Under the pieces are notes generated by a model. It worked only from the letters and a program-made list of their open reading frames with translations. It searched no databases and was not told the origin of the DNA. From Nitrospirota bacterium (GTDB lineage Bacteria > Nitrospirota > UBA9217): 64,000 bases of DNA. Position 1 is the first letter of the stretch. Each line of letters opens with the position of its first letter. The stretch spans positions 1,862 through 65,861 of the forward strand of contig CAWIIS010000008.1 of assembly GCA_963836175.1 (NCBI GenBank). Reading direction: 5' to 3'. The position numbers were made by a program, and so were the translations under genes. Below, one piece after another: positions 1 to 64,000 of this stretch.

Positions 1-18
1 TCCCGCTCAGCTCCACCA
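1..18 (+). tRNA. 3' terminal fragment of a spacer tRNA, most likely tRNA-Ala (cut by window edge)
   Basis: Window opens with TCCCGCTCAGCTCCACCA, which reads as T-arm tail, 3' acceptor strand CAGCTCC, discriminator A and an encoded CCA. The T at acceptor position 70 would give the G3:U70 pair typical of tRNA-Ala. The position just upstream of 23S fits a 16S-23S spacer tRNA. Confidence 0.6.
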
Positions 19-25
19 AAAAATA

Positions 26-85
26 AATTCAAAATTTAAAATTCAGCATTCAACATTTTGAACATTGAATCTTGAATTTTGAATT
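26..85. repeat. AT-rich heptad-repeat hairpin in the tRNA-23S spacer
   Basis: Left arm (26-53) is AATTCAA AATTTAA AATTCAG CATTCAA. Right arm (58-85) TTGAACATTGAATCTTGAATTTTGAATT is its imperfect reverse complement. Confidence 0.6.
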
Positions 86-208
86 ACCGGTTTCAGACAC
101 GCAGTGATGCGTTTCTGACTGTTCTTTGACAACTGAATACGCAAGATACAAGAGAAGCTGAGGCAAATCAAGAAAGAAAACGCCGAATCTGCCAGAAGCA
201 GATTTGGT

Positions 209-3208
<3,000 letters not shown>

Positions 3209-3284
3209 CTAAATTTTCTGCTTCTGACAAATTCGGCTTTTTTAGTATACTTGCGTATTCAGTGTCAAACCTGTTTATAAGGTT

Positions 3285-3402
<118 letters not shown>

Positions 3403-3412
3403 ATATTTTTCG

Positions 3413-3446
3413 AGCCCATCATCACACGATGATGGGCTTTTTTTGT
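3413..3446 (+). terminator. Rho-independent terminator of the rRNA operon
   Basis: Hairpin AGCCCATCATC-acacg-GATGATGGGCT followed by TTTTTTT. Confidence 0.8.
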
Positions 3447-3717
3447 GCCCGGTCTTCCCTTCATAATGCGTTTTTTCCAGCCCAAAAGTTGCCTATCAGC
3501 AAATTTTTGTTTCGAAACAACTTCTACTAGCCACGAGCTTATGCTCCTGACGGCAATCCGGAGAGGCTGCTATGTCCTCGAAGATTTCGTCGGAGCGTGC
3601 GGACGTTCTAAATAAGCCTTGCCTTATTGTTCGTTAGCACCTATGATTGCAGATGAAGATCAAGTAGTACTAAACGCATGGCGACAGGAAGCAGCATTTT
3701 TTAGATGGAGGTGTTGC

Positions 3718-4692
3718 ATGTCAGCAAAAAACAATGATTCCGCCATTTTTAACCCCGCTGGCACTGCGGAAAGCATCACCGAGGTCCGGCGCCAGGAGAC
3801 CTTGCTTAAAACAGGGGCCTTGCAGAGCGCGATTTTCAACAGCGCCAACTTTTCGAGTATTGCTACCGACGCGAAGGGCGTCATCCAGATCTTCAACGTC
3901 GGCGCCGAGCGGATGCTGGGCTACACGGCCGCCGAAGTGATGAACAAGATCACCCCGGCCGACATCTCCGATCCGCAGGAAGTGATCGCGCGCGCCAAAG
4001 CGCTCAGCGTCGAGCTTGAAACCCCGATTACACCGGGCTTCGAGGCATTGGTGTTCAAGGCCTCGCGCGGCATCGAGGATATTTACGAGCTGACCTACAT
4101 TCGGAAAGACGGCAGCCGCTTCCCGGCAGTCGTATCCGTCACGGCGCTGCGCGATGCGCAGGACGCCATCATCGGCTATCTGCTGATCGGCACCGACAAC
4201 ACCGCTCGAAAGCAGGCGGAAGAGGCGCTGCTCAAGGCGGGGGCGTTGCAGAGCGCGATTTTCAACAGTGCCAACTTTTCGAGCATCGCCACCGACGCGA
4301 AGGGCGTCATCCAGATCTTCAACGTCGGCGCCGAGCGGATGCTGGGCTACACGGCCGCCGAAGTGATGAACAAGATCACCCCGGCCGACATCTCCGATCC
4401 GCAGGAAGTGATCGCGCGCGCCAAAGCGCTCAGCGTCGAGCTTGAAACTCAGATTACACCGGGCTTCGAGGCATTGGTGTTCAAGGCCTCGCGCGGCATC
4501 GAGGATATTTACGAGCTGACCTATATCCGTAAAGACGGCAGCCGCTTTCCCGGCGGTCGTATCGGTCACGGCGTTGCGCGATGCGCAGGACGCCATCATC
4601 GGCTATCTGCTGATCGGCACCGACAACACCGCTCGCAAGCAGATCGAGGCAGAGAAGCAGCATTTGCTCGATATTCAGGAGGAGACGAATAA
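3718..4692 (+). pseudogene. N-terminal PAS-PAS part of a hybrid sensor histidine kinase, cut off by a +1 frameshift near 4546
   Basis: GGAGGTG RBS lies before the ATG at 3718. Two 142-aa PAS units are about 96 percent identical at DNA level. The second copy carries CGCTTTCCC where the first has CGCTTCCC. Removing one T continues the frame into ORF 4574. Confidence 0.7.
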
Positions 4693-7222
4693 ACAGCTGC
4701 AGCGGACCAACTTCATATTGCAGGTCAGCGAGGAAAGGCTCGCGGTTACGCTCAACTCCATCGGCGATGCAGTGATAGCCACCGATGCCGAAGGGCGGGT
4801 GACGCTCCTGAATCCCCTTGCCGAAAAGCTTACCGGATGGACGCGGGCGGAGGCCTCCGGCCGCCCGGTGGGAGATATTTTCCACATCATCAACAAAGAA
4901 ACCCGTCAACCCGCCGCTATCCCGGTAATGGAAACCCTCGCGCATGGCACGATACAGGGCCTGGCCAACCACACGGTACTGATTGCACGGGGCGGCAGCG
5001 AGTGCGATATCGCCGACAGTTGCGCGCCGATTCGCGACCGCGACGGTCAGGTGATCGGCGCCGTGCTGGTGTTCCGCGATGTCACCGGGGAATATGCGGT
5101 GCAGCAGGCCTTGCGCGACAGTGCCCAGGTGCTGCAGGAAAAGAACGTCGAGCTGGAGAGCGCCAGGTCGTTGGCGGAAAAAGCCAACCTCGCGAAATCG
5201 GAATTCCTTTCCAGCATGAGCCATGAGTTGCGCTCCCCGCTCAATGCGATCCTCGGTTTCGCCCAATTAATGGAAACGGGTTCGCCGCTGCCGACGCCAG
5301 GACAAAAGGCCAGTATCGACCAGATTCTCAAGGCGGGATGGTATCTGCTGGAGCTGATCAACGAGATTCTCGATCTCGCGCTGATCGAGTCGGGCAAGCT
5401 GTCGCTGTCGCTGGAACCCATGTCGCTGGTCGACGTCATGCTCGAATGCCAGGCCATGATCGAACCACAGGCGCAAAAAAGCGGCATCCGCATGAGTTTT
5501 CCCCGGTTCGAAGCCCCTTACTTTGTTCATGCCGACCGAACCCGGGTGAAGCAGGTTCTGATCAACCTGCTTTCCAACGCGATCAAATACAACCGCGCGC
5601 AGGGAGCGGTCGAAGTGACGTGCAGCGCGAGCACCGCGCAGCGCATACGCATCAGCGTGCAGGATACCGGTGAAGGATTGTCTCCCGAAAAACTCGCGCA
5701 ACTTTTCCAGCCGTTCAATCGTCTCGGACAAGAGGCCGGCGCCGAGGAAGGCACCGGCATCGGCCTGGTGGTGAGCAAGCGGCTGGTCGAATTGATGGGT
5801 GGCGAAATCGGCGTGGAAAGCACGGTCGGGAAGGGCAGCGTGTTCTGGATCGAACTGAATGTGGCGGCTGAACCGCAATCTGCCATCGGCGCAGCCGAAT
5901 CGCTTGCGCCGATTCAAACGCATGTTCAGCATGGCGCAACGCTGCGCACCCTGCTGTATGTAGAAGACAACCGGGCAAACATGCAGCTGGTCGAGCAACT
6001 CATCGCGCGTCGTCCCGATATGCGCTTGTTGAGCGCGGGGGACGGCACGCAGGGCATCGCGCTGGCGCGCACCCATCAGCCGGAGGTGATCCTGATGGAC
6101 ATCAATCTGCCCGGCATCAGCGGCATCCAGGCGCTGAAAATCCTGCGTGAAGATCCGGCAACGGCGCACATCCCGGTGCTTGCCATCAGCGCCAATGCCA
6201 TGCCGCACGATATCAAGAAAGGCCTGGATGCGGGATTCTTCCGCTATCTCACCAAGCCGATCAAGGTCAACGAGTTCATGGATGCGCTGGACATGGCGCT
6301 GGAATTTGCGGAAAAAGAATCAAGCAAAACGAAAGAGCACGGGACCTCTGTGATGGTGAATGCAGCCGATATTCTTAATGCCGACATTCTGATCGTAGAC
6401 GATCAGGAAGCCAATGTGCGGCTGCTCGAGCAAATGCTGCGCAGTGCCGGCTATACGCGCATTACCTCGACGATGGATCCGCATGCGGTCTGCGCCCTGC
6501 ATCGCGATAACCACTACGACCTGATCCTGCTCGATCTGCAGATGCCCGGCATGGATGGATTCCAGGTGATGGAAGGACTGAAGGAGATCGAAACGGACAG
6601 CTACGTTCCGGTCCTCGTGATCACCGCCCAACCGGGCCACAAACTGCGGGCGCTGGAAGCCGGCGCGAAGGATTTCATCAGCAAACCCTTTGATCTGGTC
6701 GAAGTAAAGACACGTATCCACAACATGCTGGAAGTGCGGCTGCTTGTACAAAAAAATCGAGAATTACAGCAAGGGGCTGGAACAGACGGTGCAGGAACGG
6801 ACTCGAGAGCTGCAGAGGGCGAACGAACAGCTCACGCAGGAAATAGAGGAACACCAAAGGACGGAAGAGTCGCTCCGGACCGCCTATGCGGAAAACAAAC
6901 AGTTGAAGGACCGGTTCCAGGCCGAGAACATCTACCTTCACAACGATATCGACAGGGAGTTCAACTTCGGCGAGATCATCGGACGAAGCAATGCTCTCGA
7001 ATATGTGTTTTTCAAGGTCGAACAGGTGGCGCCCCAGGACGCGACCGTTCTCCTTCTCGGCGAGACCGGCACGGGCAAGGGAGTTGTAGCGCGCTCCATT
7101 CACGGCAAGAGCAGCCGCAAGGACCGGCCCATGATAACGGTCAACTGCGCGGCGCTTCCGGCGAACCTCATCGAAAGCGAGCTTTTCGGGCGGGAAAAGG
7201 GCGCGTTCACCGGCTCTCATGA
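4574..7222 (+). CDS. Hybrid sensor histidine kinase body (PAS, HisKA, HATPase_c, REC, REC); codons after about 6745 are out-of-frame read-through
   Basis: H-box FLSSMSHELRSPLNAILGF. G-boxes QDTGEGL and GTGIGL. Receivers at LLYVEDN...LMDINLPGISG...TKPI and ILIVDDQ...LLDLQMPGMDG...SKPF. After MLEVRLL the translation turns into low-complexity R/G/A junk, while the +1 frame (ORF 6744) is protein-like. Confidence 0.75.
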   Translation: MRDAQDAIIGYLLIGTDNTARKQIEAEKQHLLDIQEETNKQLQRTNFILQVSEERLAVTLNSIGDAVIATDAEGRVTLLNPLAEKLTGWTRAEASGRPVGDIFHIINKETRQPAAIPVMETLAHGTIQGLANHTVLIARGGSECDIADSCAPIRDRDGQVIGAVLVFRDVTGEYAVQQALRDSAQVLQEKNVELESARSLAEKANLAKSEFLSSMSHELRSPLNAILGFAQLMETGSPLPTPGQKASIDQILKAGWYLLELINEILDLALIESGKLSLSLEPMSLVDVMLECQAMIEPQAQKSGIRMSFPRFEAPYFVHADRTRVKQVLINLLSNAIKYNRAQGAVEVTCSASTAQRIRISVQDTGEGLSPEKLAQLFQPFNRLGQEAGAEEGTGIGLVVSKRLVELMGGEIGVESTVGKGSVFWIELNVAAEPQSAIGAAESLAPIQTHVQHGATLRTLLYVEDNRANMQLVEQLIARRPDMRLLSAGDGTQGIALARTHQPEVILMDINLPGISGIQALKILREDPATAHIPVLAISANAMPHDIKKGLDAGFFRYLTKPIKVNEFMDALDMALEFAEKESSKTKEHGTSVMVNAADILNADILIVDDQEANVRLLEQMLRSAGYTRITSTMDPHAVCALHRDNHYDLILLDLQMPGMDGFQVMEGLKEIETDSYVPVLVITAQPGHKLRALEAGAKDFISKPFDLVEVKTRIHNMLEVRLLVQKNRELQQGAGTDGAGTDSRAAEGERTAHAGNRGTPKDGRVAPDRLCGKQTVEGPVPGREHLPSQRYRQGVQLRRDHRTKQCSRICVFQGRTGGAPGRDRSPSRRDRHGQGSCSALHSRQEQPQGPAHDNGQLRGASGEPHRKRAFRAGKGRVHRLS

Positions 7223-7901
7223 CCGGCAGATAGGGCGCTTCGAACTGGCCGACAACAGCACCCTGTTCCTAGACGAAATCGGCGAGATGCCGATGGACCT
7301 TCAATCAAAGCTGCTCAGGGTCATCCAGGACGGCGAGTTCGAGCGGCTGGGCAGCCCAAAGACCATCAAGGTCGATGTGCGGATCATCGCGTCCACGAAC
7401 CGGAATCTGGAGGAAGAGATCCGGAAAGGCAGATTCCGCGAAGACCTGTTCTACCGGCTGAATGTTTTCCCCATCACGATCCCGCCTCTCCGGCAGCGCA
7501 AGGAGGACATCCCGCTTCTTGTCGATTATTTTGTCGCCAAATTCAACAAGAAAACAGGAAAGAAGATCGAGACCGTTTCGAAAGACACCCTCGGCGTCCT
7601 CCAGGAATACGACTGGCCGGGCAATGTGCGCGAGTTGGAGAGCATCATCGAGCGGGCGGTGATCACGAGCCAGGGGACCGGATTGCAGATACTGGACCGG
7701 TTTGTGAATTCCCTTAAGACCGGTGAACAGAAGGCGCAGGACTGCAAGGCCCTTGTCGATATCGAACGTGACCACATCCTCCAGGCGCTCGAGAAAACCG
7801 GGTGGAGGATCGAAGGGGAAAAAGGCGCAGCAGCGATGCTCGGTCTCAACCCCAGCACGCTTCGCGGCCGGATGAGAAAAGACGGCATTCGCCGTTTGTA
7901 A
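6744..7901 (+). CDS. Sigma-54-dependent AAA+ transcriptional activator module (coiled coil, AAA+, Fis-type HTH); probably the C-terminal part of the upstream gene
   Basis: Walker A GETGTGKG, GAFTG motif (EKGAFTGS), Walker B LFLDEIGE, R-finger region RFREDLFYRLNV, WPGNVRELE, and C-terminal HTH AAAMLGLNPSTLRGRM. There is no ATG or RBS at 6744; the track start is TTG. Confidence 0.8.
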   Translation: MYKKIENYSKGLEQTVQERTRELQRANEQLTQEIEEHQRTEESLRTAYAENKQLKDRFQAENIYLHNDIDREFNFGEIIGRSNALEYVFFKVEQVAPQDATVLLLGETGTGKGVVARSIHGKSSRKDRPMITVNCAALPANLIESELFGREKGAFTGSHDRQIGRFELADNSTLFLDEIGEMPMDLQSKLLRVIQDGEFERLGSPKTIKVDVRIIASTNRNLEEEIRKGRFREDLFYRLNVFPITIPPLRQRKEDIPLLVDYFVAKFNKKTGKKIETVSKDTLGVLQEYDWPGNVRELESIIERAVITSQGTGLQILDRFVNSLKTGEQKAQDCKALVDIERDHILQALEKTGWRIEGEKGAAAMLGLNPSTLRGRMRKDGIRRL

Positions 7902-8305
7902 AAAAGAGCCGCGCGGGAAAACGGAAGTGTCGAACTATTCACACCGAACGCAAAGGAAATACCGCATTACAATACAGCAAGCGATGCCTCAACTCCCTCC
8001 CCCTTGTTCTCTGCAATTTTAAAACGGTTACCGGTTCTCATGAACTTTTAAAACTGCCTGCGACCCGTCACATTTAACGTTTCTGTTTAATGCGGCGGCC
8101 AACCTTGACGGCCTTATCTTACCGTGCGCAGCACGTTCCGACTTAATTCAACGCAATCAATGCATTAGCTCTCGCTTTAACCAAATTATCCTCCGGCATG
8201 ATAATTGTAATACTCCTGACAGTACAACAGCGGCATATGACCATCTCGCTGAGGTCTGCGGTGAAAGATAGTGACTTTACACTGATTACAGGGAAGGGGC
8301 ATGAA

Positions 8306-8569
8306 ATGAAAACGCACGCTTTGCTCGGCTTCATCCTCATTGTGGTAGGGATCATGGCTTTTGCATACCAAGGCATAACCTACACGACCAGAGAGAATGT
8401 TGTTGATATCGGTCCATTGCATATGACGGCGGAGAGAAACAGAACGCTTCCGCTGCCGCCGGTCGTAGGCGCACTTGCGCTCGCAGGCGGTATTGTGGCG
8501 CTGTTCGCGGGAGGGAAAAAAGAACCGCGAAAAGAATCAAAAAGTCAATACCGGAGGTGGCTGCTATAA
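8306..8569 (+). CDS. Small two-TM membrane protein (DUF3185-like?)
   Basis: GGGAAGGGG RBS 7 nt before the ATG at 8306. Hydrophobic helices LLGFILIVVGIMAFAY and VVGALALAGGIVALFAG. Confidence 0.5.
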   Translation: MKTHALLGFILIVVGIMAFAYQGITYTTRENVVDIGPLHMTAERNRTLPLPPVVGALALAGGIVALFAGGKKEPRKESKSQYRRWLL

Positions 8570-8671
8570 AGGACAAGCGAAAAGCATACGAAGAAAGCTT
8601 GATACGCAGTTGCGCCTGTACCAAATAAATAATGAGCAAAAACTGTGATAAAGATTCCAAGCACAGGAGGT

Positions 8672-8830
8672 AACACACATGCGTAAGATCGATAAAAAGA
8701 GGCGGTCTTGCAGAAGCCAGGCTCACCAAAATCGGATACGGTGAGATGAGACCGGCGGAGTATGAACCGGTGCCTTCGCCCATATACTCAGAGGGGCGGC
8801 AAAGGCCAACCAGAGAGTGCTTTTGAAGTT
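8672..8830 (+). pseudogene. Degraded remnant of an OmpA-family C-terminal (peptidoglycan-binding) domain
   Basis: Translation gives GGLAEARLTKIGYGEMRPAEYEPVPSPIYSEG. After a frame change it gives AAKANQRVLLKLW, the GYGE...ANxRV tail of OmpA_C. No upstream domain is present and more than one frame is needed. Confidence 0.4.
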
Positions 8831-8893
8831 ATGGTGAAAGAAATATTCCACTGTGCAACGCCGGAATGACGTCAGACTAAAGGAGAAATTATC

Positions 8894-9073
8894 ATGAAAT
8901 CCAGTATGCAGGATACGGTGGCAGGCAGGTTTCACGAAGCAAAGGGCAAGTTTAAGGAAATTGCAGGAAGGTTCATGGACAATCCCAGGCTGGAAGTCGA
9001 AGGCAAAGTCGAAAATATAAACGGCAAAGTACAGGGAAAGATCGGGCAAATCGAGAAGGGCCTGGGATGGTAG
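8894..9073 (+). CDS. CsbD-family stress-response protein (59 aa, below the ORF-track cutoff)
   Basis: AAAGGAG RBS. Sequence is MKSSMQDTVAGRFHEAKGKFKEIAGRFMDNPRLEVEGKVENINGKVQGKIGQIEKGLGW, the typical CsbD G-K-x-K-E / EGKxxxxxGKxQ pattern. Confidence 0.75.
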   Translation: MKSSMQDTVAGRFHEAKGKFKEIAGRFMDNPRLEVEGKVENINGKVQGKIGQIEKGLGW

Positions 9074-9261
9074 TGGAAGCGCTAATCATTGTACTAATCG
9101 CGCTACATCCGGAGGAGTCGTCCATGATTGAAACCACCATTAAGATGACGGTGCAGCCCAAGGCGCGCATCTGTCCGGATCTGAAAAAAGACCTCAGCGC
9201 GTGGCGGCTGTTCTCTGTGAATAACGTTTGATGTTACGCTTGTCAGTCGAAGGGAGAGATC

Positions 9262-10209
9262 ATGCGGGAATGGGATCAGCAGGACGACAATGTGATGGTA
9301 TTAGATCGTGCGCCGGAAGAACCGGCGTCGGCATATGAGGAAAAGGCCGCAAGCGGGCGGGAGGATGCAGCCTTGCCGGCCGGTCCGGACGCGATCAGGT
9401 ATTACCTGAAAGATATCCGGAAAATCCCGCTCCTTACCTTCGAGCAGGAACAGGAACTTGCGAAAAAAATTGCGCTCGGTGACGAAAATGCGCGGGCGCA
9501 GATGATTGAAGCAAATCTGAGGCTCGTTATCGTTATCGGTAAGCGTTATATCAACAGGGGATTGTCTTTTTCGGACATCATCGAAGAGGGAAACCTCGGG
9601 CTGATGCGGGCGGTCGGAAAATTCCAGCACCAGCGCGGATTCAAGTTCAGCACGTATGCGTGGTGGTGGATCAGGCAATCCATTGAACGGGCGCTCATGA
9701 ACCAGGTGAGGCTCATCCGTCTGCCAGTCCACATTTCAGTGGTCGTCAATAAATATAAACGCACCGCAAGGAAAATAGAACAGCAGCTTGGGCGCGAACC
9801 GGACGCTCAGGAAATCGCCGGGGGGATGAAAATCAGTCTCCAGAAGGCGAGGGCTGTGTCCCAGCTCGTAAGGGACGTCTGTTCTCTCGATACGCGTATC
9901 AACGGTCAGGAAGGCGAGGCCCTTCAGGATGTGCTGAGCGACGACAATGCGCCTTCATCCGAAAATACGTGCGATGAAGGCTGCCGTCAAAAACATGTCA
10001 AGGAATGGGTTTCACAGCTGCCAGCGAAAGAGCGTAAAATTATTGAGATGAGATTTGGGTTGAACCGCGAAGATCCGCGTACGCTCGTGAATATCGGCAG
10101 GCAGATAGGACTGACGCGGGAGCGTGTCAGGCAGCTTGAGTACCAGGCGATAAAAAAACTCAAAAAACTGGTGGAGAACAGGAATGTTGCATTCAATGAC
10201 ATGGTATAG
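9262..10209 (+). CDS. Sigma-70 family sigma factor, RpoS/RpoD-like (group 1/2 type)
   Basis: Region 1.2 YLKDIRKIPLLT. Region 2 NLRLVIVIGKRY...EGNLGLMRAVGKFQHQRGFKFSTYAWWWIRQSI. Region 4 LVNIGRQIGLTRERVRQLEYQAIKKL. GAAGGGAGAG RBS. Confidence 0.85.
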   Translation: MREWDQQDDNVMVLDRAPEEPASAYEEKAASGREDAALPAGPDAIRYYLKDIRKIPLLTFEQEQELAKKIALGDENARAQMIEANLRLVIVIGKRYINRGLSFSDIIEEGNLGLMRAVGKFQHQRGFKFSTYAWWWIRQSIERALMNQVRLIRLPVHISVVVNKYKRTARKIEQQLGREPDAQEIAGGMKISLQKARAVSQLVRDVCSLDTRINGQEGEALQDVLSDDNAPSSENTCDEGCRQKHVKEWVSQLPAKERKIIEMRFGLNREDPRTLVNIGRQIGLTRERVRQLEYQAIKKLKKLVENRNVAFNDMV

Positions 10210-10822
10210 CACGCAAGTTCTTAATACTCCCTGCATGATAGGCAATCAGGGTTGCAGGGAAGGTAACGCACGAACAAAGGGTAATTCCAAAGCGAAAACC
10301 CCCGGCTACCCGCCGGGGAGATGGGGCTTAATCAAGCCCCCGGCTACGCCGGTGGTCATGATTAGTATCAAAATGTAGTTTATTGCATCACTCTGTCGTT
10401 TCTATGACAGGATGCGGCCGGCGATTTTAGAACTTTTTAACGAACACCACTGGCACCACCCACCCTGTGGAGCTAAAATAACAATAGAGGTATTTGAATT
10501 TACTGCGATTGTAATGGTGAGATGAACACGATAAACCGTTAATTTTCGGAGCCCTTTTTTCCACTGCAGCATCAGAAAAAAGGAAGGGAGGTGTGGATCC
10601 CGGGGAGCGGCTGAATACGATGATGAACGGGCTGGCATGACAGCAGCCAAACCGGTATCGGCAGGGTAGTGCTCAAAATTCCAGATCTGTCAAAAGTTAC
10701 AAAACAGAGGGTGACCTGAAATAATCGAGCAAAATGGGCAGGCGACGGTAGCCAACGACAAACGAGACAAACGAATCAGGCCGAAGCCACGAAATACAAG
10801 ACAACACAAAAGGAGATTCATC

Positions 10823-10960
10823 ATGAAAAAAGTATGGATATTAGTGGTAGTACTTCTATTTGTGTCATCACTTGTTCTTTCATCATGTTTTCCGGGTTTT
10901 CCTGGAGGACCGAAACCAGGGCACATACCTGGACCAAAGCACGTGCTTCCGCATCCGTAG
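10823..10960 (+). CDS. Small putative lipoprotein (45 aa)
   Basis: AAAGGAG RBS. MKKVWILVVVLLFVSSLVLSSC carries a lipobox (L-S-S-C) and is followed by a Pro/Gly-rich tail. Confidence 0.45.
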   Translation: MKKVWILVVVLLFVSSLVLSSCFPGFPGGPKPGHIPGPKHVLPHP

Positions 10961-11120
10961 CCTGAAGCGTATTGGATCCGGAATACCGTGTGGCGGCTTC
11001 GAATTGTTGTTGGCTATGAAGAAAAAACGAAAAGCATACGAAGAAAAGCTCGGGTTCGCATAGATTGCCGAACTGATGGACCACGGGGAACGGCTCTGCG
11101 CAAACCGGAAGGAGGGCCAA

Positions 11121-11270
11121 ATGTTGGGGACGATCGCAGTGATACTGATAGTTCTGTGGCTGTTGGGGCTGGTGAGCAGTTACACCATGGGTGGGTTCAT
11201 CCATATTTTGATCGTGTTGGCAATTGTTGTCGTATTGATAAGGATCATTCAAGGCAGAAAAATAATATAG
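11121..11270 (+). CDS. lmo0937-family small membrane protein
   Basis: GGAGGG RBS. MLGTIAVILIVLWLLGLVSSYTMGGFIHILIVLAIVVVLIRIIQGRKII matches the conserved ILIVLWLLG...IHxLLV...I pattern of this family. Confidence 0.65.
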   Translation: MLGTIAVILIVLWLLGLVSSYTMGGFIHILIVLAIVVVLIRIIQGRKII

Positions 11271-11451
11271 TCGATGGGGCGTAAGCGCGGGTGTGATGAG
11301 GTATACGGCGAGTTCGGCTGCATCGTGCAAAGATAACAAAAACTGGATGGACAATGGGTTGCAAACGTCTTGAAGCATTGAACGTGTTCGGGACCTGGAT
11401 ATTCCGGTTACTATTCGCGTGGATAAAATACGGTCACACAAGGAGATTCCA

Positions 11452-11610
11452 ATGAAGAAAATATGCACGAGCGTCATCGCAGCCCTGGTCATGAGTGGAC
11501 TGCTTATGGGGGTGTCAGGTTGTAAGAAGGGGCCGGCAGAGCGCGCGGGCGAGAAAGTCGATAAGACGATAGAAAAAGGCAAAGATAAGGTCGAAAATAT
11601 CGGCAAGTAA
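11452..11610 (+). CDS. Small lipoprotein with a Lys/Glu-rich tail
   Basis: AAGGAG RBS. Signal peptide MKKICTSVIAALVMSGLLMGVSGC has lipobox V-S-G-C. Confidence 0.55.
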   Translation: MKKICTSVIAALVMSGLLMGVSGCKKGPAERAGEKVDKTIEKGKDKVENIGK

Positions 11611-11714
11611 ATCCGTGAGGACGTCAGGGGCATAGTCCTGTCACGGCGTATGGTGTGCGGCTGGACAAACTGGTCCGGCCCACAGGGACGCAGTGAGAAA
11701 GCAACGAGGTCAAA

Positions 11715-12434
11715 ATGGTCAACGATGATATCGTCGCCAGACCGCAGGAATTGACCGCTGAGAATATCGGGAAAATTCCGACGACGTTCGAGCGAAACGA
11801 AACCGTGCGCATTGAGGCGTTCAGTGACGGCGTTTTTGCCATTGCCATAACACTGCTGGTCCTCGGGATCAATGTGCCGAGGATTCGCGAACTTGGTGCA
11901 GGCGGTCTCGGTTCAACGCTGATAAAACAGTGGCCCCATTATCTTGCCTTCGTGACAAGCTTCATTACGATCCTTGCCATGTGGGTAAACCACCACCGGA
12001 TCTTCAGTTTTATCCGCAGCACCGATCATCCTTTCCTGTATTGGAACGGCTTGTTGCTGCTGTTTATAACGTTCATGCCCTTTCCAACGGCCCTGCTCGC
12101 GGAATACCTCCTGCACCCCGAAGCCAAGGTTGCGGGAGCGGTCTTTGCCGGCACCTACGTTGCGATCGCCTTTGCGTTCAAGGGCATGTGGCATCACGCG
12201 TCAAAGAACAAAAGGCTTCTTGCAGAGAACGTCGATGACAGGGAAATTCGACAGATCACCATGCAATACCGGTACGGGCCGCTGATGTACCTTGCGGCGT
12301 TCGCGCTTTCCTTCGTGTCGGTCGGCCTGTGCGTGGGTTTGTGCCTGTGCCTGGCCGTGTTCTTTGCCGTCAAGGGATGGCCAACGCTGAGGTCGGCAGC
12401 GCTGTTTTTACCGCCATTCCCGCGAAAACGGTAA
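11715..12434 (+). CDS. TMEM175/DUF1211-family membrane protein (putative K+ channel)
   Basis: Signature RIEAFSDGVFAIAITLLVL in the first helix, followed by about 6 predicted TM helices. Confidence 0.7.
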   Translation: MVNDDIVARPQELTAENIGKIPTTFERNETVRIEAFSDGVFAIAITLLVLGINVPRIRELGAGGLGSTLIKQWPHYLAFVTSFITILAMWVNHHRIFSFIRSTDHPFLYWNGLLLLFITFMPFPTALLAEYLLHPEAKVAGAVFAGTYVAIAFAFKGMWHHASKNKRLLAENVDDREIRQITMQYRYGPLMYLAAFALSFVSVGLCVGLCLCLAVFFAVKGWPTLRSAALFLPPFPRKR

Positions 12435-12457
12435 CCGGGAGCAAGAGGTATTTGTCC

Positions 12458-13537
12458 ATGACCGAACAGGCTAATTCTCACGGAGGATTCCGCTTCCTCG
12501 TCATCGCGGCCGCGCTGGTGATCATCATCGGGGGCATCAATCAGGCGCAGTCGGTCCTGGTGTCCTTCCTGATTGCTGTTTTCCTCGCCATGCTCGGGAC
12601 GCCGCCGGTGCTCTGGCTCGAGCGGAAACGCGTTCCCTCCGTTGCCGCGGTGCTGCTCGTGGTGGCCGGCATGGTCGCCGTCCTGCTGATCGTCGGTGCG
12701 ATCGTAGGCGCGTCCATCAACAGCTTTTATACCGAATTGCCTGTGTATCAGGCCCGTTTTCAGGAGCACGTTGCCGCATTCCAGTCGTTTCTTGCGACCA
12801 AAGGTATCCGGGGCATGGACAAGGTCCTGCTCGGATATGTGAAGCCAGGGGCGGTGATGAGCCTGACCGCCCGCTTGTTCGCGGAGTTGGGATCGGCGCT
12901 TTCAGACATTGTCCTGATCCTGCTCACCGTAGCCTTCATCCTGTTCGAGGCCACAAGCTTTCCCGTCAAGCTCCGCGCAGTCCTCGGCGATCCTCATCAG
13001 GTATTTCCCCAGTTCACCAGGTTCTTCGGTGATATCGAACGCTACATGGTCATCAAGACGCTCATCAGTCTGGCCACGGGACTCCTGATAGGGATATGGC
13101 TGTCCATTCTCGGCGTGGATTTTCCCGTTCTCTGGGGTTTCCTGGCCTTCCTGCTCAACTATGTGCCGAGTGTCGGCTCCACGATCGCCGCCATTCCCGC
13201 GGTCCTTCTTGCCCTTATCCAATTGGGGATGGTCCGCGCAGTCATGGCAATGGCAGGATATATGGCCGTTAACTTCATCCTGGACAACGTGATTGAAACA
13301 AGGCTCATGGGGCGGAAGCTCGGACTGTCCACGCTGGTTGTCTTTCTCTCGCTGATCTTTTGGGGAAGCCTGCTCGGTCCGGTCGGCATGGTCCTGTGCA
13401 TACCGCTTACCATGACCCTGAAGTTCGCATGCGAGAACAATAAGGGCACACAATGGATCGCGGTATTGCTCGGGCCCGAAGCGCCCATTGAAAGCGTTCC
13501 AGGGGTGTCGAAAATAAAGGCCGATCCCGAGGCGTGA
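12458..13537 (+). CDS. AI-2E family transporter (PerM/UPF0118)
   Basis: Polytopic membrane protein. Conserved stretch FLLNYVPSVGSTIAAIPAVLLALIQ is typical of the family. Start chosen at ATG 12458, after the stop of the upstream gene. Confidence 0.7.
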   Translation: MTEQANSHGGFRFLVIAAALVIIIGGINQAQSVLVSFLIAVFLAMLGTPPVLWLERKRVPSVAAVLLVVAGMVAVLLIVGAIVGASINSFYTELPVYQARFQEHVAAFQSFLATKGIRGMDKVLLGYVKPGAVMSLTARLFAELGSALSDIVLILLTVAFILFEATSFPVKLRAVLGDPHQVFPQFTRFFGDIERYMVIKTLISLATGLLIGIWLSILGVDFPVLWGFLAFLLNYVPSVGSTIAAIPAVLLALIQLGMVRAVMAMAGYMAVNFILDNVIETRLMGRKLGLSTLVVFLSLIFWGSLLGPVGMVLCIPLTMTLKFACENNKGTQWIAVLLGPEAPIESVPGVSKIKADPEA

Positions 13538-13614
13538 GGCGCAAGGGGGAAAACGTTGGTGCGGCCAAGTCAGGTTTTTGAAGAGAAATACCCTATGCGC
13601 CCCTCGGAGCTATT

Positions 13615-14607
13615 GTGATTAAATTTGCGGTCGTTTTTTTTAGCCTGCTGTTTTTTGCCGTCAATGGCAACGCACGTGGGCTTTTTGCGCAAAATGACTT
13701 TGCGAAGGCAGTCCAGCGGGCTGCTACGGTGAGCGAGCCCCACGACGCGAATAATCCTGAAAACACGCTGCCCCCTGAGCAGCAACAGGAATCTCAGCAA
13801 AGCGCGGACCCTGGAAAAAAAAGGAACAGCCCTGTTTCCGCGCACAAACAGAATTATTTTTCACTGAATCGTTGGCCAGGGAACGAGAACGCACAGCTCA
13901 AGTATCAGATAAGCATGAAATTCCAGGTGCTGAAGCCGAACTTATATGTACTCAAGTATAACCTTTTCCCGGCCTATGTTGCATATACGCAGAAGTCACT
14001 CTGGAACATAAATCAGGAGTCAAGGCCTGTTGAGGAAAGCAATTATAACCCGGAGATTTTTTTAGATTATCCGGTCAACGCCACGATCGTCGGCCGGCTT
14101 AAACTGCGCACGGTAGTCATCAGTCCCCTCGAGCATGAATCGAACGGCCTCGCCGGCCTCCAGTCACGAAGCTGGAACAGGCAATATGTTCTGATCAAGT
14201 TCGGACTCGAGTCAAAGGAAAAACTGGAAGTAACGAATTCCTTTCTGTCGGACAAGGCGTTAGTGTATGTCAAGCTCTGGCATGCATCGGGTTATTCCGC
14301 CCAGGATGACTATCTCCGATCTGTCGGCAGCAGCGATAAATTCCTCGACTACATGGGGCAGGGGGAAATCGGGGCAGGCGTCAGGAACTTCCTCTGGAGG
14401 GGAAGCTTAAAGGACCATCAACTGGACATAAAAACGCCGATATTCCGCTCTAAACGCAAAAATTCTTACAGATTCGAATTCCGGCAGCAGCTTCCGAACA
14501 TGAATTTCGCGCTGTACCTGCAGTACTGGTATGGCTACGGAGAAACCCTGCTGCGATTCGATCAGTTCGGATGCAGAGGTTTTGCCGGGCTCGCTTTTTC
14601 TTATTAG
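13615..14607 (+). CDS. pldA: Outer-membrane phospholipase A (PldA/OMPLA family)
   Basis: Signal peptide. KYQISMKFQV beta-strand pattern, YNPEIFL, and the catalytic-type motif LEHESNG followed by SRSWNR. Confidence 0.7.
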   Translation: MIKFAVVFFSLLFFAVNGNARGLFAQNDFAKAVQRAATVSEPHDANNPENTLPPEQQQESQQSADPGKKRNSPVSAHKQNYFSLNRWPGNENAQLKYQISMKFQVLKPNLYVLKYNLFPAYVAYTQKSLWNINQESRPVEESNYNPEIFLDYPVNATIVGRLKLRTVVISPLEHESNGLAGLQSRSWNRQYVLIKFGLESKEKLEVTNSFLSDKALVYVKLWHASGYSAQDDYLRSVGSSDKFLDYMGQGEIGAGVRNFLWRGSLKDHQLDIKTPIFRSKRKNSYRFEFRQQLPNMNFALYLQYWYGYGETLLRFDQFGCRGFAGLAFSY

Positions 14608-14805
14608 CGGCATATGCAGAAGCGACGGGGCATTTCAATTGCCGCTATACTGTAACTATGTTCCAAAACAAGGACCCGACTGGACAAGTCCGCATCTTTC
14701 TGCCCGGAAAAATGATGAAGATATGAATCATAAACGGCGATTCGAAAGGTTCGGCGGCAATCTTCCGGAGCAGAAAACATGGTCTTGTGTGAAGGGAGTG
14801 ATTAC

Positions 14806-16689
14806 ATGTTCATCCAGGAAGACTATTTCAAAAACATTTTTAACACCGTTCGAGAGGCCATTCTCATACTTGATGAGAATATGAACGTTCTGTCCGCCAA
14901 TCGCAGTTTTTTCGTAACATTCAAAGTAGATTCCGCAAATACACTCGGCTCTCTGCTATACAATCTGGGGAACGGACAGTGGAACATCCCGCACCTTCGC
15001 AAGCTGCTCGAGGAGGTCCTTCCGAAGAACGACACCGTTGATGACTACGAAATCGAACATAATTTTGAGAGCATCGGACATAAAACCATGCTCCTGAACG
15101 CCTGCAAAATCAGAGAGAAGAAAAACGATCTTCCGATAATCCTCCTCGCCATCGAGGACATCACGGAGCGCAAGCGGCTTGAGGACCTGCTGGCGGAATC
15201 CGAGGAACGCTACCGGCGGATTTTTGAGACGGCAAACGACGGGATAGTGCTGCTCGATAAACGGAAAGGGACCATAACCCACGCGAATCCAGCCACCGCG
15301 AAAATGCTGGGTTATTCCGAGGAGGAGTGCGTCGGGAAAAGCCTTCAAGATATCGGCGTATCGCTCGACATGAGCGATTTTCCGGCGATCATGCTGGTTT
15401 TGAACAGGAGCGGCATTATTAATTATGACGATGTCCAGATTAAAACCAAGTCCGGAAACACCATCGACACGGATATATACATGGTCGACAGGGCACGGCT
15501 TGCGCAATGTAATATCCGCGAAGTCACTGAACGCAAAAAACTTGAAGAGCAGCTCCGACAGGCCCACAAGATGGAAGCTGTCGGACTTCTTGCCGGCGGG
15601 ATTGCGCATGATTTCAACAATATCCTGTCAGCTATCATAGGGTATGGATATATCCTGCAAACGAAAATGTACAGCGACGATCCTCTGCGAGAGCACGTGG
15701 ACCAGATACTTCTCTCGGCAGACAGGGCCGCCGAGGTTACCCACAGCCTTCTGGCTTTCAGCAGAAAACAGGTGTTGAATCCTAAACCGATCAACATCAA
15801 TGCCATGATAAGGAGGTTCGAAAAGCTGCTTTCCAGACTCATCGGTGAAGATATCGAGTTCCGTACTCATTTTACCGGCAAAAAGATAATCAGTATGGTT
15901 GACGCGGGTCAGATTGAGCAGGTGCTTCTCAACCTTGCAACGAACGCCAGGGACGCTATGCCGCAGGGAGGACGCCTTACTCTGGATACACAACTCGCGG
16001 AGCTGGATGATGCCTTTATTCGAATTCACGGGTACGGTGAACCTGGAATGTTTGCGGTCATTTCAGTGTCTGATACCGGCAGCGGAATGGGAAAAGAGAC
16101 CATGGCCAAGATATTCGAGCCTTTTTTTACTACCAAAGAGGCCGGAAAGGGCACAGGGCTTGGTCTTGCGATGGCATACGGCATCATCAAACAGCACAGA
16201 GGCTATATCAATGTTTACAGTGAGCCTGAAAAGGGTACGACCTTCAGGATATATCTCCCTGCGATCAAATCACCGGAAGAAGTCACAGCTACAGCCGCAA
16301 TTGAACCGCTTCCCTCGCAAGGGAACGAGACGATCCTTGTGGCAGAGGATGACAGTGCATTAAGAGAGCTTTTTTCAACAGTACTTCAGGAATATGGCTA
16401 TACCGTAATTCTCGCTGAAGATGGCGAGGACGCAATAAGAACGTTTAAGGACAATAAAGATAAAATTCAACTGGTCATGCTTGATATGATCATGCCGAAG
16501 AAAAGCGGCAAAGAAGCGTACGACGCAATAAAAAAGATGAGGCCCGGCATAAAGACCCTCTTTTCCAGCGGCTACACAGCGGACAGGATAAATAAGGACA
16601 GTATGCGTAAGGAAGGATTCGATTTCATCATGAAGCCGGTATCGCCGAAGGACCTTTTGAGAAAGATACGGGAAGTACTGGATAAATGA
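14806..16689 (+). CDS. Hybrid sensor histidine kinase (PAS, PAS, HisKA, HATPase_c, REC)
   Basis: H-box GGIAHDFNNILSAIIGY. N-box NLATNARDAM. G-boxes DTGSGM and GTGLGL. Receiver ILVAEDD...MLDMIMPKKSG...MKPV. GGGAG RBS before ATG 14806. Confidence 0.85.
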   Translation: MFIQEDYFKNIFNTVREAILILDENMNVLSANRSFFVTFKVDSANTLGSLLYNLGNGQWNIPHLRKLLEEVLPKNDTVDDYEIEHNFESIGHKTMLLNACKIREKKNDLPIILLAIEDITERKRLEDLLAESEERYRRIFETANDGIVLLDKRKGTITHANPATAKMLGYSEEECVGKSLQDIGVSLDMSDFPAIMLVLNRSGIINYDDVQIKTKSGNTIDTDIYMVDRARLAQCNIREVTERKKLEEQLRQAHKMEAVGLLAGGIAHDFNNILSAIIGYGYILQTKMYSDDPLREHVDQILLSADRAAEVTHSLLAFSRKQVLNPKPININAMIRRFEKLLSRLIGEDIEFRTHFTGKKIISMVDAGQIEQVLLNLATNARDAMPQGGRLTLDTQLAELDDAFIRIHGYGEPGMFAVISVSDTGSGMGKETMAKIFEPFFTTKEAGKGTGLGLAMAYGIIKQHRGYINVYSEPEKGTTFRIYLPAIKSPEEVTATAAIEPLPSQGNETILVAEDDSALRELFSTVLQEYGYTVILAEDGEDAIRTFKDNKDKIQLVMLDMIMPKKSGKEAYDAIKKMRPGIKTLFSSGYTADRINKDSMRKEGFDFIMKPVSPKDLLRKIREVLDK

Positions 16690-16785
16690 CCAGGGGGATG
16701 ATGTAAGTCAGATCATCGGGATTTTCAGCCCCGGGAAGGAAATACTCCTTGCGCGCGCAGATGACAGGTAACTGCAAAAATAAGC

Positions 16786-18437
16786 ATGGGCGTGTCGGGA
16801 GAGGCGAAGCAGATGAGTAAACAAAGAGTCGAATGGATCTACCGGTTGAAGAACAGGACCCTTGTCGGGATATTGGGTCTGCTGGCGGTCTTCATTTTCG
16901 CGGCGCTGCTATTTGTCGTTATGACGCTCCGGGGCAGCCTGCACCATGACAGCCGGATCAAGACGCAGGAACTGGGCGATGCAATAAAGTCCGGCTTGAC
17001 GACCATGATGTTAAGGAGAGACCCCGCGGTGATCCAGGAAACCTTCGACAATATGAAGAAAACCGCTCATTCGGTAGCAAAGGCCTTTATCGTCGATAAA
17101 AACGGCAGAATAGCGTTTTCAACCGAAAGAAATGAGATAGGAACGATCCTGGACAAATTTAACGAGCCCTCCTGTACGGGTTGCCATCAACCGACAGGTA
17201 TTGCGCATAATGAAATGACGATACTGACCAGGACGGCGGGTGGTGAGCGAATCCAGAGGAATGCATGGGTGATTTACAACGAAAAAGCCTGTCATGGCTG
17301 CCATGCAAAAGCCGACCGCATCAACGGGAAACTCATTATCGACCGCTCGGTGGAAGACACGCATTCGCTGATTGTCAGGACGGAGTTGCTGATTTTCGCT
17401 TCAGGTCTCGGCTGTTTTATTCTTATAATCCCGTTTTTATCGAGGAAGCTCAACAAATACATCCTGGAAATAGTGAGTATGAACAGTCAGCTTACCCTGC
17501 TGCTCAGCGTGGCGGAACGTCTCAGCAGGTCTATCGAGATCAGGGAACTGAGCGTATTAGTCGCCGATATTGTCCGGGACTGGTTTGAAGCAGATATCGT
17601 TGATATCGTATTCCCGAGGGGAAAGGATGATTACCGGGCCTACCAGTGGTCCGGCGGCGAAGAAAGAATTGAGCGGAAAAATGTCGAAATGGACGAACCG
17701 CTGCATTTGATGATACACGAATGGCTCGGCGGGAAACTCGATAAAGAAAAGATATCCGATGACGGAAAACAGGTGTATCTGCCCGTTAAAAAGGGCGATA
17801 CCCGTCTCGCGCTCATTGCGTTCGTCAGGCATGACAAACCGATCGATCCCCGGCGACTTGAACTCCTCACTGTCGTGTCTGATTTTATGTCGATGGCCTT
17901 TGAGAACGCGCGCCTCTATTCCGTTGCAATAACCGATGAACTGACCCTTCTTTTCACCACAAGACATTTCAGGCGTTGCATTGACCGGGAATTGTCGGAG
18001 CATGAAAAGCACGGCCGGGAGTTTGCCCTGCTTATGCTGGATATTGACGATTTCAAGCGGGTAAACGACACCTGCGGACATTTGGCCGGCGATGCAGTGC
18101 TCAAAGAGGTCGCGCAATGTCTGCTGCAATCGACAAGAGATAACGACCTTGTCTTTCGCTACGGCGGCGAGGAATTTGTCGCGCTGCTCCCTGCAACCGA
18201 TGCCAGGGGGGGGCGCTGGTTGCGGAGAGGATAAGAAAGGTGGTAGAAGTCTTTGTTTTTGACAAGGAAGCGAATACCCTGAAGATCACGGTGAGCATCG
18301 GGGTTTCGGTCTGTCCGGTGAATGCAAATACCGCGAGAGCGCTTCTGGCTTCCGCGGACCGTGCTCTCTATAAGGCCAAAGAAACAGGGAAAAACAGGGT
18401 TGTTGCAAGTCAGGACCGGCCGCCTTCTCCCCGATAG
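16786..18437 (+). CDS. Diguanylate cyclase with periplasmic di-haem (2x CXXCH) sensor domain, GAF and GGDEF; frameshifted in a G8 run at 18206-18213
   Basis: TM1, then CTGCH (17173-17187) and CHGCH (17290-17304), then TM2, a GAF-like region and the GGDEF domain (RYGGEEF). The C-terminal 65 aa (ITVSIGVS...ADRALYKAKETGKNR) lie in ORF 18240-18437 in another frame. Confidence 0.75.
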
Positions 18438-18467
18438 TGCTCAAAGGAGGGCGCGGGAAGGACGAAC

Positions 18468-19292
18468 GTGACGAAGATACTTCGCTATTTAAGAAGAATA
18501 GGGTGTCCGGTTGCCTTGTGCCCGTTTGTTCTCGGAATGCTGCTTTTCCCCGGCGTGTTGAGAGCGGAGGAACAGGCAACCGCCTCTATCCAGCCGCTCA
18601 TTGCGGCATTGAAGCCGGGAGAAACGCTGACCTACGATATCAGCTGGTCCAGGATCGTCACGGCAGGAACCGCCGTCATGGAGATCAAAGAGGAAACGCT
18701 GCCGGATGGGAAGCAGGTCCTCAAATTCATCGCGACAACACACTCCGCGGGCCTCGTGCATAAGTTCTATCCGGTGAACGACAGGCTGGAGAGCGTCTTT
18801 GACCCGGTGAGCATGCAAAGCCTCAAGTTCAGCCTCAACGAAAGCCACGGCAAGAAAAAAAGACGCCGCGAGCTGGTCTTCGATAGCGCAAATAAGACAG
18901 TCATCACCAGGCTGAATGACGACCCGCCGGAGACCGTAATAGTACCCGACCAGGTGCAGGACGCCTTATCGTCGCTCTACTATCTCCGAACACTGGAGGA
19001 CTTTATCGTCGGCAAGGCGATTGTCATTCAGGTTCACGACAGCGGTAAGAACTGGTCCGTTGAAATCCACACGCTGGGCAGGGAGAAGGTGACGACACCG
19101 GTCGGGGAGTTCGATACTATCAAGGTCAGGACCTTTCCCAAGTACGAAGGGGTCTTCATGAACAAGGGAGCGATCTTCTTCTGGCTCACCGACGACAAGC
19201 GGAAAATCCCGGTTCTCATGAAGAGCACAATCTCCATCGGGTCCATCGTGTCCACCCTGAGGAAACTGGAAACGGGCATGGACATGCAATGA
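18468..19292 (+). CDS. DUF3108-like secreted protein
   Basis: Signal peptide, then GETLTYDISWSRIVTAGTAVMEI and further beta-rich repeats reminiscent of DUF3108. Confidence 0.5.
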   Translation: MTKILRYLRRIGCPVALCPFVLGMLLFPGVLRAEEQATASIQPLIAALKPGETLTYDISWSRIVTAGTAVMEIKEETLPDGKQVLKFIATTHSAGLVHKFYPVNDRLESVFDPVSMQSLKFSLNESHGKKKRRRELVFDSANKTVITRLNDDPPETVIVPDQVQDALSSLYYLRTLEDFIVGKAIVIQVHDSGKNWSVEIHTLGREKVTTPVGEFDTIKVRTFPKYEGVFMNKGAIFFWLTDDKRKIPVLMKSTISIGSIVSTLRKLETGMDMQ

Positions 19293-19335
19293 TGGGGCAG
19301 AGAGCGAGCTCGCAACTTCCATCCAGGTAACTACG

Positions 19336-20658
19336 ATGAAGGCCACTGCCATGAAACTGCTCAATTTGATCGTATCCTTGATAATCATCATCGCATCGCT
19401 TGTTTTGTGCCATCAGATTATTTCAAATTCAATCTCCAATCAAAATAACAAAAACGATTATGCCGAGCTCAACCACGTCAAATACGGTCTTTTCAGTGTT
19501 GAAGAATGGAAGCGACAAATTACCGTCATCCTTGCCGAGGAGCTCAATAAGCTGTACTTGTCAAGGGCGGATGAGCGGGAGCTTCGAAAACATGTCGAAG
19601 TTCTGCTGAACAAACTTATTGACCAGGTCGACAAGAAGATCAGGGAGGAGAACGCAGGCTCCGTGTCCGGCTGGTTCAAGCAATCCTTTATAAATTTGTT
19701 TGTCAGTCTGGAGGACATTAAAAAAGGCATTCCTGAATATGCGGATGCCGTCATGCATGAGATGACGAGATCAAAAACAACCGATCAGATAAAGGCCATG
19801 CTGAACAAGCAGCTTGAAAAATATTTCAGCAAAACCTTTGATATACAGGATACCGCACAAATGAGCCGCATCCTTCAGAGCACCGGTTCTCAGGATATCG
19901 AAAGCGCGAGGACCAAGCTCAAGAAGACAATTTCGGCCAAGCAGGACCTGATTGCCAGAGAGGCCATCCTGTTGATCGTTCTGTCGGTCCTCCTATTTGC
20001 TTTTTCCGGTTTCAGCAAGCAACCCCTGGCCCCCTCCCAATACCTGCTCCTCGTTCTGTCGCTCATCCTGCTGCTGATAGTGGGCGTAATCACGCCCATG
20101 ATCGATCTGGAAGCAAAAATATCACGGATGGGTTTTGTATTAATGGGGCATTCTGTCCATTTTGAGGACCAGGTGTTGTATTTCCAATGCAAAAGCATTC
20201 TGGACGTGTTCTGGATCATGATCACGCATAAGGACATTCAGATGAAGTTTGTCGGGGTCTTGCTGATCACCTTCAGTGTTTTTTTCCCTCTGCTGAAACT
20301 GTCCTCGTCACTGGGATATTATTACAATTATCACAATGCAAGGGAGAACCCGGTGATCAAATTTTTTGTCTTAAAATCCGGGAAATGGTCCATGGCCGAT
20401 GTCATGGTGGTCGCCATCTTTATGGCCTATATCGGATTTAACGGGATCATTACCAATCAGTTCGGTCAATTAACCTCGGCAGCAGGCCAGGATCTGGAAA
20501 TCTTAACTACGAACGGCACCTCCCTTCAGCCGGGGTATTACCTGTTCCTGACATACACCCTGTTGGGGTTATTTTTATCGGGATTCCTGACCAGAAAGCC
20601 TGAGGCGAAGGAGCGTAAGAATTCACCGGCTGATCCTGGTCTGCAAGCTGGAGGTTAG
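19336..20658 (+). CDS. Membrane protein with PqiA-like (paraquat-inducible protein A) C-terminal region
   Basis: N-terminal TM plus a coiled soluble part. The C-terminal polytopic region contains FSVFFPLLKL and KWSMADVMVVAIFMAY, resembling the PqiA signature. Visibly lower GC than its neighbours. Confidence 0.45.
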   Translation: MKATAMKLLNLIVSLIIIIASLVLCHQIISNSISNQNNKNDYAELNHVKYGLFSVEEWKRQITVILAEELNKLYLSRADERELRKHVEVLLNKLIDQVDKKIREENAGSVSGWFKQSFINLFVSLEDIKKGIPEYADAVMHEMTRSKTTDQIKAMLNKQLEKYFSKTFDIQDTAQMSRILQSTGSQDIESARTKLKKTISAKQDLIAREAILLIVLSVLLFAFSGFSKQPLAPSQYLLLVLSLILLLIVGVITPMIDLEAKISRMGFVLMGHSVHFEDQVLYFQCKSILDVFWIMITHKDIQMKFVGVLLITFSVFFPLLKLSSSLGYYYNYHNARENPVIKFFVLKSGKWSMADVMVVAIFMAYIGFNGIITNQFGQLTSAAGQDLEILTTNGTSLQPGYYLFLTYTLLGLFLSGFLTRKPEAKERKNSPADPGLQAGG

Positions 20659-20742
20659 GCCCATGAGCCACTGACACTCAAATGGCCGATCGGGCAATCG
20701 CATCGATTTGTGTTGATTCCGAATGAAATTGATGGTTAAACG

Positions 20743-21717
20743 ATGGGAAGTCGGAAAATCACCATAAAAAGAAACAGGCGCGAGAAAAGCAATCTGCCCC
20801 GTTTTCTGTTTCACCCCAGGCAGATAGGGGACCTTATCAGGAAATCCGCAGGGTCGTGGGTGGATGATTATGCCCCGAGTATGGGCGCAGCGCTTGCCTA
20901 CTACACACTGTTCGCGATTGCCCCGCTGCTCATAATCGCCATTGCGGTGGCAGGGCTTGTCTTTGGCCAGGAAGCGGCCCGCGGAGAGATCGTCGCGCAG
21001 ATAGAAGGTCTCATCGGGCGGGAAGGTGCAATCGCGGTGCAGGGCCTGCTGAAAAGCGCCAACGAGCCCGCTCAGAGCATTTTTGCGACGGTTGTCAGCA
21101 TCATTACGCTGCTCATCGGGGCAACGACGGTGTTCGCGGAATTGCAAGACGACCTTGACCGCATCTGGCGCGTTCCCTCCTCCGAGAAAAAGAACACCCT
21201 CTGGACCTTGCTGCGCACGCGTTTGCTTTCTTTCGGCCTCGTGCTGGGACTGGGGTTTCTCATGCTGGTCTCGCTGTTGGTCAGTGCCGCGATCGCCGCG
21301 TTCGGCAGATGGAGCAGTTTATATTTCAAAGGATGGGAAGCGCTTCTGTATTTACTGAATTTCAGCGTTTCTTTCGTTATTACGGCGTCACTCTTTGCGA
21401 TGATCTACAAATTTATGCCGCGGGCGAAAATCGCCTGGCGGGACGTGTGGATCGGCGCGGCGGTAACCGCGCTCTTGTTCGAAATCGGGAAAATCCTCAT
21501 CGGCCTTTATCTGGGCAAAACCAGCGTGGCATCCGGTTTCGGCGCGGCGGGTTCGCTGGTCGTTCTGTTGGTGTGGGTCTATTTCTCGGCGCAGATCTTC
21601 CTGCTCGGGGCCGAGTTTACCTGGGTGTATTCGCACGAGTATGGTTCAAAAGCGGCCCAAACCGGGCAGGAAGCGGCCCCGGCGGTGCCGAGTCGTTCGG
21701 ACGAAACAGAAACATGA
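20743..21717 (+). CDS. YihY/BrkB-family membrane protein
   Basis: N-terminal signature SMGAALAYYTLFAIAPLLIIAIAV, 6 TM helices, and C-terminal VYFSAQIFLLGAEFT. Confidence 0.75.
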   Translation: MGSRKITIKRNRREKSNLPRFLFHPRQIGDLIRKSAGSWVDDYAPSMGAALAYYTLFAIAPLLIIAIAVAGLVFGQEAARGEIVAQIEGLIGREGAIAVQGLLKSANEPAQSIFATVVSIITLLIGATTVFAELQDDLDRIWRVPSSEKKNTLWTLLRTRLLSFGLVLGLGFLMLVSLLVSAAIAAFGRWSSLYFKGWEALLYLLNFSVSFVITASLFAMIYKFMPRAKIAWRDVWIGAAVTALLFEIGKILIGLYLGKTSVASGFGAAGSLVVLLVWVYFSAQIFLLGAEFTWVYSHEYGSKAAQTGQEAAPAVPSRSDETET

Positions 21718-21755
21718 TTTTTACGGATGCGTAAACGTCTTATCCCGAGGGTAGC

Positions 21756-23195
21756 ATGGCTTCCAAGAGAAAAAAAGTCCTCTTCATAACAGATGGCGTG
21801 ATCATCTTCGTCGTCTGCGCGCTCATCATCGCGCTCCTGCTCAATATACAAGCCTTGAAACCCCGGATCGAGGAAGCCGCTTCGGATGTTCTGGGAATGG
21901 AGGTCCTGATCAAGGGCCGGCTGGGCATTGATCTCTTTCCGGGTATCGGCATATCGCTGAGGGAAATCAGCGTGCGGAACAAGGGGACTGATGTCATAAC
22001 GGTGGAGGTGATGAAGGTTGGGCTGGAGTTCATCGCCCTTACAAGGCGAGAGATCCGGATAAACCGGACCGGGCTTATCAAACCGGTATTCTCCCTGGTC
22101 CGGTATAAAAACGGGACATACAATGTTGAAAAACCGCAACGTGCGCCGTCGGAAAGGCCCCTTGCCGTGGAAAAGATATCCATCTCGCAGGGTCAATTTG
22201 TTTATACTGATGAAATGTCCGGTGCAAGGATCGGGGTAAATGACATCGAGGCGACCCTGCAGGACCTTTCGTACAGCCGGACGGGCGGCGCGAAACCATT
22301 CAACAACCTTTCCTTCGACGGGGACATGAAATGCGGGACTTTTTTGATCAACAGCATCAACCTGAAAAATCTCGTTATGAGAGCGGCAGTGAGAAACGGG
22401 GTGTTCGACGTAAATCCTTTCACCATGAACATTTTCAGCGGGAAGGGGACGGGGCGCATTCAGGTGGACGCAACGGGGGCATCGCCTCATTACCATGCAA
22501 TCACGACGCTTAGCAAATTCAGGATAGAGGAGGTGGTCCAGGCCTTCTCGCCCGGGACCCCCTCTCAAAAAAACATAGAAGGGCCGGCCGAATTTTTCGC
22601 GGACCTGACGGCATCTGGCAAGAGCGCGGATGAACTGAAGCGGTCGCTCAATGGTGATCTTTCCTTGAACGGGGAGGAGCTCGTGCTCACCAGCATCGAT
22701 ATCGATGCCCTTATCCCGAAGTACGAACGGAGCCAGAACTTCAACCTCGTGGATGTGGGGGCGTACTTTCTCGCCGGCCCCTTCGGGCCGGTACTTACCA
22801 AGAGCTATAATTTTGCAAGCGTGTACAAAGAGTCGCGAGTCGGCAAAAGGAGCATCACAAAGCTTGTTTCAACCTGGAACGTAAAAAACGGCATTGCCGT
22901 GGCGGCCGATGCGGCCTTTGCCACAAAAAAATACCGGATCGCCATGAAGGGCGGCTTGAATTTCATCGACGACCGGTTCGTCGACGTGACCGTAGCGGTC
23001 CTCGATAAACGAGGGTGCGCTGTCTACAGCCAGAAAGTGCACGGGCCGTTCCGTAAACCGCAGGTCGAGAAGGTGAATGTCTTCAGATCGATCACGGGAT
23101 CGGTGTCAAACGCGCTGGAAGATGCATGGAAATTCATTCAGCGTGAAAAATGCACGATATTTTACTCAGGTTCGGTGGCACAGCCCGGGGGATAA
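21756..23195 (+). CDS. AsmA-family protein
   Basis: N-terminal anchor, then LKPRIEEAASDVLGMEVLIKGRLGIDLFPGIGISLREISVRN, the typical AsmA N-terminal pattern. Long beta-rich remainder. Confidence 0.6.
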   Translation: MASKRKKVLFITDGVIIFVVCALIIALLLNIQALKPRIEEAASDVLGMEVLIKGRLGIDLFPGIGISLREISVRNKGTDVITVEVMKVGLEFIALTRREIRINRTGLIKPVFSLVRYKNGTYNVEKPQRAPSERPLAVEKISISQGQFVYTDEMSGARIGVNDIEATLQDLSYSRTGGAKPFNNLSFDGDMKCGTFLINSINLKNLVMRAAVRNGVFDVNPFTMNIFSGKGTGRIQVDATGASPHYHAITTLSKFRIEEVVQAFSPGTPSQKNIEGPAEFFADLTASGKSADELKRSLNGDLSLNGEELVLTSIDIDALIPKYERSQNFNLVDVGAYFLAGPFGPVLTKSYNFASVYKESRVGKRSITKLVSTWNVKNGIAVAADAAFATKKYRIAMKGGLNFIDDRFVDVTVAVLDKRGCAVYSQKVHGPFRKPQVEKVNVFRSITGSVSNALEDAWKFIQREKCTIFYSGSVAQPGG

Positions 23196-23376
23196 GAATA
23201 AGCCATGAAAGCCCGCCTCCTCAATCAATCCTTCTCCCCTCGGGAGAGGACAACTGCACTGATAGTCGTACTTCCCTGCACAGCTATTCATCACCTGCTG
23301 ATAATTTAATCAAATCTGACGTTCAATTAAAAACTCATATCGTGGAAAATCAATATGTTGAAGTGCTCTGTTTTGC

Positions 23377-23392
23377 TGGTACAGGACTTGCT
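23377..23392 (+). promoter_or_regulatory. Sigma-54 (-24/-12) promoter of glnK-amtB
   Basis: TGGTAC-AGGAC-TTGCT matches TGGCAC-N5-TTGCW with exact spacing, about 45 nt upstream of the glnK start. Confidence 0.7.
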
Positions 23393-23410
23393 AATAAATT
23401 GTTCACTTGA

Positions 23411-23776
<366 letters not shown>

Positions 23777-23817
23777 GAAGTGATAAGACAGAATAAAAGA
23801 AGAAAACCTTAACGGCG

Positions 23818-23914
23818 TCTCTCGCAAAGGTCGCAAAGGACGGCAAAAACAAAAAGTTTATAAAATTGAGGGGTACATGCATTCCTTTGCGAGCTTTGCG
23901 AGAAATGGCTTTGC
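23818..23914. repeat. Nonamer-repeat hairpin element, copy B1 (between glnK and amtB)
   Basis: Left arm TCTCTCGCAAAGGTCGCAAAGGACGGCAAAAAC. Right arm TTCCTTTGCGAGCTTTGCGAGAAATGGCTTTGC. About 85 percent identical to copy B2. Confidence 0.7.
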
Positions 23915-23969
23915 TTCGTTCCAGCTTTCCCGTGTTTAGAAATGAAAAAAATATGCAGGAGGATCTGTT

Positions 23970-25304
23970 GTGAAAATGATGTCCAATGGAAAACACACGA
24001 TGCTGTCCCTTATATCAGTAGTGACCGCCCTGGCCGCGTCCCCGGCATTCGCACAGGCTGCGGAGGCCGCAGCAGCGCCCACGATCGATACCGGAGACAC
24101 TGCCTGGATCCTGATGTCCACGGCGCTCGTGATGCTCATGACGCCGGGGCTGGCGCTGTTCTACGGCGGCATGGTGAGAAAGAAGAACGTGCTCGGCACC
24201 ATCATGCACAGCTTCGTCGCCATTGCGCTCGTGAGCGTTCAATGGATCCTGCTCGGGTACTCGCTGGCCTTCGGGCCGGATATCAAGGGCTTGATCGGGA
24301 ATCTCGACTGGGTCGGCCTGAACGGGGTCGGGCTCCTGCCGAACGCCGACTATGCTCCGACGGTCCCGCACATGGCGTTCATGATCTACCAGGCAATGTT
24401 CGCGGTGATCACGCCTGCGCTCATCAGCGGTGCTTTCGCCGAACGCATGAAATTCTCAGCTTTTATCGTTTTTACGCTTCTCTGGACCACGATCGTCTAC
24501 GATCCTGTTGCGCACTGGGTATGGGGCACGGGCGGCTGGATGAAAAGCCTCGGTGTGCTTGATTTTGCCGGAGGCATCGTGGTCCATGCAACCTCGGGCT
24601 TTTCCGCCCTTGCCGCGGCACTCTATATCGGCAAGCGCAAAGGATTCCTGCATGAGCAAATGCCTCCGCACGATCTCCCGATGACCGTGCTGGGCGCGGG
24701 GCTGTTATGGTTCGGGTGGTTCGGATTCAACGCGGGAAGCGCGCTCTCCTCAGGCGGGCTTGCCACCATGGCCTTTGTCACGACCCACACGGCAGCGGTG
24801 TCGGCCACGCTCACCTGGGTCTTTGTTGAATGGTATCACCGGGGCAAGCCGACCATGTTCGGAGCGGCCACGGGCGCCATCGCGGGACTCGCCACGATCA
24901 CCCCGGCAGCAGGGTTCGTCGGTCCCATGCCCGCCTTGTTCATCGGTGTCGTTGCCGCGTTGTTGTGTTATACTGCGCTGAATGCAAAAACGAAGTTCGG
25001 CTACGATGACTCCCTTGACGCCTTCGGGGTACACGGCGTCGGAGGCACGGTTGGTACCATCCTGGCAGGCGTCTTCGCTTCGGTTGCCATTAATGCGGCA
25101 GGCGCGAACGGCCTTCTCTTCGGCAACCCCCGGCAGCTGGCGGTGCAGGTCGGGGCAGTGGCGCTGGTAGCGGTCTACTCCTTTGTGGTGAGCCTGGGGC
25201 TCTTCAAGCTGATCGATCTGGTGATGGGTGTTCGTGTTGACCGGGATCAGGAAACAGAAGGGCTCGATCTCAGTCAGCACGGCGAGAACGGCTATACGTC
25301 GTAA
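23970..25304 (+). CDS. amtB: Ammonium transporter
   Basis: AGGAGG RBS and GTG start. Signal peptide, then DTGDTAWILMSTALVMLMTPGLALFYGGMVRKKN and DFAGGIVVHATSGFSAL signatures. Confidence 0.92.
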   Translation: MKMMSNGKHTMLSLISVVTALAASPAFAQAAEAAAAPTIDTGDTAWILMSTALVMLMTPGLALFYGGMVRKKNVLGTIMHSFVAIALVSVQWILLGYSLAFGPDIKGLIGNLDWVGLNGVGLLPNADYAPTVPHMAFMIYQAMFAVITPALISGAFAERMKFSAFIVFTLLWTTIVYDPVAHWVWGTGGWMKSLGVLDFAGGIVVHATSGFSALAAALYIGKRKGFLHEQMPPHDLPMTVLGAGLLWFGWFGFNAGSALSSGGLATMAFVTTHTAAVSATLTWVFVEWYHRGKPTMFGAATGAIAGLATITPAAGFVGPMPALFIGVVAALLCYTALNAKTKFGYDDSLDAFGVHGVGGTVGTILAGVFASVAINAAGANGLLFGNPRQLAVQVGAVALVAVYSFVVSLGLFKLIDLVMGVRVDRDQETEGLDLSQHGENGYTS

Positions 25305-25363
25305 GAAGGAAACGCAGAGCGCATGGGCCTTCGGAGCAAAAACAACAACAAAAATTAAAGGCA

Positions 25364-25466
25364 TCTCTCGCAAAGGCGCAAAGGACGCAAAGAACGGCAA
25401 AAACAAAAAGGTTTACTTCTAAATCCAAGACGTACAAGCATTTCTTTGCGCGCTTTGCGCCTCAGA
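25364..25466. repeat. Nonamer-repeat hairpin element, copy B2 (downstream of amtB)
   Basis: Left arm TCTCTCGCAAAGGCGCAAAGGACGCAAAGAACGGCAAAAAC. Right arm TTCTTTGCGCGCTTTGCGCC. Same orientation as B1. Confidence 0.7.
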
Positions 25467-25525
25467 GTGGCCCGTTTATCGGCCATTGCGAGAAAAAGAT
25501 TTGCTTTATTCCGGCTTGTCCAGAT

Positions 25526-25557
25526 AAAAAGCCCATCCTATGCGGATGGGCTTTTTT
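25526..25557. terminator. Bidirectional rho-independent terminator (amtB / emrB convergent)
   Basis: AAAAA-GCCCATCC-tatgc-GGATGGGC-TTTTTT. Confidence 0.75.
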
Positions 25558-25585
25558 GTGTCTGTCGTCTTCTCTCCGGACATGG

Positions 25586-27133
25586 TCAATGCACATCTGC
25601 CCGCGGTCCACCTCCCGGCGCTTTCTGCCACTTCATGATGAACACCAGCGGCAGGACGGAAAGGATCAGGAAGCAGATGATGAGGAAGGCGTCGGTGAAC
25701 GCAAGGGTCGTGGACTGCCTGACCAGTTCCCGGTACAGCATGCCGTCGGCCCCGGCCGCGGGAAGTCCCTTTGCCGCAAGCAATCCCGCCGCTTTTTCGT
25801 GATAGATCTGATAGGAGGGGTCAAAGGGCGACAGGTGCTCCACCAGGCGGGTCTGGTGCAGCTGCGCCCTGCGGGAGAGGATGGTCGTGGTAAAGGCAAT
25901 GCCCACGCTTCCGCCGAGATTCCTGAGCAGGTTGTAGAGCGACGTTGCTTCGGTCATGAGTTCCCTGGGAATGTGCGACAGCGTGAGCGTGGTGAGCGGG
26001 ATGAAGGTCATGCCCATGCCGAAGCCTAGGAACACGCGCGGCCAGACAAAGGTCCAGAAGTCGGTCGTGAGATTGAACCGCGACATCATATAGGTGCTGA
26101 CGGCGCAGACGCAGATGCCGACCACGAGGAAGCGCTTGGGGTTCACCTTGCCGATGAACTTGCCCACAAGGGGCATGGCGAACATGGTGGCGATGCCGCC
26201 CGGGCCGAGCACGAGCCCTGCATAGAACGAAGTGTAGCCCATCATCATCTGGAGGTAGATGGGCAGGAGCACGATGCTGCCGAAGAGATTCAGGAACACG
26301 AAGAACATGACGGTGGAGCCGCTGGTGAAGGTGCGGTCCTTGAACAGCTTCAGGTTCACGATGGGGTGTTCGGAATAGTATTCATTGATTACGAGCAGCG
26401 TGAGCGAGACCAGGGAGACGACGCCGAGGCTGAGGATCAGGTTGGAGCTGAACCAGTCCTCGTTCTCGCCCTTGTCGAGCATGAACTGGAGCGCGCCGAG
26501 GCCCACGGAAAGGAAAACCAGCCCCCAGTAGTCGATCTTCATTTTCTGGCGCTGCATGTAGGGCGGGTCCTGGATCACGAGGACGTTCATGATGATCGCG
26601 AAGATCCCGATGGGGATGTTGATATAGAAGATCCATCGCCAGGACATGGTGTCGGTTATCCATCCGCCGAGCAGGGGGCCGACGATGGGGCCGAGCATGG
26701 CGCCCATTCCGAAGATGGCCATGGCCAGGCCGTGTTTTTCCCGAGGGAACGATTCGAGCAGGATCGACTGGCTGATGGGAACGAGCCCGCCGCCCGCGAG
26801 CCCCTGGATCACGCGGAAGAAGACGAGGCTGTTCAGGCTCCAGGCGGAACCGCACATGAACGAAGCGAAGGTGAACAGGGCGATGGACGCGATCTGGTAG
26901 TTCTTCCTGCCCATGAGCTTGGCAAGCCAGCCCGCCATGGGGATCACGATGGCGTTCGAGACGAGGTAGGCCGTAATTGTCCAGGTGGCCTCATCGTATC
27001 CTGCCGAGAGCGAACCGCGAATGTGGTCGAGCGAGACATTCACGATCGACGTATCGATGATCTCGATCAGGGTCGGCAGCATGACCGTGAACGCGATCAG
27101 GCCGAGGCTTTTCGTGTTGTGCTGCACGGTCAT
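25586..27133 (-). CDS. MFS (DHA2, 14-TMS) multidrug efflux permease, EmrB/QacA type
   Basis: 515 aa, polytopic. N-terminal LIAFTVMLPTLIEIIDTSIVNVSL and motifs typical of the EmrB family. Overlaps the upstream HlyD-family gene by 4 nt. Confidence 0.85.
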   Translation of the reverse strand: MTVQHNTKSLGLIAFTVMLPTLIEIIDTSIVNVSLDHIRGSLSAGYDEATWTITAYLVSNAIVIPMAGWLAKLMGRKNYQIASIALFTFASFMCGSAWSLNSLVFFRVIQGLAGGGLVPISQSILLESFPREKHGLAMAIFGMGAMLGPIVGPLLGGWITDTMSWRWIFYINIPIGIFAIIMNVLVIQDPPYMQRQKMKIDYWGLVFLSVGLGALQFMLDKGENEDWFSSNLILSLGVVSLVSLTLLVINEYYSEHPIVNLKLFKDRTFTSGSTVMFFVFLNLFGSIVLLPIYLQMMMGYTSFYAGLVLGPGGIATMFAMPLVGKFIGKVNPKRFLVVGICVCAVSTYMMSRFNLTTDFWTFVWPRVFLGFGMGMTFIPLTTLTLSHIPRELMTEATSLYNLLRNLGGSVGIAFTTTILSRRAQLHQTRLVEHLSPFDPSYQIYHEKAAGLLAAKGLPAAGADGMLYRELVRQSTTLAFTDAFLIICFLILSVLPLVFIMKWQKAPGGGPRADVH

Positions 27134-28011
27134 TTTGCGAGCACCGTGGGTTCCACGGACATGCCGACCTTGAGCAGATGGTCCTTGTCCGCGCCCTTTT
27201 CAAGAACGATCTTGACCGGGACCCGCTGGACCACCTTCACGTAGTTGCCGGTCGCGTTCTCGGCAGGGAAGAGCGAAAAGGAGACGCCGGTGCCGGCCAT
27301 GATGCTGTCCACCGTACCGCTAAATCTCATGCCGGGATAGGCATCCACCTTGATCCGCACGCTCTGGCCCGGCCGGATGCGTGCCAGTTCGGTTTCCTTA
27401 TAATTGGCGATGATGTGGATGTCTTCGAGCTCCACGATTGCCATCAGGGGCTGGCCCACCTGTACCTGGTTCCCAATCTGGACGGACTTTCGCGTGACAT
27501 ACCCGCCCGACGGCGCCACAATGGTCGTATAGCCCAGGTTGAGATCGGCCTGCCGCAGCTGTTCTTCAGCGAGCTTCACCTGCGCCGCGGCGATCTCCTG
27601 GTTCGAGATCGTTTTATCGTACCGGTCGGCCGAGTTGGCGTCCTGGTCGAAAAGGGCCTTCGCCCGCTTCAGCTCACGGTCCGCCTGGCGGAGATTGGCG
27701 CGCTGGAGTTCGAGGTTTGCCCGGGAAGCCTCGACGCGAGACCGGTAGTCCATGGGGTCCAGTTCTACCAGCAGGTCGCCCTGCCTTACCAGCTGGTTGT
27801 CGTTAACGAGAACGGTCTTGACGCTCCCGCCGACCCGGGCCGCGATGGTGTGGATGTTGCCCTCGATGAACGCGTCGTCGGTGGAAATGTGCGTCTTGTT
27901 GTAGGCGCTGATGAAGTATCCGGCGATCAGGCCGATAGCGACGACAGCGCCTACGATCATGAAGGCTTTTTTCTTTTTCTGTCCGTTGTTGGACGGTGAT
28001 TGTTCATTCAT
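27130..28011 (-). CDS. HlyD-family membrane fusion protein (EmrA-like)
   Basis: Single TM, then STDDAFIEGNIHTIAARVGGSV, a coiled coil and a beta-barrel. GGGAGC RBS precedes the MNEQ start at 28011. Confidence 0.85.
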   Translation of the reverse strand: MNEQSPSNNGQKKKKAFMIVGAVVAIGLIAGYFISAYNKTHISTDDAFIEGNIHTIAARVGGSVKTVLVNDNQLVRQGDLLVELDPMDYRSRVEASRANLELQRANLRQADRELKRAKALFDQDANSADRYDKTISNQEIAAAQVKLAEEQLRQADLNLGYTTIVAPSGGYVTRKSVQIGNQVQVGQPLMAIVELEDIHIIANYKETELARIRPGQSVRIKVDAYPGMRFSGTVDSIMAGTGVSFSLFPAENATGNYVKVVQRVPVKIVLEKGADKDHLLKVGMSVEPTVLAK

Positions 28012-28024
28012 GCTTTTAGCTCCC

Positions 28025-28090
28025 AAGTAAAAATTCCAAATAGCAAATTACAAATTACAAATAATATCCAAATTCAAAATTCCAAGTCCC
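28025..28090. repeat. AT-rich heptad-repeat tract between tolC-like and emrA-like genes
   Basis: AAATTCC AAATAGC AAATTAC AAATTAC AAATAAT ..CCAAATTCAAAATTCCAAG. Shares the AAATTCCAAG/CAAATTACAAATAA strings with 57181-57204. Confidence 0.55.
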
Positions 28091-28098
28091 CTTGCTGC

Positions 28099-29388
28099 TC
28101 ACTGCCCGTACGCGGTCACCAGGTCCTTGCCCATGGCGTACAGCAGGTTGGCCTCGGCCCGCTGCATGGCATAGGTTGCGCGCCAGAGGTTGGATTCCGC
28201 TGTTGACAGGAGCGTGACCGCGTCCAGCACCTCGGTGGTGGTCCCCACTCCCTCTTTGAACCGGAGCCTATGCAGCCGCAAGTTCTCTACAGCAGCGGCA
28301 ACGGCGGTGTTCGCCACTTCGACCTTCTGACGGGAGGTCTGCTGGTCGAGATAGGCCGCCTTGACCGCGAGTTTGACGGTGTCGAGCATCTTCTCCCTGA
28401 CGAGCTTGAGCGACCGCAGTTCGCTGTTTGCCATGCCGGCCCTGGATCTGCTCGCTCCGCCCGACGAAAGGTTGACGTTCACCCCGGCGATCAGGGACCA
28501 GTTGTCCTGGTGCACCAGGTACTTGTTCTCCTGGTTCTCATATCCGCCGGAGAGATAGAACGTAGGGAGGTACTCCGCTTCGATCGTCCGGACGCTCTCA
28601 GTTTTTGCAGCGATCTTCGCGTCCATGTCCCTGAGGTCGGAGCTCTCCGCCTCTGCCGCTGCCCATGCCGCCTCCAGCGTGATGCCGGTGGCCGGACTGG
28701 GCTTGACCTCTTCTGCCTGGACGGGATCGTTCAAAGGCTTCAAAAGCAGGCTGTTGATCCTCGATGCTTTGAGCGAAAGCAGGTCCTCGGCGGAGAGAAG
28801 CCTCTGACGGGAGTCGGCGAGCGTGACCTCGGACTGGAGCACTTCATTCTTCGTGATGACGCCGGCCTTGAGCCGCGCTTCAGCGTCCTTCCGGTGCGCT
28901 TCGTAGCGCGTGACCTCTTCGCCTGCCACATGCAGGAGCTTTTCGGATTCCAGCAGGTCGAGATAGGAGACGATAAAATCCAGGGCCGATTGGTTTCTCA
29001 CCCGCACGGTCCCGATCTCCCGGGCTTTGAGGCCGAACTTAGCCGCATCGATGGAGGAAGAGGTCTTGCCGAAGTCATAGAGCATCTGTGTGGCCCGGAC
29101 GCCATAGGTCGTGAACTGGTCCTGGGACGTGGGCATGGAACCGAACGGCGTTTTTGCCTCGGGCTGGTACCGAAGCCACGTTTCGCTGCCATAAAGATCG
29201 ACAGAGGGAAGCCAGGGAGCTCGGGCGAGCGAGACCGTCTCCCGTGCGATGACTTCGTCGGACCGGGCGATATTCACGTCCCGCCCGTTCTCGGTAACGG
29301 CTTTGAGCCCTTCTTCCAGCGTCAGGGCATGGCAGGGGAGCGGCGCGAACAGCAGGGCCAGGGGCAGGGCAAGGACCAATCGCTTCAT
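28099..29388 (-). CDS. TolC-family outer membrane efflux protein
   Basis: Signal peptide MKRLVLALPLALLFAPLPCHA. Two-repeat coiled/beta architecture with LTLEEGLKAV and ...ANLLYAMG. First gene of a tolC-emrA-emrB type operon. Confidence 0.85.
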   Translation of the reverse strand: MKRLVLALPLALLFAPLPCHALTLEEGLKAVTENGRDVNIARSDEVIARETVSLARAPWLPSVDLYGSETWLRYQPEAKTPFGSMPTSQDQFTTYGVRATQMLYDFGKTSSSIDAAKFGLKAREIGTVRVRNQSALDFIVSYLDLLESEKLLHVAGEEVTRYEAHRKDAEARLKAGVITKNEVLQSEVTLADSRQRLLSAEDLLSLKASRINSLLLKPLNDPVQAEEVKPSPATGITLEAAWAAAEAESSDLRDMDAKIAAKTESVRTIEAEYLPTFYLSGGYENQENKYLVHQDNWSLIAGVNVNLSSGGASRSRAGMANSELRSLKLVREKMLDTVKLAVKAAYLDQQTSRQKVEVANTAVAAAVENLRLHRLRFKEGVGTTTEVLDAVTLLSTAESNLWRATYAMQRAEANLLYAMGKDLVTAYGQ

Positions 29389-29716
29389 GGTGGCACCTCA
29401 GGGGGTTCATTTGAATGTAAGTGCTCGCTATACTACACGAAAAAACGGGAAAAATAAAGGCTGGAATTGCGGCTGAATGCGGATGAGGAGCTGCTTTTTT
29501 TATTTTCCCGTCAGGGTAAGTATACCAGTAATCACTCCCTGCCCGCGAGAGAGGTCCGCAAGCCGAAGCTCGCAATCGAATGACCCCATTGGACCGCTTG
29601 CGTTTTTTGTCGAATTCGCCTATGCTCATCTCGCAGTGCCATTTTTGAACCGCTGGATAGAAACAACGCAAGAGGTCTTTGCCCAATAAAATCCGTCTGG
29701 GAGCTATCAGCCAAGT

Positions 29717-30478
29717 ATGATTTCGCCGGGTGAACATGATCATGGGATACGCTTGACATCGTCTCCCTTGGGTAAATGTATTCTCGGGCTTCTCCTGGTG
29801 TCAGCTTTTTCAGCCGTGACGTATGGAAGAAATAACGTGTGGCACGACCATATAGGGCTGCTGAAGGACACGATACTGAAGAGTCCCGCCAAGCTGCGCC
29901 CCTGGAACAATATCTGCAAGTTTTATGCGGACCAGGGCCAATTTGACGATGCCATCGGAGCGTGCAAGCAAGCCCTTGCGCTCGGGCCCGGTGATGAACA
30001 CGGGCATGAGAATCTTGGGGTCGCCTACGCGGCCCTTGGCCGTTACGATGAGGCTTATGCCGAATATCGGGCCGCGTTGACGAGCAATCCGGATTCTCTT
30101 AATGCTCATAATAACATCGGAGTTTTATACGAACGCGAAGGCAGGCTTATCGAAGCGCTGGCAAAATATATCCTGGTTTTGAAGATCGCCCCGTCGTTTT
30201 TCAGCGCACACTATAATGCGGGCAATGTATATTTTAAAATGGGTCGTCTTGACGAAGCGCGCGGGGAATTCGAGGCCGCGATCATGATCAATCCCGACGC
30301 TGTCGAGGCACACAGCAACCTTGGGGTGGTGTTTGAAAAGCAGGGGCGCATCGGGGAGGCGATCCGGGAATACAAGGCCGCGTTAAAATTGAATCCGGCT
30401 GATGAGATCGTGCGTTCGAACCTTTTAACGCTGGAGCACAAGGTCGCCCGCGAGGGCGAAGAATGGTCGGGTCCGTAA
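29717..30478 (+). CDS. TPR-repeat protein (N-terminal anchor; start uncertain)
   Basis: Six or so 34-aa repeats with the A..Y..AL...P pattern (e.g. AHNNIGVLYEREGRLIEALAKYILVLKIAP). Confidence 0.7.
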   Translation: MISPGEHDHGIRLTSSPLGKCILGLLLVSAFSAVTYGRNNVWHDHIGLLKDTILKSPAKLRPWNNICKFYADQGQFDDAIGACKQALALGPGDEHGHENLGVAYAALGRYDEAYAEYRAALTSNPDSLNAHNNIGVLYEREGRLIEALAKYILVLKIAPSFFSAHYNAGNVYFKMGRLDEARGEFEAAIMINPDAVEAHSNLGVVFEKQGRIGEAIREYKAALKLNPADEIVRSNLLTLEHKVAREGEEWSGP

Positions 30479-30605
30479 GGTACAAACAAAGCTAGGACCC
30501 CCAACGGTACCCGCCTGCCTCCATTTCTATCCTTGCCCTTTGCAACCACTTGTAGTAAAGTTTTCCATAATTCGCGCGGCAACCCCGGAGGGTCACCAGG
30601 AGAAC

Positions 30606-31592
30606 ATGCGTATGGCAAGAACGAAACGCTCACCCGTGTTTTTGCTGTTCGGCGCTGTTTTACTCGTCATATTGACCACGCTTGCGCTGGGCGTCCTGTG
30701 GGGGAATACACCGTTCGTCAATGGGCCCCTCCATGCGGCGGCCGAGGCCCTGGGCGCGATGTCCGCGGTCGTCATGGCGGTCTTTCTCCTGCAGGGTAAA
30801 TCAGAACAGGATGTCGAGAAATATTCCCCCCTCGCCATAGGCTTTCTCGCCATGGGCATCCTGGACGGCTTTCACTCCGTCTCCGGACGCGGACACGGCT
30901 TTATCCTGTTTCACAGCGTTGCAAGTCTCGCCGGCGGTCTCGGCTCCGCGCTCATCTGGTCCCCTCAATACGTGAACCGCTCAATAAAAACAGACGGGCG
31001 GCTTGCGTGGACGATCGCGGGGAGTCTGATCGTACTCGGGGTCCTTACGGTCCGGTATCAACAATGGGTCCCGGCGATGGTGGAAAACGGCGTATTTACC
31101 CCGGCCGCAATAACGATCAACCTCGCTGCCGGGGTTTTGTTCATCTCCGCCTCCGTTTATTTTCTGGTCGATTTCTCCCGCTTTCATAAGAGCGAATCCT
31201 ATCTCTTTTCCTGCCTGTATTTACTCTTCGGCCTGGCCGAGCTGGAGTTTCCCTTCTCCTCGGCCTGGAACGCGCAATGGTGGTTCTGGCACTTGCAGCG
31301 CCTGGGAGCATACCTGGTCGTCCTCTATTTTCTGTTTCACACGTTTCACCGGATCGCGCTCGAAAGAAACCAGCTTATCCTTCAACTCCATGAAGCTTTC
31401 GGCGAAGTCAGGCAGTTAAGCGGTCTGCTGCCGATCTGCGCCTCCTGCAAAAAGATACGGAACGACAAGGGCAGTTGGAAACACATAGAATCCTTTATCA
31501 GCGAACATTCGGAAGCGGAGTTCAGCCACGGACTGTGCCCTGAATGTTCAACGAGAGCTTTTGAAGAGCTGAACCGGCTGACAAAAAAATAA
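30606..31592 (+). CDS. Polytopic membrane sensor-like protein with a conserved Cys-rich C-terminal module
   Basis: AGGAGA RBS. About 7-8 TM helices, a short coiled coil, then LLPICASCKKIRNDKGSWKHIESFISEHSEAEFSHGLCPEC. Confidence 0.6.
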   Translation: MRMARTKRSPVFLLFGAVLLVILTTLALGVLWGNTPFVNGPLHAAAEALGAMSAVVMAVFLLQGKSEQDVEKYSPLAIGFLAMGILDGFHSVSGRGHGFILFHSVASLAGGLGSALIWSPQYVNRSIKTDGRLAWTIAGSLIVLGVLTVRYQQWVPAMVENGVFTPAAITINLAAGVLFISASVYFLVDFSRFHKSESYLFSCLYLLFGLAELEFPFSSAWNAQWWFWHLQRLGAYLVVLYFLFHTFHRIALERNQLILQLHEAFGEVRQLSGLLPICASCKKIRNDKGSWKHIESFISEHSEAEFSHGLCPECSTRAFEELNRLTKK

Positions 31593-31700
31593 ATCAGAAG
31601 CAGGAATGGTGGAATGTCCGTTGGCGAAATAATACACTCGCGGAGTGCAGGCGAAATTTTGGAGCACAGGAAGATCCTTAAAAAGGAAGGAGAGCCGATC

Positions 31701-32372
31701 ATGAAACGTAAAATAGGCACTTTGCTGACACTCTTTATCTGCCTTGTTTTCTTGTCCTTGATTCAAGCTGCGTCTGCTGACAATGCGAGTGCGGAGCAGA
31801 AGGAAAAGGCGGCGCTTTACATCTTGTCCAAGACCGACACGAACAGTGTTACAGACGGGGAGCTCGTACGGGTCTACCGGGAGGCTGATGCCAGTTTAAT
31901 ATTTCAGATCCGGGACGGGCTCGCATCACGGGGAATGAAAGTAAACATCGTGGAATCCGAGCAGGTCATCGCAGCGGACCCCACACGGTATGTTCTGCTC
32001 GTCAAGGTGGAGAAAATAGAGCTGGGCGCGAAAAGGCCGTTCGGCCGTACCGCAAAGGTGAAGGTCAGCTATACGGTGCAGAACAAGGACCGGTTCGATC
32101 TGATCAAGAGAACTCATGAAGAGACGTCTGTTCAGCGATGGGAGAATTGCGTAAAAAAGATCAGCGAGCAGCTCGTGGACGATGTGTCCAATGATGTGGC
32201 AAAGAAGCCGGTTTCCACCAAGCCGGAAGTTAAGCAGGATACAGAAAAGCAGGCGCCGGCCGGATCGTCGGCTGAGGCAAGACTTCAGGAACTCAAGAAT
32301 CTGAAGGCAAAAGGCCTGATAACGGAGAAGGAATATGAAGCAAAGCGGAAAGAAATTTTAAACGAGTTGTAA
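31701..32372 (+). CDS. Secreted protein with C-terminal SHOCT domain
   Basis: GGAAGGAGAG RBS. Signal peptide ...LIQAASA. C-terminal LQELKNLKAKGLITEKEYEAKRKEIL is the SHOCT motif. Confidence 0.6.
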   Translation: MKRKIGTLLTLFICLVFLSLIQAASADNASAEQKEKAALYILSKTDTNSVTDGELVRVYREADASLIFQIRDGLASRGMKVNIVESEQVIAADPTRYVLLVKVEKIELGAKRPFGRTAKVKVSYTVQNKDRFDLIKRTHEETSVQRWENCVKKISEQLVDDVSNDVAKKPVSTKPEVKQDTEKQAPAGSSAEARLQELKNLKAKGLITEKEYEAKRKEILNEL

Positions 32373-32416
32373 TTAGCTGGCTGGATGAAGGCGAAAGGGT
32401 TGAACTAAAGGAAGAC

Positions 32417-32959
32417 ATGTTGATACTTGATCCGAAAGGCAAACGCGGGTATCGCTCCGTTGTATTCGATGTGGAGACCACAGGGTTGTCAACAAGGCTG
32501 GGGGACAGGGTCATCGAGATCGGCGCAGTTGCCATCGAGGGGAACAAGGTCGTTGATGAGTTCCACAGCCTGATACAGGTCAACCAGCCGATTAATCCTT
32601 TTGCGCAGGCGGTGCACGGCATTACGAACGAGATGCTGAAAGGCCAGCCGACCGCCGATCTCGTCATGCCGAAATTTCACCAGTTCATCCGGAAAAGCCT
32701 TCTGGTGGCGCATAATGCGAGCTTCGATGTCAGGTTCATGAGCCACGAATTTTCCCTGTTAAAGCTTGATCTGAACAACGTCTGTTTCTGCACGTTGAAG
32801 CTCGGAAGAAGCATGTTCCCCGCGCTGGCGAGTCACGATCTGAAAACGCTCTATCAGCAGTTTTATAAGAAGCCGCCCAGGGAGATGCATCGTGCCCTGC
32901 AGGACGCGCAAACCACCGCAAAAATCTGGATGAAGATGGAGCGGAAGCTGCTCGTCTGA
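32417..32959 (+). CDS. DnaQ/DEDDh-family 3'-5' exonuclease (Pol III epsilon-like)
   Basis: ExoI VVFDVETTGL. ExoII LVAHNASFDVRF. ExoIII HRALQDAQTTA. Confidence 0.85.
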   Translation: MLILDPKGKRGYRSVVFDVETTGLSTRLGDRVIEIGAVAIEGNKVVDEFHSLIQVNQPINPFAQAVHGITNEMLKGQPTADLVMPKFHQFIRKSLLVAHNASFDVRFMSHEFSLLKLDLNNVCFCTLKLGRSMFPALASHDLKTLYQQFYKKPPREMHRALQDAQTTAKIWMKMERKLLV

Positions 32960-33052
32960 ATTAAAGCTATTACCTCACCTCGTGTTTCACTTCTTGTTTT
33001 GATTATGTGACTTATGTGCGTTCTGTGGCTAACCGCTGTTTAGCTGCTATTT

Positions 33053-33433
33053 TTATTTCCGAGCAGCATCGACGCTCCAGATCCCGCCGCCCTTTGTGGA
33101 GATGTACAGAAAAACGAAGCAGTACAGCGCCGCGAGCTCTCCGCTGTTCTGGATCGGCAGCATTGCCTTTGTCCCGTGCGCTATCCAATAGGCGAAGGCC
33201 ATCAGACCGCTTGCGAGGAACGCCGACCAGCGCGTGAACAGCCCGATCATGATCAGGATGCCTCCGATCAGCTCGATCGGGCCGGCGCCGTAGATTATGT
33301 AGCCGGGGACCCCCGCAGGCATTGCGCTGGGGATGCCGAAAAGCTTCTGCATGCCGTGCCAAAGAAAAAGAAAGCCAGCGACGATCCGCATCAAAGCGTA
33401 AGCCTGGGAATTGTAGTTCGACAATGATTTCAT
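33053..33433 (-). CDS. DoxX-family membrane protein
   Basis: ALMRIVAGFLFLWHGMQKLFG and LIGGILIMIGLFTRW are typical DoxX signatures. 126 aa, 4 TM. Confidence 0.8.
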   Translation of the reverse strand: MKSLSNYNSQAYALMRIVAGFLFLWHGMQKLFGIPSAMPAGVPGYIIYGAGPIELIGGILIMIGLFTRWSAFLASGLMAFAYWIAHGTKAMLPIQNSGELAALYCFVFLYISTKGGGIWSVDAARK

Positions 33434-33688
33434 GGGAGCACCTCCGGTGATAGTGTGGCGGAAAGATGTTCAACCGCCCGTTTAATCCGACAACATGGTT
33501 TGCGGCAATTTCCTGGCTACCAAACCTATTTGCGGCATCAGTCAATATGATGGATTCTGATCAGTACACCTACTACAGTGGATTCCGATTAGCCAGAATA
33601 ATTAGCGATTACCGGTTGAAACTTTCACATGAACGCCGCCGTGAGGAACGCGCCTTTTGCGTTTCTCTCGACGGCGGTGTTAAAACGT

Positions 33689-33919
33689 TCACGATGCTTT
33701 CTCAAGGCGCTCCGCCACCCAAACTTTGATGATCGACTGGCGGGGGACACCCAGGCGTTTTGCCTCTTTGTCCAATAATTGGATCATCCACACCGGAAAA
33801 TCGACGTTCACTCTTTTCTGTTCCTGCTCAGGCCTCTTTGCCTTTTTCACATCAAGGTGCTTCGATATATCCACACCTTCATCGAATTTCTTGTCGAAAT
33901 CACGCGCTTTCACTTTCAT
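33689..33919 (-). CDS. brnA: BrnA-type antitoxin (RHH/CopG-like)
   Basis: 76 aa. KRVNVDFPVWMIQLLDKEAKRLGVPRQSIIKVWVAERL. Overlaps the upstream toxin gene by 20 nt. Confidence 0.75.
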   Translation of the reverse strand: MKVKARDFDKKFDEGVDISKHLDVKKAKRPEQEQKRVNVDFPVWMIQLLDKEAKRLGVPRQSIIKVWVAERLEKAS

Positions 33920-34169
33920 AAATCTCCACCTCCTCTTTCCTGGATCGCCGCACCGATATAATCCTCATCTTATCGCCCCGATAGGTGATGACTCCCGACC
34001 AGTGCTTCCCCGCTATCTTTCCAATCACCAGATAGCGCGGCTCATCAATGGTGTGAACGGGAATCTCCATAAAATCAGGATCATCCCACAAAGCTTTCGC
34101 TTCATGGAAATCAAGCCCGTGCTTTTGTTTGTTGCTTTCGCTCTTTTTGGGGTCGAATTCGAATTCCAT
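33900..34169 (-). CDS. brnT: BrnT-type toxin (DUF497 ribonuclease)
   Basis: MEFEFDPKKSESNKQKHGLDFHEAKALWDDP ... RIISVRRSRKEE is the typical BrnT/DUF497 pattern. Confidence 0.75.
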   Translation of the reverse strand: MEFEFDPKKSESNKQKHGLDFHEAKALWDDPDFMEIPVHTIDEPRYLVIGKIAGKHWSGVITYRGDKMRIISVRRSRKEEVEIYESESA

Positions 34170-34279
34170 GGTATAGAAATTATACCTTAATTATACCGGC
34201 AGTCAAATGAATATTTGCAGTATTGTAGGGCGGGGATCGTGTGTAGTTCGCTACTGTTTAGAAAGAAGCATCGACAAAA

Positions 34280-34549
34280 CTATGGACGTCCAATGAACAA
34301 TAGCAAGCTGACACCTATAAAGCCGAGGCTTCCAATAAGGATGCCGACAATGCCTCTGGTGGTCTTACGTCCAACAATACATAGAGATAGTGAGAACAAA
34401 AATATGGTGAAGAAAAACCAAAGAGAATTCCACCATTTTGCTTCACGGGCAGAAAAACAGATCAGAAACCAAGCCAATCCAGCGACAGCAAGCACAACGC
34501 CTGCCGTGCCGCACGTACTGTTCCATTTCGAGAGATCAAATTTATTCAC
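34280..34549 (-). CDS. Hypothetical small membrane protein (3 TM)
   Basis: Only hydrophobicity (GVVLAVAGLAWFLICF, LWFFFTIFLFSLSLCIV, GILIGSLGFIGVSLLLFI). No recognisable family. Confidence 0.4.
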   Translation of the reverse strand: MNKFDLSKWNSTCGTAGVVLAVAGLAWFLICFSAREAKWWNSLWFFFTIFLFSLSLCIVGRKTTRGIVGILIGSLGFIGVSLLLFIGRP

Positions 34550-34757
34550 AATCAGAACATGCCTTTCATGCCGCTATTTCTATCCCTTTAACAAGTTGTT
34601 TACTATCCCCCTTGTTTTTAGGTCTTTACTATGGGGGATAGTAAAGCACGGATTTCCGTTCTTTACCAGCCTAGCAACGAACATGCCAAAGCACTCGAAT
34701 TAGCATGCACAACTATATGCTTGATCTAAGTCGATGTCAACGAAACCGATGGGGTAT

Positions 34758-36166
34758 GTCAACCCAAAGTAGAAATGTCCTACTCTTACCAAGATAGAAA
34801 TGTCCGCTTTTTAAGAAGCAATAGGAAATTGTACGTTTGCTCTGCGGAGTCTCTTCCAGGGATGATCTGATGGTTGATACCGACTTGTCGGTTTCTTAAT
34901 GACTGCCGGTGTTTTAGGGTTTTCTTTTGCTGGCCGTGTTTTGATCTCCCGGTATGTTAATTCCAAACCCCTGTGAGTGATATGCAGAGATCCATCGAGT
35001 CGTTCTTCCACCGCGACCTTTTTAGTCTTTATAGCGTCTTTGATCTGGTACAGTTTGCCATTATAAGCTATGGTGAAATCGTTTCGTAGCGTACGCTCCT
35101 CTCGAATGCAGAAGATCTTGTCGAGTTCCCTTATGGATAGCGCGCGTTGGTGTACATCGACTGCAGAAACGGGTTTTACCTTGAATTTCGCATTGTATAT
35201 TGGATGATACTTTATCAGGAATTCGTTTGCCTGCACGACACTATTTACCCTGGCAAGCCTCATCTCTTTAACCAATCGATCCTGGAGTGTTCGAAAACTT
35301 CTTTCTACCCTCCCTTTTGCCTGGGGTGAATTCGCATGGATGACCGTTACTCCGAGTTCGGTTAGACTCCGTTCAAACTGGCTCATGGGTTTTTTATCTT
35401 CCAACTCATCCTCGATGCTCTGCTTGGCATTGGATTTATACGTTGAGTGCTTGTCCAAATAAACGCTCTGTGGAATGCCGTAGCGCTTTATATACCGCTT
35501 GAAGCTGTCCATGGCTGGCATGGTCCCCTCATAGTCATAAAAGCGCCCATACACCGTTCCTGTGGCATCATCGATATATCCCATTAATACGCACTCAGGG
35601 CCTCGGCCTTCGAACCAGTCATGAGGGGAGCCATCCATCTGGATCATTTCACCGAAATGGTGCTTTCTCTCGCGCCACTGCCGGTGCTTTCGACCCTTCC
35701 GCTTCTCATAGGGGATGCTTTCCTGATTAAGCCATAGACGAAGGGTTTCGTCGCTAAGCTTGATTTCATGAACATCAAGAAGCTTCTCGCAGGCAAAGGT
35801 CGGGCCAAAATCACCGTATTTCTCCCGATACAACTTGAGTGTTTTGTCTTTGACCTTCTGAGGGAAGCGACGATTCGAGGCTTTGCCGCGAGAACGATGG
35901 CTAATGCCATCGTCTCCCTCCTTCCGTACTCGCTTAAGTATCCGCCTAATCTGCCTGCTGCTCAAGCCTATGAGTTCAGCAGCCGTCTTCTGCGTAATCC
36001 GTCTATCCAACGCCTGGTGGATAATGTGCAGTCTTTTTGTCTCTCTTCTGCTCATTGTTATCATGTCCTTGTCCGTCACAGTACCCTCCAATAACGTCAG
36101 GGTATTGTAACTTAGAATAGGACATTTCTACTTTGGCAGAATAGGACATTATCATTTTGGGAGCAC
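34758..36166 (-). mobile_element. Intact IS element (ISNCY/IS1202-like), 1409 bp, with imperfect ~45-bp terminal inverted repeats and an 18-bp direct target duplication
   Basis: Left end GTCAACCCAAAGTAGAAATGTCCTACTCTTACCAAGATAGAAATGTCC. Reverse complement of right end GTGCTCCCAAAATGATAATGTCCTATTCTGCCAAAGTAGAAATGTCC. ACGAAACCGATGGGGTAT occurs at 34740-34757 and 36167-36184. Confidence 0.8.
34811..36091 (-). CDS. ISNCY-family (IS1202-group-like) DDE transposase
   Basis: N-terminal HTH ITMSRRETKRLHIIHQAL...AAELIGLSSRQIRRILKR. Integrase core WRERKHHFGEMIQMDGSPHDWF...YLDKHSTY...SPQAKGRVERSFRTLQDRL. The true start may be the internal Met at 36064. Confidence 0.8.
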   Translation of the reverse strand: MEGTVTDKDMITMSRRETKRLHIIHQALDRRITQKTAAELIGLSSRQIRRILKRVRKEGDDGISHRSRGKASNRRFPQKVKDKTLKLYREKYGDFGPTFACEKLLDVHEIKLSDETLRLWLNQESIPYEKRKGRKHRQWRERKHHFGEMIQMDGSPHDWFEGRGPECVLMGYIDDATGTVYGRFYDYEGTMPAMDSFKRYIKRYGIPQSVYLDKHSTYKSNAKQSIEDELEDKKPMSQFERSLTELGVTVIHANSPQAKGRVERSFRTLQDRLVKEMRLARVNSVVQANEFLIKYHPIYNAKFKVKPVSAVDVHQRALSIRELDKIFCIREERTLRNDFTIAYNGKLYQIKDAIKTKKVAVEERLDGSLHITHRGLELTYREIKTRPAKENPKTPAVIKKPTSRYQPSDHPWKRLRRANVQFPIAS

Positions 36167-36280
36167 ACGAAACCGATGGGGTATTTTAAGGGTATCCAAC
36201 AGATACAGAATGTAACATGAAAGTTTCATAGAAGGGCAACTACAAGGACTTCAGGAAGTACATTCCAAGACGCAGACCCG

Positions 36281-36643
36281 TCACGTTGTTCCCTGCCGGG
36301 TGACGATCATATCGAACAGCTTTTCGAAAGCGTCGAACCACTTGTCATGCGAGATCGCGTGGATGGAGGCGCCGGTGATGAAGGTGTCCTTGTTGTCGTA
36401 GCAATACATCACCTCGATCTCGAACTTGATCTCCCGGGGAGTGGCCGTGTTGACCCGCAGGCAGCATTCGGTGCGGTCTCCCGCGGTAAACTGCCGGGAG
36501 CATTCGAACAGGATGCCGTTCCGGCTGAAATTGCCGATGACCGCTGTGACCTGTTCCCGATCCTGCTTCACCGTGAACGCGAGGTATTTCCGGCATGGGT
36601 CTGGAATTTCATGCCGTTGCTCTTTACGATTGCCGATCGTCAT
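36281..36643 (-). CDS. PilZ-domain protein (putative c-di-GMP receptor)
   Basis: RxxxR motif (RKEQR) near the N-terminus and N-x-S-x-x-G motif (NFSRNG) about 30 aa later. Confidence 0.6.
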   Translation of the reverse strand: MTIGNRKEQRHEIPDPCRKYLAFTVKQDREQVTAVIGNFSRNGILFECSRQFTAGDRTECCLRVNTATPREIKFEIEVMYCYDNKDTFITGASIHAISHDKWFDAFEKLFDMIVTRQGTT

Positions 36644-36850
36644 GAGGCCGTCCTATCGGGGAGCGCCGATGCGCCTGATGCGTCCCAATTCCGAAGAAAC
36701 TTATACTTCGCAAAAGTATATAGTAATTCGCTTGCATGATAAAGAATAAAAGACTGGTGATGTCGTGGAGTGTTCAAGGTTTTTCAACCTGGTCGATCAA
36801 ACCCCTGACCCCCCACGGCAAAGAACTTCGGGTCCACGGTATCAAGGCAG

Positions 36851-36884
36851 TCCCAAAAAAAGGGACCCTTCATCGAAGGATCCC
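36851..36884 (-). terminator. Rho-independent terminator after the flavoprotein gene
   Basis: Minus strand reads GGGATCCTTCGATGAAGGGTCCC followed by TTTTTTT. Confidence 0.65.
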
Positions 36885-36927
36885 TTTGCGGATATCATTC
36901 ACAGCGCTTTGCGTAAAGACCATCAGA

Positions 36928-37497
36928 TCACGTCCCCAGCCGCTTCCCCGCTTCATACGCTTCTTGCAAGGCCGTCGGATGTTTTTGCACATCTCCTTTT
37001 GCGTCAACACCGCCGAAGAAGAGCGTCTCATGCTCGGGAACGCTGCAGGTCCTGAAGAACCCTTTTGCCACGGCTTCAGCACACTGCCTGCCGTCGTCCT
37101 TTTTCATGCCGCCTACCAGCAGGAGCAGGCCTTTTCTTCCGTGCGGCCCTGCGGGAATGATCTTCTTGAGCAGGTATTTCTCGCACCAGAAGGCCTGGCA
37201 CCGGTCGACCATCGCTTTGGACTGGGCGCTCAGGCTGTAGAAAAAGATCGGGGAGGCCAGGATGATCCTGTCGGCCTCCCTGATGGCGGCATATATTTCG
37301 GTCATCGCGTCCAGGTGAATGCAGATGCCTGTTTTTGTGCACCCGCCGCAGTCCTGGCAGGGTTTGAAGTCCATGGTGTTCAGTTTGAAGATGGTGATCT
37401 CATGACCGGCTTCACGGAGCGGTTTCAGCGCCTCTTCCAGCAGGACCTCCGTATTACCGCCAAGGCGCGGACTGCCGTTGAACGCGACGATCTTCAC
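36928..37497 (-). CDS. Iron-sulfur flavoprotein / NADPH-dependent FMN reductase family
   Basis: MKIVAFNGSPRLGGNT flavodoxin-like start and compact Cys motif CQDCGGCTKTGIC. Confidence 0.75.
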   Translation of the reverse strand: MKIVAFNGSPRLGGNTEVLLEEALKPLREAGHEITIFKLNTMDFKPCQDCGGCTKTGICIHLDAMTEIYAAIREADRIILASPIFFYSLSAQSKAMVDRCQAFWCEKYLLKKIIPAGPHGRKGLLLLVGGMKKDDGRQCAEAVAKGFFRTCSVPEHETLFFGGVDAKGDVQKHPTALQEAYEAGKRLGT

Positions 37498-37500
37498 CCG

Positions 37501-37995
37501 TTATTCCGCCTTGTGGAACGCCGGTTTCTTTGATTTGCAGACCGGGCATTCGTCCGGAGCTTCGCCTTCTGCAGTGTAGCCGCAGACCGAACAGACATAA
37601 TAGTCGGTATCAACGTTCTTGCCGAGCGTGTCGAGCGCCTTCTGGTACAGGGCGGCATGGATCTTCTCCACCTCGTTGGCGTAGTTGAAGCTCTTGAGCG
37701 CGCCTGCGTTGTTCTCCGCTTCGGCGTCGGCGATCATCCGGGGATACATGTTCTGGAACTCATAGGACTCGCCGCTGATTGCGGCCATAAGGTTCTCTTT
37801 CGTTGACTTGACCACGCCGAGCTCGCGCAAATGATTATGGGCATGGACCGTCTCGGCTGCTGCCGCGGCCCTGAACAATTTCGCCGCCTGTTTAAAACCC
37901 TCAGCCTCCGCTATTTTGGCAAAGGCGAGATACTTCCGGTTTGCCTGGGACTCGCCGGCAAAGGCATCCTGCAGGTTCTTTTCGGTTTTTGACAT
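37501..37995 (-). CDS. rbr: Rubrerythrin
   Basis: Di-iron four-helix motifs (AGESQANRKY, ETVHAHNH) and a C-terminal rubredoxin-like CSVCGY...CPVC. Confidence 0.9.
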   Translation of the reverse strand: MSKTEKNLQDAFAGESQANRKYLAFAKIAEAEGFKQAAKLFRAAAAAETVHAHNHLRELGVVKSTKENLMAAISGESYEFQNMYPRMIADAEAENNAGALKSFNYANEVEKIHAALYQKALDTLGKNVDTDYYVCSVCGYTAEGEAPDECPVCKSKKPAFHKAE

Positions 37996-38061
37996 CGTGT
38001 GGTTCTCCTTTCAATAATGCATATGCACGCTGTTTTGGTTTTTGTTACGTCCCGATGAAGG

Positions 38062-38103
38062 GGTAGGCGGGGGTGGGAACAACCTGCTTACCTCACCCCC
38101 GCC
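38062..38103 (-). terminator. GC-rich hairpin between SOD and rubrerythrin genes (terminator-like, no clear U-tract)
   Basis: GGCGGGGGTG (38066-38075) pairs perfectly with CACCCCCGCC (38094-38103). Confidence 0.35.
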
Positions 38104-38121
38104 CGGGGGGAAACCGAGGTC

Positions 38122-38700
38122 TTATTTTATCCGTGCTTCAGCAGCGGACCAGTTGATGTTCTTGAAGAAAGCTTCGATATAGTCCGCGCGCTTTAAACCG
38201 TAATCGATCATAAAGGCATGTTCAAAGACGTCCATGATCAAAAGGAGGGTGCAGCCTGCCGGGTGGGACACGTCATGCTCGTTGATCCAGAAATTGATAA
38301 GCCTTCCCGAGGCCGGGTCCTGGTAGAGCGCGACCCAGCCGATGCCGCGCATGGCTCCGGTTGCCCGGAAGTCCTTTTCCCAGGCTTCGTAGCTCCCGAA
38401 GCTTTCAACGATCTTTTTGCCGAGCTTGCCGTCTTTGTTGAGCCCTGCCGTTCCGCCCAGGTTCTCGAAATAATATTCATGGAGCCGCATGCCGTTGAAC
38501 TCCCAGCCGAGCCTGCGCTTCAATTCCGCGAATTCAGGCGCCGCGGTCTTGCCGTCCTTGGTCATCTGGTCGAGCGTATCGAGCACCTTGTTCGTGTTCG
38601 TCACATAGCCCTGATAGAGGGTGAAATGGTTCTTGAGCAGGGTCTCGCTGAATCCGGCCATTCCTATAAGCTTTGCATAATCCTTTGGCGCGTATGCCAT
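38122..38700 (-). CDS. Fe/Mn-family superoxide dismutase
   Basis: C-terminal metal-ligand motif DVFEHAFMIDY. N-terminal HFTLYQGYV helical hairpin region. 192 aa. Confidence 0.85.
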   Translation of the reverse strand: MAYAPKDYAKLIGMAGFSETLLKNHFTLYQGYVTNTNKVLDTLDQMTKDGKTAAPEFAELKRRLGWEFNGMRLHEYYFENLGGTAGLNKDGKLGKKIVESFGSYEAWEKDFRATGAMRGIGWVALYQDPASGRLINFWINEHDVSHPAGCTLLLIMDVFEHAFMIDYGLKRADYIEAFFKNINWSAAEARIK

Positions 38701-39132
38701 GATGTGTTCCTCCCTTTGTTATGAAGTGCGCTCTTGATAAGCTAAAGTATAGCAGAAGAGCGTTCTGCCATTCCACCTGTTCAATGAATCCTTGCCCGCA
38801 CTGAAGCTTTCCTTTTGCGCCCTGGCTTGCGGCTTTGCGAGAGTCTTTTGGTTCTCGCTTTTGGTTCCGGTTTGTCCGGGTTATAAGTCGTGCTGTGTGA
38901 GTCACTAAAAGCAGTAACTTAAATTAGAATGATTTTAAAATAGATTGGCCTGCTTGTCAACTTATTTTCTCTTGCCGGACATCACCTTCAGACTGCTGCG
39001 TGCCTATTAAATGGTCAGATGCTTAAATCAGCGCCTGGAACTTTCCGCCCTTCTGCCTTATGATTCCCGATGATACATGAAATTGTTACATTAAATTAAC
39101 CATATAGCATGCACTGTTCTAACCAGACGAGG

Positions 39133-39148
39133 TGGCACGGGCCTTGCT
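39133..39148 (+). promoter_or_regulatory. Orphan sigma-54 promoter (perfect consensus) with no ORF downstream
   Basis: TGGCAC-GGGCC-TTGCT. Downstream are only about 80 nt before the 3' end of the convergent eamA-like gene. Confidence 0.6.
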
Positions 39149-39229
39149 ATATTAAAATGCATATGCCTTTTTCGTAATATCAGGGATTCTGCAGAAGGGA
39201 AGGTTTTTTGAGGGTGAAGAAATGTTTAT

Positions 39230-40102
39230 TCAGCGGTCTGAACCTGTCTGCACAAGGTAGACCCCGGCAAGGATGGAGCAGCCGCCGAGGATCTGCAGGA
39301 ATGTGATCTGCTCCTGCAGGAAGAGGGCTGCGAACGCGACTGCAACAAAGGGCACGAGGTAGTGATAGACGATCGTTCTGGTGACGCCGAGCTGCTGCAC
39401 GCCCTGATACCAGAGCGTGTAGGCGAGTCCCCCGCCTAGAAAAGCGGCAAAGCCGAGCGCACCCCAGGATTGCATTGAGATCGATAACCATGGCTGGGAT
39501 GCAAGCTCGGGCAAGGACAGCGGGAGCAGGAGGATGGTCCCGGCGGCCATGCTGTATGCCGTAATTTTTATCGGGGAGTATTGCTGAAGCAGTGGTTTGG
39601 CCCGGAGGGTGTACAGCGCCCAGGAAAAGGAAGCTGCAAGGGTCAGGAGATCGCCGGAGAGCGCCTGCCAGGTAAAATGGAGGCCGCCGGTCCTCGTCCA
39701 TATGATCAAAACCGCGCCGAGGAACGACAGAAAAAGCCCCGAAGCGCTTTTGGCGGGCAAGCGCTCTTTCTTCGTAACAAGCTGCGTCATTGCAGCGAAC
39801 AGGGGCGACATGGCGATGAACAGGGCCGAGTTGGACGCGGTCGTATATTTGAGCCCATACATGAACAGGATGCTGTAGAGGGTGATGCCGATGAAGCCGA
39901 GCACGATGACCGCGGCGAAGTCGCGGCGCTTCATGCCGAGGGATTCGCGGGTCAACGCCATGACACCGAAGAGGAACAGTGCCGCAAGTGCAAAGCGGAT
40001 CACCGTAAATCCGAGCGGGTAGAAATCGGCAAGCGCGAACTTGATCAGGGAAAAGTTCACGCCCCAGATGACTGCCACGAGTATGAGGCGAAGATTCAAC
40101 AT
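39230..40102 (-). CDS. EamA/DMT-family transporter
   Basis: 10 TM helices and two EamA repeats (LVAVIWGVNFSLIKFAL ... FSWALYTL). Confidence 0.8.
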   Translation of the reverse strand: MLNLRLILVAVIWGVNFSLIKFALADFYPLGFTVIRFALAALFLFGVMALTRESLGMKRRDFAAVIVLGFIGITLYSILFMYGLKYTTASNSALFIAMSPLFAAMTQLVTKKERLPAKSASGLFLSFLGAVLIIWTRTGGLHFTWQALSGDLLTLAASFSWALYTLRAKPLLQQYSPIKITAYSMAAGTILLLPLSLPELASQPWLSISMQSWGALGFAAFLGGGLAYTLWYQGVQQLGVTRTIVYHYLVPFVAVAFAALFLQEQITFLQILGGCSILAGVYLVQTGSDR

Positions 40103-40105
40103 AAG

Positions 40106-40207
40106 AATTGCGGATTGCGGATTTCGGATTGCGGAATGAACAGCAGAAAAAAGCAGGGCAGTGCGTTTTGGTTTAAATCCGAAATCCGCAATCCGAAATC
40201 CGCAATT
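40106..40207. repeat. GGATT-heptad hairpin element, copy A1
   Basis: Left arm AATTGCGG ATTGCGG ATTTCGG ATTGCGG AATG. Right arm AATCCGAAATCCGCAATCCGAAATCCGCAATT. About 40-nt loop. Confidence 0.75.
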
Positions 40208-40251
40208 GAGGACGACTATATCATAAATTACCTTGAATCATCAAATGGTAT

Positions 40252-41382
40252 GTGATATCAATAAGTATGGGCTCGGTGACGCAAAAGATAAAGGACCTGA
40301 CTGCTGATATCCTCACCGGGATCGTTGACGGCGTCGTGGTGACCGATGCGCAGGGGCAGATCATCATCTGGAACCGCGCTGCGGAAGAAATGACCGGGAT
40401 CGCGGCGGCGGAAGCGCTCGGCAAAGGCATGAATGTCGTCTTTGCCGACAATCCCGCCGTGGTGAGCCAGATCGAAAAGACCTTCACGACGGGCCGCTCC
40501 TACTCTGATTACGAAACGGAGCTGGCTGCAAGGCACCGGTCGCCGCTCCCCATCGGGCTCGTGACCAGCGTGCTGGCGGATGAGGAGGGTGTCCCCACGG
40601 GCGTGATCTCCACCATCCGGGACCAGGCCGGTGTGCGGGACCTGAAGGAACGCATGCGCAGGTCCGACCGCCTCGCGACGCTCGGGATGATCGCGGCAGG
40701 GATCGCCCATGAAGTGAAGAACCCCCTGGTCGGCATTCGCGGCGCAGCACAGCTCATGCGGTCGGAACTTCGCAGTGATACGGCAGCCCGGCAGGACAGC
40801 GGGAGCTTCGAAGAATACCTCGACGTGATCATGAAGGAAGCCGACCGTCTGAACAATGTGCTCGAAGGGATCCTCGATTTTACGCGCCTCAGCCCGAGCG
40901 AGATCAAAGGAATCAACATCCACAGCATCATCGACCGGGTGCTGCTGCTGCATGAGGAGCAGGCCCGGCAGAGCAGCATCGTTCTCTCCCGCATGTACGA
41001 TCCGAGCCTGCCGGAGGTGCTCGGCAACGAGGGCCAGCTGGTGCAGGTGTTCCTGAACATCATCAAGAACGCCGTCGAGGCCATGCCCGCGGGCGGGAAA
41101 CTGACCGTGCTGACGCGCATGTCGGACCTGTTCACCAGCGTTCAGGCTGACGGAAAAAAGCACCGGCTCATGGTCATCAAGGTGAGCGATACGGGCAAAG
41201 GGATCACACCGGAGCATTTGAACGATATCTTCACGCCCTTTTTCACCACCAAGGACCGGGGAGTGGGGCTCGGCCTGGCGCTGTCCTACCAGATCGTGCA
41301 GGAGCACCTCGGCACCATCCGCGTCGAAAGCCACGAGGGCGAGGGAACGATCTTCAGCGTTTATCTGCCGCTGATGGGATGA
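40252..41382 (+). CDS. ntrB: Nitrogen-regulation sensor histidine kinase NtrB-like (PAS, HisKA, HATPase_c)
   Basis: H-box IAHEVKNPLVGIRGAAQLM (compare NtrB HEIKNPLGGIRGAAQLL). N-box NIIKNAVEAM. G-boxes DTGKGI and GVGLGL. GTG 40252 or ATG 40267 start. Confidence 0.75.
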   Translation: MISISMGSVTQKIKDLTADILTGIVDGVVVTDAQGQIIIWNRAAEEMTGIAAAEALGKGMNVVFADNPAVVSQIEKTFTTGRSYSDYETELAARHRSPLPIGLVTSVLADEEGVPTGVISTIRDQAGVRDLKERMRRSDRLATLGMIAAGIAHEVKNPLVGIRGAAQLMRSELRSDTAARQDSGSFEEYLDVIMKEADRLNNVLEGILDFTRLSPSEIKGINIHSIIDRVLLLHEEQARQSSIVLSRMYDPSLPEVLGNEGQLVQVFLNIIKNAVEAMPAGGKLTVLTRMSDLFTSVQADGKKHRLMVIKVSDTGKGITPEHLNDIFTPFFTTKDRGVGLGLALSYQIVQEHLGTIRVESHEGEGTIFSVYLPLMG

Positions 41383-41385
41383 TTC

Positions 41386-41494
41386 GATTGCGGATTGCGG
41401 ATTTCGGATTTCGGAATGAAAGTCAAAAAATGACTCTAATGTTTGCGGTATTATCCGGTTTTAATCCGAAATCCGCAATCCGAAATCCGCAATC
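41386..41494. repeat. GGATT-heptad hairpin element, copy A2 (ntrB-ntrC spacer)
   Basis: Left arm GATTGCGG ATTGCGG ATTTCGG ATTTCGG AATG. Right arm AATCCGAAATCCGCAATCCGAAATCCGCAATC. Confidence 0.75.
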
Positions 41495-41509
41495 AGAAAG
41501 ATCTACTGT

Positions 41510-42961
41510 ATGACAAACGAAAAAGTGCTGATAGTCGACGACGACGAGAGCGTCCGCTGGGTGCTCAAGAAGGCCCTTGAAAAAGAGGGCATGACCGCAG
41601 TGCTTGCCCAGGACGCTGCCGAGGCTTTCGAGCGGCTGAACGAAGGCGGCATTGCGATCGTGCTGATGGACATCCGCATGCCGGGCATGAGCGGTTTCGA
41701 GGCGCTCGACAAGATCCAGCGGGACGGCAAGGGGGTCTCGGTCATCATCATGACGGCCCAGGCAACGATGCAGAACGCCATCGAGGCGATGCGGCGCGGC
41801 GCCTTCGACTACATCACCAAACCCTTTGACCTCGACGAGGTGAACATCCTCGTGCGGAAGGCCATCGACGTGCGCCGGCTCTCGCAGGAAGTGACCGCGC
41901 TCCGGGCGGAAGTGCGCGAGAAGTACGAAGGCGGCCTCGTGGGCAATACGCCCGCAATGCAGGAGATCTACAAGACCATCGGACGGGTGGCGGAGAGCGA
42001 TGCCACGGTCCTGATCCACGGCGAGAGCGGCACGGGCAAGGAGCTCGTGGCGCGGGCAATCCACTATCACAGCAAGCGCGCGGGCCGTCCCTTTGTGGCG
42101 GTGAATTCGGCGGCCATCCCGTCGGAGCTGCTCGAGAGCGAGCTTTTCGGCCACGAGAAGGGCGCGTTCACCGGCGCGGTCATCCGGAAGATCGGGAAGT
42201 TCGAGGCGGCCGCCGGCGGCACGATGTTCCTGGACGAGATCGGCGACATGAGCCTGCCGCTGCAGGGCAAGCTGCTCCGCGTGCTGCAGGAGCGCGAGTT
42301 CGAACGGGTGGGCGGCACCGAATCGATCAGGACCGATGTGCGCGTCATTGCCGCGACCCACCAGAACCTGGAGAAGGCGGTGCGTGAAAAGCGCTTCCGC
42401 GAGGATCTGTTCTACCGTCTGAACGTGATCCAGCTCAATATCCCGCCGCTGCGGAAACGGAAGGACGACATCCCGCCGCTGGCGGAATATTTCATGCAGA
42501 AGCACCAGACCGGGCAGGGCAAACCCCGGGTACTGACCCCGGAGACGCTCAAGGTCCTCCGCGCCTATGACTGGCCGGGCAATGTGCGGGAGCTCGAGAA
42601 CGCGGTCCAGCGCGCCATCACGCTCTCGCAGGGCGACAAGATCTTTCCCGACGCCCTGCCGCCCCAGATCTTCAAGCCGGGCCATGGCGTTGCGCTCTCG
42701 TTCGAGAATTTCCTTGAAGAAAAGCTCACGGACCTCGTGGACCGCATGGGAGGGCTGGAGGTGGGCGACATCTATTCCATGGTGGTCCAGCGCGTGGAAA
42801 AGCCGCTCATCACGCTGGTGCTCAAGAAGACCGAAGGGAACCAGGTGCGCGCCGCGAACCTCCTCGGCATCAATCGCAACACGCTCAGGAAAAAGATCAA
42901 GGAACTGGGGATCAAGATGCATTTCAACGGGGACGAACGCGGGCAGGAGGAAGAGCAGTAG
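41510..42961 (+). CDS. ntrC: Sigma-54-dependent response regulator NtrC (REC, AAA+, Fis HTH)
   Basis: LIVDDDESVRWVLKKAL (NtrC-type SIRWVL motif), GESGTGKE, GAFTGA, ESELFGHEKGAFTGA, WPGNVRELEN, and C-terminal AANLLGINRNTLRKKI. Confidence 0.85.
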   Translation: MTNEKVLIVDDDESVRWVLKKALEKEGMTAVLAQDAAEAFERLNEGGIAIVLMDIRMPGMSGFEALDKIQRDGKGVSVIIMTAQATMQNAIEAMRRGAFDYITKPFDLDEVNILVRKAIDVRRLSQEVTALRAEVREKYEGGLVGNTPAMQEIYKTIGRVAESDATVLIHGESGTGKELVARAIHYHSKRAGRPFVAVNSAAIPSELLESELFGHEKGAFTGAVIRKIGKFEAAAGGTMFLDEIGDMSLPLQGKLLRVLQEREFERVGGTESIRTDVRVIAATHQNLEKAVREKRFREDLFYRLNVIQLNIPPLRKRKDDIPPLAEYFMQKHQTGQGKPRVLTPETLKVLRAYDWPGNVRELENAVQRAITLSQGDKIFPDALPPQIFKPGHGVALSFENFLEEKLTDLVDRMGGLEVGDIYSMVVQRVEKPLITLVLKKTEGNQVRAANLLGINRNTLRKKIKELGIKMHFNGDERGQEEEQ

Positions 42962-43045
42962 GGCAGTGGATGGTTATTCTTATTCGGTCATTTCAGGAAG
43001 GATGGGCATGCTGGTATGTCCATCCATTTTTTATGCATAATTCGG

Positions 43046-43675
43046 CTAAAGCGTTATCTCATTATACGCGGTATAGACGTAAAGCATAAAATCGTACTGG
43101 ATCCGGTCGTGACGCAGTGCGATGGAGGGCGAAAGGTTCTCCAGCGCGAATTTGACCATCTCTTCCGGCGACGTGAAGTGGAGCTCGGGGTCCCTGATGG
43201 GCGTGTGCGAGGAGAGGGCGCTCAGGACGAGCCCCTTGTTGCAGTGTTTGAAGAGCGTGACCAGGGCGTTCTTCAGGTCGTCGTTGACGCCCGGCACGTT
43301 CAGGTTGAACACCCCGCAGATAAAGATGTAATCGTAGAACCCTTCGAACTCATCATCATCGGCGTTCATGACCTTGAATGTGCATTCGGGGTACTTCTTC
43401 TGCGCCAGGCTGATGAAATTCTCGTTGATGTCCACTCCCGTATATTTTACCTTGATGCCCCGCCGCTTTAAAAACCGGTAAAAATCCCCGGTCCCGCATC
43501 CGTAGTCGAGGACCGTGCTGTTGTTCAACTCCGCGGCCGGCGCGATATCGGCTAGCATATGATAGCGCTTGAGCTGCCCCTGCGGCGTCCAGCGGAGCGC
43601 TTCAGGCCGGTCGCCGAATTTTTTGAAATGACTGTTGTAGAACGACAAGAGCTGCTTTTTTGAATACGGATCCAT
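43046..43675 (-). CDS. Class I SAM-dependent methyltransferase
   Basis: Motif I VLDYGCGTGDF. Post-I GVDIN. 209 aa. Confidence 0.7.
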   Translation of the reverse strand: MDPYSKKQLLSFYNSHFKKFGDRPEALRWTPQGQLKRYHMLADIAPAAELNNSTVLDYGCGTGDFYRFLKRRGIKVKYTGVDINENFISLAQKKYPECTFKVMNADDDEFEGFYDYIFICGVFNLNVPGVNDDLKNALVTLFKHCNKGLVLSALSSHTPIRDPELHFTSPEEMVKFALENLSPSIALRHDRIQYDFMLYVYTAYNEITL

Positions 43676-43812
43676 GACGTCCTCTCCCCGTGCGCCGCTA
43701 TTTTACGGTATCGCACGAAGGAAATCAAGCGCTCTTATGAATTCAGCAGTCGCCGGGTTTCGCAACTGTGGTTTCCCCGGAAAGAACCTTTTAATTCGTC
43801 ATAATGTTTTGC

Positions 43813-43841
43813 TTGACAAACTATTTTGCTTGGCTTACTAT
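43813..43841 (+). promoter_or_regulatory. Candidate sigma-70 promoter of the nuo operon
   Basis: TTGACA - 17 nt - TACTAT, 56 nt upstream of the nuoA ATG. Confidence 0.5.
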
Positions 43842-43896
43842 GCGCAAGTTTCAGAAGTTGTGTTAATCTAAAATTTAATAGCAGGGAGTTTAGTGT

Positions 43897-44271
43897 ATGA
43901 CACCAAGTACCTATCTTCCGGAACACTTTTTGCCCGTAGCAATATTCCTGTTGCTCGGTATCGCTGTCGGAGTCGGCATGCTGGTTGCCGGATGGTTCAT
44001 TCGTCCGAGGAACCCCTATCCCGAAAAGCTGCTTACGTACGAATCCGGCATCACTCCCTTCATGGACGCCAATCAGAAGTTCTCTATCCGTTACTACATC
44101 ATCGCCATGCTGTTCCTTATCTTCGATATTGAAGCCGTATTCCTTTATCCCTGGGCCGTGTCGTACAACCAGATCGGCCTCTACGGCTTTGTGGAGATGG
44201 TGATCTTCATTATCATCCTGCTCGTCGGGTATTTCTACGCGTGGAAGAAAGGGGCGCTCGAATGGGAGTAG
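43897..44271 (+). CDS. nuoA: NADH-quinone oxidoreductase subunit A
   Basis: LTYESGITP and [15 protein letters not shown] signatures. 3 TM. Confidence 0.9.
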
Positions 44272-44741
44272 TCCAGAATCTTTTTGAGGACGGGTATATC
44301 ACAACCACCGTTGATGGTTTTCTCAATTACTGCCGTGCAAGCTCCATCTGGCCCATGACGTTCGGCCTTGCCTGCTGCGCCATTGAAATGATCCAGTATT
44401 ATTCCGCTCCCCAGCACGATTTCGACCGCTTCGGCACCGTACCCCGCCCGTCTCCCCGGCAGTCCGACCTGCTCCTGGTAGCCGGTACGCTTACGAAAAA
44501 GATGGCGCCCATCGTGCGCCGCGTCTATGATCAGATGCCCGAACCGCGGTATGTCATTGCCATGGGAAGTTGCGCCGGTTCGGGCGGCATTTTTAATACC
44601 TACAGCGTGGTGCAGGGTGTCGACAATATCATTCCCGTGGACGTCTACATACCGGGCTGCCCGCCGCGTCCTGAAGCGTTGATGAACGGCATCATGAAGC
44701 TGCAAGAAAAGATCAAGAAAGAGCACTATATCCGGAAGTAA
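44262..44741 (+). CDS. nuoB: NADH-quinone oxidoreductase subunit B
   Basis: N2 cluster ligands in [20 protein letters not shown] and IPGCPPRPE. Confidence 0.9.
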
Positions 44742-44815
44742 TACACGACATAATATCCTGATCGAAACCGAGCACCGCGGACCTTTTACGCGGTTGCGGC
44801 CCGTGACGAGGTTGT

Positions 44816-45286
44816 ATGGATCCCTTACAGATCGCTAAGATGGTAGAAGAAAAATTCGCCGGTCAGGTCCTGGGTACGACGACCTATGCAGGCCAGGTCG
44901 CGATCATGGTCAAAAAAGACATGATCAGGGACATCTGCCTGTACCTCAAAGATGAACCCTCCCTCAAGATGGACCACTTGGCCGACCTGACGGCCGTCGA
45001 TTACTCGACCTATCCCGGCGACACCGGCCCACGTTTCGAAGTCGTCTATAATCTTATCTCTACTGAATTCCGCCACCGCATCCGATTGAAGGTGCGCGTG
45101 CCGGAAGAGGACCCGCGGGTCGACACCGTCTCGTTGATCTGGCAAACAGCCAACTGGCACGAACGCGAGACCTTTGACCTCATGGGGATCAAGTTCGACG
45201 GCCATCCCGACCTTCGCCGGATCCTTTTGCCTGAGGACTGGGAAGGACATCCGCTCCGGAAGGAATATCCGCTGAAAGGCTATTAA
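44816..45286 (+). CDS. nuoC: NADH-quinone oxidoreductase subunit C
   Basis: ANWHERETFDLMGIKFDGHPDLRRILLPEDWEGHPLRKEYP. Confidence 0.9.
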   Translation: MDPLQIAKMVEEKFAGQVLGTTTYAGQVAIMVKKDMIRDICLYLKDEPSLKMDHLADLTAVDYSTYPGDTGPRFEVVYNLISTEFRHRIRLKVRVPEEDPRVDTVSLIWQTANWHERETFDLMGIKFDGHPDLRRILLPEDWEGHPLRKEYPLKGY

Positions 45287-45293
45287 AAGAACA

Positions 45294-45351
45294 GGGTCAA
45301 GGGTTCAAGTAGCAAGGGGCAAGGAATGCTGCCCCGGCCCCGGCCCCTGAC
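45294..45351. repeat. G-rich heptad-like tract followed by C-rich partner (nuoC-nuoD spacer)
   Basis: GTCAAGG GTTCAAG TAGCAAG GGGCAAG GAATG, then CCCCGGCCCCGGCCCCTGAC. The left arm ends in GGAATG, as in elements A1 and A2. Confidence 0.4.
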
Positions 45352-45373
45352 TCTCTCATGGTATAGGTGACTT

Positions 45374-46567
45374 ATGTCCGCTTCCTCGACGAAAGAAATA
45401 GTCCAGAAAGAGATTACTCTGAACATGGGGCCGCAGCATCCGGCCACCCACGGCGTGCTGCGCCTGGTGCTCGATCTGCAGGGCGAAACCGTGGTAGGCT
45501 GCGACGCGCGTCCCGGGTATCTTCACCGCGGGATCGAAAAATGGATGGAAAGCAGGACCTACCATCAGATCATCCCCATGACCGACCGGCTTGAGTATAT
45601 CACCTGCATGAACAACAACCTCGGCTACGTGGTTGCCGTCGAGAAACTTGCCAACATCGAGGTCCCGGAGCGGGCGCAGTTCATCAGAACGCTGATGGCA
45701 GAGCTGACGCGGCTTTCGGGCCATCTGGTGTGGCTCGGCACCCATGCCCTTGACATCGGCGCTATGACGGTCTGCATGTATACGCTGCGGGAACGGGAGC
45801 TTATCCTCGATCTTACCGAGATGGTGACAGGCGCGCGCCAGACCGTGAGCTATGTCCGCATCGGCGGCGTGCGCAACGATATACCGCGCGATTTCTTCGA
45901 CAAGTGCCGTGAATTCACCGAGATCTTCCCCAAACGGCTTGAAGAGTACGATACGCTGATCCGGCAAAACCGCATCTGGCTCCAGCGCACCGTGGGCATT
46001 GGCGTGTTCTCGGCCAAAGATGCGGTCAACTACGGTCTGACGGGCGGCACGCTCCGCGGTTCCGGCGTGAACTACGATCTGCGCAAGGTTGAACCCTATG
46101 CAGCCTACGATAAGGTTGATTTCGACGTGCCGCTCGGCAAGAACGGCGATGTCTACGACCGGTACCTCGTGCGCATCAATGAGATGCGCCAGAGCAACCG
46201 GATCATCAAACAGTGCCTCGATATGATGCCGCCCGGACCGGTGGTGACTCCGGACCCGCGGTACGCCATTCCCGAAAAAACGAACGTCATGAAAAGCATG
46301 GAATCGCTGGCCCACCAGTTCGTGCTCATGAGCAAGTGGGTCCCCATGCCCAAGGGCGAGGTCTATGTGGCGACCGAGGCGCCGAAGGGCGAACTCGGCT
46401 TCTATATAATAAGCGACGGCAGCGGCCGGCCCTACCGTATCAAGATCCGCGCCCCCTCGTATGTGCATGTGAGCGCCCTTTCGAAGATGGTGACCGGTCA
46501 TATGGTGGCCGATGTCATCTCATGCATAGGGACCATCGACATTGTGCTGGGTGAGGTTGACCGGTAA
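45374..46567 (+). CDS. nuoD: NADH-quinone oxidoreductase subunit D
   Basis: NMGPQHPATHGVLRLVL, HRGIEK, and C-terminal TIDIVLGEVDR. Confidence 0.92.
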   Translation: MSASSTKEIVQKEITLNMGPQHPATHGVLRLVLDLQGETVVGCDARPGYLHRGIEKWMESRTYHQIIPMTDRLEYITCMNNNLGYVVAVEKLANIEVPERAQFIRTLMAELTRLSGHLVWLGTHALDIGAMTVCMYTLRERELILDLTEMVTGARQTVSYVRIGGVRNDIPRDFFDKCREFTEIFPKRLEEYDTLIRQNRIWLQRTVGIGVFSAKDAVNYGLTGGTLRGSGVNYDLRKVEPYAAYDKVDFDVPLGKNGDVYDRYLVRINEMRQSNRIIKQCLDMMPPGPVVTPDPRYAIPEKTNVMKSMESLAHQFVLMSKWVPMPKGEVYVATEAPKGELGFYIISDGSGRPYRIKIRAPSYVHVSALSKMVTGHMVADVISCIGTIDIVLGEVDR

Positions 46568-46585
46568 GTCGCCGAGGTACGCAGT

Positions 46586-46942
46586 ATGAAACTGAGAGAG
46601 ATCATCGGCATTCTTCAAGCAGAGATCCTGGCCGGCGAGGACATCATCAACGGGATAGATGTGGACCGGTGCTACAGCGCAGATCTCATGAGCGACGTGC
46701 TTGGCCGCAGCCATGCGAACGGCATACTGATCACCGGGATAACGAACCCCCAGGCAATACGGACGGCTGACATTGCCGATATCAAGGCGGTTTGTGTCGT
46801 GCGCGGAAAACAGCCTGAAGCGGAAGCGGTCGCCCTGGCAAAGCAGAAGGATATGCCTCTTTTCATCACGAAAATGGGGATGTTCGAGGCGTGCGGCATC
46901 CTGTATGCGAACGGGCTGCGGGGAGTGGCCGAGCGGCACTAG
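46586..46942 (+). CDS. DRTGG-domain protein (first copy)
   Basis: 118 aa. DLMSDVL...ILITGITNPQAIRTADIADIKAVCVVRGKQP...AKQKDMPLF fits the DRTGG domain pattern. Starts 18 nt after nuoD. Confidence 0.65.
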   Translation: MKLREIIGILQAEILAGEDIINGIDVDRCYSADLMSDVLGRSHANGILITGITNPQAIRTADIADIKAVCVVRGKQPEAEAVALAKQKDMPLFITKMGMFEACGILYANGLRGVAERH

Positions 46943-46945
46943 GCG

Positions 46946-47896
46946 ATGACACACCAGCGTAAAGAGCAGCCGCCGGATCGAATGACCAAGACCCAGGAAA
47001 TGGTCTACGAGCTTACGGTTGGCGAGGTCATGCCGCCGACAATGGTCACCGTAGCTCCGGAACAGACCATGGCGGAACTCAGGGTTCTTTTGCGTGACAA
47101 CCGCCTGTCCGGCACACCGGTGGTCGAGAACGGGAAGCTTGTGGGGATGATCAGCATCGAAGATCTGATCAACGCCCTCACCGATAACGCGATCAGCGCC
47201 CCCATCCGGGAGAGGATGAAGACCAAGGTTGAATGTCTGTATGCCGATGAACTGCTTGTCCACTGCATAGCAAAGTTTTCCAAATTCGGGTACCGGCGGT
47301 ACCCCGTAATAAACCGGGACAATGAGCTGGTCGGCATCGTCACCAAGGGGAGCATTGTAGAAGGCCTCCTCAAGAAGCTCGAGGTCGAATACGAACAGGC
47401 CGAGTCAAAAGTGGCGGTGACGCGTCAGCGGCCGACGATGAAGAAGTTCTTTGAGGATGTATCTGCTGACGAGATCAGTTTTACTTTCAAGTACCATGTC
47501 GCCGGCCATTCCCTGAAGGACGCAGGCAAGGCTGCCAGCGAACTGAAGAATGCTCTTAAAAAACTGGGCGTCTGCCCGCCGCTCCTCAGAAGGATCGGGG
47601 TCGCCACGTACGAAGCAGAGATAAATCTTGCTTCATACACCAAGGGCGGTGTGATCCGTGCCCAGGTGGAGAAGTGGGGGGTTACGGTGGAGGCAATCGA
47701 CACCGGGCCCGGAATACCCGATGTCGAAAAAGCCTTGCAGCCCGGGTTTTCCACAGCGCCTGAATGGGTGCGGGAATTGGGATTCGGCGCCGGCATGGGG
47801 CTGGTGAACATGAAAAAATGCGCTGATGAAATGAACCTTATATCATCGGTGCCCGAGGGAACTCATCTGACCATGCAGTTTTATTATACGAGTTGA
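46946..47896 (+). CDS. CBS-pair domain fused to an RsbW/SpoIIAB-like GHKL ATPase (putative Ser/Thr protein kinase)
   Basis: Two CBS motifs (VGEVM...LSGTPVVENGKLVGMISIEDL; FGYRRYPVINRDNELVGIVTKGS). C-terminal N-box-like ATYEAEINL and G-boxes DTGPGIPD and GFGAGMGL. Confidence 0.65.
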   Translation: MTHQRKEQPPDRMTKTQEMVYELTVGEVMPPTMVTVAPEQTMAELRVLLRDNRLSGTPVVENGKLVGMISIEDLINALTDNAISAPIRERMKTKVECLYADELLVHCIAKFSKFGYRRYPVINRDNELVGIVTKGSIVEGLLKKLEVEYEQAESKVAVTRQRPTMKKFFEDVSADEISFTFKYHVAGHSLKDAGKAASELKNALKKLGVCPPLLRRIGVATYEAEINLASYTKGGVIRAQVEKWGVTVEAIDTGPGIPDVEKALQPGFSTAPEWVRELGFGAGMGLVNMKKCADEMNLISSVPEGTHLTMQFYYTS

Positions 47897-47906
47897 CCGG
47901 AGACCA

Positions 47907-48257
47907 ATGAAACTACGTGACCTGGCAGCGGAGTTCGGCTTGACCGTTAAAACCGGCGCAGGGCATCTTGATAACGAGGTGACCGGCGGGTACGTGAGCG
48001 ACCTCCTGTCGGACGTCCTGGCCCACGCCGAGGACGGGAACCTCTGGGTCACGCTCCATATTCACCATAATATTGTGGCCGTGGCAGCGCATACGGGGCT
48101 GTCGGGCATCGTTCTGATACAGGGCAGGGTCCCGGACCAGGATACGATCGCCAAGGCAGAGCAGGAAGGCATTCCGATCATGGTAAGCGACCTTTCGGCG
48201 TTCGAACTGGTTGGCAGATTGTATAAGGCGGGAATCCGTGGCGCTGAGGCGCTTTAA
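47907..48257 (+). CDS. DRTGG-domain protein (second copy)
   Basis: 116 aa. YVSDLLSDVL...IVLIQGRVPDQDTIAKAEQEGIPIM. Paralogous in layout to 46586-46942. Confidence 0.65.
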   Translation: MKLRDLAAEFGLTVKTGAGHLDNEVTGGYVSDLLSDVLAHAEDGNLWVTLHIHHNIVAVAAHTGLSGIVLIQGRVPDQDTIAKAEQEGIPIMVSDLSAFELVGRLYKAGIRGAEAL

Positions 48258-48984
48258 GGCCGATCTTCATGTGCACACCTGCCTCTCTCCCTGCTCCGGT
48301 CTTGACATGTCACCGCGGGAGGTCGTGAGCGCTGCCATCGAGAAGGGGATCGACCTGATCGGAGTGTGTGACCATAACTCGGCTGAAAACGTCATTGCCG
48401 TTAAAAAGGCCGGTCTTCGCAACGGACTGGCTGTTCTCGGCGGGATGGAAGTCACTTCTTCCGAGGAAGCGCACATCCTGGTGTTCTTTGATGATGACGA
48501 TGAACTCCTGGATTTCCAGGAGTTCATTTACCAACACCTTGCCGGGAAAAATGATGGTCACTCCTTTGGACTGCAGGTGATCGCTGACGACGAGGATGGA
48601 GTAACCGGCTTTTGTGAGCGGCTTCTGATCGGAGCTACATCGCTGCCCGCAGAAGCGATCGTTGCAAAAGCCCGGGCGGCAAAAGGGGAGAGCCTCGTAA
48701 TAGCCGCTCATGTTGACCGGGAATCCTTCAGCATTATCGGACAGCTTGGATTCATCCCTGATACGCTGGTTCTGGATGCGGTGGAGGTATCGGCAAACTC
48801 GAACATTGTCGAGGCCCGAAATCGATTCCCTGATTGCGCAAAATATCCAATGATCACGAGTTCGGATGCTCACAGCCCTGCAGATATGGGGAAGCGGTTT
48901 ACCTCCTTTCTGCTGGAAGAGGGCACGGTGGCTGAGATAAAAAAAGCACTGGCCGGCAGAGACGGCAGGAAGGCTGAGTGCTGA
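48238..48984 (+). CDS. PHP-domain (polymerase/histidinol phosphatase-like) metal-dependent phosphoesterase
   Basis: ADLHVHTCLSPCS, GVCDHNS, GMEVTS..EAHILVFF and SSDAHS metal-ligand motifs. Start uncertain (GTG 48238 or TTG 48211). Overlaps the previous gene. Confidence 0.65.
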   Translation: MALRRFKADLHVHTCLSPCSGLDMSPREVVSAAIEKGIDLIGVCDHNSAENVIAVKKAGLRNGLAVLGGMEVTSSEEAHILVFFDDDDELLDFQEFIYQHLAGKNDGHSFGLQVIADDEDGVTGFCERLLIGATSLPAEAIVAKARAAKGESLVIAAHVDRESFSIIGQLGFIPDTLVLDAVEVSANSNIVEARNRFPDCAKYPMITSSDAHSPADMGKRFTSFLLEEGTVAEIKKALAGRDGRKAEC

Positions 48985-48988
48985 AGCA

Positions 48989-49519
48989 GTGGAAGAGATT
49001 TCGCTCCATATTCTCGACATTGCTGAAAACTCGCTGCGGGCAGGCGCAAAAAACGTGGAGATCCTGGTTGTCAGGGACCGGTCGCAGGACCTGCTGAAAA
49101 TAGACGTCCGGGATGACGGAAGAGGGATGGATGCCGAAACGCTGGCACAGGTCCGGAATCCTTTCTTTACAACGAAACAGAAGAAAACCGGGCTCGGCAT
49201 TCCATTGCTGGCGCAGGCCGCGGAGCAGGCAGGCGGCGGCCTGACGATCGACTCCGCGCCGGACAGCGGTACCCGGGTAACGGTGACGTTCCAGTGGAGC
49301 GCCATTGACCGGCCCAAGATGGGCGCCTTGGCGGATACGCTGCTGACGATCATTGCGGGCCATCCTGAGCTGGATATGGTCTACGAAGAATGGGTTGACG
49401 GGGAGGTCTTCCGGCTTGATACCCGGGAGATCAAGAACGAGCTGGACGACGTGCCGATTAACAGCCCGGCGGTATTTGAAGCGCTCAGGGGCATGCTGCA
49501 GGACGGCATGCGGATCTGA
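48989..49519 (+). CDS. Stand-alone GHKL (HATPase_c) ATP-binding protein
   Basis: N-box HILDIAENSLRAGA. G1 DDGRGMD. FFTTK. G2 KTGLGIPL. No HisKA/H-box. GTG start. Confidence 0.6.
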   Translation: MEEISLHILDIAENSLRAGAKNVEILVVRDRSQDLLKIDVRDDGRGMDAETLAQVRNPFFTTKQKKTGLGIPLLAQAAEQAGGGLTIDSAPDSGTRVTVTFQWSAIDRPKMGALADTLLTIIAGHPELDMVYEEWVDGEVFRLDTREIKNELDDVPINSPAVFEALRGMLQDGMRI

Positions 49520-49553
49520 AAGAATAAATTCATCAGGTGAGTCGAAGAGGTTA

Positions 49554-50063
49554 ATGATGAGTACAGAAGCTGCAGAACATACTGCCACAAACAATGAGGT
49601 CATCTTGCCCGATATGTATCGGAAGATTGACGTGATCATTGAAAAGTACAAGGACAAGCCCGGTTCGCTGATCCCCGTACTGCAGCAGGCGCAGGAGGTT
49701 TGCGGGTATCTCCCGCATATCGTGCAGCGTTACATTGCAAAAGGCATGAATATGTCGCCGAGCGTGGTTTTCGGTGTGGCCACGTTCTACTCTTACTTTA
49801 CGCTCGTTCCGCGCGGCAAACACGTGATCCGGGTCTGCCTCGGGACCGCCTGCTACGTGAAACGGAGCGAGGAGATCATCGAAAAGATCAAGGCTGAGCT
49901 GGACCTCGAGGTCGGCGAGATCACGCGGGACAAGAAGTATTCCCTTGAGGCTGTGCGGTGCCTCGGCGCATGCGGACTCGCACCGGTTGTGGTCATCGGG
50001 CAGGACACGTACGGCGATGTGGCGGCCACGAAAGTAATGGATATTATAAAGAAATACGAATAA
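49554..50063 (+). CDS. nuoE: NADH dehydrogenase subunit E (NuoE/HydC/HndA-type [2Fe-2S])
   Basis: SLIPVLQQAQEVCGYL, CLGTACYV and CLGACGLAPVV cluster ligands. Confidence 0.88.
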   Translation: MMSTEAAEHTATNNEVILPDMYRKIDVIIEKYKDKPGSLIPVLQQAQEVCGYLPHIVQRYIAKGMNMSPSVVFGVATFYSYFTLVPRGKHVIRVCLGTACYVKRSEEIIEKIKAELDLEVGEITRDKKYSLEAVRCLGACGLAPVVVIGQDTYGDVAATKVMDIIKKYE

Positions 50064-50098
50064 TTCGATTTCGGATCGCGGATTTCGGATTGCGGATT
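50063..50098. repeat. Solo arm of the GGATT-heptad element (copy A3)
   Basis: AATTCGATTTCGGATCGCGGATTTCGGATTGCGGATT lies directly before the SD (AAAGGTG) of the next gene. No inverted partner is present. Confidence 0.6.
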
Positions 50099-50110
50099 AA
50101 AGGTGAAAAA

Positions 50111-50488
50111 ATGGCAAAACTGACGATCGCTGACTTAAAAAAGATCAAGGAAGATTACCATCAAGGGCTTCGCGAGGGCGGATTCAGGGTGAGGATCACG
50201 GTGCACATGGGGACCTGCGGGATCGCTGCCGGCGCCCGGGGCATCATGAATACCATCATGGAAGAGCTGGCCAAGTCCAATCTGAAGGACGTGGCGATCA
50301 CGACCTCGGGATGCGCCGGCTTGTGCAGTCAGGAACCGATGACGACCATCGAGACCACCGGCGAAGCTCCGGTAAAATATACCGCCCTTACGGAAGAGAA
50401 GATGCGCAAGATATTTGCCGAGCATGTCATAGCGGGCCGGCCGGTCAAGGAATACGCCCTTGTTGCCGGGCACGAAACGACCTATTAG
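50111..50488 (+). CDS. Thioredoxin-like [2Fe-2S] ferredoxin (HndB/HydD-like)
   Basis: VHMGTCGIAAGA ... TSGCAGLCSQEP Cys pairs. 125 aa. Not part of the canonical 14-gene nuo set. Confidence 0.75.
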   Translation: MAKLTIADLKKIKEDYHQGLREGGFRVRITVHMGTCGIAAGARGIMNTIMEELAKSNLKDVAITTSGCAGLCSQEPMTTIETTGEAPVKYTALTEEKMRKIFAEHVIAGRPVKEYALVAGHETTY

Positions 50489-50562
50489 ACCGTTAATAAA
50501 ACGCTCAACAGCCAGGAGCGAACACGTAATTAAGTACAAAACTATCTGAAATTACAATTCAT

Positions 50563-52371
50563 GTGCGGGGTAATATCGTGGAAACGACTGCATACCGTTC
50601 GAACATAATGATCTGCGCAGGCACCGGCTGTGTTGCCAACGGATCGCTCAAGGTCAAGGACGCGCTCGAGACCGAGCTCATCAAGCGCAACCTCCAGAAC
50701 GAGGTCAAGATCGTTCTGACCGGGTGCAACGGGTTCTGCGCCAAGGGCCCGGTGATGGTGGTCTACCCCGAGGACATCTTCTATCAGCTGGTGAAGCCCG
50801 AAGATGTGCCGCATCTCGTTGAGGAGCATTTCATCAAGGGCCGGCCGGTCCAGAAATTCCTCTATACGCCGCCGGCGGACAAGAACACGATCCCCGTGAT
50901 GAACGACATCCCGTTCTTCAAGCACCAGGTTCTCCGGGCGCTCAGGAACCGGAGCCTCATCGATGCCGAGAAGATCGAGGAATACATCGCCCGCGACGGT
51001 TACATGGCTGCGGCCAAGGCGCTCACTGAGATGACTCCCGAGCAGATCGTCGTCGAAATGAAGAAGTCCGGCCTGCGCGGCAGGGGCGGCGCTGGCTTTT
51101 TGACAGGTCTCAAATGGGAACTCTGCGCCCGTGTTTCCGGTGATATCAAGTACATTTTGTGCAACGGCGACGAGGGTGACCCGGGCGCGTTCATGGACAG
51201 GAGCGTCATGGAGGCGGACCCTCACTCCGTGCTCGAAGGCATGATCATTGCCGCCAAGGCGATCAACGCCCATTACGGGTACATCTATGTAAGGGCCGAG
51301 TATCCCTTGGCAGTGCAACGGCTCCAGCTTGCCATCGAATCGGCTAAGGAACACGGCCTCCTGGGCAAGGACATCCTCGGCACCGGGTTTGATCTTGATC
51401 TTGAGATCTACCAGGGCGCCGGTGCTTTTGTCTGCGGCGAAGAAACTGCCCTCATGGCCTCCATCGAAGGCAAGCGCGGCATGCCGCGTGCCAAGCCGCC
51501 GTTCCCGGCGGTCAAGGGTTTGTGGCAGCGCCCATCGGTCTTGAACAATGTCGAGACCTTTGCCAACATTCCGCCGATCATTCTGCACGGAGCGGACTGG
51601 TACGCGAGCCTGGGTACCGAGAAGAGCAAAGGCACCAAGGTGTTCGCGCTCTCCGGGGCATTGAACAATATCGGGCTTGTCGAAGTGCCCATGGGCACGC
51701 CGCTCAAGACCATCATTTACGATATTGGCGGCGGTATCAAGAACAACCGCAAATTCAAGGCAGTGCAGATGGGTGGTCCGTCGGGAGGCTGCATACCTGG
51801 TTCGCTCATCGACACGCCCGTGGACTTCGAGAATATCAACAAAACCGGTGCGATCATGGGCTCGGGCGGCATGGTGGTGATGGACGAGACCACCTGCATG
51901 CCGGCCATGGCCAAGTTCTTCCTTGAGTTCACTGAGGACGAGTCCTGTGGAAAGTGCGTTCCCTGCAGGATCGGGAACAAAACGCTGCTCACTATTCTGC
52001 AGCGCATTACGAACGGCGAGGGACGCGAAGGCGACATCGAGCTGCTGCTCGCTCTTTCCCAGCAGATCAAGGACACATCGCTCTGCGGCTTGGGCCAGAC
52101 CTCACCCAACCCGGTGCTCACCACGATCAGGTATTTCCGCGACGAGTATGAAGCGCATATCAAGGAGCATCGCTGCCCGGCGAGGGTCTGTACGCCCCTC
52201 GTCAAGTTCGTGGTGGACAAGGACAAGTGCAAGAAGTGCGGCCAGTGTTTCAAAGCCTGCCCGACCGGCGCGCTCAAATGGGAAAAAGGCCAGGTTGCAT
52301 ACATTGACCCTGAAAAGTGCACCAAGTGCAAGTCCTGCATCAAGGCGTGCCGTTTCTGGTCGATCGATTAG
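50563..52371 (+). CDS. nuoF: NADH dehydrogenase subunit F, extended HydB/HndC-type (N-terminal Trx-like [2Fe-2S], FMN/NADH site, N3, C-terminal 2x[4Fe-4S])
   Basis: CAGTGC...GCNGFCAKGP; GLRGRGGAGF; CNGDEGDPGAF; ESCGKCVPCR; CKKCGQCFKACP and CTKCKSCIKAC. 602 aa versus about 430-450 for classical NuoF. Confidence 0.88.
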   Translation: MRGNIVETTAYRSNIMICAGTGCVANGSLKVKDALETELIKRNLQNEVKIVLTGCNGFCAKGPVMVVYPEDIFYQLVKPEDVPHLVEEHFIKGRPVQKFLYTPPADKNTIPVMNDIPFFKHQVLRALRNRSLIDAEKIEEYIARDGYMAAAKALTEMTPEQIVVEMKKSGLRGRGGAGFLTGLKWELCARVSGDIKYILCNGDEGDPGAFMDRSVMEADPHSVLEGMIIAAKAINAHYGYIYVRAEYPLAVQRLQLAIESAKEHGLLGKDILGTGFDLDLEIYQGAGAFVCGEETALMASIEGKRGMPRAKPPFPAVKGLWQRPSVLNNVETFANIPPIILHGADWYASLGTEKSKGTKVFALSGALNNIGLVEVPMGTPLKTIIYDIGGGIKNNRKFKAVQMGGPSGGCIPGSLIDTPVDFENINKTGAIMGSGGMVVMDETTCMPAMAKFFLEFTEDESCGKCVPCRIGNKTLLTILQRITNGEGREGDIELLLALSQQIKDTSLCGLGQTSPNPVLTTIRYFRDEYEAHIKEHRCPARVCTPLVKFVVDKDKCKKCGQCFKACPTGALKWEKGQVAYIDPEKCTKCKSCIKACRFWSID

Positions 52372-52428
52372 TAGCGGACAAATTTACCGCGGAAAACAGC
52401 GGTTGCATACAAAGGTAGAAGAAAACCT

Positions 52429-54603
52429 ATGCAGAAAATAACGGTAACGGTTGACGGAAAAAAAGTAGAAGTGCCCACGGGATCGACGATCCTGGAGGCT
52501 GCTAATGCCGCCGGGTCGCGGGTACCCACCCTGTGCCATGACAACAAGCTCCATCCCTTCGGCGCCTGCCGGATCTGCATCGTGGAGGTGGAGGGGACGC
52601 CTCGCCGGTTCACGCCGTCGTGCACGACCCCGGCTGGCGACAATATGGTGGTCCGTACCACGTCGCCGGAGCTCATCACTGCGCGCAAGATGGTGCTCGA
52701 ACTGTTATTGATCAAACATCCCCTCGACTGCCCGGTCTGCGACAAGGCCGGAGCGTGCCAGCTCCAGGACCTCACGCATGAGTACGGGCTCGGCCCGAGT
52801 CGGTTCGATGCTGAGAAGGGCTACCTCCCACCCGATCTGGAGAGTGCGATCATCGAACGCAATATCAGTCGCTGCATCCTCTGCGGCAAGTGCGTCAGGA
52901 TCTGCGACGAGCAGAACGGCGTTGGAGAGTGGGCCTTTACCCGCCGCGGCACCAAGGCGCGGATCAGCACCGACTTTGACCGGCCGCTGGACTGCGAGTT
53001 CTGCGGCGAATGCGTCGAGATCTGCCCGGTGGGGGCGCTCACGACGCGCCAGTTCAAGTACAAGGCCCGCTCCTGGAACCTGGAAGAGACCAAATCGGTC
53101 TGCAACTACTGCGGCTGCGGCTGCACCACGACGCTGGAGACGCGCGATAGCAGGATCATGCGGGTGAGCCCGGGCAGGGACAATTATCTCTGTGCCAAGG
53201 GTCGCTTCGGGTGGGACGCGGTCCGTCACAAAGACCGGCTCACTACGCCGAAGATGCGCGTGGCTAATGAGCTCGTTGACTGCACTTGGGATGAGGCGCT
53301 GGCAGTGGTGGCCACAAACCTCAACGTGATCAAGGGCAAGAGCGGGGCTGACAGCATCGGCGGCCTCGGGTCCGTACGAACCACAAATGAGGACCACTAT
53401 GTGTTCCAGAAGTTCATGCGTACGATCGTGGGCACGAACAATGTGGATCTGCTGGCGAGGCTCAAGGCGCCGAAAGGGCTCGATACGGCGTTCTTCAGCG
53501 GCGAACTCGGCCAGATGGGCGCTAACGATGTTATCCTGGTGCTCGACAAGGAAGTCGGCGATATCAACCCGCTCACCGGCATTGAGATCGTCCGCGCTGT
53601 CAATCGAAAAGGCCGCACGCTGGTCCTGGTGAACGACGGATTTAATAAATTCAACAAGCTTGCTTCGGTCGTGATCCCCCAAAGCACCGAGGCGGCGTTG
53701 GGCGACCTGGTCAAGGCATTGTCGGCCGGACAGGGAAGCAGCGAGGCACAGCATGCTGCAACGGTCCTGAAAAGTGCCGGAAGCGTGGCGGTCATCGTAC
53801 CGTCGAAGCTTACGGACGCGGATTTCAGCCGGATCAAGGAGCTTGCCGGTCTACTGAAGAATGTTACCTATTATCCCATCGTACGGCGCAGCAACTTCCA
53901 GGGTGCGCTCGACATGGGAGTGCTCCCGGATTATTATCCCGGATACCGGAAGGTCGGTGCTGATACGACGGCCTCGCTTGCACGTTCCTGGAACGCAGTC
54001 CTGCCCGGGACGACCGGCAAAAATGCTGTGGAGATGGTCGACGCGATGGCCTCCGGCAAACTGCATGCCCTCTATATCATGGGCGACGATCCGATCGGAA
54101 GCGACCCGGGCCTCAAACCGGTGCTTGCGAAGCTCGATTTCCTCGTGGTGCAGGACATTTTTATGACCGAGACGGCGCAGATGGCCGATGTGGTGCTGCC
54201 GGCGTCAAGTTATGTGGAAAAAAGCGGAACGTTCACGAACCTTGAACGGCGCCTCCAGCAGATCAACCGCGGTGAAGAGCCCTACGGGGAATCGCGCCCT
54301 GACTGGGAGATCCTCGCGGAGGTTGCGAAGAAGATGGGCGGGTCCCTGACCTATGGCTCCGTGCGGGACATTATTGCGGAGATCCGGTCTATGGTGCCGT
54401 TGTATGCAGGCCTCACGGTTGGCTCATGCTGGCCGCGTGAAAGCTCGCCGCTTGCCGGAACGGACGTTGACCTGTCGCTGGCATCCAATAACATCATGAA
54501 AAAAGAAGTGATCACGGCTGAGAAACAGCTGTTCTCGTCCGGAATGACGATCACGCGGTCACATGAGATCGGGACCATCAAACATATTAAGATCGAAGTG
54601 TAG
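52429..54603 (+). CDS. nuoG: NADH dehydrogenase subunit G (75-kDa, molybdopterin-oxidoreductase-like)
   Basis: [2Fe-2S] CHDNKLHPFGACRICIVEV. HPLDCPVCDKAGACQLQD. CILCGKCVRIC. CEFCGECVEICPVGA. CNYCGCGC. Confidence 0.85.
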   Translation: MQKITVTVDGKKVEVPTGSTILEAANAAGSRVPTLCHDNKLHPFGACRICIVEVEGTPRRFTPSCTTPAGDNMVVRTTSPELITARKMVLELLLIKHPLDCPVCDKAGACQLQDLTHEYGLGPSRFDAEKGYLPPDLESAIIERNISRCILCGKCVRICDEQNGVGEWAFTRRGTKARISTDFDRPLDCEFCGECVEICPVGALTTRQFKYKARSWNLEETKSVCNYCGCGCTTTLETRDSRIMRVSPGRDNYLCAKGRFGWDAVRHKDRLTTPKMRVANELVDCTWDEALAVVATNLNVIKGKSGADSIGGLGSVRTTNEDHYVFQKFMRTIVGTNNVDLLARLKAPKGLDTAFFSGELGQMGANDVILVLDKEVGDINPLTGIEIVRAVNRKGRTLVLVNDGFNKFNKLASVVIPQSTEAALGDLVKALSAGQGSSEAQHAATVLKSAGSVAVIVPSKLTDADFSRIKELAGLLKNVTYYPIVRRSNFQGALDMGVLPDYYPGYRKVGADTTASLARSWNAVLPGTTGKNAVEMVDAMASGKLHALYIMGDDPIGSDPGLKPVLAKLDFLVVQDIFMTETAQMADVVLPASSYVEKSGTFTNLERRLQQINRGEEPYGESRPDWEILAEVAKKMGGSLTYGSVRDIIAEIRSMVPLYAGLTVGSCWPRESSPLAGTDVDLSLASNNIMKKEVITAEKQLFSSGMTITRSHEIGTIKHIKIEV

Positions 54604-54612
54604 GAGCAGAAC

Positions 54613-55701
54613 ATGCCTGATCTGAACCTGGTGCTCAACATCCTCTATACGCTTGTCATTCCCATCGCGGTGCTGCTGGCCTTCATCCTGGCCAATGCCA
54701 TGTATCTGCAGCTTATGGAACGCAAGGTGCTTGCGCACATGCAGGGAAGGCTTGGCCCTATGCGGACCGGCTGGCACGGGATCCTGCAGCCGATCGCGGA
54801 TGCGGTCAAGTTCATCATGAAAGAGGACATCATTCCGGCCAAGGCAGACAAGTGGGTTTTCAGCCTCGCACCGATCCTGATGCTCGCCATGGCATTCGGC
54901 GCTTTTGTGGTCATTCCCTTTGGACCGCCGACGAGCTTTTTCGGACTTTTGTCCCATGAGGTCCCGCTCTGGGTTTCGAATCTGAATGTGGGGGTTCTCT
55001 TTATCGTCGCGTTCGCCAGTATCGGCACCTACGGCGTCATCATGGCCGGATGGGCGTCGAACAATAAATATTCCCTCATGGGAGGGTTCCGGTCAGCGGC
55101 CCAGATGATAAGCTACGAGATTCCCATGGCTTTTTCGATACTCACCGTGGTGCTCCTGGCAGGGTCGCTGAACCTGAACGATATTGTGAATGCCCAAAGC
55201 AAGCAATGGTTCATTATCGCGCTGCCCGTGGGCCCGGTGGCATTTTTCCTCTATCTGGTTTCGGCAATTGCGGAAACGAACCGTGTTCCTTTTGACCTGC
55301 CCGAGGCCGAGAGCGAACTGGTGGCAGGGTACTTCACCGAGTACAGCGGCATTCGCTTCGGCCTCTTCTTCATGGCGGAGTACATGAACATGATGGTGGC
55401 ATCGCTTCTGGCAAGCATCATGTTCCTCGGCGGCTGGCTGCCGGTGCAGATACTTCCCAATACCGCCTTTGGCCACCTCGCCTCAATAACGTTTCTCAAT
55501 AAGATATTTGCGGCGCTGCCGCCGACGCTCTGGCTGCTGGCAAAGCTTTACTTCTTCATCTTCTTCTACATGTGGATCCGGGCAACGCTTCCCCGGTACC
55601 GTTATGACCAGCTCATGAAGATCTCCTGGAAGATCTTTCTTCCCTTGTCGCTCGGCACGCTGCTCGTGGCGGCAGGTATGAAGCAGCTGGGCTGGCTGTA
55701 G
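54613..55701 (+). CDS. nuoH: NADH-quinone oxidoreductase subunit H
   Basis: MERKVLAHMQGRLGP and AETNRVPFDLPEAESELVAGY. Confidence 0.92.
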   Translation: MPDLNLVLNILYTLVIPIAVLLAFILANAMYLQLMERKVLAHMQGRLGPMRTGWHGILQPIADAVKFIMKEDIIPAKADKWVFSLAPILMLAMAFGAFVVIPFGPPTSFFGLLSHEVPLWVSNLNVGVLFIVAFASIGTYGVIMAGWASNNKYSLMGGFRSAAQMISYEIPMAFSILTVVLLAGSLNLNDIVNAQSKQWFIIALPVGPVAFFLYLVSAIAETNRVPFDLPEAESELVAGYFTEYSGIRFGLFFMAEYMNMMVASLLASIMFLGGWLPVQILPNTAFGHLASITFLNKIFAALPPTLWLLAKLYFFIFFYMWIRATLPRYRYDQLMKISWKIFLPLSLGTLLVAAGMKQLGWL

Positions 55702-55753
55702 CAGACGGAGATGCGTTCGGAGCAAGGAGTTCTGAGTTAGGAGCAAATGACCG

Positions 55754-56242
55754 ATGAATAAACTTAAAAAGCTGCTTAAAACGATTTTCATGATCGAGAT
55801 CGCGCAGGGCATGGCCCTGACGCTCAAGACCATGCTCACCCGTCAAAAACATATGATACCCTATGCGAAGACGCGGCAATACCCGGCCTTCAAGCGCAAA
55901 CCGATCGCCGGGTCGCGCGGGCTCCATGCCATGCGACGCGATGAAAAGGGCGCGGCAGCATGCATCGGTTGCGGCCTCTGCGAGGCGGTCTGTCCTTCCC
56001 ATGCCATTACGGTGGTAACGTCCGAGGGGCCGGACCATGAAAAAGTGGTGAACTCCTATGAGCTTGACCTGCTCCGGTGCGTGTTCTGCGGTTTTTGCAT
56101 CGATGCATGCCCTGTTTCGGCGATCCTGATGACCCCCGAATTCGAGCTTGCCTGCTACGACAGGAAAGATGCGTTCTACACCAGGGACCGTCTTGTCGAT
56201 GTGGGCGACCACTACCTGGGCGGAAAGGCGGTAAAGAAGTAA
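55754..56242 (+). CDS. nuoI: NADH-quinone oxidoreductase subunit I
   Basis: CIGCGLCEAVCP and CVFCGFCIDACP. Confidence 0.9.
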   Translation: MNKLKKLLKTIFMIEIAQGMALTLKTMLTRQKHMIPYAKTRQYPAFKRKPIAGSRGLHAMRRDEKGAAACIGCGLCEAVCPSHAITVVTSEGPDHEKVVNSYELDLLRCVFCGFCIDACPVSAILMTPEFELACYDRKDAFYTRDRLVDVGDHYLGGKAVKK

Positions 56243-56751
56243 TGGTGCATAAACTTATCTTCCTGTATTTTGCCGCAGTGATCCTTGTATCGGCGGTCCT
56301 CACGGTAACCCGGAAGAACCCCATCCACAGTGTGATGTACATGCTCCTGCTCTTCTTCCACATTGCGGGCGTTTTCGTGCTGCTGAACGCGGAGTTTCTG
56401 GCTGCAGTGCAGCTTATCGTGTATGCCGGGGCCATCCTGATCCTGTACCTCTTCGTGGCGATGCTTCTGAGCGTGGACCGCGAGGTAATCGCGCTGCGGG
56501 CGAACCGTTTCTGGCCCTGGCTCACCGGATTTGGCGTGCTGATTGCGGGAGAGATCGGATTGCTCGTTGCAGAGGGTGCGTTTCCGGCGGATGCTGGCCA
56601 GCCGATGCGTGCGGCCTCGAGTACCGGGATTGGCGCCCTCGGCAGTGAGCTCTATACCAACTACCTGGTGCCGTTCGAGGTTGCGTCCATCATTCTGCTG
56701 GTCGGACTCGTGGGCGCTGTGATGCTGGCGAAGAAGAAAACGAACGAATAA
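56242..56751 (+). CDS. nuoJ: NADH-quinone oxidoreductase subunit J
   Basis: ATG overlaps the nuoI stop (TAATG). [40 protein letters not shown]. Confidence 0.85.
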
Positions 56752-56759
56752 GTAATTAC

Positions 56760-56835
56760 ATTGCGGATTTCGGATTGCGGATTGCGGATTCTAATCGAAG
56801 CTCAATCCACATCCCGCAGTCTTCAACTCCGCAAT
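56760..56835. repeat. GGATT-heptad element, copy A4, with degenerate partner arm (nuoJ-nuoK spacer)
   Basis: ATTGCGG ATTTCGG ATTGCGG ATTGCGG ATT, then CAATCCACATCCCGCAGTCTTCAACTCCGCAAT. Confidence 0.6.
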
Positions 56836-56852
56836 GGAAACCGGAGGTTTCC

Positions 56853-57155
56853 ATGATCCCTTTGTCCTGGTATATCCTGCTGAGCGCCGGGTTGTTCACC
56901 ATTGGTGTTGTCGGCGTGCTGAGCCGCCGCAATGTGTTCATCGTGCTGATGTCGCTCGAGCTCATGCTGAACGCGGCGAACATCAACCTCGTGGCGTTCT
57001 CGCACTATCTGCAGTCGCTCACCGGTCAGATTTTCGCGATCTTTGTGATCACCGTAGCCGCTGCCGAGGCGGCGGTGGCGCTGGCGATCATCATCCTGCT
57101 GGCCCGCAACCGCGGGAGCATCCATGTGGATGATTTTAACATCATGAAGGGATAA
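56853..57155 (+). CDS. nuoK: NADH-quinone oxidoreductase subunit K
   Basis: [24 protein letters not shown] and [12 protein letters not shown]. Confidence 0.9.
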
Positions 57156-57159
57156 AATC

Positions 57160-57286
57160 GGGAAATCCCAAAGCCCAAGCGCCAAATTACAAATAAATTC
57201 CAAGCGCCCAGAGGCAAGTGTTCTCTGATCCGGGTTTGAAATTTGGATTTTATTTGAGATTCGGAAATTGAAGTTTGGAATTTACC
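57160..57286. repeat. AT-rich heptad-type imperfect hairpin (nuoK-nuoL spacer)
   Basis: CCAAATTACAAATAAATTCCAAG on the left. ATTTGGATTTTATTTGAGATTCGGAAATTGAAGTTTGGAATTT on the right. Shares strings with the 28025-28090 tract. Confidence 0.5.
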
Positions 57287-57300
57287 TCGAAGAGGTGATT

Positions 57301-59232
57301 ATGCTTAAATATGCACTGATACCGCTGCTGCCCTTCGCCGGCTTCCTGATCGCCGGCCTGTTCGGGAAATTCCTGAAGGAGAGGGCCGCCTACTTCGCCA
57401 TTGCCGGGGTGGTCGGCGCGTTCCTGCTTTCCGTGAGCGCTTTCTTTGACGTGCTCGGCGGGACGATCGTCAATGAGAACCTCTATTCCTGGATCTCCAT
57501 CGGGACGCTCTCGGTGAACGTGGGGCTGCAGATCGACCAATTGACCACGGTCATGCTCCTGGTCGTGACCACGCTCAGTTCCCTCATTCATATCTACTCC
57601 GTGGGATATATGCACGGCGACAAGGGTTTTGCCCGGTTCTTCTCCTATCTGGCGCTCTTCACCTTCTTCATGCTGGTGCTGGTCATGGCCAACAGTTTTT
57701 TGCTCATGTTCGTGGGCTGGGAAGGGGTCGGCCTCTGCTCCTACCTGCTCATCGGCTTCTGGTATGAAAAGAAATCGGCTTCGGATGCCGGCATCAAGGC
57801 CTTCGTGGTGAACCGCGTGGGCGACTTCGGTTTCCTGCTCGGCATGCTTCTGATTTTTGTCACCTTCGGCACCCTGGACTTTGCCGGGGTCTTCAAGGCT
57901 GTTGCCGATCCGGCCGCCAATTTCAACTATATGTTCTTCGGGTCAGAGATCAGTGTTATTACCCTGATCGCGCTGCTTCTGTTCGTGGGAGCGATGGGCA
58001 AGTCCGCCCAGCTTCCGCTTTATGTCTGGCTCCCGGATGCCATGGAGGGCCCCACGCCGGTCAGCGCCCTGATCCATGCGGCGACCATGGTCACAGCAGG
58101 CGTTTTCATGGTGGCGCGCTGTGCGCCGATCTTCTCGCTCTCTCCGTCCGCGATGAATGTCGTTGCCATCGTCGGCGGGCTGACCGCGGTCTTTGCCGCG
58201 ACCATCGGCCTGGTGCAGAATGATATCAAGCGCGTCATCGCCTATTCAACGATCAGTCAGCTCGGCTATATGTTCCTGGGACTCGGGGTCGGGGCTTTCT
58301 CGGCCGGCATCTTTCACCTCACAACTCATGCGTTCTTCAAGGGACTCCTGTTCCTTGCTTCGGGCAGCGTGATCCACGCCCTGTCGGGCGAGCAGGACAT
58401 GCGCAAGATGGGCGCGCTCAAATCCAAAATCAAGGTCACCCATGCGGTGTTCATCATCGGATCGCTTGCCCTGGCCGGGATCTTTCCCTTTGCAGGCTTC
58501 TTCAGCAAGGATGAGATCCTCTGGAGCGCTTACAACGCATCGACGCTGGGCCGCGGGCTGTGGGTCCTCGGCGTGGCAGCCGCTTTCATGACCGCGTTCT
58601 ACTCATTCCGGCTGATCTACCTGACCTTTTATGGGAAATCCCGCATGGACCACGAGGTCGAGCACCATGTGCATGAGTCTCCGAAGGTCATGACGATCCC
58701 GCTCATGATCCTCGCATTCTTCTCCGTGGTCATCGGCTGGATCGGGATGCCCGGGGCGATCATTCCCCATGCGAACCTGTTCGGCGATTTTCTCGCGCCG
58801 CTCTTCCCGCACGCTGAGCATGCAGCTGCAGCGGAAAGCCACTGGTTTGAGCTTGGCTTGATGGTGTTTTCCGTCATCGTTGCGCTTGCCGGGATCAGGG
58901 CCGCCTATGCATGGTATGTTAAAAACCCTTCCCGGCCCGCTTACTGGGCAGAGAAGTATAAGGGCGCCTATACATTGCTCTTGAATAAATACAAGGTCGA
59001 CGAAGTCTACAACTATATTTTTGTCGATGGCCTGGTCCACAAACTGGCGAAGGTCCTGTATACGATCGGCGATGTGAAGATCATCGACGGAGCGGTGAAC
59101 GGCCTTGCGCAGGCGATCAGTTCAATGAGCGAACGCGGCCGGAAGCTCCAGACCGGCTATGTGCAGCAGTATGCTTTTACCATGGGCCTCGGCTTCGTGC
59201 TCCTCGTGGGGTTGTACTACGTTCTGCGCTAG
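57301..59232 (+). CDS. nuoL: NADH-quinone oxidoreductase subunit L
   Basis: WEGVGLCSYLLIGFW and GKSAQLPLYVWLPDAMEGPTPVSALIHAATMV. Confidence 0.92.
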   Translation: MLKYALIPLLPFAGFLIAGLFGKFLKERAAYFAIAGVVGAFLLSVSAFFDVLGGTIVNENLYSWISIGTLSVNVGLQIDQLTTVMLLVVTTLSSLIHIYSVGYMHGDKGFARFFSYLALFTFFMLVLVMANSFLLMFVGWEGVGLCSYLLIGFWYEKKSASDAGIKAFVVNRVGDFGFLLGMLLIFVTFGTLDFAGVFKAVADPAANFNYMFFGSEISVITLIALLLFVGAMGKSAQLPLYVWLPDAMEGPTPVSALIHAATMVTAGVFMVARCAPIFSLSPSAMNVVAIVGGLTAVFAATIGLVQNDIKRVIAYSTISQLGYMFLGLGVGAFSAGIFHLTTHAFFKGLLFLASGSVIHALSGEQDMRKMGALKSKIKVTHAVFIIGSLALAGIFPFAGFFSKDEILWSAYNASTLGRGLWVLGVAAAFMTAFYSFRLIYLTFYGKSRMDHEVEHHVHESPKVMTIPLMILAFFSVVIGWIGMPGAIIPHANLFGDFLAPLFPHAEHAAAAESHWFELGLMVFSVIVALAGIRAAYAWYVKNPSRPAYWAEKYKGAYTLLLNKYKVDEVYNYIFVDGLVHKLAKVLYTIGDVKIIDGAVNGLAQAISSMSERGRKLQTGYVQQYAFTMGLGFVLLVGLYYVLR

Positions 59233-59315
59233 CAGGTGCAGCCCATCATCATTGAAACAGATGCCTCGGTGGTTTGCGTTGACATCAGTAACCATTTATC
59301 AAAGGAGTCAGATCC

Positions 59316-60855
59316 ATGCTTGAATTGATCCCGAACCAGCTCGGATATCCGCTGTTGAGCCTTCTGATCTTCATTCCCGTGATCGGTTCGTTCTTCCTGC
59401 TGTTCATCAGGAATGCCGCAGCTGTACGCTGGATCGCCGTAAGCGTGGCGGCCATCGATCTTGCGCTCTGCCTGCCCCTGCTCGCGGGTTTTGACACGAC
59501 GACGGCGAACATGCAGTTCGGTGAGAACCTGCCCTGGATCGCTGCCTGGGGAATTAATTACAAACTTGGCGTAGACGGCATCAGCATTCTCTTTGTGGCG
59601 CTGTCAGCGCTTCTGACGGTCATTTCAATTATGGTTTCCTGGACAGCCATTCAAGACCGGGTGCGGGAGTTCATGATCGCCATCCTGTTTCTCGAAGCGG
59701 CTATGATCGGCGTCTTCGCCTCTCTCGACCTTTTCCTGTTCTATATCTTTTGGGAAGCCATGCTCATTCCCATGTACCTGCTGATCGGGATCTGGGGCGG
59801 ACCGAACCGGCTCTATGCGGCCATCAAGTTCTTTCTCTATACGCTCGTGGGCAGCGTGCTCATGCTCATCGCTATCATGGCTATATACGTTGCCGCAGGC
59901 AAGACCTTCGACGTGCTTGTGATCATGAACCACCAGTTCACCTATACTTTCCAGATGGTTGCGTTCGCAGCCTTTTTCGCGGCATTCGCGGTCAAGGTGC
60001 CGATGTTCCCGGTCCATACCTGGCTGCCCGACGCCCACGTGGAGGCGCCCACCGCAGGCAGTATCATCCTGGCCGGCGTTCTGATCAAGATGGGAGCCTA
60101 CGGTTTCCTCCGCTTCTCGCTGCCCTTTTTCCCGGACGCCGCGATCGCCTGGACCCCGGCCATCATGGTCCTCTCGGTGATCGCGATCATCTACGGGGCC
60201 TATATGGCCTTTGCGCAGACGGACTTCAAAAAGTTGATCGCCTACTCGAGCGTCAGCCACATGGGCTTTGTCACCCTCGGCATCTTCGCGTTGAACAGCC
60301 AGGGGCTTGAGGGCGGGATCCTGCAGATGCTGAACCACGGCATTTCGACGGGCGCGCTGTTCCTTGCCGTGGGCGTGATCTACGAACGGACCCATACGAG
60401 GGTGATCGCCGACTACGGCGGCATTGCCGCCAGGGTCCCGATCTATGCCACGTTCCTGATGATCATCACCTTCTCGTCCATCGGCTTGCCGGGCACGAAC
60501 GGCTTCATCGGCGAGTTCGCCATCCTGCTCGGCGCGTTCATGCACTATAAGCTCTATGCCGTGATCGCTTCGCTCGGGATCATTCTCGGCGCGGGATACA
60601 TGCTCTGGCTTTATCAGCGTGTGGCCTTCGGCAAGATCACGAACCCGCATAACGAACATCTTGCCGATATGAACCTGCGGGAGATCGCCGCATCGCTGCC
60701 TCTGGTGGTGCTGGTCTTCTTCATCGGACTTTACCCGAATGCGGCGCTCCAGATAGATCCATGTGTCCGCATCCAATCTTATCCAGCATGTGAATGCCAA
60801 AGTCCAGCACGTACCTGCCATGGCCCAAGTGGTGGGTTCCCTGCTCGGGAAGTAG
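59316..60855 (+). CDS. nuoM: NADH-quinone oxidoreductase subunit M (C-terminal frameshift near 60755)
   Basis: VKVPMFPVHTWLPDAHVEAPTAGS. After ...YPNAALQ the natural tail IHVSASNLIQHVNAKVQHVPAMAQVVGSLLGK-stop is in the +1 frame. The track ORF reads through into nuoN. Confidence 0.85.
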
Positions 60856-60899
60856 ATCGTCAGGAGTTTTATCCCAGAGGAATCTGTGAGGAGATATCG

Positions 60900-62354
60900 A
60901 TGTCCAGCTCGATCCAGGAAATAGCACAATCCATGACGCCCCTTGCACCGGAGATCATTATCATTGCCGGCGGCCTGCTGGTGTTGATCCTCGATTTTTT
61001 CGCGGACAAGAAATATAAAGGATACCTCGGATGGTTCAGTCTCGGCTGCGTGTCATTTGCCGCCGTGGCGAGCTATGGAGCGATCGGCGCCACCAGCGCG
61101 GTGTTCTCGGGAACATTCCTCATCGACCCGTTCTCGACGTATTTCAAGTTCGTTTTTTACAGCGCCTGCGCCCTCGGCATCCTTGTTTCGATCAATTATC
61201 TCAAGGAAGAGGATATCCACCGCGGCGAGTATTATGCACTGATGCTCTTTGCCACGAGCGGCATGATGCTCATGGCCTCGGCCGGGGACCTCATCACGCT
61301 GTACCTCGGCCTCGAGCTCATGGCCCTTTCGATCTATGTCCTCGCCGGATTCATGCGGGGCAGCAACCGTTCCAATGAAGCGGCGATCAAGTATCTGCTC
61401 CTGGGCGCTTTCTCGTCGGGGATCATGCTGTACGGCATGTCGCTGATGTACGGGATCACGGGCACCACGAACCTGGCTGGCATCCTCCTGTTCCTCCAGA
61501 CGGCTGACCTGACGAACCCGGTCCTGATGCTGGCCATGATCATGCTCGTCGTGAGCTTCGGGTTCAAGGTGGCCGCCGCGCCGTTCCACATGTGGGTGCC
61601 GGACGTGTACGAAGGCGCGCCCACGTCGGTCACGGCGTTCATGTCCGCCGGCCCGAAGGTCGCCGGTTTTGCCGTGCTGCTCAGGGTCTTCCTGTATGCG
61701 CTCCAGCCGCTCCATGAGCAATCGACGGCGATCCTGGCGGGTCTGGCCGTGCTGACCATGGCTGTCGGGAACATCATGGCCTTGTCGCAGACGAACATTA
61801 AACGCATGCTCGCCTATTCCTCCATCGCGCATGCGGGCTACGCGCTCGTCGGTCTGGCTGCCGGCGGCCCCGACGGCGCCGCGAGCGTCATGCTCTACGT
61901 CTGCATTTACGCGCTCATGAACATGGGGGCCTTCGGCGTGGTGATCATGCTGCGCAAGAGCGGGGGAGCGGGGCGAGGACATCGCGGACTTCGCCGGCCT
62001 GGGCAAGACCAACAAGACCGCGGCTTTCCTCATGCTTATCTTTATGTTCTCGCTTACGGGCATACCGCCCACAGCCGGTTTTGTCGGCAAGTTCTATATT
62101 TTTCAGTCAGCCGTGCAGGCGGGTTTGTCTGGCTTGCCGTTGTCGGCGTCCTGCTCTCTTCGATCAGCGCTTATTTCTATCTGCGCGTCATCATGGTCAT
62201 GTACATGAAGGACCCCGTCGGGTCCTTCGAGATTTCCCGGGCCCCTTCGCTGGCGCTGGCGCTTGCCATTTCAGCGTCCTTCGTCATCTACATCGGTGTA
62301 TTGCCGTCGCAGCTGCTCGATTTCGCCAAGGCCTCGATCGCCGGTTTGCTGTAG
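60900..62354 (+). CDS. nuoN: NADH-quinone oxidoreductase subunit N (two compensating frameshifts, about 61962 and about 62121)
   Basis: GAGGAG RBS. FKVAAAPFHMWVPDVYEGAPT. Between the G5 run at 61962 and the G run at 62120 the conserved text (GEDIADFAGLGKTNKTAAFLMLIFMFSLTGIPPTAGFVGKFYIF) is in another frame. Confidence 0.85.
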   Translation: MSSSIQEIAQSMTPLAPEIIIIAGGLLVLILDFFADKKYKGYLGWFSLGCVSFAAVASYGAIGATSAVFSGTFLIDPFSTYFKFVFYSACALGILVSINYLKEEDIHRGEYYALMLFATSGMMLMASAGDLITLYLGLELMALSIYVLAGFMRGSNRSNEAAIKYLLLGAFSSGIMLYGMSLMYGITGTTNLAGILLFLQTADLTNPVLMLAMIMLVVSFGFKVAAAPFHMWVPDVYEGAPTSVTAFMSAGPKVAGFAVLLRVFLYALQPLHEQSTAILAGLAVLTMAVGNIMALSQTNIKRMLAYSSIAHAGYALVGLAAGGPDGAASVMLYVCIYALMNMGAFGVVIMLRKSGGAGRGHRGLRRPGQDQQDRGFPHAYLYVLAYGHTAHSRFCRQVLYFSVSRAGGFVWLAVVGVLLSSISAYFYLRVIMVMYMKDPVGSFEISRAPSLALALAISASFVIYIGVLPSQLLDFAKASIAGLL

Positions 62355-62404
62355 CTTTGGCACCCCGGCGACCAACTGCCTGAGAATCCGCTATACTTCA
62401 TCTT

Positions 62405-63332
62405 ATGAACCTGTTCTTCCGGAATTCTGCAGGTCTGGTTGCGCTCTCCCTCTGCTGCATAATCGCCGTGCCGCACGCTTCGCATGCCGGTGAACCGGCT
62501 TCGGACCATCCTGCGGTTATCAGTGAGAACAAGCGATTTTGAGCAGCGTTATGCCATTCCCCTGCTGAAACAATATTCCTTCCCGTGGGCGATCTCTTCC
62601 GGCCCCTTCTTGCAGATCCCAAAGAACCTCACTTTTATCTCAGTTATCGCTACTACGTGTATCAATCGCAGTCCATTAACACTGCGACCGGCGGCTTCGG
62701 CGAGATCTTCGGGATATACCGGTCCATCAACCGGGCCGACGGGTCCGCATGGCAGATGAACTTCGGTGGCGAGCATCCATGCGCAGTTCAACCTCGATAT
62801 GCCGTCCCGTGCTCTGGTCAATGCCGACTATACCATCGGTTTTCCCCTGAGCTACCGGAAGGGCACTGTCTCGGTGCGGATCGCACTCTATCACCAGAGC
62901 TCGCATCTGGGCGATGAGTACCTGCTTCAGTCCAAAACGGACCGCATAGAGTTTTCCTACGAGGCACTGAATGTGATCTGGTCCCGGGAATGGCGGGAGT
63001 GGCGTGTCTACGGTGGCGGAGAGTATTTCCTCCACAAGGCGCCGAATGAACTGCGCCCCTGGGCGGCGCAGGGAGGGGCCGAATACTACGGCACCGGCCC
63101 GGTCCTGGGCCGCGGTCGGCTCGTGGGCGGGATCGATATAAAGATCGATCAGGAGCATGACTGGGCAGTGAATGGTTCGCTCAAAGCAGGGCTTCAGTTC
63201 GACAGCTCTGAGCCCAACGGCAGATATATCCGCGTGCTCGCAGAGGGTTATAAAGGGTACTCGCCGCACGGACAATTTTATGTCAACAGAATGTCCTATG
63301 GCGGGCTCGGCATTGCGCTCGGGTTCGACTAG
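62405..63332 (+). pseudogene. DUF1207-family outer-membrane protein, interrupted (in-frame TGA at 62540, frameshift about 62765)
   Basis: Signal peptide MNLFFRNSAGLVALSLCCIIAVPHASHA. LFRPLLADPKEPHFYLSY. LVNADYTIGFPLSYRKG...YHQSSHLGDEYLL. Three pieces are needed to rebuild the protein. Confidence 0.6.
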
Positions 63333-63507
63333 GATCAGGCTGTGTCCAGAAAGCAGATCGCGGGTGCGGGCAGAACAAAGTTGCAATCCTCCTATCAGCT
63401 GATTTTCCGCCATTTCACCAGTTTTTCAGTATCATGAACGTGCCTGTTGCTTTGTCTCTTATGATTCCTCTCATACACTATTTCTTTTCTGATGGTATAC
63501 TGCAACC

Positions 63508-64000
63508 ATGAGAACTGAAGTCAAAGGGTATTTGCTCAAAGAATACGGATCCTGGAGCGTTTTGGTCATCGCCTTCCTGGTCGGCATCGGCGTCAGCCGC
63601 GGTTTTACGTTGCTGGTGTTCCCGCTGTTTCTGGCTCTCGGCATGCTGATCAACTCGAAACAGGCTTTCACGAAATGGCTCAGAAAAAAAGGGGACCATC
63701 GGTCCTTCGTCATCTTCATCGGCCAGATCGCTGTGGCAACGGCCGTTCTCGTTGCGGTTTTCGGCAGCGACGTGCCGAGGCTTCTGCCGCTTCTCGTGAT
63801 CCCTGCGGCATATCTGCTGATGAACCGGTTCGCAGGCGAGCATTTTATCCTTACCGAACTGCTTGGCTTCGCCCTGCTCAGCCTTGCTGCGGTGCTTGCG
63901 AAGTTCCTGATAACGAACGGGATCGATGTCCGGCTCTTTGTGGCTGTGGCACTCTATTTCACCGCGGCGTATTCAAGATCAAGGTGCTCCTGTTCAAAAA
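63508..64000 (+). CDS. YwiC-like membrane protein (partial, runs off the window; probable frameshift about 63965)
   Basis: MRTEVKGYLLKEYGSWSVLVIAFLVGIG resembles the YwiC-like N-terminus (P-x-EHG-x-W). Multiple TM helices. The last codons read better in the +1 frame (GVFKIKVLLFK). Confidence 0.5.
   Translation, partial: MRTEVKGYLLKEYGSWSVLVIAFLVGIGVSRGFTLLVFPLFLALGMLINSKQAFTKWLRKKGDHRSFVIFIGQIAVATAVLVAVFGSDVPRLLPLLVIPAAYLLMNRFAGEHFILTELLGFALLSLAAVLAKFLITNGIDVRLFVAVALYFTAAYSRSRCSCSK

Follow-up and report, generated by a model that had tools for sequence, protein, structure and literature searches.

Anaerobic energy conservation depends centrally on HydABC/Bfu electron-bifurcating enzymes and on complex I, and to our knowledge the post-translational control of bacterial bifurcating enzymes and complex I is not understood so far. 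Nuo-Bfu was predicted earlier for Nitrospirae by Schut et al. 2022, with BfuB clade 39 comprising Planctomycetes and Nitrospirae, and is predicted to carry out electron confurcation from NADH and reduced ferredoxin to menaquinone (PMC9304861). As published, Nuo-Bfu counts 14 subunits, encoded by a nuoA-N operon with Bfu-type E, F, and G genes mid-operon, and its NuoF pairs a 2Fe-2S domain at the N-terminus with a C-terminal 2x[4Fe-4S] domain; BfuB is characterised by the 51-kDa FMN domain, the SLBB domain, the NuoF 4Fe-4S region, and a ferredoxin-type 4Fe-4S domain (PMC9304861). The text of that paper and the supplement searched make no mention of kinase, phosphatase, DRTGG, or PHP genes; a figure may show unlabelled 'regulatory' genes. 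Clostridium thermocellum offers an example of the bifurcating HydABC(D) [FeFe]-hydrogenase operons of Firmicutes: its five-gene cluster Cthe_0338-0342 contains a 'histidine kinase', Cthe_0339, which was noted, set aside, and omitted from the table of hydrogenase genes (PMC3990059).

The window (i.e., the whole 64,000-nt stretch of DNA analysed here) is from the same phylum as the predicted Nuo-Bfu and shares its operon layout and NuoF domains, and it adds to the published 14 subunits five non-structural genes, referred to here as the cassette (c1 to c5), and an extra 2Fe-2S gene. Like the HydABC(D) operons, it has a cassette-type gene within the cluster. The cassette also resembles partner-switching modules (SpoIIAB-SpoIIAA-SpoIIE and RsbW-RsbV-RsbU) in having a small HATPase_c_2 GHKL Ser/Thr-kinase domain, small single-domain alpha/beta partners, and, within the cluster, a gene for an opposing phosphoesterase. 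Where those modules use STAS, PP2C, and a sigma factor, however, the cassette has DRTGG proteins, a PHP protein, and no sigma factor nearby, and its kinase carries a CBS pair. The CBS-DRTGG-CBS insert of CBS-pyrophosphatases (PDB 3L2B, 3L31), described as binding AMP, ADP, ATP, and Ap4A, shares the two domain types of the cassette working together; there they lie in one polypeptide with the pyrophosphatase, whereas in the cassette they are split between different polypeptides, and their coupling is to a kinase domain. Similarly, HPr kinase/phosphorylase (HprK/P) has a DRTGG-resembling N-terminal domain attached to a Ser kinase, although its catalytic domain is a P-loop kinase rather than the GHKL type of the cassette.

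The nuoD-nuoE gap and its host operon

Coordinates in Table 1 are positions within the window, and all features listed are on the + strand. The ORF list places five same-strand ORFs between nuoD and nuoE (ATG at 49554), exactly as the initial annotation had claimed, and the gaps it reported from nuoD to nuoE (18, 3, and 10 nt, an overlap, then 4 and 34 nt) were reproduced. The overlap is that of c4 with c3, with c4 starting at TTG 48211 or alternatively at GTG 48238. We also found, in line with its reading, no promoter-like or terminator-like site on the + strand of 46500-49600; the best promoter-like site is 5' of nuoA. The GC and GC3 of the cassette are like those of the adjoining nuo genes.

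Table 1. Features of the nuo operon and the cassette within the window
Feature	Position	Strand	Evidence or remark
Best sigma-70-like promoter match	43813..43841	+	TTGACA-17-TACTAT, upstream of nuoA; consensus match only
nuoA, nuoB, nuoC, nuoD (complex I Q-module and membrane-anchor genes)	43897..46567	+	ORFs; Pfam (nuoD at 45374-46567, Complex1_49kDa 396 bits); orthologue Pfam families for nuoA-D from locus L001
c1: single-domain DRTGG protein, 118 aa	46586..46942	+	Sub-cut-off Pfam; AF2 model and Foldseek
c2: CBS pair and SpoIIAB/RsbW-type GHKL domain, 316 aa	46946..47896	+	Pfam; invariant columns; SpoIIAB structures
c3: second DRTGG protein, 116 aa, c1 paralogue	47907..48257	+	Sub-cut-off Pfam; hhalign
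c4: PHP metal-dependent phosphoesterase with PHP_C	48211..48984	+	Pfam; conserved metal site
c5: histidine-kinase-type CA domain and small alpha/beta C-terminal domain, 176 aa	48989..49519	+	Pfam; AF2; Foldseek
nuoE / BfuC, HydC-like 2Fe-2S subunit	49554..50063	+	Pfam 2Fe-2S_thioredx 167 bits; best NCBIfam match HoxE
Extra thioredoxin-like 2Fe-2S protein, HydD-like, 125 aa	50111..50488	+	Absent from canonical nuo operons
nuoF / BfuB, HydB-type	50563..52371	+	Pfam domain set
nuoG / BfuA	52429..54603	+	Profile matches
nuoH, I, J, K, L and one 1012-aa nuoM-nuoN ORF (membrane arm)	54613..62354	+	ORFs

The cassette had been described as inserted in a complex I operon. Its location stands, but the host is not canonical: NuoE, the 2Fe-2S protein, and NuoF belong to the HydC/HydD/HydB (Bfu) type. 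By Pfam, NuoF runs from an N-terminal 2Fe-2S domain (2Fe-2S_thioredx, 32 bits) through the FMN domain and the NuoF 4Fe-4S region to a C-terminal 2x[4Fe-4S] ferredoxin domain (Fer4 x2 at residues 550-596). With PF01512 at 161 bits, PF10589 at 116 bits, and a weak SLBB match, this is the BfuB domain set. Genes for BfuC (NuoE-like) and BfuA (NuoG-like, 2Fe-2S and 4Fe-4S) lie mid-cluster within nuoA-N. Since NuoE, the extra 2Fe-2S protein, and a HydB-type NuoF are all present, our data indicate that the host operon is, by predicted domain content, Nuo-Bfu and no canonical complex I hit by a foreign cassette.

We found the order nuoABCD-c1..c5-nuoE-2Fe2S-nuoF-G-H-I in every spanning contig, across 28 related Nitrospirota species-representative loci and one 2.35 Mb contig. 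The dN/dS values, 0.04-0.27 for the cassette genes versus 0.007-0.17 for the nuo genes, indicate that all five are real genes under purifying selection. Given that the arrangement recurs in 28 related genomes under such selection, it is not a misassembly.

Domains of the five proteins

The CBS, GHKL, and PHP calls of the initial annotation lie above their Pfam cut-offs; its DRTGG calls fall below theirs but are supported by fold. Indeed, c1 and c3 score 20.5 and 21.7 bits against Pfam DRTGG (PF07085; cut-off 25.2), while their relatives have precomputed PF07085 matches and the NCBI name 'DRTGG domain-containing protein'. The best Foldseek match of the c1 AlphaFold model (pLDDT 94.5) is the DRTGG structure 2IOJ (TM 0.78, rmsd 2.3 Å, 119 columns), the DRTGG domain of CBS-pyrophosphatase (3L31/3L2B) matches with a TM of 0.70, and for both c1 and c3 the next-best match by structure is the N-terminal domain of HprK/P. 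The two proteins are paralogues by hhalign (probability 99.9). The predicted structure confirms the DRTGG fold for c1, to which c3 is homologous. Family-invariant residues are D33, S36, D37, T50, G51, R73, and K75 in c1 and G28, Y29, D32, S35, W47, T49, H53, and N55 in c3. In an alignment, the invariant Ser of the c3 D-L-L-S motif falls on c1 Ser36, a residue that the c1 model places at the N-terminal end of a helix.

Two tandem CBS (PF00571) stretches form a CBS pair in c2 (84.9 bits), followed by a HATPase_c_2 match (36.4 bits). The ATP-binding motifs (E223/E225/N227, D252-G254-G256, and G279-F280-G281-x-G283-x-G285) are intact, with their columns invariant in 40 homologues, and the kinase domain matches the SpoIIAB structures 1TIL, 1L0O, and 1TH8 with an E of about 2.5e-5. 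The claim of RsbW/SpoIIAB-like GHKL proteins stands for c2, which has a HATPase_c_2-type GHKL Ser/Thr kinase domain, and fails for c5, a histidine-kinase-type CA domain without DHp. In the proteins most closely related to the c2 kinase domain, that domain is joined either to a c1-like DRTGG domain (locus L114) or to Fer4, Fe-hydrogenase-like, and FeS domains, and one relative is flanked by c1-like, c3-like, and PHP genes (L115). These interchangeable sensors on a c2-type kinase (CBS, DRTGG, or Fe-S/hydrogenase-like) favour a signal-sensing role, and that the CBS pair may sense energy charge is a reasonable inference. The idea that both DRTGG proteins may be phospho-substrates is complicated by the natural fusions of a c1-like DRTGG to the kinase domain, which make c1 look more like an adaptor or sensor partner of the kinase.

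PHP (PF02811) is matched by c4 at 37.5 bits (cut-off 26.4), with PHP_C in addition. Its metal site is complete (H20, H22, D54, H55, E80, H88, H167, D219, and H221), and these residues are kept in at least 43 of 44 homologues. Its nearest relatives are TrpH/Cv1693-type enzymes, RNase AM, EndoQ, and the PHP domains of TrlF/Ppl; it resembles solved structures weakly (E 4e-4 to 0.06). Because these relatives act on nucleotides or nucleic acids and not on phosphoproteins, it is an assumption that c4 would serve as the phosphatase of a switch.

The CA domain of c5 spans residues 1-105 (HATPase_c, 59.9 bits), its N, G1, F, and G2 boxes are invariant, and its AF2 model (pLDDT 87.9) matches the CA domains of WalK, ZraS, and CckA as well as MutL-N by Foldseek. 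We found neither a DHp/HisKA match by Pfam nor a helical hairpin in the model, and the cassette has no receiver domain: of a two-component histidine kinase, c5 has the CA domain, with neither a DHp domain bearing a phospho-accepting His nor a cognate response regulator in the cassette. In the window, the His of the family SHIDR motif of c5 is replaced by Ala105, which counts against the proposed switch.

Neighbours of the cassette in distant loci

A distant sample comprised 76 metagenome loci with 38-53% identity to c2, of which those with enough flank were counted. In more than 90% of them c1 is 5' (53/58) and c3 is 3' (53/57) of the c2 homologue, while about 82% have c4 (37/45) and c5 (30/36) downstream. 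On either side, 72-81% encode NuoE (26/36), NuoF (22/27), and the 2Fe-2S protein (20/27), the commonest order being nuoE-c5-2Fe2S-nuoF. Partner enzymes vary, including HydA, an FdhA-type protein, HydB::GltD, BfuA::HdrA, NiFe/HoxH, and Hdr/Mvh-like proteins. Cassette relatives thus adjoin NuoE/NuoF-like genes of [FeFe]- and [NiFe]-hydrogenases and of formate dehydrogenase-type, Nfn/GltD-fused, and HdrA-fused enzymes. As read from these neighbourhoods, BfuBC is the common denominator, and the cassette is found here because the NuoE, extra 2Fe-2S protein, and NuoF of this complex I are of the BfuBC type. Overall, gene order across these loci shows the cassette to be a conserved companion, or accessory module, of the BfuBC (HydBC-type) NADH/ferredoxin input module.

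At least six enzyme types show the association, which spans several phyla (among them Nitrospirota, Planctomycetota, and Chloroflexota), with homologues in at least 4,381 c5-like and at least 7,995 c1-like protein clusters. A second lineage has the order c1-c2-nuoABCD-c3-c5 (L079 and L087), which suggests that the nuo link was assembled in two different arrangements; the PHP gene is apparently absent from L079. Some c2 homologues (L034 and L036) have no Bfu genes nearby, which, like the missing PHP gene, speaks against the proposed control role.

Cthe_0339 presumably sits between the NuoE-like and 2Fe-2S genes of its hydrogenase cluster, whereas in the window c5 comes before nuoE, with the quinone module of complex I as catalytic partner. 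A hydrogenase link, noted in the initial annotation, is borne out both by Cthe_0339 (PMC3990059) and by cassette genes beside NuoE/NuoF-like subunits in hydrogenase loci. In the searchable literature the cassette is nowhere described, one member having been passed over as a 'histidine kinase' (PMC3990059).

Proposed role and alternatives

Our data suggest that the cassette is probably a control system of NADH/ferredoxin-input modules in anaerobic redox enzymes. Taken as a whole, the best explanation would be an ATP-dependent switch that senses a signal and acts on the electron-input module after translation, and we give this reading an even chance of being correct. The CBS pair of c2 would read an adenine-nucleotide signal and gate the SpoIIAB-like kinase domain, with c1 as its DRTGG adaptor. 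The likely phospho-acceptor and output protein would be c3, for which the invariant Ser of D-L-L-S is the candidate residue, and the PHP enzyme c4 would reverse or reset the signal. A second ATP-binding component, c5, whose gene adjoins nuoE/hydC in most loci, may dock on or act on BfuC or the 2Fe-2S protein. Together these steps would open or close the entry of electrons from NADH (and ferredoxin) into the part of the complex that reduces quinone and pumps protons. Partner switching offers a loose analogy, since there is no STAS or PP2C partner: DRTGG proteins take the place of STAS domains, none of which occur in the cassette or around it in four annotated loci (L001, L110, L112, and L113), and the cassette esterase is PHP by Pfam rather than PP2C.

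It is unlikely, but worth weighing, that the five proteins are instead assembly or maturation factors that aid FMN/Fe-S insertion or the docking of BfuBC onto its partner enzyme and do not regulate the finished enzyme. The cassette is embedded in structural genes and adjoins BfuB/BfuC whatever the catalytic partner, and the whole-length c5 model also resembles the ATPases MutL-N and Topo VI-B, GHKL ATPases including Hsp90 and MutL. Relatives of c1 keep the cysteines C70 and C103; these are not invariant across the wider family, however. Against this reading, c2 has a kinase domain of the SpoIIAB/RsbW signalling type, and the sensor swapping of that domain is typical of signalling proteins and not of chaperones.

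A nucleotide-messenger circuit would account for the nature of the c4 relatives and for the pairing of CBS and DRTGG domains seen in the CBS-pyrophosphatase insert that binds adenylates and Ap4A. The CBS/DRTGG ligand would be a small adenine nucleotide (pAp, Ap4A, or an oligonucleotide, cyclic or linear) which the PHP enzyme hydrolyses; the GHKL proteins would bind or make it, with no protein being phosphorylated. We consider this distinctly improbable given the intact kinase-type motifs of c2 and the weak similarity of the PHP protein to solved structures; furthermore, we know of no GHKL domain that acts as a nucleotide cyclase or synthetase.

Nor is a transcriptional partner switch easily reconciled with the locus, even though c2 matches the anti-sigma F model as well as SpoIIAB structures and JGI names its relatives 'anti-sigma regulatory factor' and those of c1 'predicted transcriptional regulator'. 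Here c2 would be an anti-sigma kinase, the DRTGG proteins its antagonists, and the PHP protein a phosphatase, with a sigma factor encoded elsewhere controlling redox-enzyme genes. In the annotated loci L001, L110, L112, and L113, neither a sigma-factor gene nor a DNA-binding domain lies in the cassette or in the surrounding 10 kb or so, a STAS protein is absent, and the cassette sits within structural operons rather than next to a regulator, all of which leave this reading very doubtful. Finally, a misassembly, mobile element, or anti-phage island in the nuo operon, suggested by weak, domain-level matches of the PHP and GHKL domains to the defence proteins Ppl and MzaB, is effectively refuted by the identical arrangement in independently assembled genomes (long contigs included), by composition and purifying selection, by a Bfu link kept across several phyla, and by a negative search for a full defence-system match.

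Returning to the post-translational switch, we tentatively propose, at low confidence, that the cassette could represent a widespread unrecognised signalling system that gates bifurcating/confurcating BfuBC by adenylate or redox signals and, in this organism, NADH/ferredoxin input to a proton-pumping complex I. If true, bacterial complex I and flavin-based bifurcating enzymes would thereby gain their first described system dedicated to phospho-regulation; we know of no earlier one. Long ignored under labels such as 'hypothetical', 'histidine kinase', or 'ATP-binding', the cassette genes become a concrete, testable candidate control system of Bfu-type enzymes, and some of them are present in tractable biofuel organisms (e.g., Clostridium thermocellum). 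Our data suggest that Nuo-Bfu complex I may be a regulated entry point for low-potential electrons.

The cassette and its host operon

We found five plus-strand ORFs filling the interval between nuoD and nuoE, with the positions and spacings that the initial annotation had given (18, 3 and 10 nt, an overlap, then 4 and 34 nt, read from nuoD to nuoE). The absence of promoter-like and terminator-like signals that it had reported agrees with our consensus scan, which found no such site on the plus strand within the cassette and placed the region's best promoter-like site upstream of nuoA. GC and GC3 of c1-c5 match those of the flanking nuo genes.

Features of the cassette, its host operon and the upstream region in the window
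Feature	Position	Strand	Remark
(CGGATTK)n inverted pair	40104-40137/40176-40202	+/-	flanks sensor-kinase gene
PAS-HisKA-HATPase sensor-kinase gene	40252-41382	+
(CGGATTK)n inverted pair	41384-41417/41463-41496	+/-	flanks sensor-kinase gene
NtrC-type sigma-54 activator gene	41510-42961	+
Best promoter-like site	43813-43841		consensus scan
nuo operon	43897-62354		nuoA to end of single nuoM-nuoN ORF
nuoD	45374-46567	+	5' neighbour of cassette
c1 (DRTGG)	46586-46942	+	ORF listing
c2 (CBS-CBS-GHKL)	46946-47896	+	ORF listing
c3 (DRTGG)	47907-48257	+	ORF listing
c4 (PHP)	48211-48984	+	ORF listing; overlaps c3
c5 (GHKL)	48989-49519	+	ORF listing
nuoE	49554-50063	+	3' neighbour of cassette
(CGGATTK)n single arm	50072-50098		nuoE/2Fe-2S junction
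Extra 2Fe-2S gene	50111-50488	+	between nuoE and nuoF
(CGGATTK)n single arm	56764-56790		nuoJ/nuoK junction
nuoM-nuoN ORF	59316-62354	+	1012 aa

The cassette had been described as inserted in a complex I operon; the location stands, but the input genes are not the canonical ones, NuoE, the 2Fe-2S protein and NuoF being of the HydC, HydD and HydB type. NuoF (602 aa) has a thioredoxin-like 2Fe-2S domain at its N-terminus and a 2x[4Fe-4S] ferredoxin domain at its C-terminus, NuoE matches HoxE best among curated families, and the extra gene encodes a thioredoxin-like 2Fe-2S protein of 125 aa. As judged from the predicted products, this set of domains is the one known from HydB, HydD and HydC in bifurcating hydrogenases. 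In the HydD-like family the motif MGTCGIAAGAR is invariant while conservation of the cysteines reaches just 60-90%; three Cys occur in the window protein, and cluster binding may not be universal in this family. According to Schut et al. 2022 (PMC9304861), in which the HydABC-type family of input subunits was renamed BfuABC, Nuo-Bfu is a complex I with BfuABC in place of NuoEFG that has been described from genomes only and is predicted to confurcate NADH and reduced ferredoxin to menaquinone, and BfuB clade 39 comprises Planctomycetes and Nitrospirae. Its text and available supplement make no mention of a kinase, phosphatase, DRTGG or PHP gene, and the term Nuo-Bfu occurs in no other paper of the literature searched. 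By its predicted proteins, the window operon is a member of this predicted type. Geobacter-type Nuo-Bfu operons (BfuB clade 38) are, as far as is known, contiguous.

In the same operon, nuoM and nuoN form one ORF with two Proton_antipo_M stretches, which is either a genuine NuoM-NuoN fusion or the product of a lost stop codon. The sensor-kinase and NtrC-type genes lie directly upstream of the operon, with a minus-strand methyltransferase gene standing in between; the pair is also kept in a related locus (L001), and a similar sigma-54 activator lies approximately 8 kb upstream of the cassette in a Planctomycetota locus (L113). Since the upstream regulator is of the NtrC type, we scanned for sigma-54 promoters. 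The sequence before nuoA has no -24/-12 site, which led us to reject such a promoter for the nuo operon, and matches across the window were fewer than expected by chance. A tandem heptamer, (CGGATTK)n, with 22 matches against 3.5 expected, occurs in intergenic DNA both as inverted pairs and as single arms within the operon, and stands at syntenic positions common only to the window and its nearest relative (L001/L004).

Conservation and enzyme partners

The proteins closest to those of the cassette belong to uncultured Nitrospirota, and a contig of 2.35 Mb has the same neighbourhood, upstream two-component genes included. A genome scan queried with a single c2 protein extended no further than close relatives within Nitrospirota; it yielded 28 related loci, all in species-representative genomes of that phylum, and every contig that spans the region has the order nuoABCD-c1-c2-c3-c4-c5-nuoE-2Fe2S-nuoF-nuoG-nuoH-nuoI. 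Pairwise dN/dS was 0.04-0.27 for c1-c5 versus 0.007-0.17 for nuo genes (dS being saturated for more distant pairs), which places the cassette within or just above the nuo range; c2 is as constrained as nuoD, while c1 and c5 are the least constrained of the five. Since the arrangement is fixed in independent contigs and the genes have these dN/dS values, misassembly, a recent insertion and non-coding ORFs are excluded.

We next turn to more distant relatives. With c2 as query, 1.84 billion representative proteins yielded 69 clusters at E<=1e-30; only about 50 clusters hold full-length CBS-CBS-GHKL proteins, and many kinase-domain-only relatives lie beyond them. An alignment of 40 full-length c2 homologues led to 80 metagenome loci, 76 of them distant (38-53% identity). 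The distant loci are metagenomic, mostly without taxonomy and collected through c2 homologues, and their context comes from the alignment-based metagenome scan and look-ups of individual proteins. Among those with enough flank to be counted, c1 precedes c2 in 53 of 58 and c3 follows it in 53 of 57, c4 is present in 37 of 45 and c5 in 30 of 36, and the loci also contain a NuoE-like gene (26/36), a NuoF-like gene (22/27) and a small 2Fe-2S gene (20/27). The commonest order is c1-c2-c3-c4-nuoE-c5-2Fe2S-nuoF, which we take to be the layout of Firmicute hydABCD operons. The initial annotation was right to associate small genes of this kind with the operons of multimeric hydrogenases. In PMC3990059, the C. 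thermocellum cluster Cthe_0338-0342 includes Cthe_0339, a 'histidine kinase' absent from the hydrogenase gene table.

The enzyme partners are diverse. They include the [FeFe]-hydrogenase HydA (L084, identified by Pfam, the H-cluster motif regular expression being too strict to return any HydA), a formate-dehydrogenase-type subunit (L091), HydB fused to a GltD/NfnB-like domain (L039, L048, L112 and L113), a Hox-like [NiFe]-hydrogenase (L110) and, in Planctomycetota (L035, L045, L112 and L113), BfuA fused to an HdrA-like domain together with HdrB/C, MvhD and [NiFe]-hydrogenase, where the cassette again lies among structural genes. In another lineage (L079 and L087), c1-c2 stand ahead of nuoA while c3 and c5 follow nuoD, and this split order means that the nuo association was built in two different arrangements. 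The region in these two loci (3879-9469 in L079) reads c1-c2-nuoA-nuoB-nuoC-nuoD-c3, with c5 following after approximately 627 nt that hold no PHP gene. The sole constant partner of the cassette is the BfuBC module. Our data show that the five genes form a conserved unit under selection, found together with BfuBC-type genes regardless of which enzyme is the partner, and the gene context makes it highly probable that they constitute a conserved accessory module of BfuBC-type enzymes.

Many distant loci have two consecutive NuoE-NuoF pairs after the cassette (L110, 12814-18900; L086, L091, L094-L096, L099 and L101), one of HydB type with a C-terminal ferredoxin domain and the other shorter, with a NuoG-like protein next; in L110, a [NiFe]-hydrogenase is also found downstream of the pairs.

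Protein anatomy and exchangeable sensors

Pfam assigned a CBS pair and HATPase_c_2 to c2, PHP and PHP_C to c4, and HATPase_c to c5, which bears out the CBS, GHKL and PHP calls made earlier; the DRTGG call for c1 and c3 falls just under the curated cut-off, with the fold supported by the c1 model and by profiles. NCBIfam has a dedicated model for none of c1-c5. The c1 and c3 families, clear paralogues (hhalign probability 99.9), match the DRTGG structures 2IOJ and 3L2B/3L31 and the HprK/P N-terminal domain weakly but consistently. For c1, a confident AlphaFold model (pLDDT 94.5) finds its closest structural match in 2IOJ, the structure of Pfam's DRTGG family (TM 0.78, rmsd 2.3 A), with the DRTGG domain of CBS-pyrophosphatase second. 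A D-x-x-S motif (D33/S36 in c1, D32/S35 in c3) and a Thr are invariant in both proteins. The Ser of this motif is placed by the c1 model at a helix N-terminus, presumably the structural position of the phospho-Ser of SpoIIAA and of HPr.

The GHKL domain of c2 matches SpoIIAB in sequence, and its N box (E223, E225, N227), G1 box (D252-G254-G256) and G2 box (G279-F280-G281-x-G283-x-G285) are kept in all 40 homologues. The full PHP metal site is retained in c4, which is most closely related to esterases acting on nucleotides or nucleic acids (TrpH/Cv1693-type, RNase AM, EndoQ and the PHP domains of TrlF and Ppl). At the level of sequence, kinase and esterase retain their catalytic motifs. Invariant histidine-kinase-type N, G1, F and G2 boxes are present in c5, and its confident model (pLDDT 87.9) has a Bergerat fold, which superposes on the catalytic domains of WalK, ZraS and CckA, followed by a small alpha/beta domain, with no DHp domain. 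After the ATP-binding domain comes a family motif, S-H-I-D-R-x-P-L-G-D, reminiscent of a histidine-kinase H box. Since its His is Ala in the window (residue 105), and Ala or Asn in some close relatives, phosphorylation of this His cannot be a general feature of the family. The c5 and c1 families comprise at least 4,381 and at least 7,995 protein clusters, respectively, under generic names ('ATP-binding protein', 'anti-sigma regulatory factor', 'DRTGG domain-containing protein', 'predicted transcriptional regulator').

The closest kinase-domain relatives of c2 bear other N- or C-terminal modules. In one type (P0245, in L114) the kinase is directly fused with a DRTGG domain resembling c1, and its gene adjoins c3-like and Fe-S/hydrogenase-like genes; in the other (P0202, in L115) the kinase is fused to Fer4, Fe-hydrogenase-like and FeS domains, and c1-like, c3-like and PHP genes flank it. 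Such relatives indicate a constant frame (DRTGG, kinase, DRTGG, PHP) with an exchangeable sensor: judged by domain content, the kinase accepts alternative sensor domains and can be covalently linked to a DRTGG domain of the c1 type. The CBS pair is replaced in both variant cassettes (L115, 452-3334; L114, 552-2745), which suggests redox- or H2-sensing versions of the same system.

Candidate functions and significance

Our functional statements draw on sequence, predicted structure and gene context. We propose that the cassette may be a signal-sensing, ATP-dependent switch on the electron-input module, and the chance that it acts as a regulatory switch on BfuBC seems to us about even. The CBS pair of c2 would read an adenine nucleotide, possibly jointly with c1; a precedent is the CBS-DRTGG-CBS insert of CBS-pyrophosphatases, for which responses to AMP, ADP, ATP and Ap4A are reported. 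The specific phosphorylation scheme is more tentative: c1 would be an adaptor of the kinase, c3 the likelier phospho-acceptor and output, and c4 would reset the state, while c5, encoded next to nuoE/hydC, may contact BfuC or the 2Fe-2S protein.

Genes embedded among structural genes, and a c5 with whole-length likeness to MutL, might instead encode assembly or maturation factors; this reading leaves sensor swapping unexplained, and we regard it as unlikely. A nucleotide-messenger circuit, to which the relatives of the PHP protein and the CBS/DRTGG precedent point, is slightly less probable still as a sole account and may combine with the proposed switch. The similarity of c2 to SpoIIAB recalls a transcriptional partner switch, and partner-switching modules are alike in logic, but the cassette has no STAS protein or PP2C phosphatase, and neither a sigma factor nor a DNA-binding domain was found in it or within about 10 kb in the annotated loci L001, L110, L112 and L113, which makes this explanation improbable. 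Since STAS, PP2C and the sigma factor are three of the four features that define partner switching, the cassette is better placed outside that family, as a kinase/esterase signalling module. The hfsABCD operon of Thermoanaerobacterium was rejected as a characterised equivalent, since it combines a PAS-[FeFe]-hydrogenase sensor with a homologue of serine phosphatases. An artefact, a mobile element or a defence system is ruled out by conservation, composition and the PADLOC result, in which the matches behind a defence island are at domain level only.

Because Nuo-Bfu was already predicted, a Nitrospirota complex I with HydBC-type input genes is not new. No paper discusses the cassette in the literature searched on its domains with hydrogenases, bifurcating enzymes and Nuo-Bfu, and three things appear undescribed among the 8 million papers covered: the cassette as a unit, its tight, phylum-spanning link to BfuBC of many enzyme types including complex I, and the modular sensor-kinase design. 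The instance in the window is one of thousands. More generally, a dedicated and so far unstudied candidate signalling module goes with bifurcating enzymes and with one form of complex I, a proposition that is open to direct testing and would be of consequence for anaerobic bioenergetics.

What the first reader, a model, noticed from the sequence alone, without database searches (positions are those of the whole stretch)
49554..54603. The NADH-input (N) module of this complex I has bifurcating-hydrogenase (HydBC/HndABC) architecture rather than classical NuoEF
What the sequence shows:
- An extra 125-aa thioredoxin-like [2Fe-2S] ferredoxin gene (50111-50488) sits between nuoE and nuoF.
- NuoF is 602 aa. 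It has an additional N-terminal Trx-like Cys motif (CAGTGC...GCNGFC) and two C-terminal CxxCxxCxxxCP ferredoxin motifs.

Established knowledge: these additions are characteristic of HydB/HndC-type subunits of NAD(P)H-linked, often flavin-based electron-bifurcating, hydrogenases and formate dehydrogenases. They are not typical of E. coli- or Thermus-type NuoF.

No H-cluster hydrogenase subunit is present. A NuoG-like 724-aa protein follows, and then nuoH-N.

Inference: the block from the first DRTGG gene to nuoF/G may have been transplanted as a unit from a hydrogenase-type operon into an 11-subunit (nuoABCDHIJKLMN) core. That would create a chimeric complex I, possibly with a ferredoxin-interacting or bifurcating input.
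Basis: partly seen in the sequence, partly recalled or inferred. Interest (0 to 1): 0.62.

Follow-up and report, generated by a model that had tools for sequence, protein, structure and literature searches.

The report
Complex I with bifurcating-type NADH/ferredoxin head
An uncultured Nitrospirota bacterium has a respiratory complex I whose normal NADH-input subunits are replaced by hydrogenase/formate-dehydrogenase-style ones: a design predicted in 2022 ("Nuo-Bfu"), seen here in a separately recruited version that relatives swap with, or carry alongside, the classical input.

Summary
Between nuoD and nuoG the operon carries a five-gene signalling cassette, a HydC-like NuoE, a 125-aa HydD-like protein and a 587-602-aa HydB-like NuoF. 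This NuoF keeps every cluster ligand of bifurcating BfuB subunits.

The idea is not new. Schut et al. 2022 (PMC9304861) predicted such "Nuo-Bfu" complexes, including in Nitrospirae, as NADH + reduced ferredoxin:menaquinone oxidoreductases. None has been characterised.

- Only the cassette, E, HydD and F are foreign. NuoG and the core subunits are native to the lineage.
- The nearest relatives of E and F are soluble formate-dehydrogenase-type Bfu operons of other Nitrospirota. These carry the same cassette in the same order.
- Geobacter-, Planctomycete- and other Nitrospirota-type Nuo-Bfu subunits branch elsewhere.
- Sister operons carry classical cNMP_binding-nuoE-nuoF at the same position. 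The head type changed at least three times.
- Two relatives encode both heads in tandem in one operon.
- The "extra ferredoxin" has only three Cys plus one His, so it may bind zinc rather than [2Fe-2S].

The reaction itself remains inferred. Verdict: a new variant of a known, still uncharacterised kind; moderate interest.

The parts
43813..43841 (+). sigma-70-like promoter candidate upstream of nuoA
   Evidence: TTGACA-17-TACTAT, 10 of 12 matches, the best site in the region. The total number of sites equals chance, so this is weak evidence.
43897..44271 (+). nuoA
   Evidence: ORF and translation. 84-99% identical in sister operons.
44241..44741 (+). nuoB (N2 cluster subunit)
   Evidence: ORF. 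Part of the native core clade, 100/100.
44816..45286 (+). nuoC
   Evidence: ORF; synteny.
45374..46567 (+). nuoD
   Evidence: ORF; core tree.
46586..46942 (+). cassette gene 1: DRTGG-domain protein (118 aa)
   Evidence: Pfam DRTGG at 20.5 bits, below the cut-off. Conserved in position next to BfuC/B in nuo and in soluble operons.
46946..47896 (+). cassette gene 2: CBS-CBS-HATPase_c_2 (anti-sigma/Ser-kinase-like) protein (316 aa)
   Evidence: Pfam CBS 4.6e-24, HATPase_c_2 6.3e-9. In the Desulfobacterota version this position holds a separate HATPase_c_2 gene plus a Fe_hyd_lg_C protein.
47907..48257 (+). cassette gene 3: second DRTGG-domain protein (116 aa)
   Evidence: Pfam, weak; synteny.
48211..48984 (+). 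cassette gene 4: PHP phosphoesterase-domain protein (up to 257 aa)
   Evidence: Pfam PHP 3.8e-9 and PHP_C.
48989..49519 (+). cassette gene 5: stand-alone HATPase_c (hisK-like) protein (176 aa)
   Evidence: Pfam HATPase_c 4e-16. A hisK gene is known in the A. mobile hydABCSL operon and is not part of that enzyme.
49554..50063 (+). nuoE of BfuC/HydC type, C1 [2Fe-2S]
   Evidence: Pfam 1e-49. Best solved matches are HydC chains 7t2r_C and 8a6t_C. The tree places it with cassette-linked BfuC, apart from classical NuoE. Four Cys: CLGTAC...CLGAC.
50111..50488 (+). HydD-like thioredoxin-fold protein (125 aa); metal site of 3 Cys + 1 His, cofactor uncertain
   Evidence: Pfam 24.6 bits against a cut-off of 24.8. 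The motifs VHMGTCGIAAGAR and SGC.G(L/M)CS are conserved. The best solved match is the N-terminal domain of NfnB 9n5u_B, which I take to be the T. sibiricus enzyme whose equivalent site holds Zn.
50563..52371 (+). nuoF of BfuB/HydB type: N-terminal [2Fe-2S] domain, FMN/NADH site, B1 [4Fe-4S], B2 His/Cys site, C-terminal 2x[4Fe-4S] ferredoxin-docking domain
   Evidence: Ligands: C18, C23, C55, C59; C462, C465, C468, C508; C445, H532, C538, C543; C556-C566; C586-C596. DPGAFMDR signature present. Trees.
52429..54603 (+). nuoG (724 aa), native to the lineage; five Fe-S sites; truncated pterin-less molybdopterin fold
   Evidence: Pfam: no Molydop_binding and no H-cluster domain. Tree 100/100 with the NuoG of operons that carry classical NuoEF. 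Cys pattern identical across operon types.
54613..55701 (+). nuoH
55754..56242 (+). nuoI
56242..56751 (+). nuoJ
56853..57155 (+). nuoK
57301..59232 (+). nuoL
59316..60852 (+). nuoM, with a +1 frameshift near 60755 (probably an assembly error)
   Evidence: tblastn with the L008 NuoM: residues 1-480 in frame 1, residues 481-512 in frame 2.
60882..62354 (+). nuoN

Best explanation
The window encodes a Nuo-Bfu-type complex I. The membrane arm, the quinone module (NuoA-D, H-N) and NuoG are the lineage's own. The classical NuoEF flavoprotein is replaced by a BfuC/BfuB pair (HydC/HydB-like). That pair arrived together with a HydD-like gene and a five-gene DRTGG/CBS-HATPase/PHP/HATPase cassette. The source resembled the soluble formate-dehydrogenase-type Bfu operons of other Nitrospirota.

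Inferred mechanism:
- NADH gives a hydride to the FMN of NuoF.
- Reduced ferredoxin docks at the C-terminal 2x[4Fe-4S] domain of NuoF and feeds electrons through B4, B3 and the NuoE cluster C1.
- The two streams merge at the FMN/B1/C1 'flavobicluster'.
- Electrons then run through NuoG, NuoI and NuoB (cluster N2) to menaquinone, driving proton pumping.
- The same machine could run backwards, using proton-motive force and quinol to make NADH plus reduced ferredoxin for the Wood-Ljungdahl pathway.
- The cassette is probably a control system for the BfuBC head.

Shown here: architecture, ligands, conservation and evolutionary origin. Inferred: the reaction, its direction, and the roles of the cassette and of HydD.
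For: - Domain architecture.
- Full-length matches to solved bifurcating HydB and HydC chains; classical NuoF matches only the core.
- All B1-B5 and C1 ligands and the DPGAFMDR signature are conserved; classical NuoF has EPGTFKDR and lacks both extensions.
- Schut et al. 2022 predict the Nuo-Bfu reaction. Xiao et al. [quoted passage not shown]
- The operon is tight: gaps of -47 to 145 bp, with no above-chance terminator sites.
- The same arrangement occurs in about 40 species-level Nitrospirota genomes with NuoF 84-99% identical, so it is under strong constraint.
- E and F are sister to soluble, cassette-bearing Fdh-Bfu subunits of Nitrospirota (100/91*), while NuoG and the core are native.
- The genome has ferredoxin-linked metabolism: acetyl-CoA synthase, CooS, Fdh-Bfu, Codh-Bfu and a dsr-like gene.
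Against: - No biochemical, structural or expression data exist for any Nuo-Bfu.
- Both electron donors lie well below menaquinone in potential, so coupling them is not thermodynamically required.
- HydD and hisK homologues are not part of the A. mobile enzyme, so their role here is unknown.
- The same NuoG works with classical NuoEF in sister operons, so the Bfu head could act as a plain NADH dehydrogenase.
Confidence: 0.6

Rival explanations
1. Ordinary NADH:menaquinone complex I. The HydB-type extensions are inherited baggage and carry no ferredoxin-linked electron flow; the head simply replaces NuoEF.
For: NuoG and its clusters are the same as in sister operons with classical NuoEF. The two heads are interchanged or co-encoded. 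There is no energetic need for confurcation onto menaquinone.
Against: Every ligand of the extra clusters is kept across about 40 species and in four separate recruitments of BfuB into nuo operons. A sub-clade (L026, P0087, P0100) has lost the FMN/NADH loop yet keeps all Fe-S ligands. That pattern suggests the ferredoxin path is the part being conserved.
Confidence: 0.2
2. The physiological direction is reverse. Quinol oxidation driven by proton-motive force is bifurcated onto NAD+ and ferredoxin, supplying low-potential electrons for CO2 fixation by the Wood-Ljungdahl pathway.
For: Bfu enzymes are reversible. The genome carries acetyl-CoA synthase, CODH and Fdh-Bfu clusters that need or produce reduced ferredoxin. 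A second, classical nuo operon is available for forward NADH oxidation.
Against: Sequence gives no evidence on direction. Class UBA9217-type Nitrospirota are described mainly as sulfate reducers that oxidise C1 compounds and H2, which favours forward flow into the quinone pool.
Confidence: 0.15
3. The inserted block is not part of complex I. BfuC/B and the cassette form, or regulate, a separate soluble enzyme, and are merely co-transcribed with nuo genes.
For: The same block serves soluble Fdh-type and HydA-type enzymes elsewhere. Stand-alone classical nuoEFG modules exist in many genomes with this operon.
Against: No alternative BfuA partner lies in the operon. The block sits exactly where nuoEF belong, immediately before nuoG. 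The same placement arose in Desulfobacterota, Geobacter-type, Planctomycete-type and another Nitrospirota family. This window's own genome shows no stand-alone nuoEFG.
Confidence: 0.05

Closest known systems
Nuo-Bfu, the predicted bifurcating-type complex I (Schut et al. 2022, Front Microbiol 13:946711; BfuB clades 38 and 39, e.g. Geobacter sulfurreducens, Planctomycetes, Nitrospirae)
   Same: A 14-subunit nuo operon whose NuoEF position is filled by BfuC and BfuB, with FMN, an N-terminal thioredoxin-like domain and a C-terminal 2x[4Fe-4S] domain. The predicted reaction is NADH + reduced ferredoxin to menaquinone, coupled to proton pumping.
   Different: - The BfuB and BfuC here branch apart from the Geobacteraceae (L079), Planctomycetota (L074) and Nitrospirota family f10 (L099, L100) representatives, and sit with soluble Fdh-Bfu subunits.
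- The operon also holds a five-gene cassette and a HydD-like gene, which those three lack.
- The B5 site has all four Cys, whereas those three lack one or two.
- NuoG is a short 724-aa native form, against 815-880 aa.
- I could not check whether this lineage was in the authors' data set.
Acetomicrobium mobile NiFe-HydABCSL (PDB 7T2R) and Acetobacterium woodii FeFe-HydABC (7Q4V), both bifurcating hydrogenases
   Same: NuoF aligns end to end with HydB (854 and 807 bits) and NuoE with HydC. All cluster ligands are conserved. hisK- and hydD-like genes accompany the operon.
   Different: No hydrogenase catalytic subunit is present. The partner is NuoG of a membrane complex. Position 483 is Thr where both HydB chains have Cys. 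Thr at this position goes with zinc in other BfuB subunits.
Soluble formate-dehydrogenase-type Bfu operons of other Nitrospirota families (loci L089, L091, L095, L098)
   Same: Same order: DRTGG, HATPase_c_2, DRTGG, PHP, HATPase, BfuC, HydD, BfuB. BfuB is 69-72% identical and is the sister clade (100/91*).
   Different: - Their BfuA is about 820 aa with a full molybdopterin fold plus the Molydop_binding domain, and no nuo genes flank it.
- Their BfuC is fused to a receiver domain.
- They have a plain HATPase_c_2 where the window has a CBS fusion.
Classical bacterial complex I N-module (E. coli, Thermus NuoEFG/Nqo1-3)
   Same: NuoG, the core subunits and the FMN/N3 part of NuoF are homologous.
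   Different: Classical NuoF is 420-450 aa, has EPGTFKDR, and lacks both extra domains. The genome has such an operon elsewhere, at C8:258-274 kb.

Membership tests
Nuo-Bfu (Schut et al. 2022) | BfuABC-type genes sit in the middle of a complete nuoA-D / nuoH-N operon | tested here: met
   Gene order from ORFs, Pfam and tblastn.
Nuo-Bfu (Schut et al. 2022) | BfuB carries Complex1_51K, SLBB, NADH_4Fe-4S and a 4Fe-4S ferredoxin domain | tested here: met
   Pfam.
Nuo-Bfu (Schut et al. 2022) | BfuB belongs to clade 38 or 39 | tested here: inconclusive
   It does not group with the Geobacteraceae, Planctomycetota or Nitrospirota-f10 nuo-linked BfuB. The authors' own tree and sequence list were not available.
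Bfu family (bifurcating BfuBC core) | Ligands of B1, the B2 site, B3, B4 and B5 in BfuB, and of C1 in BfuC | tested here: met
   Alignment with A. mobile and A. woodii HydB. NuoE has the CLGTAC...CLGAC cysteines.
Bfu family (bifurcating BfuBC core) | Signature residues near FMN/NAD(H): A202 and M204 in A. mobile numbering | tested here: met
   DPGAFMDR here against EPGTFKDR in classical NuoF. The third signature residue, F182, could not be mapped on my numbering.
Bfu family (bifurcating BfuBC core) | Coupled use of NAD(H), ferredoxin and a third substrate | not testable with these tools
   Needs enzyme assays.
Bifurcating [FeFe]/[NiFe] hydrogenase HydABC(SL) / Hnd | An H-cluster domain or NiFe small and large subunits in the operon | tested here: not met
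   No Fe_hyd_lg_C in the operon or the genome. The NiFe loci lie elsewhere.
Fdh-Bfu (bifurcating formate dehydrogenase) | BfuA with a complete molybdopterin fold including the Molydop_binding domain | tested here: not met
   NuoG has Molybdopterin but no PF01568, and is 724 aa against about 820 aa.
Classical NuoEF | NuoF of about 420-450 aa without the N-terminal thioredoxin-like and C-terminal ferredoxin domains; groups with canonical NuoF | tested here: not met
Thioredoxin-like [2Fe-2S] ferredoxin (for the 125-aa gene) | Four cysteine ligands; score above the family threshold | tested here: not met
   Three Cys plus one His; 24.6 bits against a cut-off of 24.8.

The most novel reading that the evidence does not exclude
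Complex I in this Nitrospirota family has an exchangeable input head. One NuoG/Q-module/membrane scaffold accepts either a classical NADH-only NuoEF pair, which comes with a cNMP-binding protein, or a ferredoxin-capable BfuCB pair, which comes with a kinase/phosphatase-like cassette. Some species encode both heads in a single operon. A cell could then switch or mix electron inputs by regulated assembly.
Probability: 0.25. Interest if true: 0.75.

Novelty: new variant of a known kind. Interest (0 to 1): 0.45.

Why it matters
Complex I is usually treated as a fixed NADH:quinone machine. A head that also takes reduced ferredoxin would link the low-potential ferredoxin pool of anaerobes (CO, formate and acetyl-CoA metabolism) directly to a proton pump and the quinone pool. 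That changes energy-yield estimates for subsurface sulfate reducers and autotrophs.

This Nitrospirota family holds near-identical operons with a Bfu head, a classical head or both. It is therefore a natural experiment for testing what the Bfu head adds and how N-modules dock on NuoG. It also ties an uncharacterised signalling cassette to the BfuBC core.

Tried and rejected
GC3 is 0.72 in the block and 0.76 in the core genes, so there is no foreign signal.
- **Cassette remnants in classical operons:** I searched the roughly 510-bp nuoD-nuoE 'spacer' of classical-head operons. There are none; the spacer is an intact 159-aa cNMP_binding gene.
- **Context of P0097 (76% NuoF):** uninformative. The gene sits at a contig end among unrelated genes.
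- **Rooting the NuoG tree:** E. coli NuoG failed my coverage filter, so the tree was rooted on the Geobacter and Planctomycete rows.
- **Signature residue F182 of Schut et al.:** it did not map on my transcription of the 7T2R chain. Only A202 and M204 were used.
- **Rejected readings:**
  - A hydrogenase: no catalytic subunit.
  - A formate dehydrogenase: NuoG lacks the pterin-binding cap.
  - Co-transfer of NuoG.
  - An 11-subunit recipient.
  - Recent horizontal arrival.
- **Not attempted:** a multimer structure prediction of E-HydD-F-G, because the tool folds single chains only. NuoF is already about 65% identical to a solved chain.
- **Unresolved:** the direction of the head switches.
Full report
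**1. What is there**

The + strand from 43.9 to 62.4 kb is one tight operon. Its gene order is:
- nuoA, nuoB, nuoC, nuoD
- DRTGG (118 aa)
- CBS-CBS-HATPase_c_2 (316 aa)
- DRTGG (116 aa)
- PHP (up to 257 aa)
- HATPase_c (176 aa)
- nuoE (169 aa)
- a 125-aa thioredoxin-fold gene
- nuoF (602 aa from the GTG start; gene callers use 587 aa)
- nuoG (724 aa)
- nuoH to nuoN

Intergenic gaps run from -47 to 145 bp. A promoter-like site lies just before nuoA. Terminator-like sites inside the operon are no more frequent than chance.

**2.

- Pfam finds in NuoF an N-terminal thioredoxin-like [2Fe-2S] segment, the 51-kDa FMN domain, SLBB, the N3 [4Fe-4S] region and two C-terminal Fer4 motifs.
- Against solved structures, NuoF matches bifurcating HydB chains end to end: A. 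mobile NiFe-HydB 7t2r_B at 854 bits and A. woodii HydB 7q4v_B at 807 bits.
- Thermus Nqo1 and E. coli NuoF match only residues 138-538, at 385-392 bits.
- NuoE matches HydC chains best.
- NuoG matches FdsA and mycobacterial NuoG. It has no H-cluster domain and no Molydop_binding cap.

An alignment shows every ligand in place:

| Site | Residues in window NuoF |
|---|---|
| B5 | C18, C23, C55, C59 |
| B1 | C462, C465, C468, C508 |
| B2 (His/Cys site) | C445, H532, C538, C543 |
| B3 / B4 | C556-C566 and C586-C596 |

Position 483 is Thr where both HydB chains have Cys. Xiao et al. 2025 associate Thr at this position with zinc rather than a cluster in T. kivui and T. maritima HydB and in NfnB. The Bfu signature DPGAFMDR is present, whereas classical NuoF has EPGTFKDR.

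**3.

The 125-aa 'ferredoxin' is below the Pfam threshold (24.6 bits against 24.8). Across all orthologues it has only three Cys plus an invariant His, in the motifs VHMGTCGIAAGAR and SGC.G(L/M)CS.

Its best solved match is the N-terminal domain of NfnB chain 9n5u_B. I take this to be the T. sibiricus enzyme described by Xiao et al. 2025, in which that domain holds zinc, not [2Fe-2S]. The protein corresponds to HydD, which is not part of the A. mobile holoenzyme.

The second C-terminal motif of NuoF ends CR rather than CP.

**4. It is a known kind**

Schut et al. 2022 (PMC9304861) defined 'Nuo-Bfu'. These are 14-subunit complex I operons whose NuoEFG is of BfuABC type. They reported 51 sequences in two BfuB clades:
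- clade 38: Deferribacteres and Proteobacteria, for example Geobacter;
- clade 39: Planctomycetes and Nitrospirae.

They predicted oxidation of NADH and reduced ferredoxin together, with menaquinone as acceptor and proton pumping. A full-text search found no later paper that uses the term and no biochemical characterisation. An earlier agent working on the cassette (e1-3588106) named the same closest relative.

**5. Who carries it**

The window is from an uncultured Nitrospirota genome. A search with NuoG returned 78 loci.
- About 40 Nitrospirota species-level genomes have the same gene order. Their NuoF is 84-99% identical.
- In the window's family, roughly 40 of 63 sampled genomes carry this NuoF.
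- Some Desulfobacterota MAGs have the same layout (L062, L063, L066, L088). Their NuoF is 71-73% identical but their NuoG only 39-41%. Where the window has the CBS fusion, L062 and L088 encode a HydS-like Fe_hyd_lg_C protein; in L088 a separate HATPase_c_2 gene precedes it.

**6.

*NuoF.* Bfu-type and classical NuoF are split by a long, fully supported branch. Within the Bfu side:
- The window clade (100/100) is sister (100/91*) to BfuB of soluble operons in other Nitrospirota families.
- Next (100/98*) comes the Desulfobacterota nuo-linked clade.
- Geobacteraceae (L079), Planctomycetota (L074) and Nitrospirota family f10 (L099, L100) nuo-linked BfuB branch elsewhere. The f10 operons are cassette-less 14-gene operons, and their NuoF is 55-56% identical.

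*NuoE.* The tree gives the same picture.

*Soluble relatives.* These operons read DRTGG, HATPase_c_2, DRTGG, PHP, HATPase, (REC-)BfuC, HydD, BfuB. They end with an 820-aa BfuA that has a full molybdopterin fold plus Molydop_binding, which makes them formate-dehydrogenase type.

*NuoG.* By contrast, NuoG forms one 100/100 clade with the NuoG of Nitrospirota operons that have classical NuoEF. Its cluster cysteines are identical across those operon types.

*Core.* The concatenated NuoB, D, H and I tree also puts all these operons in one 100/100 clade.

So E, HydD, F and the cassette are the imported unit. NuoG and the core are native. GC3 gives no sign of recent arrival.

**7. Head swapping**

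Ten loci from Nitrospirota MAGs differ between nuoD and nuoG or just upstream of nuoG (L040-L045, L049, L050, L058, L068; L042 and L045 are short contigs without nuoA-D). In eight, the nuoA-D and H-N genes are 66-90% identical to the window's. Seven of them, together with the short L045, hold a 159-aa cNMP_binding gene followed by classical nuoE and nuoF. L058 has nuoE and nuoF without the cNMP_binding gene.
- On the core tree these operons are nested among the Bfu-head operons.
- AU tests reject monophyly of either type (p = 2e-4 and 3e-6).
- At least three changes of state are needed.

A stand-alone module, cNMP_binding-nuoE-nuoF-nuoG, also exists. In the family-wide scan:
- all 11 genomes with a classical NuoF of this stand-alone grade (68-72% identical to the L040 NuoF) also have the Bfu-head NuoF; in two of them (G123, G230) that NuoF turned out to lie inside the dual operon described next;
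- the 10 genomes with a classical NuoF 78-100% identical to the in-operon L040 NuoF have no Bfu-head NuoF of the window's type.

Two species of one genus (L103, L104) encode both heads in tandem, all ORFs intact: nuoABCD, cNMP_binding, classical nuoE and nuoF, cassette, BfuC, HydD, BfuB, nuoG.... These dual operons lie near the base of the core tree, next to L058 (95/96*).

Two scenarios fit these data and I could not decide between them:
- an ancestral dual operon followed by differential loss;
- repeated recombination with the stand-alone module.

**8. Physiological frame**

The genome is 72% complete and has many frameshifts. It also holds:
- a second, classical nuo operon at C8:258-274 kb;
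- an Fdh-Bfu next to acetyl-CoA synthase, corrinoid protein and formyl-THF ligase genes;
- a Codh-Bfu next to CooS and a dsr-like gene;
- three NiFe hydrogenase loci and no FeFe hydrogenase.

This fits the description of basal Nitrospirota classes as C1- and H2-using sulfate reducers. Such cells produce and consume reduced ferredoxin, so a ferredoxin-accepting or ferredoxin-producing complex I is plausible.

**9. Mechanism**

Shown here: the head has all the parts of a BfuBC core.

Inferred, from Schut 2022 and Xiao 2025:
- NADH reduces FMN.
- The flavobicluster (FMN, B1, C1) merges or splits the electron streams.
- NuoG passes electrons to the quinone module.

Rivals are a plain NADH dehydrogenase, reverse operation, and a block unconnected to complex I. 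A sub-clade whose NuoF lacks six residues of the FMN/NADH loop yet keeps all Fe-S ligands hints that the ferredoxin path is what selection keeps (L026, P0087, P0100).

**10. Verdict**

- The concept was published in 2022.
- New here: a separate recruitment from Fdh-type Bfu operons together with the cassette and HydD, a native NuoG, and head exchange including dual-head operons.
- The function remains untested.

Noticed in passing
L103 (G123:C40) 6081-16950 and L104 (G230:C25) 5465-16244, minus strand: Two species of one genus in the window's family have a nuo operon with both input heads in tandem, all ORFs intact: nuoABCD, cNMP_binding, classical nuoE-nuoF, DRTGG/CBS-HATPase/DRTGG/PHP/HATPase, BfuC, HydD, BfuB, nuoG-....
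   Followed up: partly
L026 (nuoF), P0087, P0100: A sub-clade of the same operon type has a NuoF that lacks six residues of the FMN/NADH loop (ICNVK------FMDRN against ILCNGDEGDPGAFMDRS) and has an altered GSGG motif. It keeps all Fe-S ligands. This may be a ferredoxin-only head. It is seen in three independent assemblies.
   Followed up: partly
window 50111-50488 and orthologues: The HydD-like proteins share the motifs VHMGTCGIAAGAR and SGC.G(L/M)CS, giving three Cys plus one His. The His lies where BfuB has its first Cys. The metal could be zinc or a 3Cys/1His cluster.
   Followed up: partly
L040 7435-7911 and seven other classical-head operons; L052-L054, L057, L060, L072, L105, L106: A 159-aa cNMP_binding protein always precedes classical nuoE-nuoF, both inside operons and in stand-alone cNMP-nuoEFG modules (about 51% identity between the two settings). 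Stand-alone modules were found only in genomes that also have the Bfu-head operon.
   Followed up: partly
L105 (G111:C9) 114-19901: A stand-alone cNMP-nuoE-nuoF-nuoG module sits directly between the nuoM-nuoN end of another nuo cluster and the start of a Bfu-head operon.
   Followed up: no
L088 6208-7407; L062 4042-5355: In Desulfobacterota nuo operons of this type, the cassette includes a HydS-like protein (Fe_hyd_lg_C plus FeS domains). This is a putative sensory hydrogenase-like gene inside a complex I operon.
   Followed up: no
L095 7549-8409, L089 11353-12213: In the soluble Nitrospirota Fdh-Bfu operons, BfuC is fused to an N-terminal response-regulator receiver domain.
   Followed up: no
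L092 (G069:C1), minus strand 5561-10514: A genome of the window's family has a 1026-aa BfuB fused to a GltD-like NAD(P)H/FAD domain, next to a 598-aa HydA [FeFe] hydrogenase, with the same cassette genes around it.
   Followed up: no
L097 (G146:C10) 563-12000: In another Nitrospirota family, a soluble BfuC-BfuB-BfuA cluster lies immediately upstream of a classical nuoA-G operon.
   Followed up: no
L079, L074, L099 (nuoF N-terminus): The Geobacteraceae, Planctomycetota and Nitrospirota-f10 Nuo-Bfu NuoF lack one or two of the first two B5-site cysteines (C.GTGG or G.GTGG), unlike the window's CAGTGC.
   Followed up: no
window 60755-60757; genome C8:258000-274339, C5:124000-132100: nuoM has a +1 frameshift 32 codons before its end. 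The second nuo operon, the Fdh-Bfu BfuB and BfuA, and the formyl-THF ligase gene are broken into several frames. This looks like indel errors of a long-read assembly, and it may explain the 72% completeness estimate.
   Followed up: partly
genome C5:124000-136000 and C1:103000-116000: The genome has a Wood-Ljungdahl gene cluster (acetyl-CoA synthase, corrinoid protein, Fdh-Bfu, Crp-like gene, formyl-THF ligase). It also has a Codh-Bfu cluster next to CooS and a dsr-like gene.
   Followed up: no
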